Shown: in pieces, positions 1-64,000 of the stretch | Layout of the letters: each line of letters starts with the position of its first letter | Numbering within the stretch: the first letter of the stretch is position 1 | Assembly: GCA_965214775.1 (NCBI GenBank) | Contig: OZ243974.1 | Location: 1,696,001-1,760,000 of the forward strand | DNA from: Nitrosopumilus sp. | Lineage (GTDB): Archaea > Thermoproteota > Nitrososphaeria > Nitrososphaerales > Nitrosopumilaceae | Length of the DNA stretch: 64,000 nt | Reading direction: 5' to 3' | Made by a program: the position numbers and the translations under genes | The notes under the pieces: model-generated | Told to the model about the DNA's origin: nothing | Seen by the model: the letters and a program-made list of their open reading frames with translations, nothing else | Databases searched by the model: none

Positions 1-771
1 ATCAGTGGAGTACCTGTGAAATCCCCCGCCAATCTGATCAAATATTCCGCCCCTTGCCATTTTGTTGAGGGTTCTTAGCGCAAACTCTTTGAATTTGCTC
101 AGGCCAGAGAGCTTTGCATACATGAACAGGAATGAGACATTTGCAGCATTGGGGAATTTTGGAGCAGTGCCAAATCCCCCATATGTGGCATCGCCAAGCT
201 GGAGCAGGTTCATTGCCGCCTCATCAAGCAGGATGCGTTCAAGCTTGCAGGGGGCTGAGACAGTCTCGGTTTTTTGCAAGGCGTCCAGAAAACTGTCTGC
301 GGATTTTTCAACATCGCTTGGTTTTTCTTTCCAGGCTTGAGACAACTGCCTGCATATGCTGCCAAAACCGGGCCTGCCATACGAATCTAGAACGGGAAAG
401 TAGGTTCCGACATAGAACGGTTTTTGATCAGGGGTAAGAAAGATGCTCAGTGGCCATCCGCCTTGGCCGGTTGCAATCTGGCAAACTTTTTGATAAACAT
501 CATCAATGTCAGGCCGCTCTTCTCGGTCCACTTTGATGTTGACAAAATTTTCATTCATGACTCTTGCAACCTCGTCATTTTCAAACGATTCGTGTGCCAT
601 GACATGGCACCAATGGCAGGAGCTGTACCCTATGCTCAGGAAGATGGGCTTGTTTTCATCTTTGGCCTTTTGCAATGCCGCATCATTCCAAGCATGCCAT
701 TTTACGGGATTGTCTGCGTGCTGCAGAAGATACGGGCTTGTTTCATGAGCAAGACTGTTGTTTTCAGCCAT
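1..771 (-). CDS. Thioredoxin-domain YyaL/DUF255 (SSP411) family protein, runs off window start
   Basis: Manual translation of the minus strand from ATG at 771: [28 protein letters not shown]...[18 protein letters not shown], the family N-terminal signature. Absent from the ORF track because it is truncated. Confidence 0.92.
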
Positions 772-1438
772 ACATCTTCACGCATGATTGAATATTTGTA
801 CCTATTTCCTGCTTTGAATTTTTTTCAATTCTTCTAGATGGGAATCAAATAACTTTTGGGTCTAGTCTGCAACTGTGTGATGTATGGTAAACGTCATGGA
901 TGGCCGCCTGCTTTTGCAGTCCTGGAACCCCGCTTCCTTGGTCGCTGTCCCTGCCTGGCATCTGCCGCGGTTATCACACCTTCAAAATACCGCCTTGCAA
1001 AATTATTTAAAAAACATGCAGAAAAATCCTGGCATCTGCACGGTTTCTGATTTCGGATCATCTCTCCGGGAGGGATCAATCCACCTGCAGCAGGTGACAC
1101 AGGATGCGGGATCCTGTTTATCGTCTTGTTGCCGTCTGCCCCGGTGCCGGCAGGTGCGGCCCTATCATACACACTGCCTGCCAGTTACCACTTGAAATTT
1201 CATGTATGGGACTGTGCGTGTGGGGGGCGGGATGCAGATATGGTGAAAAGCACAAGTTCTTCAACGGCGGGAAGCACTTCCTTGCGTAGTTTGTGCCCAC
1301 ATGTGTTGAAGAATTTTTGCCCGTCACCATAGATCCGGGAATCGTCAAAAAATGGCTGATCTGCAAGTTTTCGTATAGATCAGTTCCCAACACACAACAA
1401 TGCACTCCAACCATCAATAACCCCATTCCAAGATATTT

Positions 1439-2713
1439 TCAGGACAGTTTGGATTCAAATGAGCTTGTTGCAGAATTCCAAATGACTGAGAGGTTGTTGT
1501 CATACTTGTAGTTTTTTACAAAAGAATCCACGTTTGACTGCTGCTGTTTTTCTAACATCTCCAAAGTTCTTGATTTTTCATCAAGGTAATGTTTTTCTAA
1601 AATAAAATAATCCTCACGAATGTCGGTAATCATCTGACTTGCCACATCTCCTTCCAGCTCTCCGTTATCGAGCCTGCCAATGACCTCCTTTTCCTCGAGA
1701 ACCTTCTCTGACATGGTATCCTGAATTAGAGACTCGTACTCTAGGATTGTTTCGCTTATTTTTTGCTCAAACCGTGCCTGGATTGACTGTATTTTTTGAT
1801 TCAAGGAATCAACCTTTTGAATGGTTCTGTCACGATCTAGCTTTTCGATATCGATGACTGGTGTATTGGAAAAATCTTCACCAACTACTGTTCCCATGTT
1901 GTGCCGAATCCACATTTCTGCAGTATGCCGGGTGGTACATACGTAGTCATTTGTATGATGTCTATGCACTAGGGTGTGGCCTTCTCTGCATTCGGTTGCA
2001 GGATTATTCTGTCCAAGCTCCTCCCATGATATTTTATCAAAGGGATTTGCTTGCAGGTATTGAGGGTTTGTTCTGTAGTCCTCATAGTACTTTCGCAATT
2101 CTATGCCTGAAGTTTCATAATCAAACTGTCCATCGGATTCAAAAAGAATCTGCTGGTTATAGTATGCCTTTTCCCTTAGAACATTAAACAGGATATTTGC
2201 AGAAAGCATTTCGACTCGAGATATTTTTGCAGCTTCCACAAACGCATCTCTGGCCTCTTCAGGCCCGCCGCCATTTGAGATCACTTTGTAAAACGCATCT
2301 CTGCCTGCATTGACTTTTGATGCTGTAAATTTTAGATGATGATCATAGATTGTATCAGTAGATCCTGCAGGGTCGTTGGCAAGAGCACGTTCTAGCATGC
2401 TATCAAATGAGTAATAACCCCATATTTCCTCCCATTTTTCTAGATCATCTTCAAGATACCGTTGTACTGTTGCTCTTTTCTCTTCAAGCTCTCTTTGCTC
2501 TTCTAGATTTTCGGCATCCTGCTTTTGGATGTTTTCAATCCATCGCTTGCTCTTCTCAATTTTTTTGAGGATTTCTTGTGCTATTGGATCGTTTTCCAAA
2601 TCTCCACTTATGGTAGTCTGTTCTGAAACTTGGGCATAGGAAGAAGAAGTGCCAATCAGAGTAAACGAGAAGACCATAGCTAAAACTGTAATAATCGCAG
2701 TACCAACCATCAA
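1439..2713 (-). CDS. Secreted/membrane-anchored coiled-coil hypothetical protein (thaumarchaeal type)
   Basis: 424-aa ORF with N-terminal signal/TM segment, coiled coils and a C-x-x-G-x6-R...Y-V-C...W-x-x-H motif. Confidence 0.75.
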   Translation of the reverse strand: MMVGTAIITVLAMVFSFTLIGTSSSYAQVSEQTTISGDLENDPIAQEILKKIEKSKRWIENIQKQDAENLEEQRELEEKRATVQRYLEDDLEKWEEIWGYYSFDSMLERALANDPAGSTDTIYDHHLKFTASKVNAGRDAFYKVISNGGGPEEARDAFVEAAKISRVEMLSANILFNVLREKAYYNQQILFESDGQFDYETSGIELRKYYEDYRTNPQYLQANPFDKISWEELGQNNPATECREGHTLVHRHHTNDYVCTTRHTAEMWIRHNMGTVVGEDFSNTPVIDIEKLDRDRTIQKVDSLNQKIQSIQARFEQKISETILEYESLIQDTMSEKVLEEKEVIGRLDNGELEGDVASQMITDIREDYFILEKHYLDEKSRTLEMLEKQQQSNVDSFVKNYKYDNNLSVIWNSATSSFESKLS

Positions 2714-2796
2714 AAAAATGCCTGATTTTTCGTATTTAGCGGATACTGATAAATTATCAGTAAAAACAGGGATTCTGGGAAAGGATTGGAATTTTT

Positions 2797-2889
2797 GTAT
2801 GAGGTCACGTCCCCTTACTGGCTAGGCGTGGAAATCATAATTGTGTATACTAATTCGTGCCTGATTGGTGGGGATGGGTGACCACATAC
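2797..2889. mobile_element. 93-bp IS66-related MITE (family C), copy 1
   Basis: TIR GTATGAGGTCAC...GTGACCACATAC with 8-bp TSD GAATTTTT; ends match the IS66 at 61676-63592. Confidence 0.85.
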
Positions 2890-2933
2890 GAATTTTTGCA
2901 TGGCCGCATGTGCCTTGCTGCCACCTCCTCTCT

Positions 2934-3071
2934 GAGAGATGATCCAAAATTAGAAACCAAACAAATTTTTCGAATAATTTCACAGATAATCTGTATTTTG
3001 TCGGTGTTTTGAGCCGTTTTGTGCAAATTCGTTCACAGATAATCAGAACTTGCTAATTTCGAATCAACTCT
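2934..3071. mobile_element. ~140-bp MITE (family B), copy 1
   Basis: TIR-like GAGAGATGATCCAAAATTAG...CTAATTTCGAATCAACTCT. Homologous copies at 18209, 24004 and 43999; isolated ends at ~1040-1068 and 63799. Confidence 0.8.
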
Positions 3072-3427
3072 GGCAATAAGACAGCGTAATTATTTTGTTC
3101 CAGTCTGATGTGTAGGCTCACTGTCCCTGGTCTGATTGAGAGTCCTTTGTGGCTAGAGGGAAATAACGGTGAAAGGGCAGGTGATCGCATACGACTTCCG
3201 AATCGCTTGTTGTGTAAAGGAATCACTTTTCTGTGTAGAAACTCCAAAAACAAAAATTCCGACAATCACTGCTGCCAGAATGATCATGTCATCAGACACA
3301 GTTCCCTTTTTCCCAACTTTGCCCATTCTCAGACCAAAGAGTTTTAGCTTTAAGGCATGTCGTGGAATTCATACTATGAAAAAATAGGCAGAATAATACT
3401 CAAAATTCAAGCGATTAAATAGAGTAT

Positions 3428-3820
3428 TTGCCACATAGAATCATGGAAGAGGAATCTTTGCGATTCTGGATTATTCCCATGGTGTGTTTTGTTATAGTTG
3501 CAGTATTTCTTGTATTTACCCTTGATTACAGATACAATGTAATGTATCCAAACGCAGCAATAGAAAGAGAACAACTAAAAACAATAACGTGTGATGAGAT
3601 TCTCGAAAAGCAAAAGACGGGAAAATACTGGAGCTCTGAGAATGCAAAGATAGGAGCTGACAAGGCTTTGGCTTGTTTGCCACCCCCAACAGAAGAAAAG
3701 ACCGCGGGAGGAAATCCATACGTGGAGTTTTGCATCCCTGGAGGATTTGCGCCAGACAAAATTATTGAGAACAGCACCCATTCATTTAATCACGACACGT
3801 GTGTTTGGGATTTGAGATAA
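3428..3820 (+). CDS. Small membrane-anchored hypothetical protein
   Basis: 130-aa ORF with N-terminal TM helix and Cys pairs. Confidence 0.7.
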   Translation: MPHRIMEEESLRFWIIPMVCFVIVAVFLVFTLDYRYNVMYPNAAIEREQLKTITCDEILEKQKTGKYWSSENAKIGADKALACLPPPTEEKTAGGNPYVEFCIPGGFAPDKIIENSTHSFNHDTCVWDLR

Positions 3821-4120
3821 ACTGCCTATTGGACATCATGCGTAATCAATGCAGATCAAAAAATCAGGCATCTTTTACGTCGTTTTTGGCAAATACGTAT
3901 AATGTCTATTGCAAAGGCGATTCCTCAGACTGTCATTCCGACACTCGTATGTCATCTATTTTCTTCTTGCAGTCTTCCCAGATCCGCACGTCGCCGCCTC
4001 CACCCCCGCGAGTCGCGTGCATCTGGAAAGACCTAGTATTGATGTCTAGCCCTTGCCGTATACGGACTTGTGATCGCACACATAGAGAAGCTCGATTGTG
4101 TTATTGCCCAGTCAATACTA

Positions 4121-4198
4121 GACATTATGCGTAACCTACCTGAATAAGATGAATTTGCTCGTAATGATCCTAGATCTGAACCGATTACGCATAAAGTC
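4121..4198. mobile_element. 78-bp MITE (family A, IS5/DDE_Tnp_4-related), copy 1
   Basis: GACATTATGCGTAA...TTACGCATAAAGTC; colinear with the copy at 20449-20526; ends match the IS at 50264-51746. Confidence 0.85.
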
Positions 4199-4217
4199 TA
4201 ATAATTAGAATCAGGCT

Positions 4218-5270
4218 ATGAGATTTTGCCAAGAGCGATCAATAATGACTTTTTATCCAAGTATATTCATAAAACAATGCTTGAGTAAAGAACCCGATGA
4301 TTCAGAATTTCCAACATATTCTAGTAATTCAGACAGTACTGTAGAAATTAGAACTGACTCTGATACGCATATTGGAGTAGAGAAAAAAACAGGAGGATGG
4401 CTTGAAAATGAAACCGAAAGAATCTTACGGTTTGCAGGATTAAAAACTCAAAGAGAAAGAAGAGTGGTGTTTGAAGAATCTACCAACGAACATTACAGAG
4501 TGGATATTTTAGCTCAATATGACAATCTGACATTATTTGTAGAATGCAAAGACTATTCTGAACTAAAAGTAAACGAAAAAATTCTTTTCACTTTAATAGG
4601 TCAAGTTCACGATTACAGAAGAGATCATCCTGATGAAACTGTAGTGGGGATTTTAGTAACTAGTGCAAAAAATGTTGGTCAGAATTTAGGAATTCAAAAT
4701 AAACTCCAGCGTGAAGGATGTCAACTTTGGGATGGAACAACTATCCAAAAATTACAAGAAAAAATGATAGAGGTAGATCAAAAATCGGAATTTACGTCGT
4801 ATTTGCTAGAAAAACTTGGCTATGTATTACAGTCAGAAGAAATGGAAAAGAATAATCTTTTGCCAGGGCAACGCAAATTTCACTGCCGAATGCACTTTTT
4901 TTCAATTCCTGCTGTAAAATATATTGGAAATAAATTTTCACATAAATCCATAATTAGCGATCTAAAGCGGGTTCTAGATGGAACGCAAATATTCATATCA
5001 GCTGTCAGCTATAAAAATTTCAATTCGTCTGAAGGTGAACGAATGAATTTGTATGTTGACTTTGAAAAAAACGTTTCTGAAGAAAAATTAACGGAGTATT
5101 GGAAGAGTAAATCAAGATTTTTTAGAAAACCAAAAGAATCACCAATAGAGTTGATGGAGATTGCTTTTGAATCTGCTTGCATCGGAGCTGTATCAAAAAC
5201 ATATGGGGTGGAAATCAATCACCCTACAGGAGCATATCAGATTAAAACAATAGCTACACGTTCACAATAA
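4218..5270 (+). CDS. Mrr-like PD-(D/E)xK restriction endonuclease domain protein
   Basis: E...RVDILA...FVECKD...GILVT motif; AT-rich gene. Confidence 0.75.
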   Translation: MRFCQERSIMTFYPSIFIKQCLSKEPDDSEFPTYSSNSDSTVEIRTDSDTHIGVEKKTGGWLENETERILRFAGLKTQRERRVVFEESTNEHYRVDILAQYDNLTLFVECKDYSELKVNEKILFTLIGQVHDYRRDHPDETVVGILVTSAKNVGQNLGIQNKLQREGCQLWDGTTIQKLQEKMIEVDQKSEFTSYLLEKLGYVLQSEEMEKNNLLPGQRKFHCRMHFFSIPAVKYIGNKFSHKSIISDLKRVLDGTQIFISAVSYKNFNSSEGERMNLYVDFEKNVSEEKLTEYWKSKSRFFRKPKESPIELMEIAFESACIGAVSKTYGVEINHPTGAYQIKTIATRSQ

Positions 5271-5689
5271 ATCAAGTTTGACATAATGTAACAGGCAGTG
5301 CTCTGGAAGTTCAGGCGTGAATTTTGTCACTGATGAATGCCGATCAAACAGAACTTGTGCCTAAAATCAGAAACGGCTTCTAGGACTCTCTGTTACTGGT
5401 GATTTGCTAGTCCGCATTGTGCCGGAGTAGGATCTTGCGCCATGGCGGCAGTTTTTCATACTCTTTTAGCGCTTCTTCGATACCCTTCTTCAGCCAGCCT
5501 TCTTCTAACTCTGCCACAAGTTACCAACGCACGGTATGTGTATAAACATTGACAGTCAGTTTTCACGTGAGTTTGCCCCTTCTCGAAAATGCGGCGTGGT
5601 GGGAGCGGTCGTGAGTTCCATGGCCGAAAGTGTCTACCGGGGAGTAATCTCTTACCGGACTACGTCCGTGCATGTTTTTATAACATCGC

Positions 5690-6136
5690 ATGTATCGCCT
5701 ATTATTGGAAGAGTCATACGCCTGCAGGCTGATGGATGATGCAGGTATTCAGTACACCAAGGTGAAGGAAATTCCTCCGTCCTTCCAGTATGCACTGCTT
5801 GCCACAAAGGACAGAATAACGGTGGCTGGCAGACCCAAACTGGCCGAGTTGCAGGCCACGCACCCGTTCAATGCAGAGATGACCGAAAAATTCTTCAAGA
5901 TGGACGAGTCTGCCAAAAACGGAATCGTGTACGAATTGGAGCACCTTCTGGCAGGTCTGGATATCAGACACATGATAATAGTAAACGACGGCAGGCAGTT
6001 TTTTGGTTTTTCACTATCTGTCCTTTTAGAACAAGACGCTTCTGTCGTTGATTTTCTCAACGGCTACAACAAAGTCAAGGAGATCAGAGAACTGGTTGGA
6101 ACGCGGGCAACCAACCTCATGCATCTCCCCGCATGA
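5690..6136 (+). CDS. Hypothetical protein (DUF2299-like)
   Basis: 148-aa ORF upstream of the HEPN pair; family assignment is weak. Confidence 0.5.
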   Translation: MYRLLLEESYACRLMDDAGIQYTKVKEIPPSFQYALLATKDRITVAGRPKLAELQATHPFNAEMTEKFFKMDESAKNGIVYELEHLLAGLDIRHMIIVNDGRQFFGFSLSVLLEQDASVVDFLNGYNKVKEIRELVGTRATNLMHLPA

Positions 6137-6764
6137 TACGAGCACGGTTAGGATGGCACACATGGATAATCTGAGCGAGAAGCGGCATCTTGGGAGACCA
6201 CTGTCCCTTGTGGAGTCCGACAAGATTGTTAGGCGGTCAGAACCATACATGAGATCCGGGCAGGACGGCGATGCACAAAACCCGTCGCACAAGGAAAGCA
6301 ATACAGCATCCTGGCCGGCCTGTCTGGGGACACCGTATTGTCTTGCACTGGATAACGGCATCACACCGTATGATGGTGACACGAACCCCGCCAAGGCCAT
6401 CATTGGGAGAAAGCTGAACAGGGTCATTTCTATTGCGTCTACGAAGTTTGACGAGGTGGACGCAGAGGATCTAAGGGAGTTTGTATCGACTCCTGAAGTC
6501 TTGGACATTTCACACCTGCCGGAGCGCCTTTCTGCGGTATTTGAGTTAGCACATGCATTCATAGGCAGGTTGAATCGTGCCGGAAAATCTAGGATCGGCG
6601 TGTTTCATGATGGCGACTCTGAAGACAAACTTATCACCATAAAATGGTACGTCAACGCATCAGTCGACCAATGCATAAAATGGGCAGATGAAATGGTCTC
6701 TGCAATTATTGAGATGGACGAGGACATGCTTGACATAATCATGGTCGGGGTCGTTGCCGAATGA
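6048..6764 (+). CDS. Putative antitoxin partner of HEPN protein (true start probably downstream)
   Basis: Stop overlaps the HEPN start (ATGA); acidic C-terminal domain. Confidence 0.5.
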   Translation: MIFSTATTKSRRSENWLERGQPTSCISPHDTSTVRMAHMDNLSEKRHLGRPLSLVESDKIVRRSEPYMRSGQDGDAQNPSHKESNTASWPACLGTPYCLALDNGITPYDGDTNPAKAIIGRKLNRVISIASTKFDEVDAEDLREFVSTPEVLDISHLPERLSAVFELAHAFIGRLNRAGKSRIGVFHDGDSEDKLITIKWYVNASVDQCIKWADEMVSAIIEMDEDMLDIIMVGVVAE

Positions 6765-7195
6765 GTTATGACGGCTTTGAATTTGAGGATTATCTAGAGA
6801 TCAGCTCGTCCATAGAAAAATCTATCAAATCTGATGTGGACATAAGAATGAAAAAGCATGTCGCATGGATGCGCTGTGCAATAAGCAGGGCCTATTATGC
6901 CGCATTCCTGTCAATACGATCCGAGTTTGAAAGGGATCCAAAGCTAAGTCGACTCCTCACGAACACTGGTAGGGATCACAAGATCGTTGCCAAGGGCCTG
7001 AGCGGAAGCATGAGGAAATATTTAAGACCTCTGCACAACCTGCGAGACGCCCGGAACCTGTGCGATTATAACATGACACCCAAGTTTTCTGTCAGCATCA
7101 GAATGGTTGAGCAGGCCAACGAGGATGCAAAATTCCTGATTGCCCATTCCCATGATATGGCCCGTGCATATGACATCCGAAGAGCCAGGATCTGA
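6761..7195 (+). CDS. HEPN domain protein (putative RNase toxin)
   Basis: R-x-AISRAYYAAF...H...LRDARNLCDY HEPN signature. Confidence 0.85.
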   Translation: MSYDGFEFEDYLEISSSIEKSIKSDVDIRMKKHVAWMRCAISRAYYAAFLSIRSEFERDPKLSRLLTNTGRDHKIVAKGLSGSMRKYLRPLHNLRDARNLCDYNMTPKFSVSIRMVEQANEDAKFLIAHSHDMARAYDIRRARI

Positions 7196-7273
7196 CGTGT
7201 ATGGTGGCGCACCATATGCCGCAGGCCGTCTTTTTCTGCCTGGTTGGTATCGAGTTTTGCGATGACGGGCTGG

Positions 7274-7629
7274 TGAGGCGTTTCTCAGATCCGAGGAGCA
7301 CCTAGATCAGGTCAACGTGGATCCGATACTCGAGCAAAAGCAGCAGGTACAGCATGCGCTAGAAGAGGCGACGCCTGAACAGCTTGACCGTGTGCTAGAG
7401 GTGCTAGCATGCACCGGCAAGACGGGCCGAACCAGGTCGTAGTTGACAGCGGTTAGGATTTTTCTAGTACATACTCCAGCCTTGACCGGCAAGACGGGCC
7501 AAGCCAGGTCGTAGTTGACAGTCTGCAGGCAGAGCGGCTCATCGCAGCGGGGCACAGGTTTGTAGGGATTCTGCCCAACGGCAAGGTAGTCCTGCAAAGG
7601 AACCCGGACCCAAAGTGAAGGCGGGTCTA
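7274..7629 (+). pseudogene. 3' remnant of a tyrosine integrase plus downstream element end
   Basis: Encodes EAFLRSEEHLDQ...ATPEQLDRVLEVLACTGKTGRTRS*, matching the C-terminus of 22108-23427. 7485-7629 equals 23398-23542 except for one mismatch. Confidence 0.88.
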
Positions 7630-7817
7630 GTGGGATCCGGGTCCGCAGTGGATCCGGGTCTTTACTGATGACGGCAGAAAGTTATTGAAGTACTTTCAAA
7701 ACTTCTACCCTTTTTTATTTTATAATGTTTGCAATGCCCCTGTGACGACGATTAAGGTTCTTTAACGCATATGGGTATGAACTACGCAGGAGGACACTTT
7801 TTGATGATCAAGGACTT

Positions 7818-8522
7818 TCAATCGTTACTATAGTTTATCATAATGCCGTTGTCTCGCAGCCATGTTACGGCCCTTTGATAGTCGTGCATATGCGAGGAGA
7901 CCAGTCTCCAGAAACGATACGAATGGTCTTTGATCTTGAAATGACACAGCTCGTGCAATATTACATATTCGACTACAAACTTCGGAGCCTTGACAAGGTT
8001 GTAATTCAGGTTGATTTCATTACCAGTCGAGCTCCCCCATCTGTCCTTTAACTGCTTGACGTTTATTGTAGGAATGTTAACGCCTACTGTACTAGATAGT
8101 TTTTTCGTCAACCGTGCAAAAAGAACCCTTGCGCGCCTGTTAAGATATGCATTGTACATTTTTTGAATATGAGCGTTCGTGTGTCTTTTCTGAGGTATGT
8201 AAAACTCTAGTGTACTTCCTGCAATGCGTACATGCTCTGTACTGTTTGGTATGATTTTGATTGTATAGTGCTTGTCAAGTACGGGTAGGGTTGATTTTGT
8301 TGAAAATGTGGTATTTTTCTTGCCTGCATAATATAGCTGTTTTTTGTATATCCATGACGCCTTGTCCCTTACCATGCTTTTTACATCATGCATTGATTTG
8401 TTCTTGGGTGTTCGTACGGTAACACCTTGAACGGTAACCGTAATCTGTGAAGTCTTTACCCTGTTGCTTTGTATCAGATCATACAGGATTGATGTGTTTC
8501 CGTGCTTTATTTTTTGCATCAT
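7818..8522 (-). CDS. M48/YgjP (DUF45) metallopeptidase associated with type I R-M
   Basis: RWGS...YVILHELCH...H..FW motif; overlaps the hsdR stop. Confidence 0.92.
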   Translation of the reverse strand: MMQKIKHGNTSILYDLIQSNRVKTSQITVTVQGVTVRTPKNKSMHDVKSMVRDKASWIYKKQLYYAGKKNTTFSTKSTLPVLDKHYTIKIIPNSTEHVRIAGSTLEFYIPQKRHTNAHIQKMYNAYLNRRARVLFARLTKKLSSTVGVNIPTINVKQLKDRWGSSTGNEINLNYNLVKAPKFVVEYVILHELCHFKIKDHSYRFWRLVSSHMHDYQRAVTWLRDNGIMINYSND

Positions 8523-11500
8523 AATGCATCGTGATTAACCAGCGTCAGAATCTTATCAATCAGGGCAAATATGTCCTCATCTGCCATGCTAGATGCCTCA
8601 AGTGTGTCGTATATCGCTCCTTGCATCTTTCTTTGAATGCTTGGCTTGTTGTGGTACTCTACCATTGTAGTGAAGGGTTGTAGTTTAGAGTACAGTGATT
8701 TTGCAAGTTTTCTCGACTGCTCTTTTTGGTGCACTAGTTTGTCAAGGTGATTATAAATGGCAAATTCTAGGTTGTTTTCGAATCCGAGATCCTTTAACAC
8801 CTTTTGGTGTGATAATGCCTCCTCGTAGACTTGCTTGTATTCGTTTTCGGCAAAGTAATCTGCGTTGTCCTTGCGTCTTTGTTTTTCTTCAGATATTATC
8901 CTCAAAAGACGCTGCTGCAGGCTTTCAAAGTATTCGGGGTTAATGTGCATATTTTCATGTATTACCTGTTGTGCCTTGTTTTTAATCAGGGCGGTTCTTG
9001 CCCTAGATGATTCAAACCTTGAAACATATGCCAAAAAGTTCTCAAAGGTAATCTCCTTGGGCTTTACAATCTCAGGTACCCCAGACGATCTGATTGCGTC
9101 ATCTATTAGCTTCTGAATCTTTGAGGCGTATTTAACGGTAGAAGTTATTTCACCGTAGGCGTTTCGTAATACCTGTCTGATTTTTACAAGATCCTTGAAA
9201 TCATCAATGTATGGCTTAGCCTCTTTTTTGTAGATTTGTGTGTTAAAAACCTTGGAGAACTTTTTAAAGTCCTCTATAAAGGCGTCTCTTTTATCTGCTG
9301 GCTCAAATGCTACAACGATTGCACCGTAATCCTTTTTGTCCATACCCTTAAGATGATTCATCACATCATGATGATGCGACTGGAGCGACTCCAACTGATG
9401 AGCATCAGGCTCTAGGGCCCCCCTGATCTGGCAAGGATTAAATGACTGTAGCGCATTTTGGAGGTTTTTTGTTACGCCATAGTAGTCTACAATCAGTCCT
9501 CTGATTTTTGATTCGTCGTAGGGCCTGTTTACCCTTGCAATGGCCTGCAGTAACGCATGATCCTTGAGTGGTTTGTCAAGATACATTACGCTTACAATCG
9601 GTGCGTCAAAGCCCACCAGCAGCATGTCTACTACGATTAATATCTTGGTTGGATCTTTTGGATCTTTGAAGGCATTCTCGGCCAGCCTTTGTTCCTTGTC
9701 TGTAAGGTAGTACTTGTCCCAGCTTGTACCATCCTTGCCTGTCTCACCTTGTTTTTGATCCATTATTATTTTTGACTGCGGTGCGTGCAATCTATCCAGC
9801 TCTTTTTTGTATAGTACAGCTGCCTCCCTTGATGAGGCAACAAGCATTGCCTTGTATCCGGATTCCAAATAGTTTTCCTTAAAGTGGTCGATGATATTGC
9901 TAGCAATTTCTTTTATTCGTGCAGGAGACGTGGCAATTGCGATTTTGTTCGCATACTCTCGCTTTAGCTTATCCTTTAGCTCTGGCGTCATGCCCTGTTC
10001 GGATCCGACGAATCTTTCAAATAGCTCATCAATGTTATTGGCACCTTCGATAAACAGGTCAGGTAGCATTCCTACATAATCTATTGGGAGGGTGGCCCCA
10101 TCTGACTTTGACTCCTCAAAACCATACTGGTCGATTAAATCCCCAAAAACCTGAAACGTTGACTTGTCTTCCCTGTCAATCGGTGTTCCGGTAAAACCAA
10201 AGAATATACCATTGGGCATTGCAGCACTCATGGAGTTTGCATCTATGCCGTACTGTGAACGGTGTGCCTCATCTACAAGAACTATGATCTTTTCATCCGT
10301 CTTGCTTTTTACATCCTCGAACTTTTGTATCGTAGTCACCATGGTCTTGCCCCTTGGTGATGCGATAAATTCGTCAAGATCGGAAGAGATTTGCGCCTTT
10401 ACCGGTAACGGATATCCGGACTGGAGAAAGGTGCTGTAAATTTGCTGGGTTAGCTGTAATCTATCCGTTACTATCAGTATGGGTAGATTACCGTGCTGAA
10501 TTGCCTGTTTTGCCACCCACAGCATTGTAAATGACTTGCCAGATCCCTGGGTATGCCAGACGACACCACCGTGTCTGTCCTGTGCGGTTTGTATTTTTTT
10601 GGCACACTCTTGCACTGCCCTATACTGCTGATGTTTTGCTGTAATTTTTATTTTTTTACTGCCTGTGTCTTGGTATATTGTATAGTTTTTTAGCAAGTCC
10701 AACAGGTTGGACTTGTCAAGCATTCCCGCAATCAGTATCTCCTGCTCCCTACATGCTCCGAATTTCTCCTCTACCTGTTCCCTAGTCAAAGGATGTGCAC
10801 TAGACCACCTACTGTTTTGAAAACTGTTTACATCAGAAGTTATCGTGCCGTGTCTTGCCTTTATTCCGCATGTTGCAATAAGTATGTGGTTATAGTACAT
10901 TAGCCTGTCAAAGCCCTTACCCGATGATCGGTATTTTTTGAAATTCTCTTTTTCTACCGCATCTTCTAGCCATCTTGGTTTGGTAGGGGACTTGCACTCG
11001 ATTATCACTAGAGGAATGCCGTTGACAAAGACTACGATATCAGGATAAATACGCTGCTTGAAACCCCACAGTTCAAACTGGTTTGTAACCAAAAAATCAT
11101 TGTTCTGCATGTTTTCAAAATCAAACAGTCTTATGGTTTTTCGCACTGTGCCGGTTGCATCGTACTGTTCCACTGTTATGGGCTCAAGGCCCCCAGACTG
11201 TGACAGGCCAACAAGCTTTGCCCTGATCTTTTCATTTGCATCTACAGTATCCCGCGCAAACGGAAACTGATCCTCCTTTATCTGACTCAATGCATCAGAT
11301 ATGCCATCCTGATCAATGTGTGGGTTGAGTCGTCGTATTGCCTTTTCTAGCCTATCATACAGTAGCACCTCGTCTAGCTTGGATCTCTCCTTGTTGATAT
11401 CTAGCTTGGATTTGTATTGGTATCCCATTGTAGTCAGCTGCTCTAGTGCTGGCAGCTCAGAGTGCTCTATTTCATCACCTGAGCCTACCACAAAATCCAT
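8519..11500 (-). CDS. hsdR: Type I restriction enzyme R subunit
   Basis: PDIVVFVNGIPLVIIECK nuclease motif; HTQGSGKS, DEAHRSQ, FTGTP, VDMLLVGFD and QAIARVNR helicase motifs. Confidence 0.97.
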   Translation of the reverse strand: MDFVVGSGDEIEHSELPALEQLTTMGYQYKSKLDINKERSKLDEVLLYDRLEKAIRRLNPHIDQDGISDALSQIKEDQFPFARDTVDANEKIRAKLVGLSQSGGLEPITVEQYDATGTVRKTIRLFDFENMQNNDFLVTNQFELWGFKQRIYPDIVVFVNGIPLVIIECKSPTKPRWLEDAVEKENFKKYRSSGKGFDRLMYYNHILIATCGIKARHGTITSDVNSFQNSRWSSAHPLTREQVEEKFGACREQEILIAGMLDKSNLLDLLKNYTIYQDTGSKKIKITAKHQQYRAVQECAKKIQTAQDRHGGVVWHTQGSGKSFTMLWVAKQAIQHGNLPILIVTDRLQLTQQIYSTFLQSGYPLPVKAQISSDLDEFIASPRGKTMVTTIQKFEDVKSKTDEKIIVLVDEAHRSQYGIDANSMSAAMPNGIFFGFTGTPIDREDKSTFQVFGDLIDQYGFEESKSDGATLPIDYVGMLPDLFIEGANNIDELFERFVGSEQGMTPELKDKLKREYANKIAIATSPARIKEIASNIIDHFKENYLESGYKAMLVASSREAAVLYKKELDRLHAPQSKIIMDQKQGETGKDGTSWDKYYLTDKEQRLAENAFKDPKDPTKILIVVDMLLVGFDAPIVSVMYLDKPLKDHALLQAIARVNRPYDESKIRGLIVDYYGVTKNLQNALQSFNPCQIRGALEPDAHQLESLQSHHHDVMNHLKGMDKKDYGAIVVAFEPADKRDAFIEDFKKFSKVFNTQIYKKEAKPYIDDFKDLVKIRQVLRNAYGEITSTVKYASKIQKLIDDAIRSSGVPEIVKPKEITFENFLAYVSRFESSRARTALIKNKAQQVIHENMHINPEYFESLQQRLLRIISEEKQRRKDNADYFAENEYKQVYEEALSHQKVLKDLGFENNLEFAIYNHLDKLVHQKEQSRKLAKSLYSKLQPFTTMVEYHNKPSIQRKMQGAIYDTLEASSMADEDIFALIDKILTLVNHDAL

Positions 11501-11549
11501 GGGTTTACTTGTCGTACATCCTTGTAAGTTTTAGGATGGTATTAAGATC

Positions 11550-12602
11550 TGTCTTATACAGAAATTAGGTCCGCCTAAGATAAGGCGTACGATCGCTGAC
11601 TATTTCAGGCTGTACCGATCAAGCAAAGACATGACAAGAAAGATGTCGGACAAGAAGATCAGGTATGTCATCAGGGGCCGCAATGCCGGAAAGAGCGCCA
11701 CGTCGCTGGCCCGTGACATGAAGGTGACGCCACGGCACGTGAGGAGGATTTACGCTAGGTACCGCCAGACAGGAAAGATGCACGTGCAGCAAAAGGCGGG
11801 AAGAAAGGCCGCACCGCAGCCCGCGGCAGGCCAGGTGCAGGCAGTCTTGGACATGCACTCTGTAGAGCACGTAGGCGTGATGCGCACTGCCATGCGCCTG
11901 CAGGATGCAGGTCACGTTATAAGCTACAACAGCGTATATCGGATAATGAAGGAGCAGGGACTCGTTACTCCATCAGATGCCAAGTCGGGCCAAAAAAAGT
12001 GGCTGCGTTATGAGCGCAAGTACTCCAACGCAATGTGGCACGTGGACTGGCACGATATGAAGGATCCACGCCTGAGAGGGCTCAATCTAGTCACGTTTTT
12101 GGACGATTCATCCCGGTGTGTCACGCCGGCACGGACGTTTGCCGAGGCCACATCAGAAAACGTGGTGATAACACTCAGGGATGCCATAGACAGATTTGGC
12201 ACGCCGGCTACCATACTGTCTGACAACGGCAGGTGTTTCAACGGCGGCCGCAGCAAGAAGAACATGCCACGCGGAACATGGACGCCGACTACCTTTGAGG
12301 CCGAGCTGCTGAACCGGGGTATCGGACTGATAAACTCAAGACCGTATCATCCAGAGACCAACGGCAAGCTGGAATGATTCCACGGCAGCATAGAGGCCGA
12401 AATCCGTCACTATGAGAGCCTGGCAGCATACATCAAGTACTATAACGAACGCAGGCTGCACTTTGGGCTGGACATAGCCCACCGCCAGACGCCCATCATG
12501 GCGTTCTCGGACAAAACGGCCACAGAAGCGATCAGGAAATCCGACCCAAAATGGATGGAGAGGGACATCAATGAATAGCGGACATTATTTCCATATAACA
12601 CA
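11550..12602 (+). mobile_element. IS481-family element with inactivated transposase
   Basis: TGT...ACA ends with ~25-bp imperfect TIR; duplicated flank TGGTATTAAGAT. Confidence 0.9.
11631..12578 (+). pseudogene. IS481 transposase with premature TGA at 12375-12377
   Basis: WHVDW, LDDSSR, SDNG, HPETNGKLE*; the frame continues FHGSIEAEI to 12578. Confidence 0.9.
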
Positions 12603-12654
12603 CTGGTATTAAGATTCAATAACAGGAGTTTGATATACTGATTAGATACACATA

Positions 12655-13212
12655 ATGACATATTTTGTAAAACCCAAGATTTGTAATGTAGTGTGTACTG
12701 CCAGTCTTGAGCAAAGGATCAATATGGCTAGGCTTGCTGGACTTGCGTGCGGAATTTATGATGAGGCGATATACGGCGGAAGATGCGGATATGTTAAGAT
12801 GCCTGAGATGGACGGACGTGTGACCATATTTCCAAGTGGAAAGATGATCTCAGTTGGAGGCAGAACCATAAGCAAGGCCATCGAGCAGCTCAACCACGCA
12901 AAATTCTATCTGGTACAGGAAAAAATGATACACGATGTAAAGATTGTTCCCGTGATCCGAAACATCGTAGCCACGGTTGAGCTTGATCATAAAATACCCG
13001 TTGACGTATTGGCCTCAAAGATATCTGGAGCCATATATGATCCCGAAACGTTTCCAGGCATGATTTTAAAAGGGATCGACAGCTGTCGTTTTCTTGTATT
13101 TGCCTCTGGAAAGATTGTGATTGCAGGTGCCAAATCCTCAGACGAGCTAAACAGTGCATCCTTTGAGGTTCTTCAGAGGCTAGATGATACGGCCGCAAGG
13201 ATACTAACATGA
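12655..13212 (+). CDS. tbp: Divergent TATA-box-binding protein paralogue
   Basis: Two TBP repeats: NVVCTASL...IFPSGKMISVG and NIVATVEL...YDPETFPGMI...LVFASGKIVIAGAKS. Confidence 0.92.
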   Translation: MTYFVKPKICNVVCTASLEQRINMARLAGLACGIYDEAIYGGRCGYVKMPEMDGRVTIFPSGKMISVGGRTISKAIEQLNHAKFYLVQEKMIHDVKIVPVIRNIVATVELDHKIPVDVLASKISGAIYDPETFPGMILKGIDSCRFLVFASGKIVIAGAKSSDELNSASFEVLQRLDDTAARILT

Positions 13213-14423
13213 CTCCAAAACCAAAAAAAGGCTACAAATTGGCAAAGTCGCTTTTTGGGAGATATGAGGAGATTCCAGAAGAATGGGAAATTGTTTCTAT
13301 GGAACAAATCTGTAAAAAATTTACTAGTGGAGGTACTCCCTCAACAAATGTTTTAGAATATTGGGATGGAGACATTCCATGGACAAGAAGCTCCATTTTA
13401 ACGAATCATTATTTGGAATATGGCGAACGATGTATTACAAAAAAAGGACTAGATGAAAGCTCTTCTGTTCTAATCCCGCAAGACAATTTACTTGTATCAT
13501 CCAGAGTATCGCTTGGAAACTTGTCGATAAATCGTATTGCTGTTGCAATTAGTCAGGACATAACGGCAATTATTGTAGATAAATCACACATCTCTTCTGA
13601 GTTTCTTTACTGGTTCTTAAAACAGAATATTATGCTCTTGACATCATACTCTCAAGGAACAACTATTCAGGGTTTCACACGAAAAGAATTATCAAAATTT
13701 CGAGTCGTTCTTCCTCCACTCCCAGAACAGGCAAAGATTGCGTCAATCCTTTCAGGAGTTGACGCACTGATTGAAAAGACGCAGGAGGCAATCGAGAAGA
13801 CCGAGCAGGTAAAGAGAGGATTGACGCAAAGATTACTGACTAATGGAATAGCAGGTACAAAACTCAAGAAAACATTTTTGGGCAAAATTGCTAAATTCTC
13901 AAGTGGTGAGTTTTTACCTACAAAAAACTATAATTTTGGCAAAATTCCCGTGTATGGAGGAAATGGTGTTGTTGGTTATCATGATAAGGAATTAATCAAA
14001 CACGATACGATAATTTTTGGTAGAGTTGGTGCATATTGTGGTTCAGTACATATTTCAAGAGATAAGTCATGGATTACTGATAACGCTATATTTATCAAGA
14101 ATCTTTCAAATCAAGTCCAGCTAGAATATCTTTATAGATTTTTATCACGATTAAACATAGGCATTTTAGCTGAAGTATCTGCACAACCAAAGATTACACA
14201 AGATATTCTCAACCATGTTAAAGTCCAATTTCCTGAAGATTTAGATGAACAAAAACAAATTGCATCAATCCTGTCGGGAGTTGACGCACCAGACCGTGCA
14301 TGCCTCATAATCGCCACAATCTTACGCATGAGACTGGGAATACTCTTAATACTGTTTGCAGCGGTGTTAAACCATGAGTTCCACAATACAGAAAAGGACC
14401 TACACAATCGTCATAACTTCTGA
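13209..14423 (+). CDS. hsdS: Type I R-M specificity subunit, second (inverted) copy lacking the conserved C-terminal helix
   Basis: IPEEW, SGGTPST, PPLPEQAKIASIL and a second TRD; homology stops after IASILSGVDA at 14288. Confidence 0.9.
   Translation: MTPKPKKGYKLAKSLFGRYEEIPEEWEIVSMEQICKKFTSGGTPSTNVLEYWDGDIPWTRSSILTNHYLEYGERCITKKGLDESSSVLIPQDNLLVSSRVSLGNLSINRIAVAISQDITAIIVDKSHISSEFLYWFLKQNIMLLTSYSQGTTIQGFTRKELSKFRVVLPPLPEQAKIASILSGVDALIEKTQEAIEKTEQVKRGLTQRLLTNGIAGTKLKKTFLGKIAKFSSGEFLPTKNYNFGKIPVYGGNGVVGYHDKELIKHDTIIFGRVGAYCGSVHISRDKSWITDNAIFIKNLSNQVQLEYLYRFLSRLNIGILAEVSAQPKITQDILNHVKVQFPEDLDEQKQIASILSGVDAPDRACLIIATILRMRLGILLILFAAVLNHEFHNTEKDLHNRHNF
13724..13805. repeat. hsdS inverted repeat 1, left (partner 19188-19269)
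   Basis: 43 bp perfect match (13724-13766 vs 19227-19269), ~82 bp with 6 mismatches. Confidence 0.92.
14258..14288. repeat. hsdS inverted repeat 2, left (partner 18591-18621)
   Basis: AATTGCATCAATCCTGTCGGGAGTTGAYGCA, 30/31 identical. Confidence 0.9.
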
Positions 14424-14595
14424 TGAAATAGATGGGGGTTTTGTCGGGGTCTGCGATGAGCTGAACGCCTTTTCGCAAGGTGAGACGTACGGAGAGGTAA
14501 TGGAGAATATGAAGGAGGCAGTAGAGCTTGCGGCAGAAGAAAGCGGCAACACTGATGATTTTAACATGCTGATCGTTCAGAAGCGTAATGACTAA
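14374..14595 (+). CDS. hicB: HicB-family antitoxin
   Basis: YTIVI...GGFV...FSQGETYGEVMENMKEAVEL. Confidence 0.9.
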   Translation: MSSTIQKRTYTIVITSDEIDGGFVGVCDELNAFSQGETYGEVMENMKEAVELAAEESGNTDDFNMLIVQKRND

Positions 14596-14902
14596 GATTC
14601 CGAGAATTTCCGGCAATGCAATGATAAGATACCTGATCAGGAAAGAATTCACAACAACAAGCAGAAAAGGCAGTCACGTTACATTAAGACGTGATCATGT
14701 CCCGGTAACGGTTCCTGCTGGAAACGGCAAGCTAAAGGTTGGGTTGCTTTTAGGCGTGCTAGACAAGGCGGGAATTGACAGGAAGGAGTTTGTAGACGAT
14801 CACATCGTACGAGGTCACCTACCCCTGCCAATCAGGCACGAGTTGGCATCTATGACTATGATTTTCACGCCTATACTGACGATCATTGAAAATTTCGCCT
14901 GA
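14588..14902 (+). CDS. hicA: HicA-family toxin, C-terminus altered by insertion
   Basis: RKGSHV...VTVP...LKVGLL..VLDKAGI; the native end SGIAK* lies at 16003-16020 beyond the insertion. Confidence 0.85.
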   Translation: MTKIPRISGNAMIRYLIRKEFTTTSRKGSHVTLRRDHVPVTVPAGNGKLKVGLLLGVLDKAGIDRKEFVDDHIVRGHLPLPIRHELASMTMIFTPILTIIENFA

Positions 14903-15994
14903 TTACACGCGGCGCTCAAGATATTTGTAGATGTCAACCTTGATGGAACACGTCCTAAAGTATTCCGAGACATCCCTTTTGAGGTGATCTGCCGAATCGT
15001 AAAAGGCAGATGTGACCAGTATGTACTTGGCATCCTTCCAGATTGGCTCTATGGCGCTCAGCTCCGGCCTGGCTACCGGCAGGTACAGCAGGATAACGTC
15101 GGGATTTTTCTCCAGGTACATGCGGACCCTTCCGGTCCTATGCTGTGCTGCGTTGTCCATCACAATCAGAACCTTTCCCCACTTTTTGCGCGCCTGCTTG
15201 AGATAACGCACAAAGTTTATGCTGTTGAACTTGTCGTATGTACGCATCAGCCTGGTTCCGTCGTCTGCAACCGTTCCGTATACCACGACGCGCTCCCTTC
15301 TGCCGGATCGTTGCACCTCGATTCTGTCCCCCACTGGCGACCAGAACTTTTTGCCGTCCCTTCCCGTACTGACGAATATCGACTCGTCCTGTACGGTTAT
15401 CCTGAATCCGCGCCTTTTTGCAAGCCTAATCGTGTCTTTTGCCTCCCTTTGCCATCGTCTTACCTCCTTTGCGTCGGCAGCATCTGCCAGCTTGGTAGTT
15501 GACGTCTTTAGCGAGAATCCCATCGTGCGCAGGATTCTTCTGATGCTTCCAACGCTGTATGTTACATGCAGTTTGCGGCGCACCCAGTTGCGCATCTTCT
15601 TTGGGGTGAGCTTTTCCATCCTGCGCAGCCTCATGGCGATCTTTTTTATCCTGTTGATTGGAACCTTTGGCTTTTTGCCCCTGTTGGGGGAGTCACGGAG
15701 ACCGTCAACGCCGTCAAGCTCAAACCTCTCAACCCACATCTGTACGGTACGCTGTGTCACGTCGGCAATCTCTGCGGTCTGTGCAGTGGTGTTGCCAAGC
15801 AGTACGGAGCGCACCGCCAGGATTCTGGTATAAACCCTGTTATCCTTTTCTACATGCATGGCGTCCGTGAGGATTTTCGTCTTGTTCATGTCAGAAGGGC
15901 CATGGCGGAGATCTATAAACCTTCACAAGACGTGTAATCAGGCGAAATTTTCAATGATCGTCAGTATAGCCAGCAGGGGGACGTGACCACATAC
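14807..15994. mobile_element. MITE family C split by IS630
   Basis: 67 + 26 = 93 bp halves; 8-bp TSD ATCACATC. Confidence 0.88.
14874..15966 (-). mobile_element. IS630-family element (transposase 14903-15889)
   Basis: ~32-bp TIR TACTGACGATCATTGAAAA(T)TTTCGCCTGATTA, TA target; QDES, MDNA and PELSAIE DDE motifs. Confidence 0.93.
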
Positions 15995-16124
15995 ATCACA
16001 TCAGTGGAATTGCCAAATAATTGAATGTAAAGCTGTCCCAGGCATCACGGTCAAAATATAGAGAATAAAATAGCTATTTTATGAAACAGCTACACAAAAA
16101 CATGAATTTGAATATACAATCACG

Positions 16125-17039
16125 ATGTCAAACCAAAGAAGCATGACGCTGTTTGAGGAATCAATCAGATCAAAATATACAAAAAGGAACTACCATTCTC
16201 ACCTCAACCACTTCATGAAATTTATGAAAGCAGGCTCTACTGATGATGTGTTGATGCTATCACCCTCCGAGCTACAACGCGGAGTAGAGGATTACCTGAT
16301 GGCGTTAAAATCCACATCCAATCCAAACTCAGTCCCGTCTATGTTTCGAGGAATAAGGCATTTTTGCATCATGAATGAGATCGGCCTCAACTGGAACAAA
16401 ATATACAAGATGTTTCCCCCAAAACAGAAAACCCAAAGCATGAGATCCTACACCGCAAGTGAAATCCGCCGGATGCTGTCTGTTGAAAAAAATGCGAGAA
16501 ACAAGGCACTGATTCACTTTCTTGCATCAACGGGTGCAAGAATAGGGGTTTTTGATCATCCCATGCTGATCAAACACATGCAAACGATGCCCTGCCGCTG
16601 CAGCGCGGTGCTGCTTTATGCCGGGGATGTGGAGGAATACTGGTCATTTCTTACGCCACAGGCAACGAAAATACTAAAGGCGTACCACGATTACCGCAGG
16701 CAAAAAGGTGAGGTTTTCGGTGATGACGCCCCGATGTTTGGAACTGACAAGGCAGTCCAAGGGCAGTTGGGATGGAGTGGTGCCAGATCCGTAATCTACA
16801 GGGCAATCTCAAAGAGCGGCATAGCCAGACTCAAGCAGGGAGGACGCTATGATGTTCAGGCAGATCACGGTTTTAGAAAGCGGTTCAATACCATACTAAA
16901 GCTGGACAATTCGATAAACTACAACATTGCAGAAAAACTGATGGGTCACAAAAATGGCCTTGATGGAACATATCTTACGCCAACACTGGAGGAGATGTTC
17001 TCAGAATTTAGGAAAGTCATGCGCAAGATACAGGTTTGA
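16125..17039 (+). CDS. Tyrosine recombinase (candidate hsdS invertase)
   Basis: STGARIG, HGFRKRF, LMGH and Y catalytic motifs; lies between the inverted hsdS genes. Confidence 0.9.
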   Translation: MSNQRSMTLFEESIRSKYTKRNYHSHLNHFMKFMKAGSTDDVLMLSPSELQRGVEDYLMALKSTSNPNSVPSMFRGIRHFCIMNEIGLNWNKIYKMFPPKQKTQSMRSYTASEIRRMLSVEKNARNKALIHFLASTGARIGVFDHPMLIKHMQTMPCRCSAVLLYAGDVEEYWSFLTPQATKILKAYHDYRRQKGEVFGDDAPMFGTDKAVQGQLGWSGARSVIYRAISKSGIARLKQGGRYDVQADHGFRKRFNTILKLDNSINYNIAEKLMGHKNGLDGTYLTPTLEEMFSEFRKVMRKIQV

Positions 17040-17178
17040 GTTGCAGGAGGAAGCTTGGATCCTAACCTGATGCGGGTTGTGGGTCACATAGATAACATGT
17101 TTACGATTATCCGTGGGACATAGAAAACCATGTGTGCATCACACACTTGAGATTTTGTTGACATCCTTAAACTTGATC

Positions 17179-18177
17179 TCAATAACGTTTTCTGTTTATT
17201 TTAAACTCGTATGTTTTCTTAATTAGCGGTAAAGCATTTTGTATGTCTTTATCAGTTTTGATATCCGACTGGAAATTTCCTACACCGTGATGCCCTTTGT
17301 CAGAAACATCTATGATGAACTTTGAGAGAGGTAAAATATTCTTGTCTGAAACAGAGTATGTCAGGGCAATTTTCGACTGCATTGCCTCCATTGTACAAAT
17401 GCAGGAACCGTGTTCTCGTGAATAGAAACCTGCATAGATCTTTTTCTGTGTGAATTCTAATTCCGGAATCATGTCTAGGATTCTATTCTTCAACTCATTC
17501 CATAATTTTTTTGTCATATCCGAAGGACGTGCATTATGATATTTGCCTGCAAGATAGTCGTCCTCGACATATGTCGTCAGGGCCAACATCTTGTTCCTCT
17601 TTTTATGATTTTCAGAGATTGTTTCTTTTTGGCCGCCTGCAAAAGCCATGGTAATTATGTCGTTTTCATATCTGTTGATCCGGTATAGTACAATTGGCAG
17701 TCCTTCAAAACCACCTGCCTTTTTCTGAAACTTTGTAAATTCCGGAGAAATGAATACCACCCGAGTTTCATCCCAATTGAAATAGTCTAAATCATAATGC
17801 CTTTTCGTTATCTTGTTGTATAACAAGACAAAACTTTCTTTTTTGTCTTTTAATAACTGATAATAGCTGAATCCCTGATCTGTTAGACTGTTGGCCTTTG
17901 CAATGTTTTTGTATTCAATAATTACAAACGATTTTTTTTCTACATCAAAAGCAATAGTATCGGGTCTTAGATCTCCTATTTGGTGTTCGGTTTTAAGCAA
18001 TTCAACATTTGGGAAAATGATTGAAAGGTTATTTTCTATCATTTTCTGAAGTGTTTTTTCATAATCAAAAGATCTCTTGGAGTTTGACCTCTCTCTGATC
18101 TCCTTTAATTTTCTGTTTTCTAATTGGAAAATGCGCAAACCTATGCTGTACATTAGCTGAGATGCTAATAAATGCAT
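17179..18177 (-). CDS. PD-(D/E)xK (NucS/DUF91-like) nuclease fused to a DUF5655-like domain
   Basis: EKTLQ...RPDTIAFD...VIIEYK...DQGFSY; C-terminal DVSDKGHHGVG. Confidence 0.8.
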   Translation of the reverse strand: MHLLASQLMYSIGLRIFQLENRKLKEIRERSNSKRSFDYEKTLQKMIENNLSIIFPNVELLKTEHQIGDLRPDTIAFDVEKKSFVIIEYKNIAKANSLTDQGFSYYQLLKDKKESFVLLYNKITKRHYDLDYFNWDETRVVFISPEFTKFQKKAGGFEGLPIVLYRINRYENDIITMAFAGGQKETISENHKKRNKMLALTTYVEDDYLAGKYHNARPSDMTKKLWNELKNRILDMIPELEFTQKKIYAGFYSREHGSCICTMEAMQSKIALTYSVSDKNILPLSKFIIDVSDKGHHGVGNFQSDIKTDKDIQNALPLIKKTYEFKINRKRY

Positions 18178-18208
18178 AATGTCGCAGCGTCCTCCCAGTA
18201 CCGCTTCA

Positions 18209-18351
18209 CAGAGATCTGATTTGAAATTAGCAAACTCGGATTATTTGTGGACGAGTTTGTATAAAGTAGCTCAAAACATCAACAAAACGCAAGATATCTG
18301 TGAAATTACTTGAAAAATTCGCACGGTTTCTAATTTCGGATCACCTCTCAG
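18209..18351. mobile_element. MITE family B copy
   Basis: Reverse-orientation homologue of 24004-24146. Confidence 0.8.
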
Positions 18352-18491
18352 CGGACTGGTGGAAGGTTTTGTTCTAGAAGCATCCACGGACTGGTTCTGC
18401 TTTGTACTGCAAGCCGTTTAGTGTGCATCTTTAGGACTATTGTCACTATACTAAGTATATGCTGTATGACCAGATACGACAAGTGATGGTC

Positions 18492-19766
18492 TCAGATCTT
18501 TACTCGGATCTTGCCTGTAAGAAGATTCTGCATTAAGCCTTTTTTCAATATCTCAAGTTTTTCTTTGTACTCCTGATTCTTCTGAATATATGCATCAACT
18601 CCCGACAGGATTGATGCAATTCTTTGTTGTTCTGGAAGGGATGCCGGTACAGTAACAACCACCTTTGAGATCCCCTTTTTACTGATCTCTAAAAACGTCG
18701 TGCCATATGATAGTCGCAACAAGTTATTTTGATTGTGCCTGAGCAAATAAAAAATCAACAACTTGTCAAAGCCATCATTGCAAATTATGCTTTGAAATCC
18801 TTGATTGGTTGATATTGGCTTTGCTGCTATTGCACATTCGCCAATCGTAGCTCGTGAAGTAATCAGAATTGCCCCCTTGGGTAACAATTTGGCCGAACTA
18901 TTGTCCAATCCATGTTTGGTGATTTTCCGCTCGGTGTTTTTTATCTCGTTGGTTTGTAACTTAGTGATGTCTGTTGGAATCGCCCACAATATGTCTCCGT
19001 TCCAGTATTCTGGATTTTTGGAATCCGGAGTGCCACCGCCGATTATATCTCCTACATCGCTTAGTCTTTTGGCATCCCACTCTTCTGGAATCTTGATATC
19101 TTTGCTGAACATCCAATGGACCTTCTTGAACTTCGTATGGCCGATTCCCCTAGTCAGCAGCCTCTGCATAAGGCCCTTCTTGAGCCTCTCCGTCTTCTCG
19201 ATTGCCTCCTGCGTCGACTCGATCAATGCGTCAACTCCTGAAAGGATTGACGCAATCTTTGCCTGTTCTTTTATATTATCAGTAAATGGCAGTTTTGTTT
19301 TTTCTATATCCTCCCTGTTTATCGCATCATATGTAGTTCCCTGAGCGTAAACAGAAAAATTTTTCTTGTTTTTACTGATCAAATAAAAACAGTAAAGCAA
19401 GTTGTTTTTTCTCGTGTTAAACGATGCTATGCCCCTTCCTATACAACATCTCGTTTTTGTGAGATTTGTTTCCCCTACTGGAGCTCTTACAGAAAACAAA
19501 ATGGAGTTGCTTTCTGCGATTTTTTTGGAATCTGTACACCATACCGTAGGATTTGGATATGCTGCTCCAAAATCAGTTACTCCCTGATAAAACGGCAAAC
19601 CTTTCTCTTCTTCATTGTAACTTTCGGATGGTGGAGACTGGCCCATTGTTACTTTTAGTATTTCTGAAGTTCGTGTAATTGTCCACTCTTCTGGAATTTT
19701 AATCTCCCTGTCAAACATCCAGTGGATCTTCTTGTAGCCTTTCTTGGGATTAGGCGGCCGATTCAA
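18492..19766 (-). CDS. hsdS: Type I R-M specificity subunit, complete, coupled to hsdM
   Basis: Two TRDs (MGQSP..., GGGTPDS...), two IASILSGVDA helices and terminal KKGLMQNLLTGKIRV. Confidence 0.95.
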   Translation of the reverse strand: MNRPPNPKKGYKKIHWMFDREIKIPEEWTITRTSEILKVTMGQSPPSESYNEEEKGLPFYQGVTDFGAAYPNPTVWCTDSKKIAESNSILFSVRAPVGETNLTKTRCCIGRGIASFNTRKNNLLYCFYLISKNKKNFSVYAQGTTYDAINREDIEKTKLPFTDNIKEQAKIASILSGVDALIESTQEAIEKTERLKKGLMQRLLTRGIGHTKFKKVHWMFSKDIKIPEEWDAKRLSDVGDIIGGGTPDSKNPEYWNGDILWAIPTDITKLQTNEIKNTERKITKHGLDNSSAKLLPKGAILITSRATIGECAIAAKPISTNQGFQSIICNDGFDKLLIFYLLRHNQNNLLRLSYGTTFLEISKKGISKVVVTVPASLPEQQRIASILSGVDAYIQKNQEYKEKLEILKKGLMQNLLTGKIRVKI

Positions 19767-21372
19767 AGCTTTATCCCAAGTCCCGTCAAATCTGCTCGTG
19801 TCTGCTTTTCCAGTTTTCCTATCTCTGCACTTGTGGTTTTTAACTCATTATATGCAGTTTGTATGTCGATTTCCTCTTCGGGCTCGGAAATGTCTACGTA
19901 TCGGGGCACATTAAGATTAAACTTGTTTTCTTGCAGTTCTTTCAAATCTGCTACATGGCAATACTTGTCAATATCCTTAAAACTCTCAAATGCGGACACT
20001 ATCTTTGAAATATCTGTTACTCTTAGCTTGTTTCTGTTTTTGCCCTCTTCAAAGTCCTTTGCGGCATAGATGAACAGAACTTTGTCTTTACGCTTTGCAG
20101 GCTTTGACTTGTTTAGAATCATTATACAGGCAGGAATGCTTGTACCCCAGAACAGCTTGGGTGGCAGTGCAATTATGGCCTCAATTACATCACCTTGCAG
20201 GTTATTCTCAGCACATCCGACAATCATTTTTTCTCGGATTTTACCCTCCTTGCTTCCTCTGAACAGAACCCCTTGGGAACACACTATGGCTGCCTGACCT
20301 TTTGGGTTCAACGACGTCAACATGTGCAAGATAAAAGCATAATCTGCCTTGTTCTTTGCAGGAGATATGCCGTACTCAAACCTGTCGTACGGATCTTCTG
20401 ATGCCGTAGAGTTGTCCCAGTCCATGGAAAAGGGAAAATTAGCTAATAGACTTTATGCGTAATCGATCTGAATGAGATGAATTTGTTCGTAATAATCCTA
20501 GTTTTGGATCGATTACGCATAAAGTCTAATACCCTGTCGTATTTTTTAAGTGAGCCGCCTTCTATCAGTTTTGGTTCCGATAACACATTTCCATACTGTA
20601 TGTTAAAGTTCTCCATCTGGTGTAAAACCATGTTCATCTTACACATTCCTAGGTTGCCATAGTTTGATTCCTGTCCATCCAGTACAAGATCATCAACGTT
20701 GCCGCCATGATCCTGCACGTATTTTCTAGAAAGAATCAGCATTCCGCCGGAACCGCAGGTAGGATCAGAGATCTTCATCTTTTGTGTTGGTTTTGTGATA
20801 TGTACCAACAAGCTTACGACTTCCCTTGGGGTAAAGAACTCACCACCCTTCTTTTTTGTCTCATCTGCAAACGTCTCAAGCAGATACTCGTACGCATCGC
20901 CAAAAATGTCCTCTTTTTCTAGATTTTCATTGGATAATGCCAATCCGTTAAAGTGTGCAATAAGAGCACGAAGCTTGTCATCAGGATATTTCTTTTTGTC
21001 GTTGTACTTTGTATTGGTTAGCACTCCCTCCAGTTTTCGTATATTTTTTTCCAAATCCCTGCATACATCATCCATTTTTTCGCCCAGATTGGAAGATGCA
21101 GAAGACAAGATATCCCAACGTGCAGACTCTGGAACAAAAAACTTATGTCGGAATTCTTGTAGTGCCTTTTTCTCATTCAGGCCACTTTCTATCAAATTCG
21201 CCACATTTTCCTCAAAGGTGTCATTTAGGCGCTTTAGAAACAACACTGTCATGACTGGCTGCCTGTATTCTTGCGCATCAAGGGATCCACGCAGAATGTC
21301 GGCTGCATCCCATAAGTGCCGCTTCAGTGACTCGAGTGTTAGTTTATTTTGGCCCACAAAGCCATTTGGCAA
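19763..21372 (-). pseudogene. hsdM: Type I methyltransferase interrupted by a MITE
   Basis: LWDAADILRG, GEFFTP, DPTCGSGG. Removing 83 bp at ~20449-20531 restores YDRVLANFPFSMDW in frame. Confidence 0.93.
20449..20526. mobile_element. MITE family A inserted in hsdM
   Basis: 20-bp perfect TIR GACTTTATGCGTAATCGATC; duplicated TAATA (or AAT) target. Confidence 0.92.
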
Positions 21373-21504
21373 TATAGGATTCTTTATAGATTTTCATTTG
21401 TTTGCAGTAGCAGGTTAGGCCTACTTAGCTTTCAGCCATGTCCAAACCCCTTGCAGCAAAATTCACGCTTACATGTTGCAGCGATCTAGCCTATTGCCTT
21501 TCGA

Positions 21505-21692
21505 CATGCATGGTATCCATGAGGATTTTCGTCTTGCCCATGTCAGGAGGGCCATGGTGGAGATCCATAAAACTTCACAAGGCGTGTAGTCACAAGGCGA
21601 AATTTTCAATGATCACTAGTATGGGTAGCAATCAGGCACACGCTTGTCTGTAGTTATGATTTTCATGTCCGGCCGGCAAGGGACGTGACTCC
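21505..21692. mobile_element. IS630 5' end fragment abutting a degenerate family C MITE
   Basis: Similar to 15853-15966, followed by AATCAGGCAC...ATGATTTTCA...GGGACGTGAC. Confidence 0.7.
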
Positions 21693-21721
21693 AACTCTGG
21701 CTAGGGGCTATCTTATTACCA

Positions 21722-22006
21722 CTATTCCTTTGACACCTTGGATCTGTATTTCTTTATTCGGCCATCGAGTCGAGAAGCATTCCTTAAGAGAAACCGCTCG
21801 CGTTCTTGCCGTGGAAGAAACGGGAGAAGCTCCTCAAGCGAGTCCATATAATGTTCCGTTCGTTCTTGGGCGTATTTGAGTGATCGAAGCACGTTGTCCA
21901 GCTTGGCCCTTGCAGGGTCGGCCCGTGGTCCGATGTATATGGACTCCTTTCCTGCCTGAAAATACAGGTATTCTATACCCTTTGAGATCTTAACATTAAG
22001 CGTCAT
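21722..22006 (-). CDS. Small integrase-associated protein (putative regulator/RDF)
   Basis: K..KG.EYLY..AG....Y.G motif; homologue at 35653-35943; divergent from the integrase. Confidence 0.75.
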   Translation of the reverse strand: MTLNVKISKGIEYLYFQAGKESIYIGPRADPARAKLDNVLRSLKYAQERTEHYMDSLEELLPFLPRQERERFLLRNASRLDGRIKKYRSKVSKE

Positions 22007-22011
22007 GCCCT

Positions 22012-22107
22012 ATTGTCGTATAACACGTTATTCATTTTAAGGATTTGGAGTTGGTTATCTTATAACAAGATAACTATAAATAGCAAGTTCACGTATTATA
22101 AGATAAC
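22012..22107. promoter_or_regulatory. Three 21-bp palindromic sites around divergent promoters
   Basis: GTTATCTTATAACAAGATAAC (22054-22074) plus degenerate copies at 22012-22032 and 22087-22107, flanking TATAAATA. Confidence 0.6.
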
Positions 22108-23427
22108 TTGACTGCGCAGAAACCCCTCACAAGCCTGCCTGATCTAGATCAGATCGCACCGGCTTGCACCGCCAAGATTGAAATACCAAAGCACCACACT
22201 ACCTCCAAGGATGAAGTCGCCGAGAGGCTGACCGATATGGGAAAAACAAAACTACATACGAAAAAAGGCACTGCCAGACAGACAAAGAAATCCAGGCTTC
22301 TTGCAAACTCTGACATAAAGCGGTGGTATGACAACCTGGCCCGTGGCAGCATGAACACCGCCGAAGGGCGCCTCAGACGGCTAGGCCGCTTCTGTGAGAT
22401 GCATCAGATGACTCCAGCTCAATTGGCAGATCTTGCAATGAAGGATCTGAGGGCTGCGACGGATCTGCTAGAGGATCACATAACCATGATGGAGGAAAAG
22501 GGAGGATCCCCCGGGTACATAGACGAGCAGATAAAGACCGTAAAGTCTTGGCTCAGACACTTTGATGTGGAGATAAGGCGCAAGATACGGGTCAGATCCA
22601 TCAACTTTACTCCCACGCTGCAAGACGAACGAGTCCCTGACGCACAGGAGATGGCCGAAATCTACAGCCGCGCCGGACTGCGCGAGTCGGTGATAATATC
22701 ACTGATAGCAAAGTCCGGCCTAAGGCCGGAGGTCATCGGAAACCACGACGGAACAGACGGGCTGACTATTGCCGACCTGCCTGACATTGTAATCCACCGG
22801 GGCAGAGCCAAGTGCATCAGAGTACCAAACAAAATAGTGGTACGGCACCAGCTCTCAAAGGCAAGACACCAGTACTTTACGTTTGGAACCCGGTCTGCAA
22901 CAAACCACCTTGTGGCATACCTTAACGACAGGCTGTCACACGGCGAGCCCCTCCACGGAGACTCGCCTGTAGTCGCACCTGACTATGCCTACAAGACCAA
23001 CCGGGGCAGAAACGCTGCAAAAAAGTTCCTGCCTACGCCACGCATAAGCAAGCTGGTCAGGAATGTGTTCCGGCCGCGATTTGCGTGGAGGCCATACGTG
23101 CTGCGCCCGTACTTTGACACACAACTGCTAATCGCAGAGTCCAAGGGAAAGATTGCGCATGACTTTCGCGTGTTCTTTATGGGACACAAGGGAACCATGG
23201 AGGCGCGGTATACCACGAACAAGGGGGTTCTTCCCGAGGTTCTGGTGGCCGAGATGCGCGAGGCGTTTCTCAGGGCAGAAGAACATTTGGAGCAGACCGA
23301 TACGGATCCGATGCTGGAGCAAAGAATCGAGGCGCAGAGCATCATCGAGACTGCAACGCCAGAACAGCTTGACCGTGTGCTAAAGGTGCTAGCATGCACC
23401 GGCAAGACGGGCCAAGCCAGGTCGTAG
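22108..23427 (+). CDS. Tyrosine integrase (start possibly at MGKTK, 22237)
   Basis: SGLRPE, RPYVLR, FMGHKG and ARY motifs; adjacent to the tRNA-Lys 3' end. Confidence 0.93.
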   Translation: MTAQKPLTSLPDLDQIAPACTAKIEIPKHHTTSKDEVAERLTDMGKTKLHTKKGTARQTKKSRLLANSDIKRWYDNLARGSMNTAEGRLRRLGRFCEMHQMTPAQLADLAMKDLRAATDLLEDHITMMEEKGGSPGYIDEQIKTVKSWLRHFDVEIRRKIRVRSINFTPTLQDERVPDAQEMAEIYSRAGLRESVIISLIAKSGLRPEVIGNHDGTDGLTIADLPDIVIHRGRAKCIRVPNKIVVRHQLSKARHQYFTFGTRSATNHLVAYLNDRLSHGEPLHGDSPVVAPDYAYKTNRGRNAAKKFLPTPRISKLVRNVFRPRFAWRPYVLRPYFDTQLLIAESKGKIAHDFRVFFMGHKGTMEARYTTNKGVLPEVLVAEMREAFLRAEEHLEQTDTDPMLEQRIEAQSIIETATPEQLDRVLKVLACTGKTGQARS

Positions 23428-23531
23428 TTGACAGTCTGCAGGCAGAGCGGCTCATCGCAGCGGGGCACAGGTTTGTAGGGATTCTGCCCAACGGCAGGGT
23501 AGTCCTGCAAAGGAACCCGGACCCAAAGTGA
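23394..23531 (+). CDS. 45-aa ORF overlapping the integrase stop
   Basis: MHRQDGPSQVVVDSLQAERLIAAGHRFVGILPNGRVVLQRNPDPK; conserved at 37243-37383 and 7487-7618. Confidence 0.6.
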   Translation: MHRQDGPSQVVVDSLQAERLIAAGHRFVGILPNGRVVLQRNPDPK

Positions 23532-23534
23532 AGG

Positions 23535-23608
23535 CGGGTCTAAAGGGATTCGGACCCTTGACAACCGGATTAAAAGTCCGGTGCGCTACCTGGCTGCGCC
23601 ATAGACCC
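23535..23608 (-). tRNA. tRNA-Lys(TTT)
   Basis: Cloverleaf GGGTCTA...CCGGA CTTTTAA TCCGG...TAGACCC-G. Confidence 0.93.
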
Positions 23609-23657
23609 TCATCAAAAATGCTTTTCGCGCATAATTTAGTCTTTTACAAAAATTTTT

Positions 23658-23750
23658 GTATGAGGTCACGTCCCCTTGCTGGCTAGGCATGGAAATCATA
23701 ATTGTACATACCAATTCGTGCCTGATTTGTGGGGGTAGGTGACCACGTAC
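23658..23750. mobile_element. MITE family C between divergent tRNA genes
   Basis: 93 bp, TSD AAATTTTT. Confidence 0.88.
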
Positions 23751-23806
23751 AAATTTTTTGTCGTGACAGAAACTTTTAATCTGGCAATCTCACTCAAAGA
23801 ATTTGT

Positions 23807-23884
23807 GCCCTTGTAGTATAGCCCGGTCTAGAATTCGGCCCTGTCACGGCTGAGACGCGTGTTCAAATCCCGCCGAGGGCGCCA
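23807..23884 (+). tRNA. tRNA-Asp(GTC), CCA encoded
   Basis: GCCCTTG...CGGCC CTGTCAC GGCTG...TTCAAAT...CGAGGGC-GCCA. Confidence 0.95.
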
Positions 23885-24003
23885 TTCCTCTTTATTCAAA
23901 TCCCTGAAAGGGATCTACTCATGTCCGTCCCCGCTGGTCATTGTCTCCTAGGGCAGCCTCAAGATCCCCGGTTATCACGTACGAGCATTCCATAGATCTT
24001 GCT

Positions 24004-24146
24004 CTGAGAGATGATCCGAAATTAGAAACCATACGAATTTTTCAAGTAATTTCACAGATAACTTGTATTTTGTAGGTGTTTTGAGCCGTTTTATGCAAAT
24101 TCGTTCACAAATAATCAGAGTTTGCTAATTTCGAATCAACTCTCTG
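24004..24146. mobile_element. MITE family B copy
   Basis: CTGAGAGATGATCCGAAATTAG...CTAATTTCGAATCAACTCTCTG. Confidence 0.82.
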
Positions 24147-24172
24147 GGGACTCGTCTGGATCCTGAGATTGA

Positions 24173-24271
24173 TTTGCCGACTTTGCCGACTTTGCCGACT
24201 TTGCCGACTTTGCCGACTTTGCCGACTTTGCCGACTTTGCCGACTTTGCCGACTTTGCCGACTTTGCCGAC
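24173..24271. repeat. Perfect tandem repeat (TTTGCCGAC)x11
   Basis: Read directly from the sequence. Confidence 0.97.
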
Positions 24272-24312
24272 TTTTGGCGCCTGAAGTCCCTGTTTTATCT
24301 GAAGATTTGACA

Positions 24313-25464
24313 TGTATAGTCCAAAAAGTAGTTCACCCCTTCTCCGAGTGTGTAAAGTCGGTCAGGAGCAGATGTGCAAGCCTGACCCACACTGGAAGTA
24401 CAGGTGTGTGGGTCTGGCGACGAAAGCTCCGTAAATACGTGAGTCTTGAGCACCCAAACGGCATGAAGCTAGAGAAAAACCAGGTACAATGGATAGTGCA
24501 GGAAAAGAAAAAGGGCGAGCTTACCTGCGCCCAGATAGCCGGAACCATGGACGTGACGGTACGGTGGGTCCAGAAGCTGTGGGCCAGGCACAAAGGCTGC
24601 CCTGCAGCAAGCGAGATATCGCATCCTGCGCCAATGGGAAGGCCCCAGAACGGTCTGCCCGGACGCAGGGAGCACTCTGCAGTCATGTCTGCCAGACATG
24701 CAGAGCACATGGGGGCTGCCGGACTGCAGCAGCGCATAGCGAATCAGACCGGAATCCATATCCCGCACGGCATCATACACAAGATACTGAGGGACGAGGA
24801 GATGGCAGAGGCGCAGCCCAGCAAGGGTACAAGGTACAGGTGGGTCCGATACGAGCGCGATCACTCAAACTCACTGTGGCATACAGACTGGAAGCAGATC
24901 CACGGCGGAATGCACGACGGCAGATGGTTCCTGTGCTACGAGGACGATGCCTCCAGGTTTGTGACCGGATATGGCATCTTTGATAATGCCACGACCAAAA
25001 ACGCCCTGGCAGTGCTTGAGACGGCAATAGAAAAGCACGGCAAGCCGGCCTCGATCATGACAGACCACGGCAGCCAGTTCTATGCCAACGAGAAAGAGAC
25101 GGCAAAAAAGAGGGGCGAAGGCGAGTTTGAAAAGAAACTGACAGAACTGGGAATACGGCAGATCCTGGCAGGCGTGGGACGACCCCAGACCAACGGAAAG
25201 GTCGAGCGCCTCCACGGGGAGATCCAGCGCAAGCTGCACGAGTTCGAGGAGATCATGATGAGAAAAAGCGACCCGATAGACCTGTTCATGCAGTGGTACA
25301 ATCATGACAGGCCCCACAGGTCGCTGGACTGGGACAATCAGGAGACGCCCGCGCAGGCATTTCTCAGAAAGATGCCCAAGGAGGGGGAAACCGTTATTGA
25401 CGGGCAGACAGGAGAGGAGTATGATGTCAAATAAGGGGGGGCGAACTACTTTCTGGATCCCACA
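24313..25464 (+). mobile_element. IS481-family element (transposase ~24463-25434)
   Basis: TGT...ACA ends, 16-bp TSD ATCTGAAGATTTGACA; WHTDW, DDASR, TDHG and QTNGKVER motifs. Confidence 0.93.
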
Positions 25465-25777
25465 ATCTGAAGATTTGACAAGACAACTGGCTATTCACAT
25501 GATTTTTAGTCATGGATCACTTCTCTGGCCGGCAGGCACGTAACCTCACACGTCAGTCTGAAGTATATGACTCGTGGCGATGGAGACAGCAACATGCAAA
25601 TCTGCAGTGCCCACACCAAAAAATGGATCATGGTTTTGACATATCGTACCTATTCTAACAGAAAAATATTCGACTTTCAACTGTACGTACTATGCAGACA
25701 GCTTGGATTTAGCTGTTTCATGGTTTGGAGCCGTTTTTTGGGCTACTTTTGGGAAGACTGCCCGTTCTGGATCCCGC

Positions 25778-26842
25778 TCTATTGTACGAAAATTAGGTCG
25801 CACTAATTTGAGGAGGATTGCAGGGGATTACTTTAGGCTTTACCGATCAAGAAAACCGATGGTTGTAAGGCTCGAGGCAAAGCAGATCAGATACGCAGTG
25901 ACGCAATGTGCAGGGGGACGAAAGCCCTCGGAGGTGGCCCCGGAGATAGGCGTCACGACAAGGCACGTCCAGCGGATGTATGCCCGGTTCAGGAAGACAG
26001 GCGACACGCACCACGTGCCGCTCAAGCCGGGAAGGAAAAAGAGCGCCCCGGTTCCCGACGGGGACGTGCGCGCAGTCCTGGAGGAGTACAAACACAGTGC
26101 AGCAGGGGTGGTTCATACGGCCAAGAGGCTGCGAAGGCAACTCGATATAAGCTACTACGAGGTATACAGGATAATGAAAGAAAACGGGCTGGTGACGCCA
26201 TCGGCTGCAAAATCAATGCCCAGAAAATACGTCCGCTTTGAGCGCAAATACTCCAATGCCATGTGGCACGTGGACTGGCATACCATGAAGGATCCGCGCT
26301 TTGCAGGGCTCAATTTGGTCACGTTCCTAGACGACTCGTCCAGGTGCGTGACTGGTGCGGGCCTGTTCAGGGAGGCCACCTCAGAAAACGTCGTGGCGGT
26401 CCTGCGGCAGGCCGTGGCCCAGTTCGGCGCGCCTGCCACCATACTCTCAGACAACGGCAAGTGCTTTGTCGGGGCGCGCTCGGATCCGAAGAAGAAGAAG
26501 AGTCCGCCCAAGGGCGGATGGAGGCCCACTGCCTTTGAGGAGGAGCTGCTCAACTGCGAAATCGGGCTGATAAACTCCAGGCCGTATCACCCGCAGACCA
26601 ATGGCAAACTGGAGAGATTCCACAGGAGCATCGAGGAGGAGATATGGAACCACAAGAGTCTGTCTGCATACATCGACTACTATAACGAGGACAGGCTGCA
26701 CTGGTCGCTTGACATCGACAACTACGAGACGCCGCTGCGGGCATTCTCCGACAGGGAGGCCACAGAAGCGATCAGGAAAAGCAACCCAAGATGGATGGAG
26801 GAGGACATTGGTGATGGTGCGACATAATTTTCATATAATACA
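25778..26842 (+). mobile_element. IS481-family element (transposase ~25859-26827)
   Basis: Imperfect TIR, 15-bp TSD CGTTCTGGATCCCGC; intact DDE motifs. Confidence 0.93.
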
Positions 26843-26913
26843 CGTTCTGGATCCCGCACCAACTATTAATAGCCAGAACAGGACATATACAATAGGAGAA
26901 TCGGGGAAGCACT

Positions 26914-27114
26914 ATGAAATCCGAATATGAATACATCATGTCTGCACGTGATCAGTTGGGAGAACACTTGGGATGCTGGATCGCAGTGGTAGGGGAAGAG
27001 ATAGTCTCAACTGGCGATAATGCCAAAGAAGTCTATCAAAAAGCAAAAGAACAACACCCGGGAAAAACCCCATTTATCATGAAAATTCCCAAAGAGACCG
27101 TAATGTTACTTTAG
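26914..27114 (+). CDS. DUF5678-like small protein
   Basis: G.WIAVVGEEIV..G....EV...A....PGKTPFIMKIP. Confidence 0.8.
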   Translation: MKSEYEYIMSARDQLGEHLGCWIAVVGEEIVSTGDNAKEVYQKAKEQHPGKTPFIMKIPKETVMLL

Positions 27115-27122
27115 CTTCAATC

Positions 27123-27581
27123 TTGTCCTCCATATTCAGAAACAGATCCAACATCATATTGCACTACGTCAATTATGATGATCCGATAACAAACTCAACA
27201 TACAGGCTTCCGATGGTAAACGTGATACTGATTCACAAAGGACGAGATCTAAAGACCGTGGCACTTGTCGATTCGGGCACAACATCCAATTTTTTGCCAA
27301 GAGAACTGGCTGAAATTTTAGACGTGGACTTGACAAAAAAACCAAAAGATGCGGTGGGTGCAGGCGGCAAGTTCAGCAGCATTGCGTCATTGATTGGGAA
27401 ATACCAGTTAATAAAAAACAAAAATGCGGTTTTTGACGAGTTTGTAAATCTGGAGGTAAATGTTCCTGTAAAAGAGGATACTTTGCCATATATGGTCCTT
27501 GGACGGGACAGCATATTTAGAAGATTCGACATAATATTCATGGAGATGAGAGAAAAAATCATTCTAAAAAGGGACAGCTGA
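27123..27581 (+). CDS. Retropepsin-like (clan AA) aspartyl protease
   Basis: ALVDSG and VLGRD motifs. Confidence 0.85.
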   Translation: MSSIFRNRSNIILHYVNYDDPITNSTYRLPMVNVILIHKGRDLKTVALVDSGTTSNFLPRELAEILDVDLTKKPKDAVGAGGKFSSIASLIGKYQLIKNKNAVFDEFVNLEVNVPVKEDTLPYMVLGRDSIFRRFDIIFMEMREKIILKRDS

Positions 27582-28445
27582 TCGGGCTCTGGAAATCGTC
27601 GCTGATTCCAGGTTACTGCACTTGTGACAGTATCCTTTTGAGGAAATTACTGCTTGCAAGTGTGTCTGCATCTGTAGTCAATACATAAAAAAATGGAATA
27701 CGATCTTGACACATCGTGCCTATTTCACCAAAAAAATATTCCATTTTCAACTGCACGAACTATGGGAATGCACCGGATAAAAGACAGTCATCTGCAACGT
27801 ACGCCGCACCTGCGCCTCGAGTGCCTCCTGCGCGGCCTCGTGGGTGGTCGCCCTGATCCTGCAGGCGTGCCACCAGGCGGCGGCGGTGCGTGTGTGCGTC
27901 ATGGCGTTGGCGCATCCGCCCACCGACGCGTCCCTGACGGCGACGCGCATCATGCCGCGGCTCGGCTTGCCGATCCCGTATACGGCGTTGTACCTCCCAG
28001 ACATGCTGACGCAGGAGGAGAGCATGTTCACCCCGCCCTCCGCAGCATGTTGACACATGCGCGGGTCGTTCTCAAGATCGCAACACTGTCTGGATTTTTG
28101 TTTTCTCAACAAAAACCTCGGTGCCGTACCATGTTTGATCTGTTTGCATCTGATAGTATTGTCAAGACGGTCTAAATTTCTTGGTTTTCTGCATGACTGG
28201 GGTACTTTTCACTTGGCTGCTGTTCAGTCTTCCCAGAAGTAATCCGGAAAACGGCTCTGGATTTGAAGCAGACCAAGTTATGACGCCTGCCGATTCACTT
28301 GCCACCATCTGCACAGTCATGAATGGCGTACTTCTGGGAAGACGTGAACCCGCCCCGGGTTCACGTCTGATATGAGACGACATATAACGGCAGAGGCGAT
28401 TGGGACGCCTACAATATCCCTACCATTATTTTTTTATTCTCAAAT

Positions 28446-28596
28446 CAGCTAAGCGAAAAGTACCCCAGATCTGACATTATGGAAGGGCTTTGGGCTCCCT
28501 GAGACAAGCCGTCATACCCTCCTTGAACACTAGTATTGTCAAGACGGTCTGAATTCCTTGGTTTTCTGCCTTGCTGGGGTACTTTTCGCTTAGCTG
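28446..28596. mobile_element. MITE family E (CAG-ended, ISH3-like)
   Basis: 22-bp TIR CAGCTAAGCGAAAAGTACCCCA; related copy at 44717-44826, related ends at 28154-28219 and 47611. Confidence 0.75.
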
Positions 28597-28643
28597 GCAG
28601 ACTAAACACAAATTAAACATCCACTTTTAGCTACAACCAGATA

Positions 28644-29708
28644 ATGAATGGTGAAAAATCCAGATTTATGATAGCAAATATCGCCTGGAATAGTAAGGAT
28701 TGGCGCGAGATTGAACCGCCCAATCGAAATGCGGGTTCACGGTATGCTCAAGAAAACTCGCCACACGAATCGTTGAACTTTGACTTTAACAAAAAAGGAG
28801 TAGATACCGAAGAACATGTGTTTGGTTACGTGGAATGGCGTGGAACCCCGCGACGATTCGAGGAGCCTGGAATCATCTTCTTTCATACAAAAAACCTTGA
28901 GAACGGCAAAAACGAAATAGTCGGCGTCTACTGCGGCGCCAGAGTCCTAAGCGAGAAGGAAACAAAAACAGCGTTTTGGAAGGGATTTCAAGACAACAAA
29001 TTGGTTGCAAACATACAAGCCGAAAAAGCAAAATCCGTACTGTTTAAAATCCGTTTGGACGCAAGCAAGTATGAAGACAAGTACTATAAAGGCGAAAGGA
29101 TGGTATCGCGATACTTTCAGTATGTATGGAAGCAGGAGATCGCCGAGGAGATGATAACGGATGAAATTCGAGGAACTGTTAAATCAGATGCAGGGTTTGA
29201 GGAGCTTGACAAACTATCCGTCATTTTTGAGGAGATAACCGGCAAAAAGTGCGTCTGCATTCCAGTGGAAAAAGACAATGATCAAAAAGAGCAGGAAGAA
29301 CTAGAAGAAGATTCCGGCAAGCCGATAAGCAAAGTGGCTGAGGAATTAAAAAAACTAGACTTGGAAGAAAAACCTCCGGAAGTGATTAGGCGTAATGGCA
29401 AAGAATACAAAAGATACAATCTAATCATCGCCCGTTTGAAACAATACCGAAATTACCAATGTCAGATATGTCATATTAAAATCAAGAAAGGAAATGGCGG
29501 TTATTACATAGAGGGGGCGCACATCACCCCAAAGAGAGATAGAGGGGGTGAAAAAACCTCCAACATCATGATCCTATGTCCGAACCACCACAAGGAATTT
29601 GATTACGGAAATATTGAGAATATGAGACGTTCCAAAGAACAGGTACGGTTCAAAATGAACGGAAAAGAATATGAGATTGATCTTGAAGTAAAGTCCGTGG
29701 TCAGCTGA
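28644..29708 (+). CDS. HNH endonuclease (type IV restriction-like)
   Basis: C-terminal CQIC...EGAHITP...NIMILCPNHHKEFD. Confidence 0.88.
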   Translation: MNGEKSRFMIANIAWNSKDWREIEPPNRNAGSRYAQENSPHESLNFDFNKKGVDTEEHVFGYVEWRGTPRRFEEPGIIFFHTKNLENGKNEIVGVYCGARVLSEKETKTAFWKGFQDNKLVANIQAEKAKSVLFKIRLDASKYEDKYYKGERMVSRYFQYVWKQEIAEEMITDEIRGTVKSDAGFEELDKLSVIFEEITGKKCVCIPVEKDNDQKEQEELEEDSGKPISKVAEELKKLDLEEKPPEVIRRNGKEYKRYNLIIARLKQYRNYQCQICHIKIKKGNGGYYIEGAHITPKRDRGGEKTSNIMILCPNHHKEFDYGNIENMRRSKEQVRFKMNGKEYEIDLEVKSVVS

Positions 29709-29899
29709 ACGGGGATAGCCAGCCTTAGAAACACACTGCAATGAGCAGTTTCCGTTTTTGCCAGATTTCTCAGTACATTTTGCTTATCTGCAAGTACAGA
29801 TCCACACATATCAAAGACCGAGTTATATTGGATTTCTGCACCCGTCAACATCCGTCTCAGATGTCAATCTGACTATCAACAATACCCGTACTGTGTACA

Positions 29900-32740
29900 T
29901 TACTGTGACTTTCTGCACTCCCTGCACCAGGACTGCGGCCTGGTCATCCCGTCCACGTTACGAAATCCGAACTTTTCTTCAATCTCCTGTCTGGATGTGG
30001 CAGTCCTGTTGCACTTGGGGCACTTTGCGCTCTCCCTTGCAGATATGTCGGTCTTTGCGTGCCTATCAATTATGCCCCGAACCTCCGAGGGATTAAACGC
30101 CACGTCCCACGTCCAGGTTCCGTAGCTTCCGTCCTCGTTTATGACGTCCACCCACTCTGACAGATACCTCCGCTTTTCCTTGTTCTGGGCGTCGTCGACC
30201 CCCTTGATCTCCAGAACCAGAGTCACGCCGTTGTCCAGCCGGATCAGAAAGTCCGGCCAATAGTCGTGGACTATCCCGTTGTACAGGTACTTGATCACAA
30301 ACCCTATGTGGTCGTTTTTCACCCATGATGTGACGTGTCTGTTCCGCTCCATCTCCTGCCCTGCACCCATCTCCCACTTGGAGTCGTATACTGCCATGTT
30401 GATGTGGGACTTTACCGTGTATTCTGCAGGCTTTTTCGTGTACCACATGCGCATATCGGAGGTGGACTTTACCGGCTTGGCAGGATTCAGATGGATTCGC
30501 CTTGACTCTATGTTGTGATCCTTGATGCTTTTGCAGACGTGCGACACTATCTTTTGCATGTTAAACAGCATGGTCATCTTTGTACGCAGGTCGTCATCTG
30601 TCACGTCGGTAACATCCACCTTTCCCAAGCTTATGAACGCCTCGACCAGCTTCACTATCTGCGCCAAAAGAAACTCCCTGCCCCCCTTCCAGCTTGGTGC
30701 CATGTCGTTGTAGACGTCCCCTGCGGCAACAAAGACTATCCTCTGCAGCCTGATCTCCTTATTCAGCTCGTGCAGGTCGATCTCGGACATCTTGTCCACG
30801 TGCGGCTTGCCTGCCAGGATCTGCGCCATTCCCACCGTCGTGCTTATCCCGTCGCTTTGCAGCTCCAGCGGCTTGATCTTCTTCCAGTCGACTTCAAGCC
30901 TTGGCGAGAAGTCAGTGTCAATCCTGTCTACGTTGGGCCAAGAGATCCTGTGTTGCATCTTACCCGGATCCGGCTCTATGATTGTAGTGGGGATCGGGGG
31001 CGGGGGCGGGTCGCCGTCGCCTCCCTCGTGTGGCAGAAACGTAAATGGAACCCCGAACACGTTGACGTATTCCGGAGAGTACAGGCCGTCCTTGTTTATT
31101 TCATAAGACGTCCTCCGAAGTCCCCTTCCCACCACCTGTTCGCACAGGAGCTGGCTTGAAAATGCCCTCAACCCCATGATGTGCGTGACGTTGCGGGCAT
31201 CCCACCCTTCGGACAGCATCTGCACGGCGATGATGTTTCGAACCTGCTCTCCTGGCCTTCCGGGCTTTCCGACCGTATCCACCTTCTCCCGCAGACTCTC
31301 TGCAGATCCGTCCTTTGACCCCTCCTCTGCCTTGCTCATCGTTGTAGAGTCAATGTGGAGCAGGTGCTCTTGCTCTGCGAGGGACGGCAGATCGAACCTG
31401 TCCTTCTCAAAGGAGTACATTATCCTGGCAGCAGTCTGGGTCTTGTTGCATACTGTAATCATGACCGGGGGAATTTTGGAGCCATTCTCATCCCAGCTCT
31501 TTTTTGTGGCAATCCAGTCCTGGCCCAGAAGGTAATACGCGTTGGACACCAGATCAGGAAGCTTTTCATGTGGTTTTGCGTTTCGATTGAGATCGGGCTT
31601 TACCTCGTCGTCCCTGTACAGGTGGTAGAACCTGGACTTGTAGTCCTTGGAAAACTTGTTTGCGTTGTCCCGGATGGCAATCCTGGGAGTCTTGGTCAGT
31701 CCCGACTCTATGGCATCATTCAGCGAAAAGTCCGATACAATCCAGCCAAACAACGTGTCCTCGGTGACGTTCTTTCCGGACGGAATGAACGGCGTGGCAG
31801 AAAAGTCAAAGCATTTTACAACGTTTCTTGCGTTGTGGATCTTGTCCAGTCCCTCTATCCACCTCTTGTCGCGCTCAAGATCCGTCTTTGATATGTTCTT
31901 TGTCTGGTCTGTGTCTGCACGGTACGCGTGATGGGCCTCGTCGTTTATGACTATTATGTTCCTCAGATCGTGTCCCAGAATCCTCCTTGAGAACGCCCCG
32001 TCGCTTTCAGGTCCCAGCTTTACGACACTTTTTGGAGCGTCGTCCTCCGGCATCAGCGTGTGCCAGTTGTGTATGGTGACTCTTCCCTGAAACAGCCTCT
32101 CATGGAGCGAGTCCGGCACTATTGCAAACTGGTCGTAAAAGTTGTCCGGGTTTGTCGGAAACAGCACCTGCAGGCGCGACTTGACGGTAAGACCCGGCGC
32201 CATGACAAGTATGTTCTTGGAAAAGCGCGCATCCTGCGGGTATGTGGCCTTGTTGATTATATTCCATGCAATCACCATGGCCATCACTATCGTCTTGCCG
32301 GTTCCTGTGGCCATCTTGCAGCACAGCCTCTCAAACGCACCGCCGTCAGACGGAACCATTATCCCCTGCCTTGCCGAATCAGGCGCCTCGGTCATCCAGA
32401 TCAGCGTCTCGATTGCCTCCAGCTGGCAGAAAAACAGCCTGTTCTCCCTTTTGGTTTTGTCGTGCCAGAATCTTAGCAGCTGCCCGGTGACTCCGGTAAC
32501 TCCCGGATAGCCTTCCGTTCTCCAGCCATCCACCCTGTCGCGTATCCTGTTTACAAGCTCCAGCTCCCTGAACTCGCCCGGATCGTCAAAGGATTTGCTG
32601 TCTGCAGACGCCATGAGGAATCCGGCCGGGCGCCTGCCATCGACCAGCTCGAATTTCCTCCTCTGCCGGTCGTACCTCCAGTGCTGGGAGGGCACGTCAT
32701 ACGGACTGCACACTATGAGGTTCTCGATTTGTTCTATCAT
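29900..32740 (-). CDS. res: Type III restriction enzyme Res subunit with C-terminal Zn ribbon
   Basis: MATGTGKT, DEAHH, SATP, EGWD, QVVGRGLR and PDF...LEIKG motifs. Confidence 0.93.
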   Translation of the reverse strand: MIEQIENLIVCSPYDVPSQHWRYDRQRRKFELVDGRRPAGFLMASADSKSFDDPGEFRELELVNRIRDRVDGWRTEGYPGVTGVTGQLLRFWHDKTKRENRLFFCQLEAIETLIWMTEAPDSARQGIMVPSDGGAFERLCCKMATGTGKTIVMAMVIAWNIINKATYPQDARFSKNILVMAPGLTVKSRLQVLFPTNPDNFYDQFAIVPDSLHERLFQGRVTIHNWHTLMPEDDAPKSVVKLGPESDGAFSRRILGHDLRNIIVINDEAHHAYRADTDQTKNISKTDLERDKRWIEGLDKIHNARNVVKCFDFSATPFIPSGKNVTEDTLFGWIVSDFSLNDAIESGLTKTPRIAIRDNANKFSKDYKSRFYHLYRDDEVKPDLNRNAKPHEKLPDLVSNAYYLLGQDWIATKKSWDENGSKIPPVMITVCNKTQTAARIMYSFEKDRFDLPSLAEQEHLLHIDSTTMSKAEEGSKDGSAESLREKVDTVGKPGRPGEQVRNIIAVQMLSEGWDARNVTHIMGLRAFSSQLLCEQVVGRGLRRTSYEINKDGLYSPEYVNVFGVPFTFLPHEGGDGDPPPPPIPTTIIEPDPGKMQHRISWPNVDRIDTDFSPRLEVDWKKIKPLELQSDGISTTVGMAQILAGKPHVDKMSEIDLHELNKEIRLQRIVFVAAGDVYNDMAPSWKGGREFLLAQIVKLVEAFISLGKVDVTDVTDDDLRTKMTMLFNMQKIVSHVCKSIKDHNIESRRIHLNPAKPVKSTSDMRMWYTKKPAEYTVKSHINMAVYDSKWEMGAGQEMERNRHVTSWVKNDHIGFVIKYLYNGIVHDYWPDFLIRLDNGVTLVLEIKGVDDAQNKEKRRYLSEWVDVINEDGSYGTWTWDVAFNPSEVRGIIDRHAKTDISARESAKCPKCNRTATSRQEIEEKFGFRNVDGMTRPQSWCRECRKSQ

Positions 32741-35223
32741 TCCAGATCTATGATTTTCAGCGACTCGATTCCCCTGTCATCTATGATCTTGACTGCGGCC
32801 CTCTTGTTTGGCCCTGTCTCAAACGGGATTGATTCGGTTCCCTGATACTTGGCAATCAGATCCTCGTCAATCTGGGCCTGCAGCGTCTTGGCCAGCCTAC
32901 CCCATCCGCCCGACTTTCCCTCCATGGGAAAGAACACCTGCTGTGGGTAGACGCTTCTGCCATCATAGTCAGTATCCAGCATCCACATTGCGATTTTGGA
33001 GCTGCCGCCGGACTCGATCTCGCCGGTTCTTGTATTGTAATAGTCAAAGCCGTTTACCGTAATCACGCATTTTTTGTCCTTGGTTTTTGTCAACTCGACA
33101 TCGGGCTGGCCCATAAGCCAGAAGGACTCGTTGCTTACTCGCTTGCTTTTCAGATCCTCTGTAAGCAAATCCTTGTTCATCTCGACCTTGAGAACTGTCA
33201 CTCCGGGCCAGTTTAGCTCGTCAATGTCCTTGGCGGCCTCTGGATCAAACTGCATGGCGGCAAAGATCACCATCTCGGCTTTTGGAACCAAGGTTTGGGC
33301 CTCCTCTATTGCAAGTGCTACCTGGCGCTGCTCCAACGGGGCATGCTCCGGGCCAAATGAGATCATCACGCGCTTTTGGCCGTTCTTTGATTCGGCATCC
33401 GCGTGAATCCATTTTGTTGCAGGATGTGATTCGACACGCGTGAATTCGATCTTCTGGCCTGCCTTGCCCCTGATTCCGGCCTTTACCAGCTCGTCACGCC
33501 ACAGTTGTTGGTGGGAGGAATTGTTTTGCATGGTGGCCTGTTCTTGCTGCGGCCTGGACAGGACATCGATACTTTTGACTGTCGGTGATGGCACTGCTTC
33601 AACCGTGAATGGGCCTGATATTCTGGTTCTTGTCTTGTCTGCAATTGGTTGATCAAATAATGTTTCTGTTTTTGTTGGTTCGTTGTTTGCCAGCGACCCC
33701 AACGTTATGTGTGGCATGGTCTCATACTCAAACCCAGATCGTATTCCTTCGGATTCGTTTAATAATCTGTAATAGTCAAATTTGGAGGTCATTATCCTTT
33801 GTTTGGCAATGGTTGTGGCTATCCTTGATGTATCACATGTGATCCATCTACGGCCTAGTTTTTCGGCAACAAATGCGGTAGTTCCAGAGCCACACGTAGG
33901 ATCTAGTACTAGGTCACCAGGATCAGTAGTCATTAGCATTACCCTTTCTAGGATTTTTGGAAGTGTGTGAACCACATAGAGTTTTTTCATGAAACTGTTA
34001 ACGGTGTCTGTCCATATGTTGTGTAGCGATCTGTACTGAAAGTCATCGAAAAATCGAACATAAGCTATTGTGTTGCCAGATTTTCTTATTCTTTTTTTCG
34101 AAGCTAGTACATTCAAGCCATCAATAGAGACTTTCCAATGACCACGCCTTGGTGTGAAGACTTCTCCCTCAAACTCAAATTTTAATGAATCGCCGCCTTC
34201 CGATGTTAAATCTCGCTCACAAAAAATTCTTGCACCCGGAGGAATTTCAGATGGGCTTTCCTTTTCTTTTCTTGTCATATTGCGACGTGTACCGTTTTCG
34301 AGTTCTAAAAATCTGTAAGAAGAATCGTTTACAGGTGAATCTTTTTTGATATATAGATCATGGTATTTAAGTTTGACACGATCCTTTGCATACCAACATA
34401 TGTAATCACACACACTATCCAATTTGCTGCTGGTAGACGAGCTGGTTTTCTGTACTGTGATAATACTAACAAAATTTTCACTTCCGAAAACTTCATCCAT
34501 AATTTCCCTCACATGATGCAAATTTTCATCTGATATCTGAACAAAAACACTTCCGCCTTCAGTCAACAATTTTTTTGATAAGAGCAGCCGATCCCTCAAG
34601 TACGAAAGATATGAATGAATTTCTAGCTCCCATGTATCTCTAAATGCCTTAATCATCTCGGGCTCCTGTGTTAAATCACTATCTTTGCCATCTACCACAT
34701 TTTTTTTGCTTACAAAAGGCTGAAAATTGGAGCCATATTTTATACCATAAGGAGGATCAATGTAGATCATCTGCACCCTTTCCTCCATACCCTCCTTCTC
34801 CAAGAGAGAATTCATCACCAAAAGCGAATCACCCGCAATTAGTCTGTTGGACCAGTTCTGGTCATGCTTGTAAAACTCGACTGCGTCTCTCAGCGGTGGA
34901 TTGCTGTCTGAAGTTTCAAAGTAGTGAAATAACGTGTGTTGCGTTTCCTGTTTATTCTTCATTGTCTTTTCAAGGATCGTATGTGGATCGATCCTTTCAT
35001 GCACATGTAGAGAAACCGTATCCACCTTAAACTCCGTGTTTTCCTGCTTGCCTGACCACTGCAGTTGGGGATCCAACCTTGGGTCATACGAGTATTTTTT
35101 TCGGGGCTGGTCAGGATCTGTCTGATGGGTGACCAGACCAACCGGCGGGTTGTTTGGCCTCTTTTTATCCTCGTGTGTGTACTGCTCTACTGATTCCTTT
35201 TCCGGTTTTGCCTTTCTTGCCAA
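32737..35223 (-). CDS. mod: Type III adenine DNA methyltransferase Mod
   Basis: IYIDPPY and VLDPTCGSGTT motifs; overlaps the res start. Confidence 0.95.
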   Translation of the reverse strand: MARKAKPEKESVEQYTHEDKKRPNNPPVGLVTHQTDPDQPRKKYSYDPRLDPQLQWSGKQENTEFKVDTVSLHVHERIDPHTILEKTMKNKQETQHTLFHYFETSDSNPPLRDAVEFYKHDQNWSNRLIAGDSLLVMNSLLEKEGMEERVQMIYIDPPYGIKYGSNFQPFVSKKNVVDGKDSDLTQEPEMIKAFRDTWELEIHSYLSYLRDRLLLSKKLLTEGGSVFVQISDENLHHVREIMDEVFGSENFVSIITVQKTSSSTSSKLDSVCDYICWYAKDRVKLKYHDLYIKKDSPVNDSSYRFLELENGTRRNMTRKEKESPSEIPPGARIFCERDLTSEGGDSLKFEFEGEVFTPRRGHWKVSIDGLNVLASKKRIRKSGNTIAYVRFFDDFQYRSLHNIWTDTVNSFMKKLYVVHTLPKILERVMLMTTDPGDLVLDPTCGSGTTAFVAEKLGRRWITCDTSRIATTIAKQRIMTSKFDYYRLLNESEGIRSGFEYETMPHITLGSLANNEPTKTETLFDQPIADKTRTRISGPFTVEAVPSPTVKSIDVLSRPQQEQATMQNNSSHQQLWRDELVKAGIRGKAGQKIEFTRVESHPATKWIHADAESKNGQKRVMISFGPEHAPLEQRQVALAIEEAQTLVPKAEMVIFAAMQFDPEAAKDIDELNWPGVTVLKVEMNKDLLTEDLKSKRVSNESFWLMGQPDVELTKTKDKKCVITVNGFDYYNTRTGEIESGGSSKIAMWMLDTDYDGRSVYPQQVFFPMEGKSGGWGRLAKTLQAQIDEDLIAKYQGTESIPFETGPNKRAAVKIIDDRGIESLKIIDLE

Positions 35224-35353
35224 CTGCTTACCGCCCTGTCGAAAATCTCATCAAAGCCTGATCGTCGAAACTGTATGTATCTTGTATATATTTTGTAGCT
35301 AACATGTAATAATTCAGAAAAGTGCAGGCGGGACTCAGCTACAGGATACGTAC

Positions 35354-35626
35354 ATGAAGAAAGATTTGGATGCACAACTTGGCATGGTCAAGGGGAGCAA
35401 GCATAGAAAGAGCGTGTTGGTGGCAATAGTGGATGGGCCACTGTGTCCCAAGGAGATCTCGGAGAAAGTCGGTTATTATCCCAGCCACGTGAGCAAAGCC
35501 TTGTCTGAGTTGAGCAGTCAAGGACTGGTCGTGTGCAAGAACCCAGATGCCAGAAAGGGAAGGCTGTACCGCCTTACAAAAGACGGGGAATCCATTTGTG
35601 CCATGCTGTCCAATTGTGATAAGTGA
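35354..35626 (+). CDS. Winged-HTH (ArsR/MarR-like) regulator, divergent from mod
   Basis: PKEISEK...SHVSKALSEL...GLV...KGRLYRLT. Confidence 0.85.
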   Translation: MKKDLDAQLGMVKGSKHRKSVLVAIVDGPLCPKEISEKVGYYPSHVSKALSELSSQGLVVCKNPDARKGRLYRLTKDGESICAMLSNCDK

Positions 35627-35652
35627 CTGCCTGCAAGACAGCCGCAGACGGC

Positions 35653-35943
35653 CTATCTTGCCCTTGAGGAGGCCTGGTCTATCATGCCGCCTATTTTTTT
35701 GAGCCGTCCTGCGATGTACTTTTGCCTGTCGCTTTTTGAAAAGTACCTGGCGCGCTCCAGCATATCATCCAGGTATTTTGAGAGCACCCTGTCAAAGTTC
35801 CGGTCTATGATCCGCGCCGCCTTGTGCAGGTTCTGCACGTTCAGGTTCTCAAGATCATCCTTTCTTCCAAGAAAGTACTGTGAGTTGCCTGCCAGCAGGT
35901 ACAGGTATTCCACACCTTGCCTCCTCTTTATGAACACGCCCAT
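35653..35943 (-). CDS. Small integrase-associated protein, homologue of 21722-22006
   Basis: MGVFIKRRQGVEYLYLLAGNSQYFLGR. Confidence 0.75.
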   Translation of the reverse strand: MGVFIKRRQGVEYLYLLAGNSQYFLGRKDDLENLNVQNLHKAARIIDRNFDRVLSKYLDDMLERARYFSKSDRQKYIAGRLKKIGGMIDQASSRAR

Positions 35944-35951
35944 GATATCAC

Positions 35952-36009
35952 TGTATCATGTCACATGATAAATCTTTAAATAAAGCTTTGTATCATGTAA
36001 CATGATACA
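35952..36009. promoter_or_regulatory. Two 21-bp palindromic operators flanking a TATA-like core
   Basis: TGTATCATGTCACATGATAAA and TGTATCATGTAACATGATACA around CTTTAAATAAAG. Confidence 0.7.
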
Positions 36010-36011
36010 CA

Positions 36012-37280
36012 ATGAGCGGCTTGAAAGGTAAAATAGCAGCGTGCGGTACATATCGCAAGGATGAAGTCGCCGAGAGGCAGACCGATATGGGAAAAACAAA
36101 GACAGTCAAGACAGACACTGCCAAGAACACAAAGACATCGATACTCCTGTCGGATCCCGACGTGAGCCGCTGGTACGACAACCTTGCGCGGGGCAGCCTG
36201 TATACAGCAAGCAGGGGCCTTGGCCTGCTCGGAAGGTTCTGCGAGATGCACCAGATGACGCCCGGACAGCTTGCCGCTCTTGGGATGAGGGACGTCAGGA
36301 CGGTAACGGACTTGCTGGAGGACCACGTCACCATGATGGAGTCCAAGAACTACTCTCCGGGATACGTTGCAAACCACGTAAAGACCGTAAAGTCGTGGCT
36401 GAGGCACTTTGACGTCGAGATCAGGCGCAGGATAAAGATATCCGCGATGGGTCCGGCGCCAGTCCTCGAAAACGAGAGGGTTCCAAATGCTGCCGAGATG
36501 GCCGAGATATACAGCCGCGCGGGGCTGCGCGAGTCTGCCATAATATCGCTGATGGCAAAGGCCGGACTCCGGCCCGAGGTCATCGGCAACTATGACGGAA
36601 CAGACGGCCTGCAGATGCGGGATCTTCCAGATATCGTCACACACAGGGGCGAGGCCAAGTGCGTCAGGGCGCCGTGCACGATAGTGATCCGGAGGACCCT
36701 GTCCAAGGCGCGTCACCAGTACTTTACGTTCCTGACGGGTACTGCGACAGGGCAGATAACTGCATACCTCAACGACAGGATCGCGCACGGCGAGTCGCTG
36801 AACGATGACTCGCCTGTGATATCGCCTGATCACCTGCACAGGACAAGCCGCGGAAGGAACTCTGCCAAGACCTTTCTTCCGACAAGCAGGGTGAGCAAGC
36901 TTGTGCGGGAGACGTTCAGGCCGAGGTTCTCTTGGAGGCCGTACGTGCTGCGCGCGTACTTTGACACGCAGCTGCTCATAGCGGAGGCCAAGGGCAAGAT
37001 GGCGCACGACTTTAGGGTGTTCTTCATGGGGCACAAGGGAAGCATGGAGGCCCGGTACACCACCAACAAGGGCGTGCTGCCCGAGGTCCTGGTAGCAGAG
37101 ATGCGCCAGGCCTTTGGCCGCTCCGAGGAGCACCTGGATCAGAGCGAGGTAGCAGATCCCCTCATGGAGCAGAGGGAGAGGGCCCAGCAGATGATCACAG
37201 AGGCCACGCCGGAGCAGATTGGCCGCGTGCTAGAGGCACTAAGCGTGCCGGCAAGACGGGCCAAGCCAGGTTGTGGCTGA
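36012..37280 (+). CDS. Tyrosine integrase, paralogue of 22108-23427
   Basis: AGLRPE, RPYVLR, FMGHKG and ARY motifs; colinear with the first integrase. Confidence 0.93.
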   Translation: MSGLKGKIAACGTYRKDEVAERQTDMGKTKTVKTDTAKNTKTSILLSDPDVSRWYDNLARGSLYTASRGLGLLGRFCEMHQMTPGQLAALGMRDVRTVTDLLEDHVTMMESKNYSPGYVANHVKTVKSWLRHFDVEIRRRIKISAMGPAPVLENERVPNAAEMAEIYSRAGLRESAIISLMAKAGLRPEVIGNYDGTDGLQMRDLPDIVTHRGEAKCVRAPCTIVIRRTLSKARHQYFTFLTGTATGQITAYLNDRIAHGESLNDDSPVISPDHLHRTSRGRNSAKTFLPTSRVSKLVRETFRPRFSWRPYVLRAYFDTQLLIAEAKGKMAHDFRVFFMGHKGSMEARYTTNKGVLPEVLVAEMRQAFGRSEEHLDQSEVADPLMEQRERAQQMITEATPEQIGRVLEALSVPARRAKPGCG

Positions 37281-37445
37281 TGCAGCCGAGGCCGAGGAGC
37301 TGATATCCCGTGGATGCAGGTTCGTCGGCATACTGCCCAACGGCAAGGTGGTGCTGGAAAGGCAGGACGTGAACCCGCAGTAGGTTCACATCTGGGAAGA
37401 CTGCTGTTACAAGAATATTAAAATTCAGGGAATTTTAGTAATTTT

Positions 37446-38081
37446 TTGATGTCTGAAGAGAAAAAAGAATCCAAAGCAGACGAAAAAGCAGCCAAAGACG
37501 CATCTGTCAAAGCTGAATCATTAGCAAAAGCAGCAGAGGCTGCTGAAAATGCTGTTAAAGAAGCACTGGCAAAAGCCAAATCTGCAAAGGCAGAAGCAGA
37601 AGCAGCAGCAGAAGCTGAATACAAAGCAATTGCAGCTGAAGTAAAGGCCGATGCTGCAAAAGCACCTGACTATACCTTCAAGAGACAAGGCGAAGAGATC
37701 TTTAGACGCGAAATGGGCGAGCCTGAATTTTGGCTAGAAAAAGAAGACAGATTCCCAAGACCTATCCTGACTGCCGATCAACAAGAGTCCCTTACAAGAC
37801 AGGCAGAAATTCCACAGGATCAAACTCCTGAATACAATCCTCAACGCGTACTTAGTCCGGAATTTGGCGGCGTTTCAAACTATGAACGCGGCGTCAACAG
37901 GTTTTTAGAAGAGGCCAAACAAAATCTTCAACACTTGAAAAACAATCCAGAGGCAACTGAGAACGACATCAAAAACGCTGAAGACAAAATCGTTTACTTG
38001 GAATCCTTACATGAAAACTACTATATCGGAATGAATGTTTTCCGAACAGCCAAGGGCGGACGAGAAAAAATTAGGGCTTGA
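37446..38081 (+). CDS. Hypothetical protein with Ala/Lys/Glu-rich N-terminus
   Basis: 211-aa ORF with host-like codon usage, upstream of the hemA-like gene. Confidence 0.75.
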   Translation: MMSEEKKESKADEKAAKDASVKAESLAKAAEAAENAVKEALAKAKSAKAEAEAAAEAEYKAIAAEVKADAAKAPDYTFKRQGEEIFRREMGEPEFWLEKEDRFPRPILTADQQESLTRQAEIPQDQTPEYNPQRVLSPEFGGVSNYERGVNRFLEEAKQNLQHLKNNPEATENDIKNAEDKIVYLESLHENYYIGMNVFRTAKGGREKIRA

Positions 38082-38102
38082 TGGTGTGGCGGTGTAAGGC
38101 AA

Positions 38103-39188
38103 ATGGGGGATGAAGTCAGGTTTGATGTGATGAATGCAAGAGTGACTTTCAAAAACATTCCGCTGCATACATTATCCAAGTTTACTTTCAAAGACGTAAA
38201 CGCAGCCTGCGAGGAATTTAAAAAAATCAAGGGTGTTGATGAGTGCATAATAGTTCAGACTGCAAGCAGAGTTGAAATTTTTACTGTAAGCAATGTTCAA
38301 ACTGATGATGGAAATACCCCTGATGCAAGAAGAGCTGAGGGAAAAGCGCTTGTATTAAACCAGGTAAAGGACACCTGGATATCTTTATCCTCCTTGGAAC
38401 AAATCGACATTGATCATTTTGATCAAACCTTGGAGGTTTACAAAGGCGATGACGTCTATCTTCATCTGTTAAGATTGGCATCAGGAATAGATTCCTTTGT
38501 CGTTGGCAAGCAAGAGGTCTTCGATGAGATTGTCCAGTCATTAGAAAACGCCAAGAATGCAGGAAATTCAGGCAAAATTCTCAGCAAACTCTTTGAAAGT
38601 GTAATCAGGTTGGCCACAAGAATGAGAGACACTACCGGAATTGCCAACGATGTGATTTCATTAGGCGACATTGCAGTTAACTTGGTTGATGAAAAGGCGG
38701 GATTGGACGACAAGAAGAAAATTCTGCTGATGGGTACAGGCGAGTCAGCGGCAATGGTTGCAAAGACCTTGAATTCCAAGGGTGTAAAATATGACGTCAC
38801 CAGCAGAACCATAAAACGTGCAACAGGCTTTACGACACTCTTGGGTGGCAACCCGGTTGAGTTTTCTGACGTACTGGCAGGCTTTGACAAATATGATATC
38901 GTTTTTGTTGCAACCACGGCAGACTACTTTTTGATAACTCGTGAAATTATTAGGCTGGTAATGGAAGAAAAGAAAAAGGGAACGCTGATCTTGGATTTGT
39001 CCGAGCCAAGGGCAGTAGCTGAAGACATTACTTCCCTGCCTGGAATCAAGCTGTTGTTCAGAGATCAAATCTCTGAAATATTTGAGGAAAGCGTCAAAGC
39101 TCGAGCTGGAATTGTTCCTGCAGTAGAAAAAATCATTGCAAAGGAACTGCCAGTGCTGTCACTGAGAATGAGAAAATTAGACGCTTAA
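38103..39188 (+). CDS. hemA: Glutamyl-tRNA reductase-like protein (catalytic Cys absent)
   Basis: QTASRVE, HLLRLASGIDS.VVG, GTGE and LDLSEPR motifs. Confidence 0.8.
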   Translation: MGDEVRFDVMNARVTFKNIPLHTLSKFTFKDVNAACEEFKKIKGVDECIIVQTASRVEIFTVSNVQTDDGNTPDARRAEGKALVLNQVKDTWISLSSLEQIDIDHFDQTLEVYKGDDVYLHLLRLASGIDSFVVGKQEVFDEIVQSLENAKNAGNSGKILSKLFESVIRLATRMRDTTGIANDVISLGDIAVNLVDEKAGLDDKKKILLMGTGESAAMVAKTLNSKGVKYDVTSRTIKRATGFTTLLGGNPVEFSDVLAGFDKYDIVFVATTADYFLITREIIRLVMEEKKKGTLILDLSEPRAVAEDITSLPGIKLLFRDQISEIFEESVKARAGIVPAVEKIIAKELPVLSLRMRKLDA

Positions 39189-39192
39189 TTTT

Positions 39193-39354
39193 TTATTGCT
39201 TCCTTAAGATAAACTGCATGACGGCTTCCTTGGAATAATCAATTCCATGCTCTTCTTCCATGTGAACTCTGAATTTTTCTATTACCTCTTCTACCTCGCC
39301 AGAGACTGCAAAGTCATCATCAAACCCGTAATCCCTGGCCTTGAGCTCTGCCAT
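39193..39354 (-). CDS. DUF1059-like small protein
   Basis: Manual translation MAELKARDYGFDDDF...HMEEEHGIDYSKEAVMQFILRKQ; below the ORF-track cutoff. Confidence 0.75.
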   Translation of the reverse strand: MAELKARDYGFDDDFAVSGEVEEVIEKFRVHMEEEHGIDYSKEAVMQFILRKQ

Positions 39355-39441
39355 ACTTTTGCAAAAAAAGTCTCAATATAAAAATCCAGAGGTGGAGATT
39401 TTCCAAGAGACGGCTGTTTCTGATCTCAAAGACTCAACGAG

Positions 39442-40284
39442 TCATCCGTAGGACTCAAACTTGATTCCAAAACTTCCGTCGGGTTTCTTTTCATGCTCTG
39501 TGACAAAACCTTTTGGGCCCAACGAGTCAATCACGCCGTCGATGGTTCCCTGATAACCGCAGATGTAGATTATTGTGTTTTCAGGTGTGATTTCCTCGCC
39601 TACCATCTCTTCTACTGGCGACAACCCCGTTTTTTTATCGGGCTTGAAAAATGACTCGACTCTTCCAGTCTGGCCGCTCCAAGATCTGTTAAAGAATTCT
39701 TTTGGCCTGCTGATGGCCGCCCTGTACCTGAAATTCCACTTGTCCCTGCCGACTTTTTCACTCTTCAATTCCAAATCTGTAAACAGCTGCTTGTAACTTA
39801 GTTCGTCAACATAACTTGCGCCATGCAGAACCACGACTTCCCGCTTGTCATTGATGTCATGAAAGTGCTTTGCAAAAGCAACAAATGGGGCAATTCCGGT
39901 TCCGCCTCCGACACAAATAACCCTCCTATTGTCCGGTTTTCCATTGTGTAGCTTGTCACTGATCTGTAACGCCGTCCCGGTGGGATCTCCCAGCCATACT
40001 TGATCTCCGACACTTGCATAAAACAACTCGGTTGTAACGCGGCCTGGCAAGGGTTTTCTTACCCATCTAATTACAAATTCAAAATAATCCCTGTTTTCAG
40101 GATGAGACGCAATTGAATACGCTCTTCTTACAATCTTTTTCTCCGCAGGAATTGGCACTCCGATTGTCAAAAACTGGCCTGTCTTGTATTCTGGCATTCC
40201 GGTTTCAGGAACTAGCCTGATGATGACAAGATCCTCTTTGAGCAGTTCCCTGTACACGATCTTTGCTCTAGCTTCTGACACCAT
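39442..40284 (-). CDS. fpr: Ferredoxin-NADP(+) reductase
   Basis: GQF, RRAYSIAS, GGTGIAPF and YICG motifs. Confidence 0.9.
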   Translation of the reverse strand: MVSEARAKIVYRELLKEDLVIIRLVPETGMPEYKTGQFLTIGVPIPAEKKIVRRAYSIASHPENRDYFEFVIRWVRKPLPGRVTTELFYASVGDQVWLGDPTGTALQISDKLHNGKPDNRRVICVGGGTGIAPFVAFAKHFHDINDKREVVVLHGASYVDELSYKQLFTDLELKSEKVGRDKWNFRYRAAISRPKEFFNRSWSGQTGRVESFFKPDKKTGLSPVEEMVGEEITPENTIIYICGYQGTIDGVIDSLGPKGFVTEHEKKPDGSFGIKFESYG

Positions 40285-40398
40285 GCAAGAGGTTTCTTGT
40301 CGCTTTGGATAAATATATTTCCTTTGCGAGAAATCAAAGAATCCACCATCACTAAAAATTCTTAATTTTTCTTTGAAAATCTAAAAATCCGCATTTTT

Positions 40399-41199
40399 TT
40401 ACCGGTTGATTTGCTGCATTATCTCATCAAGAACCTGCTGATTTGCCGCGGCAATAAAAGACATCCTGGTTTCATAACTCAGGTCCGCATCTAGCGGATT
40501 TAGATCTGCATCTAAAAGCAGTCCTCCGGCTTCTCTTACAATCAAATACCCTGCTGCAATATCTTGAACCCTGATCTTGCCTCTCAGGTCTATGAAGACG
40601 TCCATCAGCCCTCTGGCAAGCATGGCCATCTCCAATGCATTTGCCCCAAAATGTCTGGTGTGGTTGTGATTCTCAAAAATTGGATGCAATTCCCTCATCA
40701 GGTCAGCAGATGCGCCTGAAGTGTTGATTCCGACAATTTTGTAGACAGGATCCTGGCTGTGCACATGGATTTTTCTGTCATCAAAAAAGGCGCCCCTGTC
40801 TTTTGATGCCCAATACGTCTCTCCGTTTGCAAGGTCGGTTATCACTCCGTCAGTTATTGAACTTAGCCTGTTTTCTGTAGCAAAAGCCAGCGAGCTACAG
40901 AAAAAAGGCACCCCCCTGACAGAGTTTGCCGAACCGTCAACTGCATCCATGATTACAAATCCTCTTGGCGTATCAGACAGTTCGACCCTGCCGCATTCCT
41001 CCCCCAACACAACACATGGAAAATCAATCTCTTTTAGATAGTCCAGAGCCGTCTTTTCTGCAACAATGTCTATGTTCCGGGAGATGTCCCCGCCTGCCCC
41101 CCGTCCAAAGTCTCCTGCAGCATCCTCTGTTCCGGCAAGATCCTTTACATTTTCATAGATTCTGTTTGAGATTTTTTGCAGAATCTCAATTACTTCCAT
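40399..41199 (-). CDS. Inositol monophosphatase / FBPase family
   Basis: GEE...MDAVDGSAN...QDIAAG; start set at MEVIEIL. Confidence 0.92.
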   Translation of the reverse strand: MEVIEILQKISNRIYENVKDLAGTEDAAGDFGRGAGGDISRNIDIVAEKTALDYLKEIDFPCVVLGEECGRVELSDTPRGFVIMDAVDGSANSVRGVPFFCSSLAFATENRLSSITDGVITDLANGETYWASKDRGAFFDDRKIHVHSQDPVYKIVGINTSGASADLMRELHPIFENHNHTRHFGANALEMAMLARGLMDVFIDLRGKIRVQDIAAGYLIVREAGGLLLDADLNPLDADLSYETRMSFIAAANQQVLDEIMQQINR

Positions 41200-41283
41200 T
41201 ACCGTCCGGTCAACCGGGTCGTAATTTAAGTGAAGAAAATTTTTGTCTTGAAAGCATAAATAACAACAGAAGAGCTTACGCGT

Positions 41284-42402
41284 GTGAGCGGCAAAGATCA
41301 GTCCGTAGTAAGTAAAGAAGCCCTGATGAGCACAAAACCTGGAAAACAAATAATGAAACAGGGCTTGTTCAAATCAAAGGGCTTTAGGTTATTTGACAGG
41401 TATAAAGAGGAAGCAGAGACCGAATTTCCAAATTTTGCCGAAAGATTTGCCAGGGGACTCTTGGATGAAATTAAATCCGACGCTAATCCTGGTTCTACCC
41501 AGCAAGCTTTTGCCGATGAGGTCGGTTCTGCTGAAATCATTTTGGAGGCCTCGGAGATTGAGCCTATAAGATCAAAACTACAAAGCCCAGACGTGCTAAA
41601 AGACAGGGTTCTTCGAATCCTGGACTCGAACTTTGTAAAGATGACTTTTCCTGTCTTCAATGCTCTGTATGACGGCGCAGCTGAATTTTCTGGCAGAAAC
41701 GACGATCCTCAGCTAAGACAGGACATGGTTGAGGGACACATTCTGGCAATTGATCTCAGCGAGCCCATGGATAGAATTGTTGACAAGGACGAGGATTTAG
41801 AGTACCTGGATGATTACAAGCTGATGAATCCGTATATTCTGAAACTGGCACGGGAAAAAATTTCCAAAGGCGGTGATCAAGTATTAAGAGAGTTTGAGGC
41901 CGGATTCAAAGACGCAAGAGCCGGCCAGTATGTCGATGAGAATCTAAAATCAAAACCAACTGAAATCACAGAAGCAGAAATGACACTGTCCTACAAAAAA
42001 TACCGCGCAGTGATGGGAACTGCCGGCAGGAACATGGCATTAGCTGAGAGGCCTTTGGGTGAAATCTTTTACTTGGGCATGGCACGTGCTGCCGAAGGTG
42101 TTGGCTGTGGAAACGAGATAGAGGACTCTGTCAAAAACGGGTTTATAAAAATCCCCTCCTGGCCGCTTTATTACACGTTGCTGTCTAATGATGCAAAAAA
42201 AGGATTTGAGATTACCTTGGAAAAGAGCAATCTGTATTTACAGGATGCAAGGCTTGCAGCAGAATTGCTGCCAGAGAACTTTTCGCACAAGGAATTTCTG
42301 GAATTCTTGTTTTTAACCGTTGACCACTACAACCAATATTGGTACAACCAACTACAAAAAGCCAACAAATGGTCGGAATTTGAATCCAGGCTACCCGGGT
42401 GA
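41284..42402 (+). CDS. Conserved hypothetical protein
   Basis: 372-aa ORF coupled to rfcL. Confidence 0.8.
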   Translation: MSGKDQSVVSKEALMSTKPGKQIMKQGLFKSKGFRLFDRYKEEAETEFPNFAERFARGLLDEIKSDANPGSTQQAFADEVGSAEIILEASEIEPIRSKLQSPDVLKDRVLRILDSNFVKMTFPVFNALYDGAAEFSGRNDDPQLRQDMVEGHILAIDLSEPMDRIVDKDEDLEYLDDYKLMNPYILKLAREKISKGGDQVLREFEAGFKDARAGQYVDENLKSKPTEITEAEMTLSYKKYRAVMGTAGRNMALAERPLGEIFYLGMARAAEGVGCGNEIEDSVKNGFIKIPSWPLYYTLLSNDAKKGFEITLEKSNLYLQDARLAAELLPENFSHKEFLEFLFLTVDHYNQYWYNQLQKANKWSEFESRLPG

Positions 42403-43571
42403 TAAGATTGATGTGGTCTGAAAAATACCGGCCTCAGAGCATCTCTGAGATGGTCGGAAACGAGGAATCCCGTCTGGCAGTTTTAGAATGGTCTGCAAGA
42501 TGGAAAAAGGGAACAAAGCCACTCCTTCTTGCAGGCCCCCCTGGAATTGGCAAGACTACGATGGCATTTCTTGTGGCCAGACAGTTTGGATACGACATGA
42601 TCGGGCTCAATGCCAGTGATGTTAGAAGCAAGTCTAGGCTAAATGAGATTCTAACGCCTGTTTTGAGCAATGTCAGCGTTCTTGGCACTCCCATGATCTT
42701 CGTTGATGAGGTAGATGGAATCCATGGAAGGGGCGATTATGGGGGAGTTGCTGCATTAGTTGAAATTCTAAAGGAGCCGACTGTTCCGATAATCCTTGCG
42801 GCAAATGATGAGGGTGGTGAGAAAATGAAAAGTATCAAAAAGGCAGTCAAGACAGTTTCATTCAAAAAGATTCCCCCCAGACTACTTCGTGTCTATCTGG
42901 AAAACATCCTGAAAAAAGAAAACGCAACCCTGAGTCCCGGGTCGCTGATTAAAGTTGTTGACAAATCACGCGGAGACATACGCTCAATGATCAACCTTGC
43001 TCAATCATATGTTACGGGCTTTAATCCACAAACCGAAACAGCTTTTGAGAATATCAATGTTGAGGACGGGATTAATGCATTCTTCAAGGCCAAGTCTTTT
43101 GATGAGGCAAGAGGCGTTTTGTATTCGATGCAGATTGATCCTCGCCAAAAGATAGGCGCGTTTTATTCTAGCATTGTTACAAGCGATTTAGATAACGAAA
43201 CACTTGCAAAATATTTGGAGATAATCTCTGATGCTGACATCCTTTACGGGAGAATCATTCGCACACAAAATTGGAGATTGTTAAGATATCTTAACGACAT
43301 CCTGATCAAGCTGTATCGGAATGATGACAGGATTAGATATGCGCAATACAATCTGTCTTGGCCGGCGCTAAACAGAATTCGTTGGGATGGCGCAAAAATC
43401 AGATCGCTTTGCTCTGTTATGGCCGGGAAATTACACATGTCATCAAGTGCGTTTGCCACGTTTGGCCTGCCGTATTTTCTGTTTTGCATTAAAAACAACG
43501 GATCCATGGAATTGGAACTAGAGGAGACATTTGGAGACATTATTGAAAAGGAGATTGATCTGCTGCCATGA
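42399..43571 (+). CDS. rfcL: Replication factor C large subunit
   Basis: WSEKYRP, GPPGIGKTT, LNASD, DEVDG and GDIRS motifs. Confidence 0.93.
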   Translation: MIRLMWSEKYRPQSISEMVGNEESRLAVLEWSARWKKGTKPLLLAGPPGIGKTTMAFLVARQFGYDMIGLNASDVRSKSRLNEILTPVLSNVSVLGTPMIFVDEVDGIHGRGDYGGVAALVEILKEPTVPIILAANDEGGEKMKSIKKAVKTVSFKKIPPRLLRVYLENILKKENATLSPGSLIKVVDKSRGDIRSMINLAQSYVTGFNPQTETAFENINVEDGINAFFKAKSFDEARGVLYSMQIDPRQKIGAFYSSIVTSDLDNETLAKYLEIISDADILYGRIIRTQNWRLLRYLNDILIKLYRNDDRIRYAQYNLSWPALNRIRWDGAKIRSLCSVMAGKLHMSSSAFATFGLPYFLFCIKNNGSMELELEETFGDIIEKEIDLLP

Positions 43572-43900
43572 GCTGGAGAAAGATTCAGATGAAATTCCCC
43601 GGAACCTGCGTTGTATGCAACAAAAAAATCCAAGCCAACGAGATGGGTCTTTGGGCCAAAGGGCTTGGTGTAAAACATGAGAGGTGTGCCCAAGCAAGCG
43701 ATGGCGATGATGATTATGACGAGTTACGATGCATCATATGTGGAAATTCTGCCGGATGCCGACAATGTGAATTGCAAGACAGTTGTGACATTCCCAACGT
43801 CTCCCGGTTCTGTGTATGCAAGAGATGCAGTGAGCAGGAAAATGCTTTTGGATTGTATCAAAAGTCTGCAAAAAAGAAATTTCCGCTAATTGACACTTGA
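43568..43900 (+). CDS. Cys-rich Zn-binding hypothetical protein
   Basis: Several CxxC motifs; overlaps the rfcL stop. Confidence 0.75.
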   Translation: MSWRKIQMKFPGTCVVCNKKIQANEMGLWAKGLGVKHERCAQASDGDDDYDELRCIICGNSAGCRQCELQDSCDIPNVSRFCVCKRCSEQENAFGLYQKSAKKKFPLIDT

Positions 43901-43998
43901 TCACATGTCTTTTCTAGCGATTTTTGAATTTTTTCAAAAGAATGCCTTGTTTGCGATCATGCAGTCTTCCCAGAAGTACAGTCGTATGAGTTTACCCC

Positions 43999-44141
43999 TA
44001 GAGAGTTGATTCGAAATTAGCAGACTCTGATTATTTGTGAATGAATTTGCATAAAACGGTTCAAAACATCAACAAAATGCAGATTATCTGTGAAATTACT
44101 TGAAAAATTCGCACGGCTTCTAATTTCGGATCACCTCTCAG
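43999..44141. mobile_element. MITE family B copy at island boundary
   Basis: Homologous to 18209-18351. Confidence 0.82.
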
Positions 44142-44153
44142 GGGATTTCAGAA

Positions 44154-44552
44154 TTGGGATGGGCGTACATCGGAACAGGAATCATTCCCATCGTCATAGT
44201 ACTGGCGGTCATAATATCGGCAATCGTGGGCGATACGGCAAAACATAGGCAAGCAAAGCCACCAAGGACGAAAGTCCTGCTGGTCGACGCGATGTATGGG
44301 GGGCTTGATGCCCGGCTGGCAGAAATTGGATGCGAGGCGCAAAGCGTCAGGAAGCTGTGCGCGGAGGGACTTCCGATGAGGTCTGACTTTTCTGTCCTGA
44401 AATACGCCGAGAAGTACGGCATGATTCTGGTGACCAATGACAGGGAGAACATCGCCGGCTGCGAGGAGAACGGCATCCCGTGCATAAGCAGCGGAAAGAG
44501 CCCGTCGGCCGACAAGATCATCCGGGCCGTCAGGGCCGTGGAAGGATCGTAG
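44154..44552 (+). CDS. PIN-like (DUF5615/Mut7-C) protein
   Basis: LLVDAM...L...G...SD..VL.YA.....LVTND. Confidence 0.75.
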   Translation: MGWAYIGTGIIPIVIVLAVIISAIVGDTAKHRQAKPPRTKVLLVDAMYGGLDARLAEIGCEAQSVRKLCAEGLPMRSDFSVLKYAEKYGMILVTNDRENIAGCEENGIPCISSGKSPSADKIIRAVRAVEGS

Positions 44553-44869
44553 TGCTGTCATACTGTCCCAATTCCTCGTGTTCCTGGCAGTATCGGCCAA
44601 TCACGGTTCGGCATTAACAGCGTGCTGTCACGCCAGTCGCGCGTTTTATGCCAATACGAAATCGTCACGGTGGAGATCATGACTAGTTCTGGCACGTCTG
44701 ACACCGCAAACGAGATCAGCTAAGTGAAAAGTACCCTGAAATCGAGTAAAACAGAAGCTGGACAGGAGGTACGACGCCTCAATAGCAAGGCAAAATAGCA
44801 ATTCTTGTTTACTTTTCACTTATCTGTTTTTGTCGGCATATTTTTAAAACATGCCATGATCGACCAATC

Positions 44870-47101
44870 ATGACAGGCAGCAAAAGGATGATTCTAATCC
44901 TTTTGCTTACAACATTTGCAATTCCATCAGCTGTTTTGGCATCAGCACAACAGACAGTCAACGAGGAAGACGATGCAAACGCTGACATTCCAGGGGATCT
45001 TATCCCTACTGGCCCAACAGGTCCGGTCGGCATAGTGAATGAGCTACAAAAAGCACACTCTAACCTGTCAGGCATAATGGACGAACACTCCGGTGGGAGC
45101 TATGAGCACGACTATCCGTTTACAATGGCGTATGTTGACCCAGACAGGGAAGAGCTGGTAGTTGCAATGCACCCTTTGGCTGCATTTGTCGGTATTGAAT
45201 ATGATGAATCTGAAATACAGCAGGTGCTAGGAACCGCCGTACCGCTGAAGATAATTTATGCAGAGTTTATCCCGGAGGCAACGCAGACGCAACAAGACTA
45301 TTACGAGAGGTACTGCACGCCAGACATCGCACCGGGATACCTTGCAGTGTGCAAGGCATACGCAAAGATACTGATCAATGGAGGCATAGAGCCCGCAGAC
45401 CTTGGACCATATACAATTTTCATCGACACCTTTGACAACATGAGAAACTGGGATCTGGACGGAGACGACATAGATGACGATGACCTGGGAAGCGGTTATG
45501 GCGTAATCCCGGGGCACACGACCCGCAACGACGTTGCAACAAATGACGATGATTGTGACACATGTGTGATGGAGCTAGACGACAACATAGACCTGTCTGG
45601 CTATGACAGTGCGGCACTGTCATTTTGGAAGCTGGTAGATGACGGCTTTGAGAGTGGAGATTACCTCAAGGTGGAGACGACGCACGACGGAAGCAGCTGG
45701 ACCCAACAGTTCAAGTGGACTACCGGGGACGACCAGTGGCAAAAACACACGTTGTCGATCCCCACGACATCAACGACAGACTTTAACGTTAGATTCACTG
45801 CGCAGATTGCAGATGATGACAACAAGTTTGGCATTGACAATGTAATTGTCAAGGTTGAAAACAATGCAGAGGGAGAAGAATCAGTACAGCCGCCTTCAGA
45901 CACTACGCCGCCGGTAATTACGGTTCCAGACGATATCGCAGGCACTCCTCGAGTGGCCTCTTTGGGATATTACGCAGAGTTTACTGTAACTGCAACTGAT
46001 GATACAGACGGCACTGTGGATGTTACATGTTCGCATGATAGCGGTTACTTCCAGATTGGCGTAACAACAGTTGAGTGCAGTGCAACTGATAATGCGGGAA
46101 ACGCCGCAAGTGCAAGCTTTACAATTACTGTGACAAGCGGTACTCCTGCAGACTCGGATGGCGACGGATACCACGATGGAATTGACCAGTGTCCGAATGA
46201 GGCAAGTGATAGTAATTATGGATGTCCGGAGGAGGAAAGCAGCATGTCCATCTATGCAGGCCAGGAGCATGAGTATACATACGAGCATCTGATTGGCGAC
46301 CAACCACATATGCATAATGGCGGCTCTTACGGTACAATAGGTTTTACTGGAACCGACATGAACGGACAGATCGGCTTTGTCGGCGCAGGGCATACTTTTC
46401 AGCCTGAAGTAAATTTTGACGGAACATCCCACATTGTTCAAAAGCACTTTCACAAATACGAAAACGTCACAGTATCAAACGTAACAGCTGTCAGCCCATT
46501 TGGAAGGCACGGCTCTGGTAATTACAACCTGGATGCAGGATGGGTTCCGTTGGACACCACAAAGGCGCAGATCACAAATCAGATCAAGAGGCTTGATGGC
46601 CAAGTTTGGAGCATGACGCAGGCAAACAGCGCAGACGCGCAGCGAGGAGCCAAGATTGACCTGAGCGGTGCAAAAACCAACTCGAATGGCGTTTTGCTGT
46701 TCAAAAATGCCACAATAATCACACACAACCACAAAAATGAACTAGTCACCATGGAGGGCCATTACCTTGGAAACTACAACAGCATACGGGGCGACAGTGG
46801 CGCACCTGTGACAATTAATGCCACCAACCCCACACCGTCACCATCTGTAAAACTGATTGGAATACACACAGGAACCATATGCAGGTACTCTTCCCCTTCT
46901 GAGGGAAACGACGAGGTAAACGTGTACTCCATATTCAATGGAACTGATCCATACGGGGAATTTGAGAATGGCTATCAAGTTTGCGGATACGGCGCACAGC
47001 GCTTGGCTTCATTGCCAAACTCAAACATATCTTCACTGAGCTGGTACTACAAAGCAATCGTTCCATGGGATCTGATAAAAAATGAGTTTAGCATTCGTTA
47101 A
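44870..47101 (+). CDS. Secreted trypsin-like serine protease with beta-sandwich, HYR and TSP3-like modules
   Basis: Signal peptide; DTTPPVITVP...TATD...C...GVTTVECSATDNAGN (HYR); DSDGDG..D..DQCP; AGH, DAG and GDSG triad. Confidence 0.85.
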   Translation: MTGSKRMILILLLTTFAIPSAVLASAQQTVNEEDDANADIPGDLIPTGPTGPVGIVNELQKAHSNLSGIMDEHSGGSYEHDYPFTMAYVDPDREELVVAMHPLAAFVGIEYDESEIQQVLGTAVPLKIIYAEFIPEATQTQQDYYERYCTPDIAPGYLAVCKAYAKILINGGIEPADLGPYTIFIDTFDNMRNWDLDGDDIDDDDLGSGYGVIPGHTTRNDVATNDDDCDTCVMELDDNIDLSGYDSAALSFWKLVDDGFESGDYLKVETTHDGSSWTQQFKWTTGDDQWQKHTLSIPTTSTTDFNVRFTAQIADDDNKFGIDNVIVKVENNAEGEESVQPPSDTTPPVITVPDDIAGTPRVASLGYYAEFTVTATDDTDGTVDVTCSHDSGYFQIGVTTVECSATDNAGNAASASFTITVTSGTPADSDGDGYHDGIDQCPNEASDSNYGCPEEESSMSIYAGQEHEYTYEHLIGDQPHMHNGGSYGTIGFTGTDMNGQIGFVGAGHTFQPEVNFDGTSHIVQKHFHKYENVTVSNVTAVSPFGRHGSGNYNLDAGWVPLDTTKAQITNQIKRLDGQVWSMTQANSADAQRGAKIDLSGAKTNSNGVLLFKNATIITHNHKNELVTMEGHYLGNYNSIRGDSGAPVTINATNPTPSPSVKLIGIHTGTICRYSSPSEGNDEVNVYSIFNGTDPYGEFENGYQVCGYGAQRLASLPNSNISSLSWYYKAIVPWDLIKNEFSIR

Positions 47102-47621
47102 CTCACCTTATTTTCTGATCCAAAGTGCAAGTAAATTAAATATGACAAAGACCAATACTGCTAATGCCTCCACTACAATGTCACCATCCAAGGCATGCAT
47201 CACAGCTGCAGTGTTTTGCTGCCTCTTGGCACTTTTTGTTCCAGAATCTGCAGAGGCCATCGATATAGAAAACTGCATGGATCGTACAGAAAAAGCAGTC
47301 ATGTATAGGAATTCAGATAGTAGGGCATCCTGTGTAAGTCTGAGCAGTGTTGAGAAACTAGAGCAAAGAGGATGGGGAAGCTACAACCCACTAGATCCCA
47401 TAATGCCTAGGATAGTTGAGTTTGGCACCCTTGGCAGACCATTAGTCACATATCCAATACTTGGCCAAGAAATCACTCCGTCCTACTATGATAGATTTGT
47501 AATGAAATGTGCAAAGCTCACTGGTTACACTTGCAGCTTACATCTTAATAATGACACAGAAATATACAATTTCCTTAAAACTGACATGGAGAAGTACTTC
47601 ACTGTGGATCCAGCTAAGTGA
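47082..47621 (+). CDS. Secreted hypothetical protein
   Basis: Signal-like segment, C...SCV..SSVEKLEQRGW; the 3' end runs into a MITE-E end. Confidence 0.65.
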   Translation: MSLAFVNSPYFLIQSASKLNMTKTNTANASTTMSPSKACITAAVFCCLLALFVPESAEAIDIENCMDRTEKAVMYRNSDSRASCVSLSSVEKLEQRGWGSYNPLDPIMPRIVEFGTLGRPLVTYPILGQEITPSYYDRFVMKCAKLTGYTCSLHLNNDTEIYNFLKTDMEKYFTVDPAK

Positions 47622-47775
47622 AAAGGTACACATCAGGTCCTATCTAAGCCGGCCAGGGACTTTTCCCCAAGAACTTTTTGATCCTTCCGCACTTGTTGTG
47701 ACAGAATCGCTGCATTGCTGACACGTCTTTTGTACATGCAAGATTGAACGCCGGAACCAGCGCCGCATCGAACCA

Positions 47776-48042
47776 TCAACCCCGTTTCTTGGACGGCCTG
47801 AACGCGACTGATGCCGTAGCACCCATGCAAAAAAAGAGGAATCCAAACGCCGCGCAGGTGATAATCTTGTCATGATTCATCTCCATGAACATGCCCAGGT
47901 ACGACAAGACGGACAGGGACACGATCACGCCGCCAATAACCGTCACTGCAACGGCGGCAAGCCACTCAAATGACACATTGCACCGGCCGCGCGCCTTTCC
48001 ATGGATTGTGCGGGTCATTGTGACAACCCTCTCAAGGGACAC
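47776..48042 (-). CDS. Small two-TM membrane protein
   Basis: N-terminus and promoter shared with 48154-48402. Confidence 0.55.
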   Translation of the reverse strand: MSLERVVTMTRTIHGKARGRCNVSFEWLAAVAVTVIGGVIVSLSVLSYLGMFMEMNHDKIITCAAFGFLFFCMGATASVAFRPSKKRG

Positions 48043-48153
48043 ATGCCATCACCATATGTCTAAGCACTTAAGCGCGGGATGACCAGCGGTCTCCATTCAC
48101 TGTCATGCTGGAAAGCAGTATCGGCCATGAATCATCGGATGTCACCGCCAGGA

Positions 48154-48402
48154 TCATTTGAGGACGTGTGACCACGCGATGCAGACGGCAAGAATAGCCG
48201 CCAACTGACCTGCGGCCATCAGGTGCCATTCCGCGGCCGGATTCCCGGGCAGGCCAATGAACGCGAGGAACGCCACGCACATAGACACGCCCACAAGCGC
48301 CACCACCATCAGGGGGTGAAACCTGTCAGTGAATGTTTCCCAAATGCGGCATGCCCTGCCGCCGACGGTGCGGGTCACTGTGGCAAGCCTTTCAATGCAC
48401 AT
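48154..48402 (-). CDS. Small two-TM membrane protein
   Basis: N-terminus paralogous to 47776-48042. Confidence 0.55.
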   Translation of the reverse strand: MCIERLATVTRTVGGRACRIWETFTDRFHPLMVVALVGVSMCVAFLAFIGLPGNPAAEWHLMAAGQLAAILAVCIAWSHVLK

Positions 48403-48619
48403 ATGCCATCATGATGCACCGTGGAATTTAAGCGCGGAATGACAGGTGTCGGCCAGGCCGTGTCCTCTTAATCCGGGCGTGAAGGTTGCAGCGTTTCAGG
48501 ACACGTGATGTGTGGTGTTGTAACAAGACGGTCCGTGTCTGGAAACCACGGTCGCATTAGGTGTCAACTGTAAATTTCCAGATCCCTACTTTTTTATAGA
48601 ATGTTCAGATAGAGTACAG

Positions 48620-48714
48620 CGTTGGCGACGGGAATTGAACCCGCATGAACGGCCCGTATGGGGGCCCCTCGCCGAGGCCTAAACTCGGTGGGCTTGCCAA
48701 TGCCCAACGCCAAC
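48620..48714 (-). tRNA. Atypical tRNA, TAG anticodon (Leu) with 27-nt variable region and G discriminator
   Basis: GTTGGCG/CGCCAAC acceptor stem, GGGC/GCCC D stem, CCGAG-TTTAGGC-CTCGG anticodon arm, GCGGG-TTCAATT-CCCGT T arm. Confidence 0.8.
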
Positions 48715-48919
48715 GTCATTTCTTGGGCCTGCTTTGTATATTAGATTACAAAAGCTGGATTTCGGGTAACAGTTCAAGGACTGCATTGCAGTGCAGATTG
48801 ACAGACTCAACGCCATCCAGACTGCACGGATTTTCCCTGTTGCAATGTAATCTGAACCCGTGAACAGGATGGAACCTGACGCATCACAAACATGACATGC
48901 AGAACCGCCACACATGGTA

Positions 48920-49324
48920 CTATTTCAGACCCAGCCATGAGAGTCTTTTCAGATCTGCAAAGAATTGCTCATGGACTTCTGCCGGCGGCCGGTTATACGG
49001 AAAATTCTCAAGCACGTACAGCCTCTGGTCTATTATGCGCACCAACCCGAGCTGTTGGTTGGTTCTCAGATTCTCAGAATGTGTCACATCTACTACGGCA
49101 CCCTGCAGTTCAGACTGGAAGCGTTCAAACCATTCGTCATTCCCAAACAGCTTGCCACTGTCACCAGGAACGGGTCTTATGCGCGCGTCAATCTGCCTGA
49201 AAGACCTTCGGAGACTGGATATCTCCTGTCCTCTTTTTATTTTCCTGATTGCCATGGAAATGACATTTACTATTCCAACAACTATAATTCCCCCCATGAT
49301 TGAATGCAGCCATGGCTCGATCAT
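48920..49324 (-). CDS. Membrane-anchored hypothetical protein
   Basis: 134 aa, N-terminal TM, preceded by the shared promoter motif. Confidence 0.65.
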   Translation of the reverse strand: MIEPWLHSIMGGIIVVGIVNVISMAIRKIKRGQEISSLRRSFRQIDARIRPVPGDSGKLFGNDEWFERFQSELQGAVVDVTHSENLRTNQQLGLVRIIDQRLYVLENFPYNRPPAEVHEQFFADLKRLSWLGLK

Positions 49325-49412
49325 CTGACTTGAAATTGTCTGTGTGGATTTAAAGCGCGGTATGACTGCCGGCCTTGATACTTTTTATAACAACACCGCA
49401 TACATTCAGCAG

Positions 49413-49883
49413 ATGATACTGCAGCCGGAGGAGCGCGTACTGTTCATAATAAACGACAATGCCGTACACGGGGCGACACGGCTGCAGAAATACGGGTTTC
49501 TGCTGCACAAACAGTACCGGAAGGAGCTGTCAGAGCTGGCAATCGAGTACATGGTGCCGTTTTATGACGACTGGAAGGCATACCATTACGGGCCGTTCAG
49601 CAGGCAGCTGGAGGCAGACATAGAAAAATGCGTCGATGCGGGGCTGATAAAAAAGGATGCCGGCAGCGGCAATCACAAGTATGATATATACTCCCTCACC
49701 ACGAAGGGGCGCGTCAAGTGGCGCAGGCTGCTGGCAGAAAAGACGTCGGAGATAGGCGACCTGCACGAGAAGATACGCCTCCTACAGGCCGAGAACCTCC
49801 GCACGCTGCTGACGAAAATCTACAACGCGTACCCCGAGTATATCGTCAACAGCAGGATAAGGGACGAGATAGCATCACACTGA
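49413..49883 (+). CDS. YwgA/SocA(Panacea)-like wHTH protein
   Basis: TRLQKYGFLL...WKAYHYGPFS...YSLTTKG; TATA box at 49383-49390 supports this start. Confidence 0.75.
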   Translation: MILQPEERVLFIINDNAVHGATRLQKYGFLLHKQYRKELSELAIEYMVPFYDDWKAYHYGPFSRQLEADIEKCVDAGLIKKDAGSGNHKYDIYSLTTKGRVKWRRLLAEKTSEIGDLHEKIRLLQAENLRTLLTKIYNAYPEYIVNSRIRDEIASH

Positions 49884-50261
49884 ACTGATCCTGTTGACTA
49901 TCCTCAGGTGCCGGACAAAATATGCCGGCGGAATCGCAAACATGGACGCCAGCAGGATGGACAGCAATGCGAGATCCCCTTCGAAGAGCCCGAACACGGC
50001 AACGAATCCCAGCAGCATTATGACGGACATCGAGAACAGGTCTATCTTGAATCCGACGCTCCTGTTCTCATTCCTGTTGACCCGGTACGTGACTATCTGC
50101 GTGCGCAGTGCCTCCTCCAGTGACTCGGTCTCTGGTCCGCGCTGATCCTTTGCATCGGAGATCTTATTCAGCTTCTTCTCAAAGGACAGTATTATCGCAT
50201 TGTATCTGGTGTCAAGGTACACGAAGCGCGATGTTATTATGATTCCAATGACTATTACCAT
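49875..50261 (-). CDS. Membrane protein, probably 5'-truncated by the IS
   Basis: Three hydrophobic segments; the start abuts the IS end. Confidence 0.55.
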   Translation of the reverse strand: MVIVIGIIITSRFVYLDTRYNAIILSFEKKLNKISDAKDQRGPETESLEEALRTQIVTYRVNRNENRSVGFKIDLFSMSVIMLLGFVAVFGLFEGDLALLSILLASMFAIPPAYFVRHLRIVNRISSV

Positions 50262-50263
50262 TA

Positions 50264-51746
50264 GACTTTATGCGTAATCGACCGTGATTAAAAATTCCGT
50301 AGGCTTTTCCAAACGCAAATGCGCTGATCGGATCAAATTACCGCATGCATCTCGTGTCATGACGCACGTAAAAGTCAGTTGCGCCAAAAGAACGTGCGCA
50401 ACCATGCAGCACGGCAATGTGCCCCGCTGACAAGTCAGAAAGAATGGCGGTCCGTACCGCCGTATGTCATGTGTCTGGCAGCAGATGCAGTTGCTGCAGC
50501 AGCTGGCCGTAGTGTTTTTTCCTTTTCAGCATAGTCTTGAGGTTCTCAAGACCCGTGATTATCTGCATGAAATAGTTTAGATCCTTGGCAGTTCCGCCAA
50601 ACGGCATGGTAAGAATGCCATATCTTTTGAGCCGTCCTATGTGGTGCTCCACTCTGACGCGGACCCTGCTTATCTGCTCGCGGCGCCTCTTTTGCGTTGC
50701 AGTAAGATCCCCGTCCCTGGGCTTCTTTGGGGGCTGCCTGTGTATGGCGCCCGGAAGCATCTTTTGAATGCCCTCAAATCCCAGGTCGCTGTAAATCACA
50801 AACGCCTCTTCCGGATCGTCTGCGTTTTTTGCATTCCTCATTGATCCGGTGTGCCTTCCAAAGTCCGGGCCGCCCCCTGCGTTCATCACGCCCTTGTCGT
50901 TGACGCTTCCGTCCACAGTCTTGCCGCAGTGCAGTATGAGGCCGTCCAGGTTCGAGGTAATTATCGTGTTGAACATGTGCCGCTTTTTTCTTCCCGAATA
51001 TCTGGTCTTTCTTGCGGTCCTGTCCCCGGGCCTGTCTACCGGAGTCAGGGTGCCGTCAATCAGGAGCGTCTTTTTTGGGATCAGCACCTCCTCCAGCTTG
51101 CCTGCCGGGGTCTTGCAGATGATGCTTGTTAGCTTTTCGGAGGCAGGCAGGAGCCGGCGCAGTAACACGGCACCGTACCGGAGGTACCTGGACATTGTGG
51201 ACTGGTCGACGTCAAATGTCGCGGCCAGATGATGCTGCGTTGCCTTGGTCCTTATGCTCATGAGTACTGCAAGCAGCGCGTGCCTGATGTACAGTTTGCA
51301 CCGGTTTCCGGCATCGCCGCCTCTTACGTCGTCCTCCCAGAACAGGGGTCTGTCCTCGTCGTCCATGACTTCTTCCGTAAAGCGCTCCAGTATGATCTCA
51401 AATGACTCCTTTGTGCATCCCGTGACGTTGCGAAGGCGCACCGGATCGCCGATTATGCCGTCTGCAACCTCGATTGCGTGCATCCGCAGAGGCGTCCCGC
51501 CGCGCACGACTCTTTTTGTCTTGTTTTCTTCGGACTGCCACAACGAGTCCTCAAACGCAAGCCTGCTCTTCAGATGCTCGTTTTGCTCTACCAAACTCTT
51601 GTTTTGCTCTTGCAGTGTTTGGACAAACTCGACATCTGAACCCATACCGTTAGAGAGCCATTACTGATCTTTATGGTTGTAGGTATGCAAACCATGATCT
51701 GTTGTGTTGTATTTTTAGATCAGATTTTCCAATTACGCATAAAGTC
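50264..51746 (-). mobile_element. IS5-family (DDE_Tnp_4) element, transposase 50467-51645
   Basis: TIR GACTTTATGCGTAAT; LIDGT, YSGRKK, SDLGF and RVRVEH motifs. Confidence 0.92.
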
Positions 51747-52448
51747 TAATGTTCCCTTTAGTGACTTTTTGGGACTGTTGCTGTCCCATATTGACAGGGT
51801 GTTTGCAATTCTGTATATGTCAATTTTTCCATAAGGAACCCCCGTAAACAGTGCATCTCTCATCAGATAATCAAGCCTGTCGGCATCCAGCTGGCTACTG
51901 ATAAGCTGTGATACGAACAGCAACTCTTCTGACACCTTGTGACTCAATATGTCGCATACCATCTGTGGGGCTATCTTGTTTCGTTTTAGTATGCCTCCAA
52001 TCATCCCGCTGCGAATTATGTCCTGCGCAAGATCCTCGTGGTTGAATCTTCCGTTTTGAAGGAATTTTTCTGACGCATGTGAGAATGGCCCGTGTCCTAT
52101 ATCGTGTAACAAGGCAGCTACTGCACCTACAGGTCTAAGCCTTTCGCTCTTACGCTTGGTTATCTTTGAGTTCTTCACCACAGAATCAAACAGCACAAGA
52201 AATGTGTGCATTACACCTATGCTGTGTGCAAACCTAGAATGTGTCGCATTCGGATAGACAGCAGATACAAGGCCAAGCTGATTCAGTCGCCTCAGCCTCT
52301 GGAAAAACGGCGTATCGATCAGCTGCCGTATCACAGGATATTCTGAAATATCTATAAAATTATGAACCGGATCCATTATGCGTACAATCTTTTCGCCTTT
52401 TTCCCTGCATGGAACTTTTTTCAATTCGTAATGCTTTGTGCTGCCCAC
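51747..52448 (-). pseudogene. SAMHD1/YwfO-like HD phosphohydrolase, 3'-truncated by the IS
   Basis: DPVH, QRLRRL.QLG, HSRFAHSIG, LLHDIGHGPFSH and DADRLDYL motifs. Confidence 0.88.
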
Positions 52449-52639
52449 TCGGTTAGTGTGATAGTGGCGGTTAAAAGTTGATCCTAATGTAGTTGTTTAC
52501 TCCAGAATGTACCAATAACACAACTTCATCGGGTACAATGACGCGTGGAATTGAAAAAATGAGGTAGGAATACTGTAAGCGTTCCAATCGCTTTCTACCG
52601 TTTGCGTGATCGGGGATCCGAACCCACTGCGGGCTCCGA

Positions 52640-52838
52640 CACCTTAAGGGTCAGGTACCTGCCGACGGCCACCCCGAGGCTCAGCGGCATAGAGGAGTAC
52701 TGGCACCAGGCAAAGCGCGACGTGATGGTCTCCGAGTATTATGCCACCATTGAGATGAATAAGACGCTGTCCGAGTACCTGAGGACTGTCGGATTCGCGC
52801 ATGATGTTATGGAGTATATCGGGGCAAACCCGAACTGA
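52640..52838 (+). pseudogene. IS630 transposase C-terminal fragment
   Basis: YLPTATPRLSGIEEYWHQAK. Confidence 0.75.
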
Positions 52839-52859
52839 TCAAAGACTTGTGCTCGTCAC

Positions 52860-53135
52860 CATAGTACTCCACGTATGCAGCCAAGCTCTCATAGTGGTGG
52901 ATTTCCTTCTCTATGCTGCCGTGCAACCGTTCCAGCTTGCCGTTGGTCTCCGGGTGGTACGGTTCTGAGTTTATCAGCCCGATGCCGCAGTCCAGCAGCT
53001 CGGCCTCAAATGCAGTCGGCCTCCACGTCCCCTTGGGTATGTTCTTCTTGCTGCGGCCGCCGTTGAAGCACCTGCCGTTGTCAGACAGTATGGCAGCCTG
53101 CATGCCAAATCTGTCTATGGCCTCCCTGAGGGTTG
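52860..53135 (-). pseudogene. IS481 transposase fragment
   Basis: ILSDNGRCFNGGRSKK...HPETNGKLER, nearly identical to the 11631 copy. Confidence 0.85.
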
Positions 53136-53398
53136 TAACCGGGGTTGTCGCCTAATTGACCTGCTTGGCTCAATCTACACGTTTTCCTGAACCTGCACTC
53201 CTCCAGCACTCCTAGGTTCGGATGACATCGTATGGTTTTCAGAAATTCTGATGAATTAGGCGACAATCCCCATCATATGTGATCATCCCATAGATGTTTT
53301 CAAAATGGCCGGCGGAACGCTGTAATGTCAAAAAAAACAGGATGGCACGCAATCACACGACCGCTCAGTAAATAACCCCCATCATCACACAGAATCTC

Positions 53399-55159
53399 AT
53401 GTGCTCGATTATTGGCTACTATGGAAGTGAGGATGCAGCGCCGATTTTGGTCAAGGGCCTCAAGAGAATGGAGTACAGGGGTTATGACAGTGTCGGGGTA
53501 TCCACGGAAAATGAAAACGAGATTAGGATCAAAAAAGGCACGGGCAAGGTAAACGAGGTAAATTCCAAGGTCCGTCTGGATTCTCTTCCCGGAAAAATCG
53601 GAATCGGCCATACAAGGTGGGCCACCCATGGAAAAGTAACGGATCTTAATGCCCATCCACATCCAAGCAATTCAGGCAAGATAGCAGTCGTACACAATGG
53701 AATTGTTGAAAACTTTGAAGAATTGAAAAGCCAGCTAGAAGACGAAGGATACGCCTTCAAAAGTGAGACGGACAGCGAGGTAATCGCAAATCTTTTGCAA
53801 AAAAATTATGAAATCACAAAAGACGTCAAAGAAACCATTCTAAAAACGGTATCCAAACTGCAAGGACATTATGCCTTTGTCGCAATGTTTGAAAACGGGC
53901 AGTTAGCGGCAGCTAGATTTCATGAACCGCTGATTATCGGGGTCAGACAGGATGACTTTTTTTTGTCAAGTGACGTGCTAGGATTCATCGAGTATACCGA
54001 CGATGCAATTTACATGGAAAACGAAAATTTTGTAATTCTAGAGAAAGGCAAGCTGCAAATTCTAGATTTTGACGGGGAGCGTGCAAAATATGAAATCAAC
54101 AAGGTTTCAAAAGAATTCGGTGATGCATACAAAGGTGATTATGCCCACTTTACATTGAAGGAAATCTACGAGCAGCCTGAAACGATTCTCAAGGCAGGGG
54201 AGAGAACTTTGGATGAAATTAAAAGTACGGCAGATTACATCGCACATGCCAAAAACATCTACATAACGGGCAGCGGCACAAGTTACAATTCAGCCCTGAT
54301 AGCAAAGCAAATCCTTTCAAGATATGCAAAGGTAAAGGCAGAGCCCATCATATCAAGCGAGCTCCAGTTCTCACCGGACACCATCGAAGAGAATTCAATT
54401 TTGGTGGCCATCTCCCAGAGCGGAGAAAGTGCGGACGTTCTTGATGCAGTAAAAATTGCAAAAAAGGCAAAGTGCAAAATTATTGCCATTGTCAATCTGC
54501 TCACATCGTCACTGGCACGAGAGGCAGACCTCACAATAGGAATGAATTGCGGGCCTGAAATCGGCGTTGCCGCAACAAAGAGCTTTACCTCACAGCTAGT
54601 GATCCTCTATAAGATTGCCCGGTATCTAAACGAGGAAAGCTTGAAAAACGACTTTAAAAAGACATCACAGTCAATAGGCAGGATTTTAGAGGATCCCACA
54701 GGTGTCCAGAAAACCGCAAAGGCACTAAGGGACATTTCAGACATTTACGTTCTTGGAAGGGGGATCCATTATCCAATCGCAATCGAGGCGTCGCTGAAGC
54801 TCAAGGAACTGGCATACATCCATGCCGAAGGAATTCCCGGGGGCGAACTGAAACACGGGACACTGGCACTGATAGACGAGAATGTCTTTGTAATAATCAT
54901 CAATCCGGACGATTCGACATTTACAGACACCCTGACAAGTGCAAGGGAAATCAAAGCCAGAGGGGCCAAAATCATCGGAATTTCAGACGTCCATAGCGAT
55001 GTTTATGATTATTGGATTGAAATTCCAAAGATTTCCGAGTCAGAATTTCCGATTTTAGAAATCGTTCCGATTCAACTGTTGTCGTACTATGCTGCACTGG
55101 AAAAGGATGCAGACCCCGATTACCCAAGAAATTTGGCAAAATCAGTTACAGTAAAGTAG
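53399..55159 (+). CDS. glmS: Glutamine-fructose-6-phosphate transaminase
   Basis: MCSIIG, EYRGYDS, GHTRWATHG and NLAKSVTV motifs. Confidence 0.98.
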   Translation: MCSIIGYYGSEDAAPILVKGLKRMEYRGYDSVGVSTENENEIRIKKGTGKVNEVNSKVRLDSLPGKIGIGHTRWATHGKVTDLNAHPHPSNSGKIAVVHNGIVENFEELKSQLEDEGYAFKSETDSEVIANLLQKNYEITKDVKETILKTVSKLQGHYAFVAMFENGQLAAARFHEPLIIGVRQDDFFLSSDVLGFIEYTDDAIYMENENFVILEKGKLQILDFDGERAKYEINKVSKEFGDAYKGDYAHFTLKEIYEQPETILKAGERTLDEIKSTADYIAHAKNIYITGSGTSYNSALIAKQILSRYAKVKAEPIISSELQFSPDTIEENSILVAISQSGESADVLDAVKIAKKAKCKIIAIVNLLTSSLAREADLTIGMNCGPEIGVAATKSFTSQLVILYKIARYLNEESLKNDFKKTSQSIGRILEDPTGVQKTAKALRDISDIYVLGRGIHYPIAIEASLKLKELAYIHAEGIPGGELKHGTLALIDENVFVIIINPDDSTFTDTLTSAREIKARGAKIIGISDVHSDVYDYWIEIPKISESEFPILEIVPIQLLSYYAALEKDADPDYPRNLAKSVTVK

Positions 55160-56210
55160 ACAGCCTAGCATATTCTTTTTCTGCATTTTCCAGGTACTTT
55201 GCCTTGTCTAGCCCGGACTTTATCATTGAAGAGACGATACAGCCGCCTGCACCAACCCCGTCTTTTGCAAATCCCTCAGAAAACGCCTTCAATCCGGAGA
55301 ATTTTGATCTTTCCAGCTCAGGATCCACTGAAAATGCCGGGATGTCAGAGACTTTTTGAATCAGCTGGCCAAAGTTTGCAGAATCATCGTTTGCAACGTA
55401 TATAGTCGTCCCTATGGCCGTATTCTCGTCCTGAAAGCCGATTTTCTCGGCAAATGCCAAGACTGCTGCCATCTGTGTGCCGCCTGCCAGCAGAACTTTG
55501 GATACATCAGAGGCAGAGCTAAGCATTCCGGCTACAAACGGTATCATGGGATCGCCAACTTCGGCAAGAATGCCGTACGGATGATCAGACTTGATTCTTG
55601 CCAGTGCCGAGGAAACGACTTTATTTTTTAGTCTTACGGGATTGGCAGGAATGCTGGAACTGACCTTTGCATCAAATCCCAACGCCCTTAATACTGCCAG
55701 GGCAGTGGTTGTTCCGCCGGGAATGCATTCGCCAATCACCAGGCAGTCAGTAAGAGAAGCCAGGTTCCTTCCCACGATTCTTCCATAATCCACTGCACGG
55801 GCCACGTCCGAATCAGTCATGGACTGCTCAACGGAGATGTTTTTTCCAAACGGCAAACCGGTTTCAATAAACGGGAGTTGGGGAGCAATCTTGCTTCCGG
55901 CGTTAATTGTAATGTGGGGAATGCTTGATGACTCCAAGGCAACCTTAGTCAGCAGGCCGGGAGTGGGTTTTCCGTCAGGGGTCATCGGTATTTTGTCAAT
56001 TGTTTTACAATACCCGTAATGGAGGTATTCGGCATCTGCAGGAGGAGTGCACTGAATGAGATCCCTTTTAGCGCCTGCAATGGTGATTTCGGGAATTTCA
56101 CAGGTTTCAGTGTATGATATTACAAGTGAAAACAGAAAATTTTTGGATTTTACAGACTCTAAAAAATTGGTTGCCCTGTCTGGATTTCCGGAAATTTGAA
56201 AGGCCTCCAA
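55146..56210 (-). CDS. cobT: Archaeal NMN-dependent phosphoribosyltransferase CobT
   Basis: TPPADAE, GECIPGGTTTA, AGGTQM and KDGVGAGG motifs. Confidence 0.9.
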   Translation of the reverse strand: MEAFQISGNPDRATNFLESVKSKNFLFSLVISYTETCEIPEITIAGAKRDLIQCTPPADAEYLHYGYCKTIDKIPMTPDGKPTPGLLTKVALESSSIPHITINAGSKIAPQLPFIETGLPFGKNISVEQSMTDSDVARAVDYGRIVGRNLASLTDCLVIGECIPGGTTTALAVLRALGFDAKVSSSIPANPVRLKNKVVSSALARIKSDHPYGILAEVGDPMIPFVAGMLSSASDVSKVLLAGGTQMAAVLAFAEKIGFQDENTAIGTTIYVANDDSANFGQLIQKVSDIPAFSVDPELERSKFSGLKAFSEGFAKDGVGAGGCIVSSMIKSGLDKAKYLENAEKEYARLSTLL

Positions 56211-56214
56211 AGCA

Positions 56215-56826
56215 TCACCGGCCCATCATTTCAAGAAATTCCTGCTCTGATCTTCTTTGCATTATATGATTCGTCTTTTTTTCCTTGCCAATCGTCGAGG
56301 TCTCAGATGAGCCATAGTTGTGTCCAGGATACATTGTCAGGTCGTCATCCAGGAAATACAGAACGTCAAAGAGGCTGTGATAGAGCTCTCTTGCGCTTCC
56401 GCCGGGAAGATCAACACGTCCGCAGTTTCCCACAAATAACGTATCGCCGGAGAAGATCTTTGCATCGCCAACCAGGCACATGCTGTCTTTAGAATGTCCC
56501 GGGGTGTGAATGACTTTTAACTTTGAATTTCCAAATTCGATAAGATCGCCATCCCTGACAGAGATGTCGTGCTTTAACTCAGATGATTCGTGCTGTATGA
56601 TTGGTGCTCCGGTAGATTCGGCCATGGCCTCATTTCCCAGCGTATGATCATAGTGATGGTGGGTATTGACAATATACTTGACTTTCAAGCCGTTTTTCTT
56701 GATTGCCAATTCTAGTTGGGCCAGTTCCCATGACGGATCAATGATGATTGCCTCATTTGTGTCCTCGTCTTCTACAATGTAGGTGAAGTTCTGCATACCT
56801 CCGACCTGCAGCTGATGCACAATCAT
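56215..56826 (-). CDS. Metallo-beta-lactamase-fold hydrolase (glyoxalase II-like)
   Basis: THHHYDH, HTPGHS, SGDTLF and YPGH motifs. Confidence 0.92.
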   Translation of the reverse strand: MIVHQLQVGGMQNFTYIVEDEDTNEAIIIDPSWELAQLELAIKKNGLKVKYIVNTHHHYDHTLGNEAMAESTGAPIIQHESSELKHDISVRDGDLIEFGNSKLKVIHTPGHSKDSMCLVGDAKIFSGDTLFVGNCGRVDLPGGSARELYHSLFDVLYFLDDDLTMYPGHNYGSSETSTIGKEKKTNHIMQRRSEQEFLEMMGR

Positions 56827-57470
56827 AGGATTCCCTCTTCGGCTTCCGGCGGAATCCCGATTTTCTCGGCAAATAACTTGCCGGTCAAATCCTTTCTTTT
56901 TGGAATCCCTTGCTTCATTTTATGAAAAGTTACCGTCAAATCGCACTTTGCAACAACGTTTGCAGTTTCTCCGGTTTGGGGATCCAGGCCGGACGGAACG
57001 TCGACTGCAAATTTGAAACAGTCTGCCTTGTTGATGTAGTTGATTGCAGAGGCATACGGTTCGCGGATTTGGCCAGAAATTCCGGTTCCCAAAATCGCAT
57101 CAATTATCACATCAGGGGCAGAGTCAAGCTTGATTTCGTCTCCAGCAAGCAGGGTGACAGAGGGCATCTTCTCAAGAATGCTCCAATTCCAGCTGCTCTC
57201 CTCGGTTTTGATCTTCTCAGCAGGACCAAGTAGCTTTACAGTCACGCTGGCGCCGTAGCCAGAAAGATGTCTGGCCATGACTAGTCCGTCCCCGCCGTTG
57301 TTTCCCATACCGGCAAGAATCAGAATTTTTTTGGATGCAACATCTCCAAACCCCTCTATTAACCGCCTTGCAGCAGCCGCTCCTGCATTTTCCATCATGA
57401 ATTTTTTCAAAAATCCCATGCCATGGCCCTTGTTTTCAATATTGTACATTTGATCCACGGTAATTTCCAT
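56823..57470 (-). CDS. nnrE: NAD(P)H-hydrate epimerase
   Basis: MENAG, GNNGGDG, DAILGTG and AVDVPSG motifs; start set at MEITVDQ. Confidence 0.93.
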   Translation of the reverse strand: MEITVDQMYNIENKGHGMGFLKKFMMENAGAAAARRLIEGFGDVASKKILILAGMGNNGGDGLVMARHLSGYGASVTVKLLGPAEKIKTEESSWNWSILEKMPSVTLLAGDEIKLDSAPDVIIDAILGTGISGQIREPYASAINYINKADCFKFAVDVPSGLDPQTGETANVVAKCDLTVTFHKMKQGIPKRKDLTGKLFAEKIGIPPEAEEGIL

Positions 57471-57628
57471 GATTAGAAAAAAACCACATCCAAGATAAGA
57501 GCTTTGGGGATCATGAGTTTCATCCAAGCCGATTTTTTGTTCAAAGCGATGAAATGGCAAGGGATTTTGCGCCTCAAGTAGGAAAATGTGGCAAACGGCT
57601 TTATCCTAGTTTAGGATCATTTGCAGTT

Positions 57629-58243
57629 ATGGCATTAAGGAACGTCAAGGCCTCGTTAGGCAAGATTGCAATATCTTTGGGCAGAGTCCAGGATGCCAGG
57701 GAATTTTTGTTAAAGAACACACGAGAAGTGGTTGTTTTATGCAGCAGATCAATTATTGCAGTTCACAGGGGAGACGTCAAAGCCGCAAAGGCAGACTTGA
57801 AGCAAGCAGAATCACTATTAAAAGAATACAGGAGAAAGGCAACGGGGGATTTGCAAAGACACCTTGCAGTTTCTGAGCAGGAATTTGTAGAGGCTGCAGC
57901 ATTAATTGCAATAGTTGAGAAAAAAGAGATTCCGACAGACAGGAAATTGGCAGTAATGCCGGACTCGTATGTTCTGGGATTACTTGATTGCGTCGGAGAA
58001 CTAAAGAGAATGGTGTTTGATAAAATCAGAATCGGGGAAACTGACGAGGCGGCAAGGGTTTTTGACATAATGGAGAGTTTGTATCTGAGTCTTTACACGT
58101 TTTCAACGTATGACAAAGTTGTAAAAGAGGCAAGAAGAAAAATCGACGTAAACAGAATCTTGGTCGATGACGTAAGATCTGCAATAACTGAAGAAAAGAG
58201 AAGATCTGATTTGATCAAGACCCTGCAAAATCTAAAGAGATGA
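57629..58243 (+). CDS. Translin-family RNA-binding protein
   Basis: QEFVEA...YVLGLLDCVGELKR...RRKID. Confidence 0.88.
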   Translation: MALRNVKASLGKIAISLGRVQDAREFLLKNTREVVVLCSRSIIAVHRGDVKAAKADLKQAESLLKEYRRKATGDLQRHLAVSEQEFVEAAALIAIVEKKEIPTDRKLAVMPDSYVLGLLDCVGELKRMVFDKIRIGETDEAARVFDIMESLYLSLYTFSTYDKVVKEARRKIDVNRILVDDVRSAITEEKRRSDLIKTLQNLKR

Positions 58244-58259
58244 TTTTCAAGACTGTGTA

Positions 58260-58344
58260 TGCGGGCGATGGGATTTGAACCCACGAACTCCTGAGAGACT
58301 AGCCCCTCAAGCTAGCGCCTTTGGCCAGGCTGGGCGACGCCCGC
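58260..58344 (-). tRNA. tRNA-Leu(GAG)
   Basis: Canonical cloverleaf, loop TTGAGGG, discriminator A. Confidence 0.96.
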
Positions 58345-58396
58345 AACAAGATTTTCTTGCATGGTTTTTATAATCCTTGGTTAGTTCTCCGATTGT

Positions 58397-58633
58397 ATGC
58401 TAATTCCTGTCAGATGTTTTACCTGTGGAAAGATGATTGCCGATAAATTTGATGACTATCAAAACAGAATCAAGGTAGGAGAGGATCCGGCAAAAATTCT
58501 TGATTCGTCAGGAACAGAAAGGTATTGCTGCAGAAGAATGCTGCTGACAACCGTTGAAACAATTCAGCAGGTAATTCCGTTCTATGAGGCAATTCAGAGA
58601 AGAAAGCAAGAAGTCCAGTCTGAGTTAGAGTAA
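58397..58633 (+). CDS. rpo10: RNA polymerase subunit Rpo10 (N)
   Basis: MLIPVRCFTCGK...RYCCRRMLL. Confidence 0.98.
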   Translation: MLIPVRCFTCGKMIADKFDDYQNRIKVGEDPAKILDSSGTERYCCRRMLLTTVETIQQVIPFYEAIQRRKQEVQSELE

Positions 58634-58634
58634 T

Positions 58635-59873
58635 TTGGCCAGGATTACTTCAATTGAAGGACGCATCATATACAACAGTCGGGGAGGCAAAACAGTCGAG
58701 GTTGATGTCACCTCAGATAACAATTTTTTGGGAAGAGTATGCGCCCCGTCAGGGGCAAGTGTCGGAAAACACGAGGCGGCAAGCTTTCTGAACGGAAAGC
58801 CAGAAGACAGCATCAGAGTCCTGAATGAAAATTCTGGGAAATTTATCGGTCTTGAATCATCAGATTTGAAACAAATCCACGACACGCTAAAAAAAGTAGA
58901 CAGGACGGAAAATTATTCAGGGGTGGGAGGGGCACTAGCTTTTGCGGTAACTATTGCCTCGATGGAATCTGCGGCAAGGGCGTCAAACCAGCAGCTGTTT
59001 GAATTGTTATCATCAGAGTCATCATTCAAATTTCCGTTTCCCTTGGGAAACATTCTGGGGGGAGGAGCACATGCAGGCCCCGGGACTCCAGACATACAGG
59101 AAATTCTGATTTGTGCGACAGGCTCAAGGGATATCGAGGATGCAATTAAAACAAATCTTAAAGTACACAAGGAATTGCAGAAAATTTTGCTAAAAGAGGA
59201 TCCCAGTTTCACCAATGGAAGAGGAGACGAGGGAGGATGGGCTCCAAAATTGAATAATCAAGAGGCTTTGGAGGCTTCTGCAAAGGCATGTGAGAATTTA
59301 GGGTATACCTTGGGAAAGGAGGTCTCGCTGGGTGTGGATTTTGCATCATCGACGCAATGGAATGAGGAAAAGCAAAAGTATGTTTACAGCAGGGCAGGAT
59401 TTGAAAATTCAGCCGGAGAACAGATTGATTTTGCCGCAGATATCATTGACAGGTTCAAATTAATTTATGCCGAAGATGCAGTCCACGAGGAGGCATTTGA
59501 TGACATGTCAGAACTAACGGCAAGGTTTCCAGATACGCTGGTAACCGGGGACGATCTTACGGTAACAAACAAGAATATTCTTGCAAGGGCTATTGAAAAG
59601 AGATCGTGCAATGCCGCAATTCTCAAGGTAAACCAGGCCGGAAGCCTTTATGACGCACTAGAGTTTGCAGATTTGGCAAGCCATAACAATATCAGGCTAA
59701 TCACGTCACACCGATCAGGCGAATCAACGGATTCACAGATTTCACACATAGGTATTGCTACAAAGTCCAAAATGCTCAAGGCAGGCGTTGTCGGGGGGGA
59801 AAGAGTGGCAAAACTCAACGAATTGTTGCGCCTATCAGAGCATGATTTAATATGCGGTATGGCAGAGATTTAA
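58635..59873 (+). CDS. eno: Enolase
   Basis: PSGASVG, GDEGG, TGDDL, KVNQ and SHRSGE motifs. Confidence 0.96.
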   Translation: MARITSIEGRIIYNSRGGKTVEVDVTSDNNFLGRVCAPSGASVGKHEAASFLNGKPEDSIRVLNENSGKFIGLESSDLKQIHDTLKKVDRTENYSGVGGALAFAVTIASMESAARASNQQLFELLSSESSFKFPFPLGNILGGGAHAGPGTPDIQEILICATGSRDIEDAIKTNLKVHKELQKILLKEDPSFTNGRGDEGGWAPKLNNQEALEASAKACENLGYTLGKEVSLGVDFASSTQWNEEKQKYVYSRAGFENSAGEQIDFAADIIDRFKLIYAEDAVHEEAFDDMSELTARFPDTLVTGDDLTVTNKNILARAIEKRSCNAAILKVNQAGSLYDALEFADLASHNNIRLITSHRSGESTDSQISHIGIATKSKMLKAGVVGGERVAKLNELLRLSEHDLICGMAEI

Positions 59874-59880
59874 AATCGGC

Positions 59881-60504
59881 ATGAGCCAGCAAGCAGAGAC
59901 AACTGACATCAAAAAGAAGATCTTTACTACGGGAATCAGGGTAGGGACCTCAGTAAAAACCAAGTTCATGGAACCGTTCATCACAAAAGACAGGCCAGAA
60001 GGACTGTACACGCTTGACTTGGACATTACATTAGAGAAGATTCAGACCGCCGCAAAATTTATCAACAGACTAGGCCCTGACAGTCTGATTGTCTGTTCTG
60101 GAAGGCAGTATGCAGAGACGCCTATTGAAAAATTCTGCAAGGTCTTAGGCTCAAAGAAGCTGCTTGGAAGATTCATGCCGGGAACACTGACCAACCCGTC
60201 ACTGCCGTACTATATTGAACCAAAGCTGGTTTTAATTTCAGATCCCCAGATAGACGAGCAGGCAGTTACTGAGGCGACCAATGCAGGAATCCCGATAATA
60301 GGAATTGCAAATACGGACAATATTACATCCAAGCTGGATGTCGTCATCCCGGCAAACAACAGAGGCAGAAAGGCTCTTGCGACAGTCTACTGGCTGCTGG
60401 TGCGTCAAATTCTCATTGAAATGGGGGAATTAAAAGAGGACGAGCCGATGGAATATGAGATTGATGATTTTGAAACAAAGATTACCGAAGAGGAAATCGA
60501 ATAG
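59881..60504 (+). CDS. rps2: 30S ribosomal protein S2
   Basis: GRFMPGTLTNP and IPANNRG motifs. Confidence 0.97.
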   Translation: MSQQAETTDIKKKIFTTGIRVGTSVKTKFMEPFITKDRPEGLYTLDLDITLEKIQTAAKFINRLGPDSLIVCSGRQYAETPIEKFCKVLGSKKLLGRFMPGTLTNPSLPYYIEPKLVLISDPQIDEQAVTEATNAGIPIIGIANTDNITSKLDVVIPANNRGRKALATVYWLLVRQILIEMGELKEDEPMEYEIDDFETKITEEEIE

Positions 60505-60534
60505 CTGGTCAGTTTTCATTCCAGAGCATCATAC

Positions 60535-61503
60535 TTGATATCTAAAGCATCAGCTCCGGGCAAGGTAATTCTTTTTGGAGAACACTTTGTCGTACACGGA
60601 GTCAAGGCCATTCTTTGTGCAATAGACAGGCGGGTATCTGTTACGGCTGAAACGACTGACGAAGACAAGATAGTCATCGAGTCAGATGTCGGGGATCTAA
60701 GGCTGGACAAAGGCAGAAACATTGACGAGATCAACTCGCCCCTCAAACCGTTCTATTTTCTTGCAGACAAACTGCTAAAAGAACAGCCAGATGCGGTTGC
60801 GGCGGGAATCAGGATTTCGGTAGAATCAGAGATACCCCCGGGCGTTGGCCTGGGATCGTCATCGGCCTGCTGTGTGGCAGGGGCAGGGGCAATTTCAGGG
60901 CTGTTTTCAAAGAAAACAAGGGGCGAGATTTTAGAGATGGCAATTGATGCCGAAAGGACCGTTTTTAGAAACACGTCTGGTGCAGACTGCACGGTTTCTG
61001 CACACGGAGGAATCATGGTTTACGACAAGACGGGCTTTACAAGGATAGTATATGAGCCTGATTTCCAGCTTGTAATAACAAATTCCAACATTGAGCATTC
61101 AACAGAAAAGGTTGTAGAAAAAGTGCAAAAATTCAAAGACCGAAATGAAAAAGAGTTTGCAGAGTTGTGCTCAAAAGAATCAGAGCTGGTCGAGGATGTT
61201 TTAAGGATATTCAAGCAAGAAGATGAGATTGCAAGGCTGGGCGAAAAGGCCGTTGAGAACCAAAAGTTCCTGGAGGCGATAGGAGTTTCAAATCATACGC
61301 TAAGAAGAATGGTGGAAATTGGCAACAAGACATCGTTTGGATCCAAGATTACCGGCGCAGGCGGGGGCGGATGTATTTTCTCCCTGACTAACGAGAAAAA
61401 CGCAGAAGAGACTCTGAACGGGTTTAAGAGTAAAGATTACGAGTGTTTTTCAGTAAAAATTGACGCAGAGGGATTGTTGCACGCATCCGTAGTCAATTCA
61501 TAA
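60535..61503 (+). CDS. mvk: Mevalonate kinase
   Basis: APGKVILFGEH, GLGSSSA and KITGAGGGG motifs. Confidence 0.95.
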   Translation: MISKASAPGKVILFGEHFVVHGVKAILCAIDRRVSVTAETTDEDKIVIESDVGDLRLDKGRNIDEINSPLKPFYFLADKLLKEQPDAVAAGIRISVESEIPPGVGLGSSSACCVAGAGAISGLFSKKTRGEILEMAIDAERTVFRNTSGADCTVSAHGGIMVYDKTGFTRIVYEPDFQLVITNSNIEHSTEKVVEKVQKFKDRNEKEFAELCSKESELVEDVLRIFKQEDEIARLGEKAVENQKFLEAIGVSNHTLRRMVEIGNKTSFGSKITGAGGGGCIFSLTNEKNAEETLNGFKSKDYECFSVKIDAEGLLHASVVNS

Positions 61504-61675
61504 AAAACGAACAATTTTGAGAGCTGCTTTTGATCCAAAGATCTAGGATCAGGCAAACCATCGCACATGCATGGGAAAACAGACAGAATTCGCGGTAATA
61601 GGTTGGCCCCTGCCTAGGCAGCAATCAGACATGAACTGCCTGCAGTTGTGATTTTCATGCCTGAACAGACGGGGT

Positions 61676-63592
61676 GTGTGAGGTCACCTATTCCCCCACA
61701 TTAGGCCAAATATTGATGACGATGCCGATCCTTATACCATGATCGCGTATACTAGACATTATGAAAGGTCAACCTTCCACATTCTGCGAGATCGAGGCAT
61801 CTATAGCATCGTCGACGGAGAAGATACGGAGTCTGGAAAAGGGAATCAAGGAACGTGACAACGTCATCAAGGAACAGGGCAATGTCATCAAGGAACGTGA
61901 CACGACCATTGAGAAACTAAACAATATAATCAAGGATCAGGGCGACAGGCTCCGATACTACGAGAACGAGAACTCGCCCCCGTCGGCAGACTCGCTTGCG
62001 TGGAAGGAGCAAAAGGCACAGAGGAAAAAGGAGAGGGCCCGATCCGATGCTGCAGCCGGGAATGACGGCGCTAGGAATAACAGGAAAAAGCCCGGCGGCC
62101 AAAAGGGCCACAAGGGCGTATCGCGCGTCCACCGGCCCACCCGGGTACAAAGGCACTACTTTCCGGGCGGACAGGGTAAGAGTTTACCCCTCAGGCAGCA
62201 CTACTGGCCGGAGCCTTCATGGTCACGCCTGCCACGCCGTATCTCAGGTGAGGGATAAACTCGTACGACAGGGATCGTCGCGTGTTGGCTAGACTGAGGC
62301 GCGAGGGCTGGTCCGTGCTGCGCTTTTGGGAGCATGACATCATGGGCAATCCTGACAGTAAGAGATCACCCCCTCCAGAAAGTACGACGTGGTAGGCACG
62401 GTGATCAAGGCTCCGACCAGCAGAGTCGCCTGAGGGGTAAACTCTTACCGGACAGGCGCCAGAGTGCTGGTGCGGCACCACCACGAAGATCATGAACAGG
62501 CCGCAGACACGCGACATGATTGGATTTGAGATCAAGGCGATTGAGACTCGCCACGAGTCGCAGAGGGCAGTATGCCCAAAGTGCGGCACGTATCATATTG
62601 CCCCCAACGGCCTGCCCCGATGCGGCAACTACGACACGAGCGTGGTCACAGCCGTCACCAAGCTGCGCAGCGAGGGCGTTCCATACAGCAGGATCCCAGG
62701 CATCCTGTCAGATATCACGGGCGTGGACATGTCAAAGTCAACTGCAATCAACAACGTGGGGCGCGTCTGCGAGGCCGCAAAGGCGCCTGCCGAGGCCATC
62801 GCAAAGGAGGTAAAGATCTCAAAGACCGTCTGCATAGACGAGACGGGGATCAACCTGGCAGGCAAGACGGGATGGGTGTGGACCATACTGTCAGCAGCAG
62901 GCATACTCATGATATACAACAATACAAGGAAGGCCCTGGTTCTGGACCAGTACATGAGCGGGTACAAGGGCGTCGTCACATCAGACGGATATCCCGCATA
63001 CAAGAGGTTCGATCCGGGAGGAAGGCACCAGCGGTGCTGGGCGCACGAGCTGCGATCCCTCCTGTATGGTTCGCAGAAAAAGGACGCCCTGCTGTTTGCA
63101 GGGATCCTGTACCGGCAGGGGCAGCAGCTGTTCGGAGACGCCAAGACGTGTCTAGAAGGGTGGGACAAGCTGTCCCCCGAGGATCTCCTGGATCTTGAAG
63201 AGAGGACGGGGATAAGGGCCGCCGACGGGCTGATGGGCCGGCACTCGCCGGAGCTGCGCCGGCGGTTTGAGACCAGGATGCGCAACGTCCTGTTCGGATA
63301 CAGGGATACGCAGGACGAATCGTTGAAAGCTCTTGTCAGGCGGATGTACAATGCCCTGCCTGGCCTGTTTGCATTCCTGGAATACGAGGACGTCGAGCCC
63401 ACCAACAATTCTGCAGAGCGGGCGCTGCGCCCCGTCGTATTGCAGGAGAAGATAAGCGGCCAGATCAAGGGCGGCCTAGTCTGGATGGACAGGTACGGAT
63501 GGCTCAATACATGCACCTCGACGTGGAAACTGCAGGGCAAGTCCATCATGGTTGAGGTAGCCAAAATAATTCAGGGGTAGGTGACCTCATAC
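61676..63592 (+). mobile_element. IS66-family element; transposase 61761-63580 interrupted by a MITE
   Basis: TIR GTRTGAGGTCACCTA; NSPPS, GGQKGHKG, IDETG, SDGY, QRCWAH and PTNNSAERALR motifs. Confidence 0.9.
62176..62448. mobile_element. 273-bp IS66-type non-autonomous element (family F) with a Vsr fragment
   Basis: 21-bp TIR GTAAGAGTTTACCCCTCAGGC, 8-bp TSD CGGACAGG; removal restores the transposase frame. Confidence 0.9.
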
Positions 63593-64000
63593 ATGGAGCA
63601 CATCAACGGTGGCACCGACACCGGCGGGGGAGGGAGGCCTGTCAGCAGGGTCTGGGCGTGTGTGTTCTCAGTCACCATATTTGCGGTGTTGTGGACCGGC
63701 AAGATGAAAAAGACGAGAAGATGGGCGGCACTCTTTGTGGTGCTTGTACTGGTCTTCTCGACAGACGAGATGCTCTACCAGCTTGACGGTTCCACGACCT
63801 GAGAGTTGATTCGAAATTAGCAAATTTTGATCAAATGGGCACATATTGTACACCAACCCGATCCAAATGCAGGCAAAATGTACATAATTCATGAAGTTGT
63901 TTGATAAATTATCAAAAAACCCCCGGACATTCAGGATGTTTGCCGGCATGACTGCCCCCGAATTTGATTTGTTGTATGCAAAGGTGGCAAAAAAACACCC

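Follow-up and report, generated by a model that had tools for sequence, protein, structure and literature searches.

The type I restriction-modification locus described here is likely a shufflon-type inverting system, and it belongs to a previously undescribed archaeal family. The case for this reading is carried by the anatomy of the locus, its conservation in relatives, the covariation of its core sites, and contig ends in public sequencing runs that fit recombinants of the inner pair of inverted repeats. We analyzed a window of 64,000 nt from an ammonia-oxidizing archaeon (contig OZ243974.1, positions 1,696,001 to 1,760,000, forward strand), and coordinates of the locus are those of this window.

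Two hsdS genes lie in opposite orientation within a single type I locus, with hsdM and hsdR close by. The plus-strand copy, hsdS-A (13209 to 14423), encodes 404 amino acids with two Methylase_S stretches, arranged as TRD1a, central helix, TRD2a, and a C-terminal conserved region that extends to 14288; beyond that position it reads into the region upstream of hicB (a “tail”) in place of a C-terminal helix. The minus-strand copy, hsdS-B (18492 to 19766), is linked to hsdM and complete, its 424 amino acids comprising TRD1b, central helix, TRD2b, and C-terminal helix. The two proteins share 35% identity overall, and because this identity is concentrated in the conserved regions, the four TRDs differ, as a preliminary description of this convergent pair had held. 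That description also had hsdS-A losing its homology at the inner repeat, and the similarity indeed stops directly after the residues SGVDA at 14288. Its general picture of a shufflon anatomy, with nested in-frame inverted repeats, a convergent hsdS pair, an internal recombinase gene, and a single C-terminal helix that serves both genes, was borne out as well.

The outer repeats, IR1, are in the central helices of the hsdS genes (left arm at 13724 to 13766 on the plus strand, right arm at 19227 to 19269 on the minus strand); they are perfectly complementary over 43 nt, as claimed earlier, and their similarity reaches 147 nt at 80% identity. The inner repeats, IR2, are at the C-terminal conserved regions (14258 to 14288 on the plus strand and 18591 to 18621 on the minus strand), where we recovered the previously noted 30 matches in 31 positions, with a perfect run of 27 nt (14258 to 14284 and 18595 to 18621) and a sole mismatch at 14285/18594. 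Fourteen codons (EQAKIASILSGVDA) are identical in both central regions, and among the next 26 identical residues the same codon is used in 13; by our own arithmetic, the chance of 14 shared codons is 0.5^14, or ~6e-5. Each arm contains a 30-nt core that occurs four times in the 2.83-Mb genome (≤6 mismatches), always at this locus: at 13737 to 13766 (ATTGCGTCAATCC-TTTCAG-GAGTTGACGCA) and 19227 to 19256 (spacer TTTCAG) in IR1, and at 14259 to 14288 and 18591 to 18620 (spacer TGTCGG in both) in IR2. This core is dif-like (11-6-11): a 6-nt spacer separates two arms of 11 nt that form an imperfect inverted repeat, with 9 of 11 positions shared between the left arm (TGCGTCAATCC) and the reverse complement of the right one. 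Xer/dif and Cre/lox sites likewise have imperfectly inverted arms around a short spacer, and XerA and Cre are among the best fold matches of the recombinase (see below), but the archaeal sites lie within coding sequence and are present in four copies that form two nested inverted pairs. All four cores share one codon phase (ATT GCx TCA ATC CTx TCx GGA GTT GAy GCA), and the repeats are positioned within the hsdS coding sequence such that exchange preserves the reading frame.

Among 41 related sites, codon positions with four-fold degeneracy are nearly fixed in the arms (9, 21, 24, and 30; 36 to 41 of 41), and the one in the spacer (18) varies freely (A16 G13 T10 C2). Spacers vary from locus to locus; within a pair they are equal in all 7 central and 9 of 10 C-terminal pairs (16 of 17 in all, from 10 loci), the exception being the C-terminal pair of G278. 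Central and C-terminal spacers are unlike in each of the seven loci that have both pairs. In lox and FRT variants, spacer identity is the partner rule; here the central pair carries TTTCAG and the C-terminal pair TGTCGG, so IR1 and IR2 would be expected to behave as separate switches.

The proposed invertase is a 304-amino-acid tyrosine recombinase encoded on the plus strand at 16125 to 17039. Upstream of it are a hicB-like antitoxin gene (14374 to 14595, plus strand; Pfam HicB_lk_antitox, 18.7 bits, below the cutoff of 27) and a hicA toxin gene (14588 to 14902, plus strand; Pfam HicA_toxin, 29.9 bits, above the cutoff of 27). This pair, which spans 14374 to 14902 and was absent from the preliminary description, belongs to a conserved hicB-hicA-recombinase cassette of which the hicB-like gene is the first gene, and hicB-like copies with 62 to 100% identity adjoin recombinase orthologs in relatives. 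The recombinase was correctly placed inside the IR2 pair by the earlier account, but the epithet “dedicated” could not be kept: elsewhere in the genome is a decayed second cassette (517238 to 518750; 91 to 96% identical), which lacks hsdS and ends at the recombinase stop codon, and the wider recombinase family is mostly not linked to hsdS. An IS630-family insertion (14871 to 15969, minus strand) with 39-nt perfect terminal inverted repeats separates hicA from the recombinase gene within the invertible segment, with 155 nt between it and the recombinase gene downstream. The 3′ end of the hicA open reading frame (ORF) extends into the end of this element, with similarity to the paralog stopping at 14804, and the region from 14804 to 15975 has no counterpart in the cassette paralog at 517 kb.

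Catalytic R, H-x-x-R, H/W, and Y residues in the C-terminal domain constitute the motif of the tyrosine recombinase superfamily. The recombinase retains R139, H248-x-x-R251, H275, and Y283; among 10 orthologs H248 is nearly invariant (one Y) and the other residues are invariant. Xer-type enzymes have a lysine in a beta-hairpin, and no clear beta-hairpin lysine was found at that position in the alignment of the 10 orthologs. The score fell far below the curated cutoff for the NCBIfam XerA equivalog (1.8e-13; 50.7 bits against 220) and below that for Pfam Phage_integrase (20.1 bits against 27.1), indicating that this protein is not XerA itself but a member of a divergent clade. A sequence search of PDB gave no match. 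A structure model of moderate quality (pLDDT 71.9, with residues 254 to 284 poor) predicts a two-domain Xer/Cre-like fold, its best Foldseek matches being XerA 5hxy (E, 1.2e-8), 4a8e, Cre, and IntI, with XerH also recovered; XerA, Cre, IntI, and XerH act on simple arm-spacer-arm sites. Of the 12 orthologs examined (≥57% identity), nine have a core or an hsdS gene, whole or fragmentary, no more than ~1.5 kb away, and eight of the nine loci found through the core contain the recombinase, while relatives at 40 to 54% identity are near hsdS in 2 of 80 metagenome loci.

A comparison with related genomes, which had been suggested as a check, demonstrated that the layout of hsdS, hicBA, recombinase, hsdS, hsdM, and hsdR recurs across several genera. 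Genomes G469 (from another genus) and G157 have hsdS(+), hicB, hicA, recombinase, hsdS(−), hsdM(−), and hsdR(+), and in both of them one hsdS bears the tail and the other the C-terminal helix; by similarity search the G469 locus appears unbroken, and the G157 recombinase is split across two frames. G009b presents the opposite state, in which the hsdM-linked hsdS has the tail and an inverted half hsdS has the helix. In G164, G155, and G170 the version is head to head, and the hsdS genes flank hsdR and hsdM. Nested inverted pairs with pair-specific, covarying spacers are present in seven loci (G000, G157, G164, G155, G170, G469, and G278).

We also analyzed contigs from four public sequencing runs (X3, X4, X6, and X7, with X4 and X6 from one study and X7 from another), comparing them with a k=31 graph of the reference. 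Away from IR2, the ends that this graph gives for the locus coincide with those observed (12574 to 13753, 16925 to 18297, 18322 to 19256, and 19240 to 20472). At IR2, however, the reference does not predict the contigs of X6 (13737 to 14284 and 18595 to 19256), X4 (13737 to 14284 and 18592 to 19256), or X7 (a record of 551 nt, 548 of them aligned, and 18595 to 19256), and adding IR2-recombinant junction k-mers predicts the ends exactly in three of the four runs and in both studies. The IR2 inversion that had been proposed earlier therefore fits the contig ends in X4, X6, and X7, whereas X3, the deepest run, has only reference junctions at IR2. This inference is indirect, being built on contig end coordinates, and neither reads nor contigs were found to cross a recombinant junction. 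An IR1 inversion creates no new 31-mer and is consequently invisible in k=31 contigs; a protein search recovered no HsdS with a near-identical half, the expected mark of an IR1 recombinant. In all four runs, a contig (aligned at ≥90%, with 10 and 35 differing letters in its two pieces) joins 14798 to 15995, and we read it as the 517-kb paralog.

In the mechanism we propose, the recombinase of the hicB-hicA-recombinase cassette would act on the four core sites. At IR2, recombination would invert 14285 to 18594, and the one available C-terminal helix would pass from hsdS-B, which is linked to hsdM, to hsdS-A, which is linked to the TBP gene. At IR1, it would invert 13767 to 19226 and trade the distal halves of the hsdS genes; both switches together would yield four full-length TRD combinations. 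The catalytic role of this recombinase, the flipping of IR1, and a difference in specificity among the variants are inferences.

Alternatively, the hsdS genes could be leftovers of rearranged type I systems whose conserved sequence a small mobile or integrative hicBA-recombinase module uses as an attachment site, with no programmed inversion now, a reading we regard as fairly improbable. It would account for the second copy of the cassette, for the copies in G036, G014, and G015 that adjoin short hsdS fragments only, and for the dead hsdM and the many IS and MITE insertions in the locus; the wider recombinase family also looks like mobile-element integrases, with contigs ending ≤300 nt upstream of the recombinase-family gene in at least 42 of 80 metagenome loci, and thaumarchaeal elements are described as using the 3′ ends of protein-coding genes for integration (PMC6563490). 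Yet an integrated element needs direct repeats, and the flanking cores are inverted; on this ground we rejected an integrated mobile element whose att site would be in hsdS. A search for att sites recovered no direct core copy downstream, no fifth core in the genome, and no conserved site after the recombinase gene. The covarying nested pairs in seven loci, the apparently unbroken G469 locus, and the requirement for IR2-recombinant k-mers in three of four runs further argue against a relic.

Inversion of the segment could instead proceed by general homologous recombination of the host on the short repeats, leaving the neighboring recombinase unneeded. Recombination of spnIII is reported to be independent of all known pneumococcal site-specific recombinases (PMC6620402), and the central repeats are long when imperfect matches are counted (147 nt at 80% in this locus, and in G164 212 nt at 95%), but the perfect runs are only 43 and 27 nt, sites and recombinase are in tight linkage (eight of nine core-found loci), and synonymous-site conservation in the arms, a free spacer, and spacer identity within pairs are what a site-specific enzyme, and not general recombination, would be expected to leave, making this route quite unlikely. 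Finally, swapping C and T at the single positions 14285 and 18594 in a simulation led to the same pair of contig ends, such that gene conversion or polymorphism at the IR2 mismatch could mimic the pattern without inversion; since this requires polymorphisms that mirror each other on the two arms, and in runs from both studies, and would itself be an exchange between IR2 arms, we consider it very improbable, and the conserved anatomy is in any case independent of the contig ends.

Several bacterial systems resemble the proposed shufflon. In the hsd system of Mycoplasma pulmonis, hsdR and hsdM lie between two inverted hsdS genes, a layout that the head-to-head loci of G164, G155, and G170 resemble, and the hsdS genes likewise recombine at short conserved-region sites. 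The M. pulmonis recombinase, HvsR, is encoded at a distance from the loci on which it acts (PMC7672463), whereas the archaeal recombinase is encoded inside the locus. The SpnIII/ivr (cod) system of Streptococcus pneumoniae with CreX/PsrA is likewise a type I system: it has several hsdS copies that face opposite ways and contain inverted repeats in frame, a tyrosine recombinase gene in the invertible region, and never more than one complete copy at once, according to the accounts in PMC7672463 and PMC4948785. The system described here differs in its archaeal host, its very divergent, XerA-like recombinase of a distinct clade, its two full two-TRD hsdS genes with their own start codons and one shared C-terminal helix, its hicBA pair and TBP paralog, its short repeats (43 and 31 nt) with dif-like cores, and its broken hsdM. 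Inversion in the clade 2 (TvrR-type) “epigenetic invertons” of Huang et al. (2020) gives a truncated HsdS and an ON/OFF switch (PMC7672463). The IR2 switch would similarly toggle which hsdS has the C-terminal helix, but IR1, as a second switch, would also exchange TRDs. In the R64 shufflon, one recombinase, Rci, acts on several inverted sites and reshuffles the 3′ ends of a gene, and the archaeal locus is similar in its multiple inverted sites and differs in gene family. A 2021 review (PMC8371274) found that archaeal recombinases have no direct relationship to Rci. The earlier remark that no thaumarchaeal example had been characterized is consistent with Table 1 of PMC7672463, which contains four Euryarchaeota loci and, within that table, no Thaumarchaeota.

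A divergent TBP paralog (12655 to 13212, plus strand; Pfam TBP, 1.4e-28) precedes hsdS-A, and its stop codon overlaps the hsdS-A start (ATGA). The genome has four TBP genes, of which the hsdS-linked paralog scores below the two best, and an hsdS-linked TBP gene is also found in G155, G170, and G009. A broader scenario is conceivable, though we find it doubtful: the hicBA-recombinase genes and core may form a portable module specific to one family of ammonia-oxidizing archaea, in which two spacer-coded, non-cross-reacting pairs run a four-state hsdS shufflon that still flips in culture and the co-inherited TBP paralog drives the alternate hsdS. If true, Archaea would have their first demonstrated case of programmed, recombinase-driven inversion that alters genes, and its carriers would be free-living microbes and not host-associated ones.

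The hsdM gene (19763 to 21372, minus strand) is a pseudogene, with a 78-nt MITE (20449 to 20526) just before the ANFPF motif and a 5-nt TATTA target duplication; removing 83 nt in silico restores a single 508-amino-acid open frame. A search of the genome identified no other hsdM of the same family. The methylation phases anticipated in the preliminary description are thus not possible from this locus in this genome, where the read-out is dead because the MITE breaks hsdM. In G469, G157, and G164, hsdM appears unbroken by similarity search, with adjacent matches to both halves. The locus here is a degenerate member of its family, though one in which recombination probably continues. Its hsdR (8519 to 11500, minus strand; Pfam HSDR_N, SWI2_SNF2, and T1R_D3-like) is an intact 993-amino-acid ORF, parted from the rest of the locus by one IS element (11549 to 12606, plus strand; rve-type transposase ORF at 11631 to 12377, Pfam rve/HTH_21) that lies between hsdR and the TBP gene and has up to 64 additional copies in the genome by blastn.

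The IS630 copy, the hsdM MITE, and a DUF5655-like gene are features that the preliminary description had missed. The last of these (17179 to 18177, minus strand; Pfam DUF5655, 20.5 bits, below the cutoff) is downstream of hsdS-B and inside the IR2 segment, and a 33%-identical gene adjoins hsdS in G469. Between the DUF5655-like gene and hsdS-B is a high-copy MITE-like short repeat (18203 to 18358) with up to 85 additional copies, at which the public-run contigs display a depth peak.

The two convergent type I specificity genes hsdS-A (13209-14423, plus strand) and hsdS-B (18492-19766, minus strand) are part of a genuine shufflon-type inverting restriction-modification system, a degenerate member of a family conserved among ammonia-oxidizing archaea. 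The anatomy proposed in the preliminary description, namely, four different target-recognition domains (TRDs), nested inverted repeats, and loss of hsdS homology at the inner pair, was borne out on recheck. The encoded proteins are only 35% identical overall and all four TRDs differ; the central repeats (IR1) match perfectly over 43 nt (13724-13766 and 19227-19269) within a 147-nt stretch at 80%, and the C-terminal repeats (IR2; 14258-14288 and 18591-18621) agree at 30 of 31 positions, with a 27-nt perfect run and a single mismatch at 14285/18594. The HsdS resemblance of hsdS-A ends directly after SGVDA at 14288, where the gene reads through toward the hicB upstream region; hsdS-B, in contrast, goes on to encode a normal C-terminal helix. 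The two genes use the same 14 codons for EQAKIASILSGVDA in the central region but agree in codon at only 13 of the following 26 identical residues, which places the conservation at the level of DNA. Each repeat arm contains a 30-nt core site, which at ≤6 mismatches occurs four times in the genome, always within this locus.

The genome is a single contig of 2.83 Mb that carries archaeal amoA, which identifies the host as an ammonia-oxidizing archaeon, and it has a heavy load of IS and MITE elements. Upstream of hsdS-A lie hsdR (8519-11500, minus strand), a high-copy rve-type IS (11549-12606; up to 64 further genome copies), and a divergent TBP paralog (12655-13212, plus strand) whose stop overlaps the hsdS-A start. 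Between the two hsdS genes are a hicB-like gene with hicA (14374-14902, plus strand), an IS630 copy (14871-15969) whose ends are perfect over 39 nt, the tyrosine recombinase gene (16125-17039, plus strand), a DUF5655-like gene (17179-18177, minus strand), and a high-copy short repeat (18203-18358; up to 85 further copies). In all, five high-copy insertions lie in or beside the locus, the other three intervals being 14804-15975, which takes in the IS630 copy, 20442-20532, and 21499-21723 (up to 36, 51, and 26 further copies, respectively). The methylase gene hsdM (19763-21372, minus strand) is interrupted just ahead of its ANFPF motif by a MITE of 78 nt, whose insertion duplicated the target TATTA; in silico excision of 83 nt regains a single 508-amino-acid frame, and no second hsdM of the same family was found in the genome. 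A scan for bacterial-type promoters and terminators is not applicable to an archaeon, gave output at shuffle level, and was not used. A third hsdS gene at 346 kb (G000:C1:346297-347463) is of another conserved-region type and lacks the core, and therefore provides no in-genome baseline for repeat identity; it has no N6_Mtase match in its vicinity and apparently represents an orphan specificity gene.

The core consists of ATTGCRTCAATCC, 6 nt, and GAGTTGAYGCA, and its arms are imperfect inverted repeats, 9 of the 11 nt of the left arm agreeing with the reverse-complemented right arm, so that the core resembles a dif-type 11-6-11 site. Across 41 related sites in 22 stretches, 4-fold degenerate positions in the arms are nearly invariant (36 to 41 of 41), whereas the mid-spacer 4-fold position is free (A16 G13 T10 C2); the choice of sites at ≤6 mismatches favors conservation overall but does not account for this positional pattern. 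Spacers differ from locus to locus, with TTTCAG on both central arms and TGTCGG on both C-terminal arms of the window. They are identical within all seven central pairs (G000, which is the window genome, and its relatives G157, G164, G155, G170, G469, and G278) and within 9 of 10 C-terminal pairs (G000, G157, G164, G155, G170, G154, G009b, G469, and G270), the exception being G278, where they are one base apart. Central and C-terminal spacers are unequal in all seven loci with both pairs, and mismatches within pairs are tolerated in the arms, as at 14285/18594. Spacer variants of lox and FRT illustrate that the partner sites of tyrosine recombinases need a common overlap region, a rule that predicts the observed identity of spacers within pairs; pair-specific spacers would in turn stop the two switches from cross-reacting.

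We propose that the recombinase acts by strand exchange between sites with matched spacers, pairing the two arms of IR2 or the two arms of IR1. Exchange at IR2 would flip 14285-18594, moving the C-terminal helix to hsdS-A and the tail to hsdS-B. Exchange at IR1 would flip 13767-19226 and create two hybrids, one of TRD1a with TRD2b that ends in the helix and one of TRD1b with TRD2a that ends in the tail. With four states, four complete TRD combinations would become available; the hsdM-linked site would express two of them and the TBP-linked site the other two. The coordinates dictate these products; we infer their expression and specificity. The suggested set of methylation specificities cannot arise in the window strain, where HsdM is broken and no variant can act; the stakes are lower for the window alone because its methylase gene is dead.

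Public sequencing runs bear on whether this inversion persists. Five contain the locus, and four (X3, X4, X6, and X7) were examined as Logan contigs, with stretches lacking cover excluded as evidence; depth over the locus was flat, as expected of DNA. A de Bruijn walk of the reference genome at k=31 gives the observed ends 12574-13753, 16925-18297, 18322-19256, and 19240-20472, an agreement outside IR2 that validates the method. For IR2, the contigs expected from the reference alone run unbroken over 13737-14368 and 18322-19256, and the proposed search for alternative orientations returned only this pattern in X3, but ends that fit IR2 recombinants in the other three runs. X6 has 13737-14284 (548 nt) and 18595-19256 (662 nt), X4 has the same 548 nt with 18592-19256 (665 nt), and X7 has a record of 551 nt, 548 of them aligned, together with the 662-nt contig. 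When six IR2-inverted junction 31-mers were added to the graph, it gave exactly 548 and 662; the TRD2a-to-helix junction alone gave 548 and 665, and a graph dominated by the inverted form but retaining the reference junction on the other arm gave 551 (including three non-reference letters) and 662. These matches to simulated junctions suggest that three of the four runs, from both studies, carry k-mers joining the flank of one arm to the continuation of the other. A single-base exchange at the one IR2 mismatch predicts the same ends and would look the same, and no junction-spanning record was seen among the contigs of the four runs; the contig ends are thus indirect evidence that IR2 still recombines. 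Inversion at IR1 yields no new 31-mer, and the contigs are therefore silent on it. A protein search with hsdS-B for matches near-identical over one half, as IR1 recombinants in other assemblies would be, recovered the window's own protein as the only 100% match, the next best being 54 to 73% identical.

A minority contig at ∼10 to 13% of depth in X3, X4, and X6, absent from X7, links position 14247 with position 19269 of the other strand (14247-14327 and 19269-19611), bringing the C-terminal core of hsdS-A up to the end of TRD1b, and also carries changes at 19448-19451. It places a TRD1b-like domain directly before a C-terminal-type core and tail, a layout fixed in the relative G164. A simple core-by-core crossover does not fit this contig, which may come from another allele or strain or have arisen by secondary rearrangement.

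Comparison with related genomes upheld the proposed arrangement, as nested site pairs recur and the helix can reside on a different gene. A core scan found the site in 15 of 151 genomes of the genus. A scan of the order (401 genomes) gave 13 carriers, every one from the family of the window, where 12 of 139 genomes besides the window genome have it; the other families searched within the order had none. The same tail-to-tail layout, hsdS(+), hicB, hicA, recombinase, hsdS(-), hsdM(-), and hsdR(+), is found in G469, which belongs to another genus and in which the locus appears unbroken by similarity search, and in G157, where the recombinase is split over two frames. A mirrored tail-to-tail form is present in G278; G164, G155, and G170 are head to head with hsdR and hsdM between both hsdS genes, and G009b and G270 have hsdM alone between them. 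The C-terminal helix is on the hsdM-linked hsdS in G000, G157, G164, and G469, but in G009b it is on the other, inverted hsdS, the hsdM-linked gene there terminating in core and tail with a remnant of hicB. A metagenome scan with hsdS-A gave 131 pattern matches and no relatives.

The recombinase falls under curated cutoffs (Pfam, 20.1 versus 27.1 bits; NCBIfam XerA, 50.7 versus 220 bits) and has no match among PDB sequences at an E value of 0.01. Residues R139, H248-x-x-R251, H275, and Y283 are kept across ten orthologs, and a structural model of moderate confidence (pLDDT 71.9) best matches XerA, Cre, IntI, and XerH. The gene terminates a conserved block of core, hicB upstream region, hicB, hicA, and recombinase, with the core as its left edge and homology ending at the recombinase stop codon; the hsdS-A tail is mere read-through into this block. 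An integrative element was rejected as the main explanation, since the cores around the cassette are inverted, not direct; no site is common to the sequences downstream of the recombinase gene across nine loci.

Calling the recombinase dedicated needs qualification: eight of nine core-found loci contain it, but it belongs to a cassette with a second copy in the genome and to a wider family that is mostly not linked to hsdS. In the first 61 genomes, 9 of 12 examined copies with ≥57% identity lie within ∼1.5 kb of an hsdS gene, hsdS fragment, or core; the others are the IS-cut second copy of the window genome, one in G017, and one in G028 on a 4.4-kb contig. The second cassette copy (G000:C1:517238-518750) is 91 to 96% identical, lacks IS630, is cut on its left side by an rve-type IS, and has a TGA within the recombinase gene. 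A metagenome scan with the recombinase alignment retained 80 loci (L038 to L117) with relatives at 40 to 64% identity and provided no additional shufflons. By tblastn, hsdS is near the more distant relatives (40 to 54% identity) in 2 of the 80 (L038 and L074); tRNA genes are present in just 2 (L072 and L106) and adjoin the recombinase gene in none. In at least 42 of the 80, a contig ends ≤300 nt upstream of the relative, inside or beside varied host genes, the pattern expected where variable or mobile DNA begins or ends. It therefore seems that the hsdS-linked clade is a specialized offshoot of an integrase family.

Recombinase orthologs with 63 to 65% identity in G014 and G009 (L024 8850-13400; L023 and L034) lie between or beside hsdS genes of another conserved-region type (KIESIF-like), which lack the core and have inverted repeats of 54 to 143 nt at 86 to 87% plus a palindromic stretch, possibly a second site type. 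In G036 (L037 5000-6085), a single open reading frame combines a Phage_integrase domain (residues 87 to 224) with a partial hsdS TRD (residues 226 to 315) and is followed by core and cassette, a scrambled junction.

In bacteria, inverting hsdS loci are phase-variable epigenetic switches, and in one survey 91.9% of the carrier species were host associated (PMC7672463). The view that no thaumarchaeal example has been characterized fits the literature: Table 1 of that survey lists four Euryarchaeota loci among 827 and none from Thaumarchaeota, although its supplements may list archaeal loci, and a later systematic scan excluded archaea (PMC9881135). The PhaVa preprint describes 12 archaeal invertons from 42 datasets, none of them as hsdS in the text consulted, and terms chromosomal invertons "minimally investigated in Archaea" (PMC10028968). 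The main text of PMC7394358 names no archaeal genera, although its supplementary tables may list archaeal loci; "restriction" and "invertase" do not occur in the consulted text of a review of archaeal tyrosine recombinases (PMC8371274), and that of a study of thaumarchaeal integrated elements mentions neither hsdS nor inversion (PMC6563490). A conserved family with its own recombinase clade would, if true, carry programmed gene-altering inversion into a further domain of life and a different lifestyle and bear on virus defense in nitrifiers. Its site grammar is readable, in that the arms are fixed and the spacers match within pairs but are free to vary between loci, and its compact archaeal recombinase, with short sites and spacer variants that are naturally orthogonal, would be a possible genetic tool.

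Two neighboring genes also recur. The DUF5655-like gene adjoins hsdS in the window and in G469 (L154 4041-4937) at 33% identity, and the matching position holds a NucS_C protein in G036, to which the window protein has no clear relation (E value of 0.031), and an Mrr nuclease in G014. A TBP paralog, one of four TBP genes in the window genome, accompanies such loci elsewhere (L150 5364-5882 and 1429-1929, L151 5646-6167, L023 12281-12769, and L028 463-985); in the window, G155, and G009 it sits directly upstream of hsdS on the same strand, in G170 it is convergent with hsdS, and in G015 a frameshifted copy lies next to a lone core.

Follow-up and report, generated by a model that had tools for sequence, protein, structure and literature searches.

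TATA-binding protein (TBP) is a universal initiation factor of archaea and eukaryotes. The canonical archaeal protein (PF00352; PDB 1mp9 and 1ais) consists of two repeats in a saddle fold, and its DNA is kinked by four phenylalanines, two per repeat, the positions of which we take from yeast and human TBP. The C-terminal stirrup docks TFB/TFIIB. In haloarchaea and Methanosarcina, multiple TBP and TFB paralogues act as alternative initiation factors, and extra TBPs are usually taken as alternative housekeeping factors. To our knowledge, the haloarchaeal and Methanosarcina TBP paralogues have symmetric, canonical stirrups and no tie to restriction-modification (R-M) genes. In bacteria, R-M systems can encode C proteins, small DNA-binding proteins of which the gene often lies just upstream of, or overlaps, the restriction gene (C then R). 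They have a helix-turn-helix fold and repress or activate transcription by sigma-70 RNA polymerase. The control of R-M genes in archaea is, as far as we know, essentially unknown. R-M loci can also hold passenger genes, as illustrated by PrrC, an anticodon nuclease with an ABC-ATPase domain that resides within the EcoprrI type I locus and follows a guard logic. One article places both PrrC and RloC within R-M operons (PMC3710099). According to another, TBP-domain proteins are components of bacterial TOTE/TALON conflict systems, found for the most part in Chloroflexota, where TBP is accompanied by a TPR-cold-shock fusion, a YprA helicase and a NERD nuclease (PMC12458937). A text search of the literature returned no article in which archaeal TBP is connected with R-M.

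TBPx is a TBP paralogue encoded beside R-M genes in many genomes, which suggests that R-M defence modules carry their own transcription factor. It is present in the window, the 64,000-nt stretch of a Nitrosopumilus sp. contig (OZ243974.1) that was analysed here. The features of the window locus are given below by window position; other loci carry L numbers.

7818–8522, minus strand: gene of a YgjP-like metallopeptidase, downstream of hsdR.
8519–11500, minus strand: hsdR, type I restriction subunit of 993 aa with HSDR_N, SWI2_SNF2 and T1R_D3 domains.
11550–12604, plus strand: rve-type insertion sequence (IS) with a frameshifted transposase, between hsdR and TBPx.
12655–13212, plus strand: TBPx, divergent two-repeat TATA-binding-protein paralogue of 185 aa, reading frame open and intact.
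13209–14423, plus strand: hsdS1, specificity subunit of a type I system that has two target-recognition domains (Methylase_S, two stretches); its start overlaps the TBPx stop.
14374–14902, plus strand: toxin-antitoxin pair of a HicB-like protein (14374–14595) and HicA (14588–14902).
14871–15969, minus strand: IS630-family element with a DDE_3 transposase (14903–15889) and perfect 39-nt terminal inverted repeats.
16125–17039, plus strand: tyrosine recombinase that shares 61–68% identity with the recombinases next to TBPx or hsdS in L026, L031, L032, L033 and L037.
17179–18177, minus strand: DUF5655 protein, which corresponds to the PADLOC candidate defence protein PDC-S18.
18492–19766, minus strand: hsdS2, second specificity gene, in the opposite orientation to hsdS1.
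19763–21372, minus strand: hsdM, split into two pieces (19763–20425 and 20443–21372).

The preliminary description of this DNA had recognized a full two-repeat TBP at 12655–13212, and the open 185-aa reading frame, the Pfam match and the predicted fold all bear this out. Pfam TBP PF00352 matches the protein in two stretches (E 1.4e-28, 99 bits with a cut-off of 22.9); in a scan of the whole genome repeat 2 scored 67.4 bits and repeat 1 34.4 bits, both above the cut-off. The AF2 model (pLDDT 92.9) has a saddle-shaped alpha/beta fold and superposes on the TBP of Sulfolobus acidocaldarius (1mp9) with a TM of 0.87. In a Foldseek search with this model, all 44 of the 44 top listed matches were TBPs (best TM 0.87–0.88), and an ESM Atlas query returned generic TBP clusters only. 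A plain TBP fold accounts for the entire protein, in which no enzymatic, effector or toxin-like domain was found; the PADLOC defence models gave no match to it either. The stored public gene call, P0002, has 162 aa (88% query cover) and is 23 aa shorter than the TBPx reading frame. If this shortfall is N-terminal, as we assume, it would remove the conserved first strand. The coordinates of the preliminary description are better than those of the public call. The ATGA overlap noted earlier between the TBPx stop and the hsdS start is present as well, with ATG at 13209–13211 and TGA at 13210–13212.

TBPx is divergent from hsdR, as had been stated, with the rve-type IS between the two genes. This element is multicopy, as seen from a depth spike, and is flanked by a 12-nt direct repeat, TGGTATTAAGAT, at 11538–11549 and 12605–12616. 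The gap between hsdR and TBPx is 1154 nt and shrinks to about 87 nt when the IS is removed. On the other side of hsdR, the pairing of R with the YgjP-like gene recurs in L032, L033 and L034. Joints without the IS630-family element are present in public contigs. Between the two specificity genes there are shared inverted repeats, one of 147 nt (80%) and one of 42 nt (90%), and one public contig (n=1) joins position 14252 to 19264 on opposite strands. What splits hsdM is a small palindromic insertion, multicopy and situated at about 20444–20531, just before the NFPF motif. A split site in common with L039 was considered and rejected, as the alignment shows L039 to be intact at the NFPF site and to break elsewhere. 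The window locus is thus damaged (split hsdM, two IS elements) while TBPx is intact.

The genome encodes two canonical TBPs elsewhere (G000:C1:1.56 Mb and 2.23 Mb, about 95–104 bits per repeat), so TBPx is not its main TBP. TBPx scores well under every NCBIfam TBP cut-off, with 87.6 bits for the best model, NF001593 (cut-off 181), where the genome's own canonical TBP reaches 249.8 bits on its best model, NF001592 (cut-off 270). A FastTree phylogeny of 147 rows, built from TBP ORFs of 165–235 aa only, separates one side of 83 TBPx rows from 64 canonical rows by a branch of 0.78 (SH-like 99). The same split was recovered with full support (SH-aLRT 100) by IQ-TREE in quick mode under a C20 mixture on 72 rows, chosen by omitting six long-branch rows and then alternate rows of the rest. 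In both trees, TBPx falls across this branch from the genome's own and in-genus TBPs. The comparison with housekeeping TBPs suggested in the preliminary description thus shows TBPx to be a distinct archaeal clade. The clade extends over Nitrososphaeria (Nitrosopumilus, Nitrosotenuis, Cenarchaeum) and relatives, one named member being a Bathyarchaeota MAG. Within the genus it is sporadic, with TBPx detected at E <=1e-30 in 2 of 24 other genomes. Decay, which would bring dN/dS near 1, is not what is seen: the ratio was 0.07–0.27 in all 11 TBPx pairs giving a value (dS was saturated in the twelfth), which shows that TBPx is under purifying selection.

The clade is further characterized by a remodelled N-terminal stirrup in combination with a canonical C-terminal one. 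In the window, the repeat-1 signature is YDEAIYGGRCGYVK; the two motifs reported earlier, YDEAIYGG in repeat 1 (residues 35–42) and YDPETFPG, the repeat-2 stirrup (residues 128–135), are both present. The alteration of a DNA-intercalating Phe and a stirrup, read previously from this single protein, proves real and conserved. The first kinking Phe position has become an invariant Tyr40 across the clade, the N-terminal stirrup has gained a 2-residue insertion, and its sequence is invariantly Y-G-G-R-C-G-Y, compared to F-P-G-L-x-Y-R in canonical TBP. D36, Y40, G42, C44, Y46 and K48 are invariant in 30 TBPx sequences that are 43–86% identical. TBPx retains three of the four kinking Phe (F59, F133 and F149) and both strand-1 Asn. 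In the 83 TBPx rows, as in canonical TBPs, conservation of the C-terminal stirrup motif Y-x-P-E-x-F-P is 90% or higher. TBPx therefore shares with the canonical archaeal protein its two repeats, saddle fold, strand-1 Asn, most kinking Phe and C-terminal stirrup, but differs from it in the rebuilt N-terminal stirrup, the NCBIfam scores and its accessory, sporadic, R-M-linked occurrence. The haloarchaeal and Methanosarcina paralogues resemble TBPx as extra TBPs beside a main one, with promoter-subset choice as the underlying idea, whereas TBPx forms a clade of its own, deeply separated, and its genomic partners are of a fixed class.

That homologues might never occur with R-M genes had been raised as an objection; in fact they do so far more often than canonical TBPs. 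After collapsing near-copies, 39 of the 83 TBPx clusters had an R-M gene within 5 kb, and none of the 39 canonical clusters did. For this count, motif or score decided the class of those TBP ORFs that were not in the tree, and 8 clusters, 2 of them with R-M neighbours, were left as 'frag?'. Restricting the comparison to clusters flanked on either side by at least 3 kb gives 18/23 and 0/26. By subgroup, linkage amounts to 13/21 in A, 4/5 in B and 22/57 in C+, the latter rising to 9/10 with both flanks. In five Nitrosopumilus-like genomes, an R-M gene lies within 5 kb of TBPx for 8 of its 9 copies, while 0 of 14 canonical loci have one within about 8 kb. The median gap between TBPx and the nearest R-M gene is 151 nt (45 loci), and this gene is co-directional with TBPx in 28 of the 45. 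Pfam-confirmed partners are of types I, IIG and III, besides a Dam-type methylase, and gene orders vary. The order M-S-TBPx-R with overlapping codons occurs in L034 and L114, in L034, L113 and L114 the TBPx gene runs into the start of R, and the two genes are divergent in the window, L033, L110 and L112. Altogether, TBPx is shown to be physically coupled to R-M gene clusters of several types in many gene orders. All R-M-linked rows lie on one side of one branch; a single origin is thus possible, and the counts are not independent events.

The coupling is not reciprocal, as most R-M loci are without TBPx, including the genome's second type I locus (at about 346 kb) and the type III system of the window; R-M function therefore does not need TBPx. 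From the window alone, a module of TBP, hsdS, HicBA and recombinase had been proposed. Its R-M linkage holds, but the specificity for hsdS does not, given partners of types I, IIG, III and Dam, and neither HicBA nor the recombinase is general: HicB homologues occur in two other loci (L033 and L037) and the recombinase in a minority. The HicB-like protein of the window itself has a weak Pfam match (18.7 bits, cut-off 27). DUF5655 homologues directly adjoin TBPx in L030, L118 and L119.

As three of the four kinking Phe, the invariant Tyr and both strand-1 Asn are kept, TBPx would, judged from these residues, still bind and bend promoter DNA. It would dock TFB via the canonical C-terminal stirrup, and the remodelled N-terminal stirrup would provide a new specificity or a new partner. 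TBPx could in this way recognize promoters for its own module and determine how strongly, or when, the linked R-M genes are expressed, a role parallel to that of the bacterial C proteins and carried out by an archaeal general transcription factor. In the window, TBPx would head a TBPx-hsdS1 unit that faced hsdR across a spacer of about 87 nt before the IS arrived. We hold this reading of the R-M-coupled clade tentatively, with its chances just short of even. The likeness to C proteins lies in the location within R-M clusters and in the order TBPx then R with overlap (L034, L113, L114); TBPx differs from them in having the fold of a general transcription factor, with no helix-turn-helix. The nearest R-M gene is convergent with TBPx in 9 of the 45 loci, which is odd for a simple activator upstream of its target.

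Operon-internal positions with overlapping codons would fit a stoichiometric subunit too. The variety of partners argues against a subunit of any one enzyme, and TBPx stands beside non-type-I genes and is absent from the second type I locus of its genome. On our analysis, the evidence favours a module-specific transcription factor, cf. the C proteins, over a type I subunit. A complex prediction for HsdM (residues 105–603), HsdS and TBPx of L034, run without controls, gave 0.00 against a mark of 0.34 and is neutral either way.

Wedged among hsd genes whose codons overlap with its own in L034, L113 and L114, TBPx resembles PrrC and other type I passengers. This position would suit a guard or abortive-infection effector, kept inactive by the R-M machinery or sensing it. 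Once a virus disables restriction, such a TBPx might act as a dominant-negative TBP on TATA boxes or TFB and shut off transcription. Further defence passengers that recur beside TBPx (DUF5655/PDC-S18, the HicB homologue) and the retention of the stirrup predicted to dock TFB next to an altered one agree with this. A common physical sensor interface is unlikely with R-M types as unrelated as I, IIG, III and Dam, and, unlike PrrC, TBPx has a plain TBP fold throughout, free of enzymatic, effector or toxin-like domains, and accompanies type IIG and III systems too; we consider this role unlikely. The same setting has prompted the idea of a decoy that absorbs viral proteins aimed at host TBP or TFB, for which a divergent copy of a host factor in a defence context would be apt. 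A decoy would be expected to mimic the surface of host TBP, yet one stirrup of TBPx is remodelled and fixed; we know of no virus-encoded partner, and an IMG/VR scan with the TBPx alignment, which also bears on a viral origin, found no relative. This explanation appears highly improbable.

If TBPx instead were an alternative general transcription factor for an unrelated regulon (stress, symbiosis), its position would merely reflect travel in mobile or variable regions that bear R-M genes. It is sporadic in the genus, is surrounded in the window by IS elements and other defence genes, and adjoins non-R-M genes in some loci (Cas6 in L040, an SF1 helicase in L038, PEPCK in L030). For a TBP orthologous group that only a sponge symbiont possesses, an environment-sensing role has also been proposed (PMC6697440). 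Such hitch-hiking is difficult to reconcile with the short median gap and prevailing co-direction, with linkage across four R-M types and two archaeal classes, and with the absence of linkage for canonical TBPs, both in clusters and in the same genomes; moreover, two of the non-R-M cases are truncated copies (155 aa in L038, 138 aa in L040). It is judged quite unlikely. Bacterial recombinases have architectural helpers, IHF or Fis, and by analogy TBPx could bend DNA for an R-M enzyme or for a tyrosine recombinase that inverts hsdS, with no role in transcription. The inverted hsdS1 and hsdS2 with their common repeats, the opposite-strand join of 14252 and 19264, and recombinases (61–68% identical) within 5 kb of TBPx in L026, L031, L032, L033, L037, L210, L211 and L212 speak for it. 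The recombinase query matched only 6 ORFs among the related loci searched, none was seen in the listed group C loci where R-M linkage nevertheless holds, and the conservation of the stirrup predicted to dock TFB would be left unexplained; a purely architectural function is decidedly improbable.

The module-specific transcription factor remains the reading that we prefer. Occurring beside R-M genes of four types in two archaeal classes, TBPx is a testable candidate for module-encoded transcription control in archaea, and its N-terminal stirrup, in which the remodelling is fixed, points to a specific surface of interest. If this reading is true, it implies a new role for a universal initiation factor. 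The result also accounts for orphan extra TBPs in some symbiont and sediment archaea. As with TOTE/TALON, a TBP-fold protein is encoded in a conflict gene cluster; TBPx is a full archaeal-type two-repeat TBP, unlike the TBP-domain proteins of those systems as described (PMC12458937). Pfam scans of 20 neighbouring ORFs in the window found no TPR, OB, cold-shock, NERD or YprA family.

More broadly, R-M modules of Nitrososphaeria, and probably of Bathyarchaeia, may carry their own TBP paralogue, sometimes together with a zinc-ribbon or TFB-like gene, either as a self-contained promoter-recognition unit that controls the R-M genes, i.e., a TBP-built counterpart of the C proteins, or as a TBP-based defence arm that shuts off transcription; we regard this as possible, with the balance somewhat against it. 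In favour of a role in transcription, two TBPx loci (L153 and L180) contain TFB-like genes, and a gene for a small C4 zinc-ribbon protein occurs in 18 of 92 TBPx loci and in 0 of 54 canonical loci. The zinc-ribbon protein gives generic, sub-threshold zinc-ribbon matches in Pfam (Lar_restr_allev 19.1 bits, cut-off 28.6), was not found in the genome of the window or in G041–G044, and is a lead only. In the 160 nt upstream of 36 TBPx genes, inspected by eye only, no shared special motif was seen; AT-rich stretches are present about 25–35 nt upstream of many of these 36 starts.

TBPx is an open frame of 185 codons, assigned to the TBP family PF00352 in two stretches (Pfam, E 1.4e-28). The preliminary description, which had recognized a two-repeat TBP with an altered repeat 1 and a stop codon overlapping an hsdS start, is borne out by the ORF, the Pfam match and the sequence. 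Repeat 1 reads YDEAIYGG (residues 35-42) and repeat 2 YDPETFPG (residues 128-135), and the TGA of TBPx (13210-13212) overlaps the ATG of hsdS1 (13209-13211). AlphaFold models the protein with confidence (pLDDT 92.9), least so for the block of residues 31-40, the altered stirrup, which scores 72. The solved structures matched by this model are TBPs only, the best being the Sulfolobus acidocaldarius TBP (TM 0.87-0.88). The public gene call (P0002, 162 aa, 88% query cover) is 23 aa short and, assuming that the shortfall is N-terminal, would lack the conserved first strand. The features surrounding TBPx are the following.

Features of the TBPx locus and the wider region in the window (coordinates, strand where assigned, description)
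8519-11500, minus strand: hsdR, upstream of TBPx on the opposite strand
12655-13212, plus strand: TBPx
13209-14423, plus strand: hsdS1, two-domain Methylase_S-type specificity gene directly after TBPx
14871-15969: IS630-family element with perfect 39-nt terminal inverted repeats, adjoining the 3′ end of HicA
17179-18177: DUF5655 gene (PADLOC candidate PDC-S18), 4 kb from TBPx
24169-25434 and 25703-26827: rve-type IS copies, with the type III/HNH region
28644-29708: HNH endonuclease gene, near the type III pair
29900-32740, minus strand: type III Res
32737-35223, minus strand: type III Mod

TBPx is not the main TBP of its genome, a single contig of 2.83 Mb that is 99.9% complete. This genome encodes two canonical TBPs (1.56 and 2.23 Mb), both scoring about 95-104 bits per repeat, whereas the TBPx repeats score asymmetrically in the same Pfam scan (67 and 34 bits). 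On the NCBIfam TBP models TBPx scores 87.6 bits, below the cut-off of 181; a canonical TBP of the same genome scores 249.8 bits on its best model. TBPx is a TBP in fold and Pfam domain, but it falls below the curated-model cut-offs and groups apart from the housekeeping TBPs. The genome additionally encodes four full TFBs and one partial TFB, none of them within the window. A very divergent TBP-like frame (1945351-1945599; Pfam 35 bits for one repeat, 22-36 bits on the TBPx profile) adjoins a putative transposase-like ORF, and two other Nitrosopumilus chromosomes contain similarly weak frames. None of these weak frames was seen to have R-M neighbors.

Of 348 candidates from a search with the TBPx sequence, 197 were relatives at E 1e-5 or better; the top three share 88%, 75% and 73% identity with it, and the one from Cenarchaeum symbiosum A 56%. 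Named genomes matched belong to Nitrosopumilus, Nitrosopumilaceae, Nitrosotenuis and Nitrososphaerales MAGs. In a FastTree phylogeny of 147 TBP rows, a long branch (0.78, SH-like 99) separates the 83 TBPx rows from the 64 canonical ones, which include those of the genome itself and the housekeeping TBPs of the genus. The same split was recovered with SH-aLRT 100 in a quick IQ-TREE run (C20 mixture) on 72 rows, obtained by dropping six long rows and then taking every second row; as the groups had been defined from the FastTree phylogeny, this run tests robustness and not an independent hypothesis. Two canonical TBPs of Bathyarchaeia or Bathyarchaeota (L047 and L081) group with the other canonical TBPs, and a group C member has a single named relative, a Bathyarchaeota MAG protein (61% identity).

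When the 83 TBPx rows are compared to 60 canonical rows, the clade retains both strand-1 Asn residues as well as F59, F133 and F149, and the C-terminal stirrup Y-x-P-E-x-F-P is present in at least 90% of the TBPx rows. The N-terminal stirrup is changed from the canonical F-P-G-L-x-Y-R to Y-G-G-R-x-x-Y with two extra residues. Among 30 aligned members (43-86% identity) D36, Y40, G42, C44, Y46 and K48 are invariant, giving the signature Y-D-x-x-I-Y-G-G-R-C-G-Y-(V/I)-K; of two wider subgroups, group B carries L-Y-R-C-G-Y and group C Y-G-G-R-V-A-Y and similar motifs. The N-terminal stirrup and first kinking position have been rebuilt and then frozen. Nei–Gojobori dN/dS is 0.07-0.27 in all 11 pairs giving a value, with dS saturated and no ratio obtained between the window and locus L111. 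The gene is sporadic in the genus: of 24 other genomes, two have hits at E 1e-30 or better, and one of these two copies is broken by stops.

The clade is linked to R-M genes. Loci were gathered by TBPx peptide patterns only, so that sampling was not biased toward R-M neighbors. Among the 1732 ORFs called across all loci, 158 were TBPs; neighbors were labelled with jackhmmer profiles seeded by the Hsd proteins of the window and, later, by Pfam-verified type III, Dam and IIG seeds. In a first pass, hsdS, hsdM or hsdR occurred within 5 kb of 16/24 group A, 4/5 group B, 9/41 group C and 12/46 unclassed TBPs, and of 0/42 canonical TBPs. In a second pass, more R-M types were added and TBPs were collapsed at 90% identity or more. 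An R-M gene then lay within 5 kb in 39 of 83 TBPx clusters vs. 0 of 39 canonical ones, in 32/46 vs. 0/38 when at least 3 kb was available on one side, and in 18/23 vs. 0/26 when it was available on both. These counts do not represent independent events, as the linked rows all belong to one clade. Unclassed fragment clusters were positive in 2/8. By subgroup, 7/10 A, 2/3 B and 9/10 C+ loci with both flanks were linked. The five both-flank loci free of R-M genes are L038 and L040, where TBPx is truncated, L030, where it adjoins DUF5655/PDC-S18, the group B copy of L037, with a recombinase at 2 kb, and L170. As a matched control, all TBPs were inspected with about 8 kb on each side in the window's genome and four complete TBPx-bearing Nitrosopumilus chromosomes. 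None of the 14 canonical loci had S, M, R, Mod or Res within about 8 kb, and an hsd gene lay within 5 kb of eight of nine TBPx copies (the window, L029, L031, L032, two in L033, L210, L211 and L212). Three of these were further copies, of which L210 and L211 are accompanied by hsd genes and L212 by the recombinase only.

The partner enzymes differ in class. Pfam confirmed type I genes in the window, L109 (S then M) and L152 (R with EcoEI_R_C, then S, M and TBPx); type IIG fusions (Eco57I/MmeI/TaqI_C) in L123, L133, L147, L178, L180 and L186; type III genes in L183 (N6_N4 methylase and Res) and L185 (Res with an endonuclease domain); and, in L156, a D12 Dam-type methylase that immediately follows TBPx. 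Across 45 linked loci the median gap to the nearest R-M gene is 151 nt; this gene is co-directional in 28 (15 downstream and 13 upstream of TBPx), convergent in nine and divergent in eight. The order is M-S-TBPx-R-YgjP in L034 and L114, S-TBPx-R in L113 (a short contig) and TBPx-M-S-R in L039; TBPx overlaps R in the first three. Locus L033 has the window's layout, i.e., YgjP-R on one strand and TBPx-S on the other, without the IS; its second, group B copy lies beside a recombinase. The hsdM gene of L039, a Nitrososphaeraceae contig, is in two frames (563-2109) with the NFPF region intact, broken at a different place from the window's hsdM, possibly by a MAG frameshift. The persistence of adjacency through many rearrangements and enzyme classes is our main argument for a functional tie between TBPx and R-M. 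The proposal of an undescribed R-M-embedded TBP module is supported and extends beyond type I, whereas the HicBA and recombinase genes once included in it are only local.

In the window, a YgjP-like peptidase gene accompanies hsdR on the strand opposite TBPx. The 1154-nt gap between hsdR and TBPx is not native: it is filled by an rve-type IS with a frameshifted transposase, bounded by the 12-nt direct repeat TGGTATTAAGAT (11538-11549 and 12605-12616), and public contigs end at both ends of this IS (11538-12616). Its removal would leave a spacing of ~87 nt. Downstream of hsdS1 follow a HicB-like gene (weak Pfam match), HicA, IS630, a tyrosine recombinase, DUF5655, an inverted hsdS2 and hsdM. 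TBPx, hsdR, hsdS1 and hsdS2 are whole, but hsdM is split just before its NFPF motif by a small palindromic insertion (20444-20531) with 25-nt arms that are 96% complementary, and the type I copy is therefore probably impaired. Depth of public contigs spikes at this insertion, which indicates a multicopy, MITE-like element. The window is a variable defense region full of IS; no TBPx lies beside its type III pair or HNH gene (28644-35223).

Contigs from public sequencing runs break at IS copies. Those of run X2 cover the TBPx-hsdS1 junction without differences (12574-13753), and joints from ~14871 to 15967 in four runs (X1, X2, X6, X7) imply that forms without IS630 exist. hsdS1 and hsdS2, inverted relative to each other, have repeats in common (147 nt, 80%; 42 nt, 90%; 13724-14288/18591-19295). 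One X2 contig, with a depth of 14 compared to roughly 100, connects 14252 with 19264 on opposite strands. It is a single weak hint of recombination between the two genes and of specificity switching by inversion.

Fold, clade, selection and R-M linkage are established for TBPx; beyond these, we infer its function. In yeast, human and Pyrococcus, the C-terminal stirrup is the docking surface for TFB/TFIIB. As this stirrup is unchanged and the DNA-contacting saddle looks intact, TBPx can probably still nucleate a TBP-TFB-DNA complex. The N-terminal stirrup and first kinking position touch the downstream half of the TATA element in structures, and to our knowledge have no archaeal partner; their rebuilding may have changed promoter preference or created a site for a new partner. 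Given the R-M context, the simplest reading, to which we assign slightly less than an even chance, is that TBPx is a module-encoded promoter factor that would determine how strongly or when the R-M genes are expressed. This is the role of bacterial C proteins; TBPx is like them by position only. It is not a helix-turn-helix protein.

Several observations count against a promoter factor: no shared motif upstream of TBPx genes was seen by eye, nine loci are convergent, TBPx is missing from many R-M loci, two of them in the window's genome, and a subunit could just as well occupy the overlapping positions inside operons. Adjacency across enzyme classes argues in turn against TBPx as a structural component of any single enzyme type. 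We consider a PrrC-like guard or shut-off effector unlikely. Slightly less probable is a passenger, i.e., an alternative TBP with an unrelated regulon; the TBPx copies free of R-M genes would fit it, the recurrent adjacency would not. The chance is slimmer still for an IHF-like bending cofactor of the recombinase or enzyme; the recombinase neighbors only some copies. A decoy is very improbable.

Searches of the full-text literature (few subscription papers, without supplements) turned up no account linking TBPs to R-M systems in archaea. TBP-domain proteins also occur in bacterial TOTE and TALON conflict systems, where, in the part of the source consulted, the partners are TPR-cold-shock, helicase and nuclease proteins (PMC12458937); none of these partner families appeared in Pfam scans of 20 neighboring ORFs of the window. 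In sponge-associated Thaumarchaeota, a TBP orthologous group is unique to one Nitrosopumilus symbiont and environmental sensing has been suggested for it, with R-M linkage not mentioned in the sections consulted (PMC6697440).

Other neighbors recur. The gene for a small C4 zinc-ribbon protein (55-76 aa, in which C-P-x-C, W, C-x-C, F, Y and K are invariant) is present in 18 of 92 TBPx loci and in none of 54 canonical ones. It is mostly directly downstream of TBPx, and in 15 of the 18 loci no more than 400 nt away (e.g., L110:1548-1712, L110:712-942, L123:7688-7876 and L164:4520-4711). The protein matched no Pfam family above threshold, and searches of the window's genome and the four Nitrosopumilus chromosomes did not recover it. 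In locus L036, an apparently perfect palindrome of roughly 60 nt (1-74, by eye) lies at the contig start just upstream of TBPx and may be an assembly artefact. Two group C loci contain TFB-like genes (L153:5308-6435 and L180:5479-6705); the order in L153 is TBPx, a 68-aa ORF, the TFB-like gene and a putative methylase-like gene that the type IIG seed picked up (545 aa). Housekeeping TFB genes adjoin canonical TBPs in L200, L206 and L209. Finally, DUF5655 (PDC-S18) lies directly beside TBPx in L030 (8603-9511), L118 and L119.
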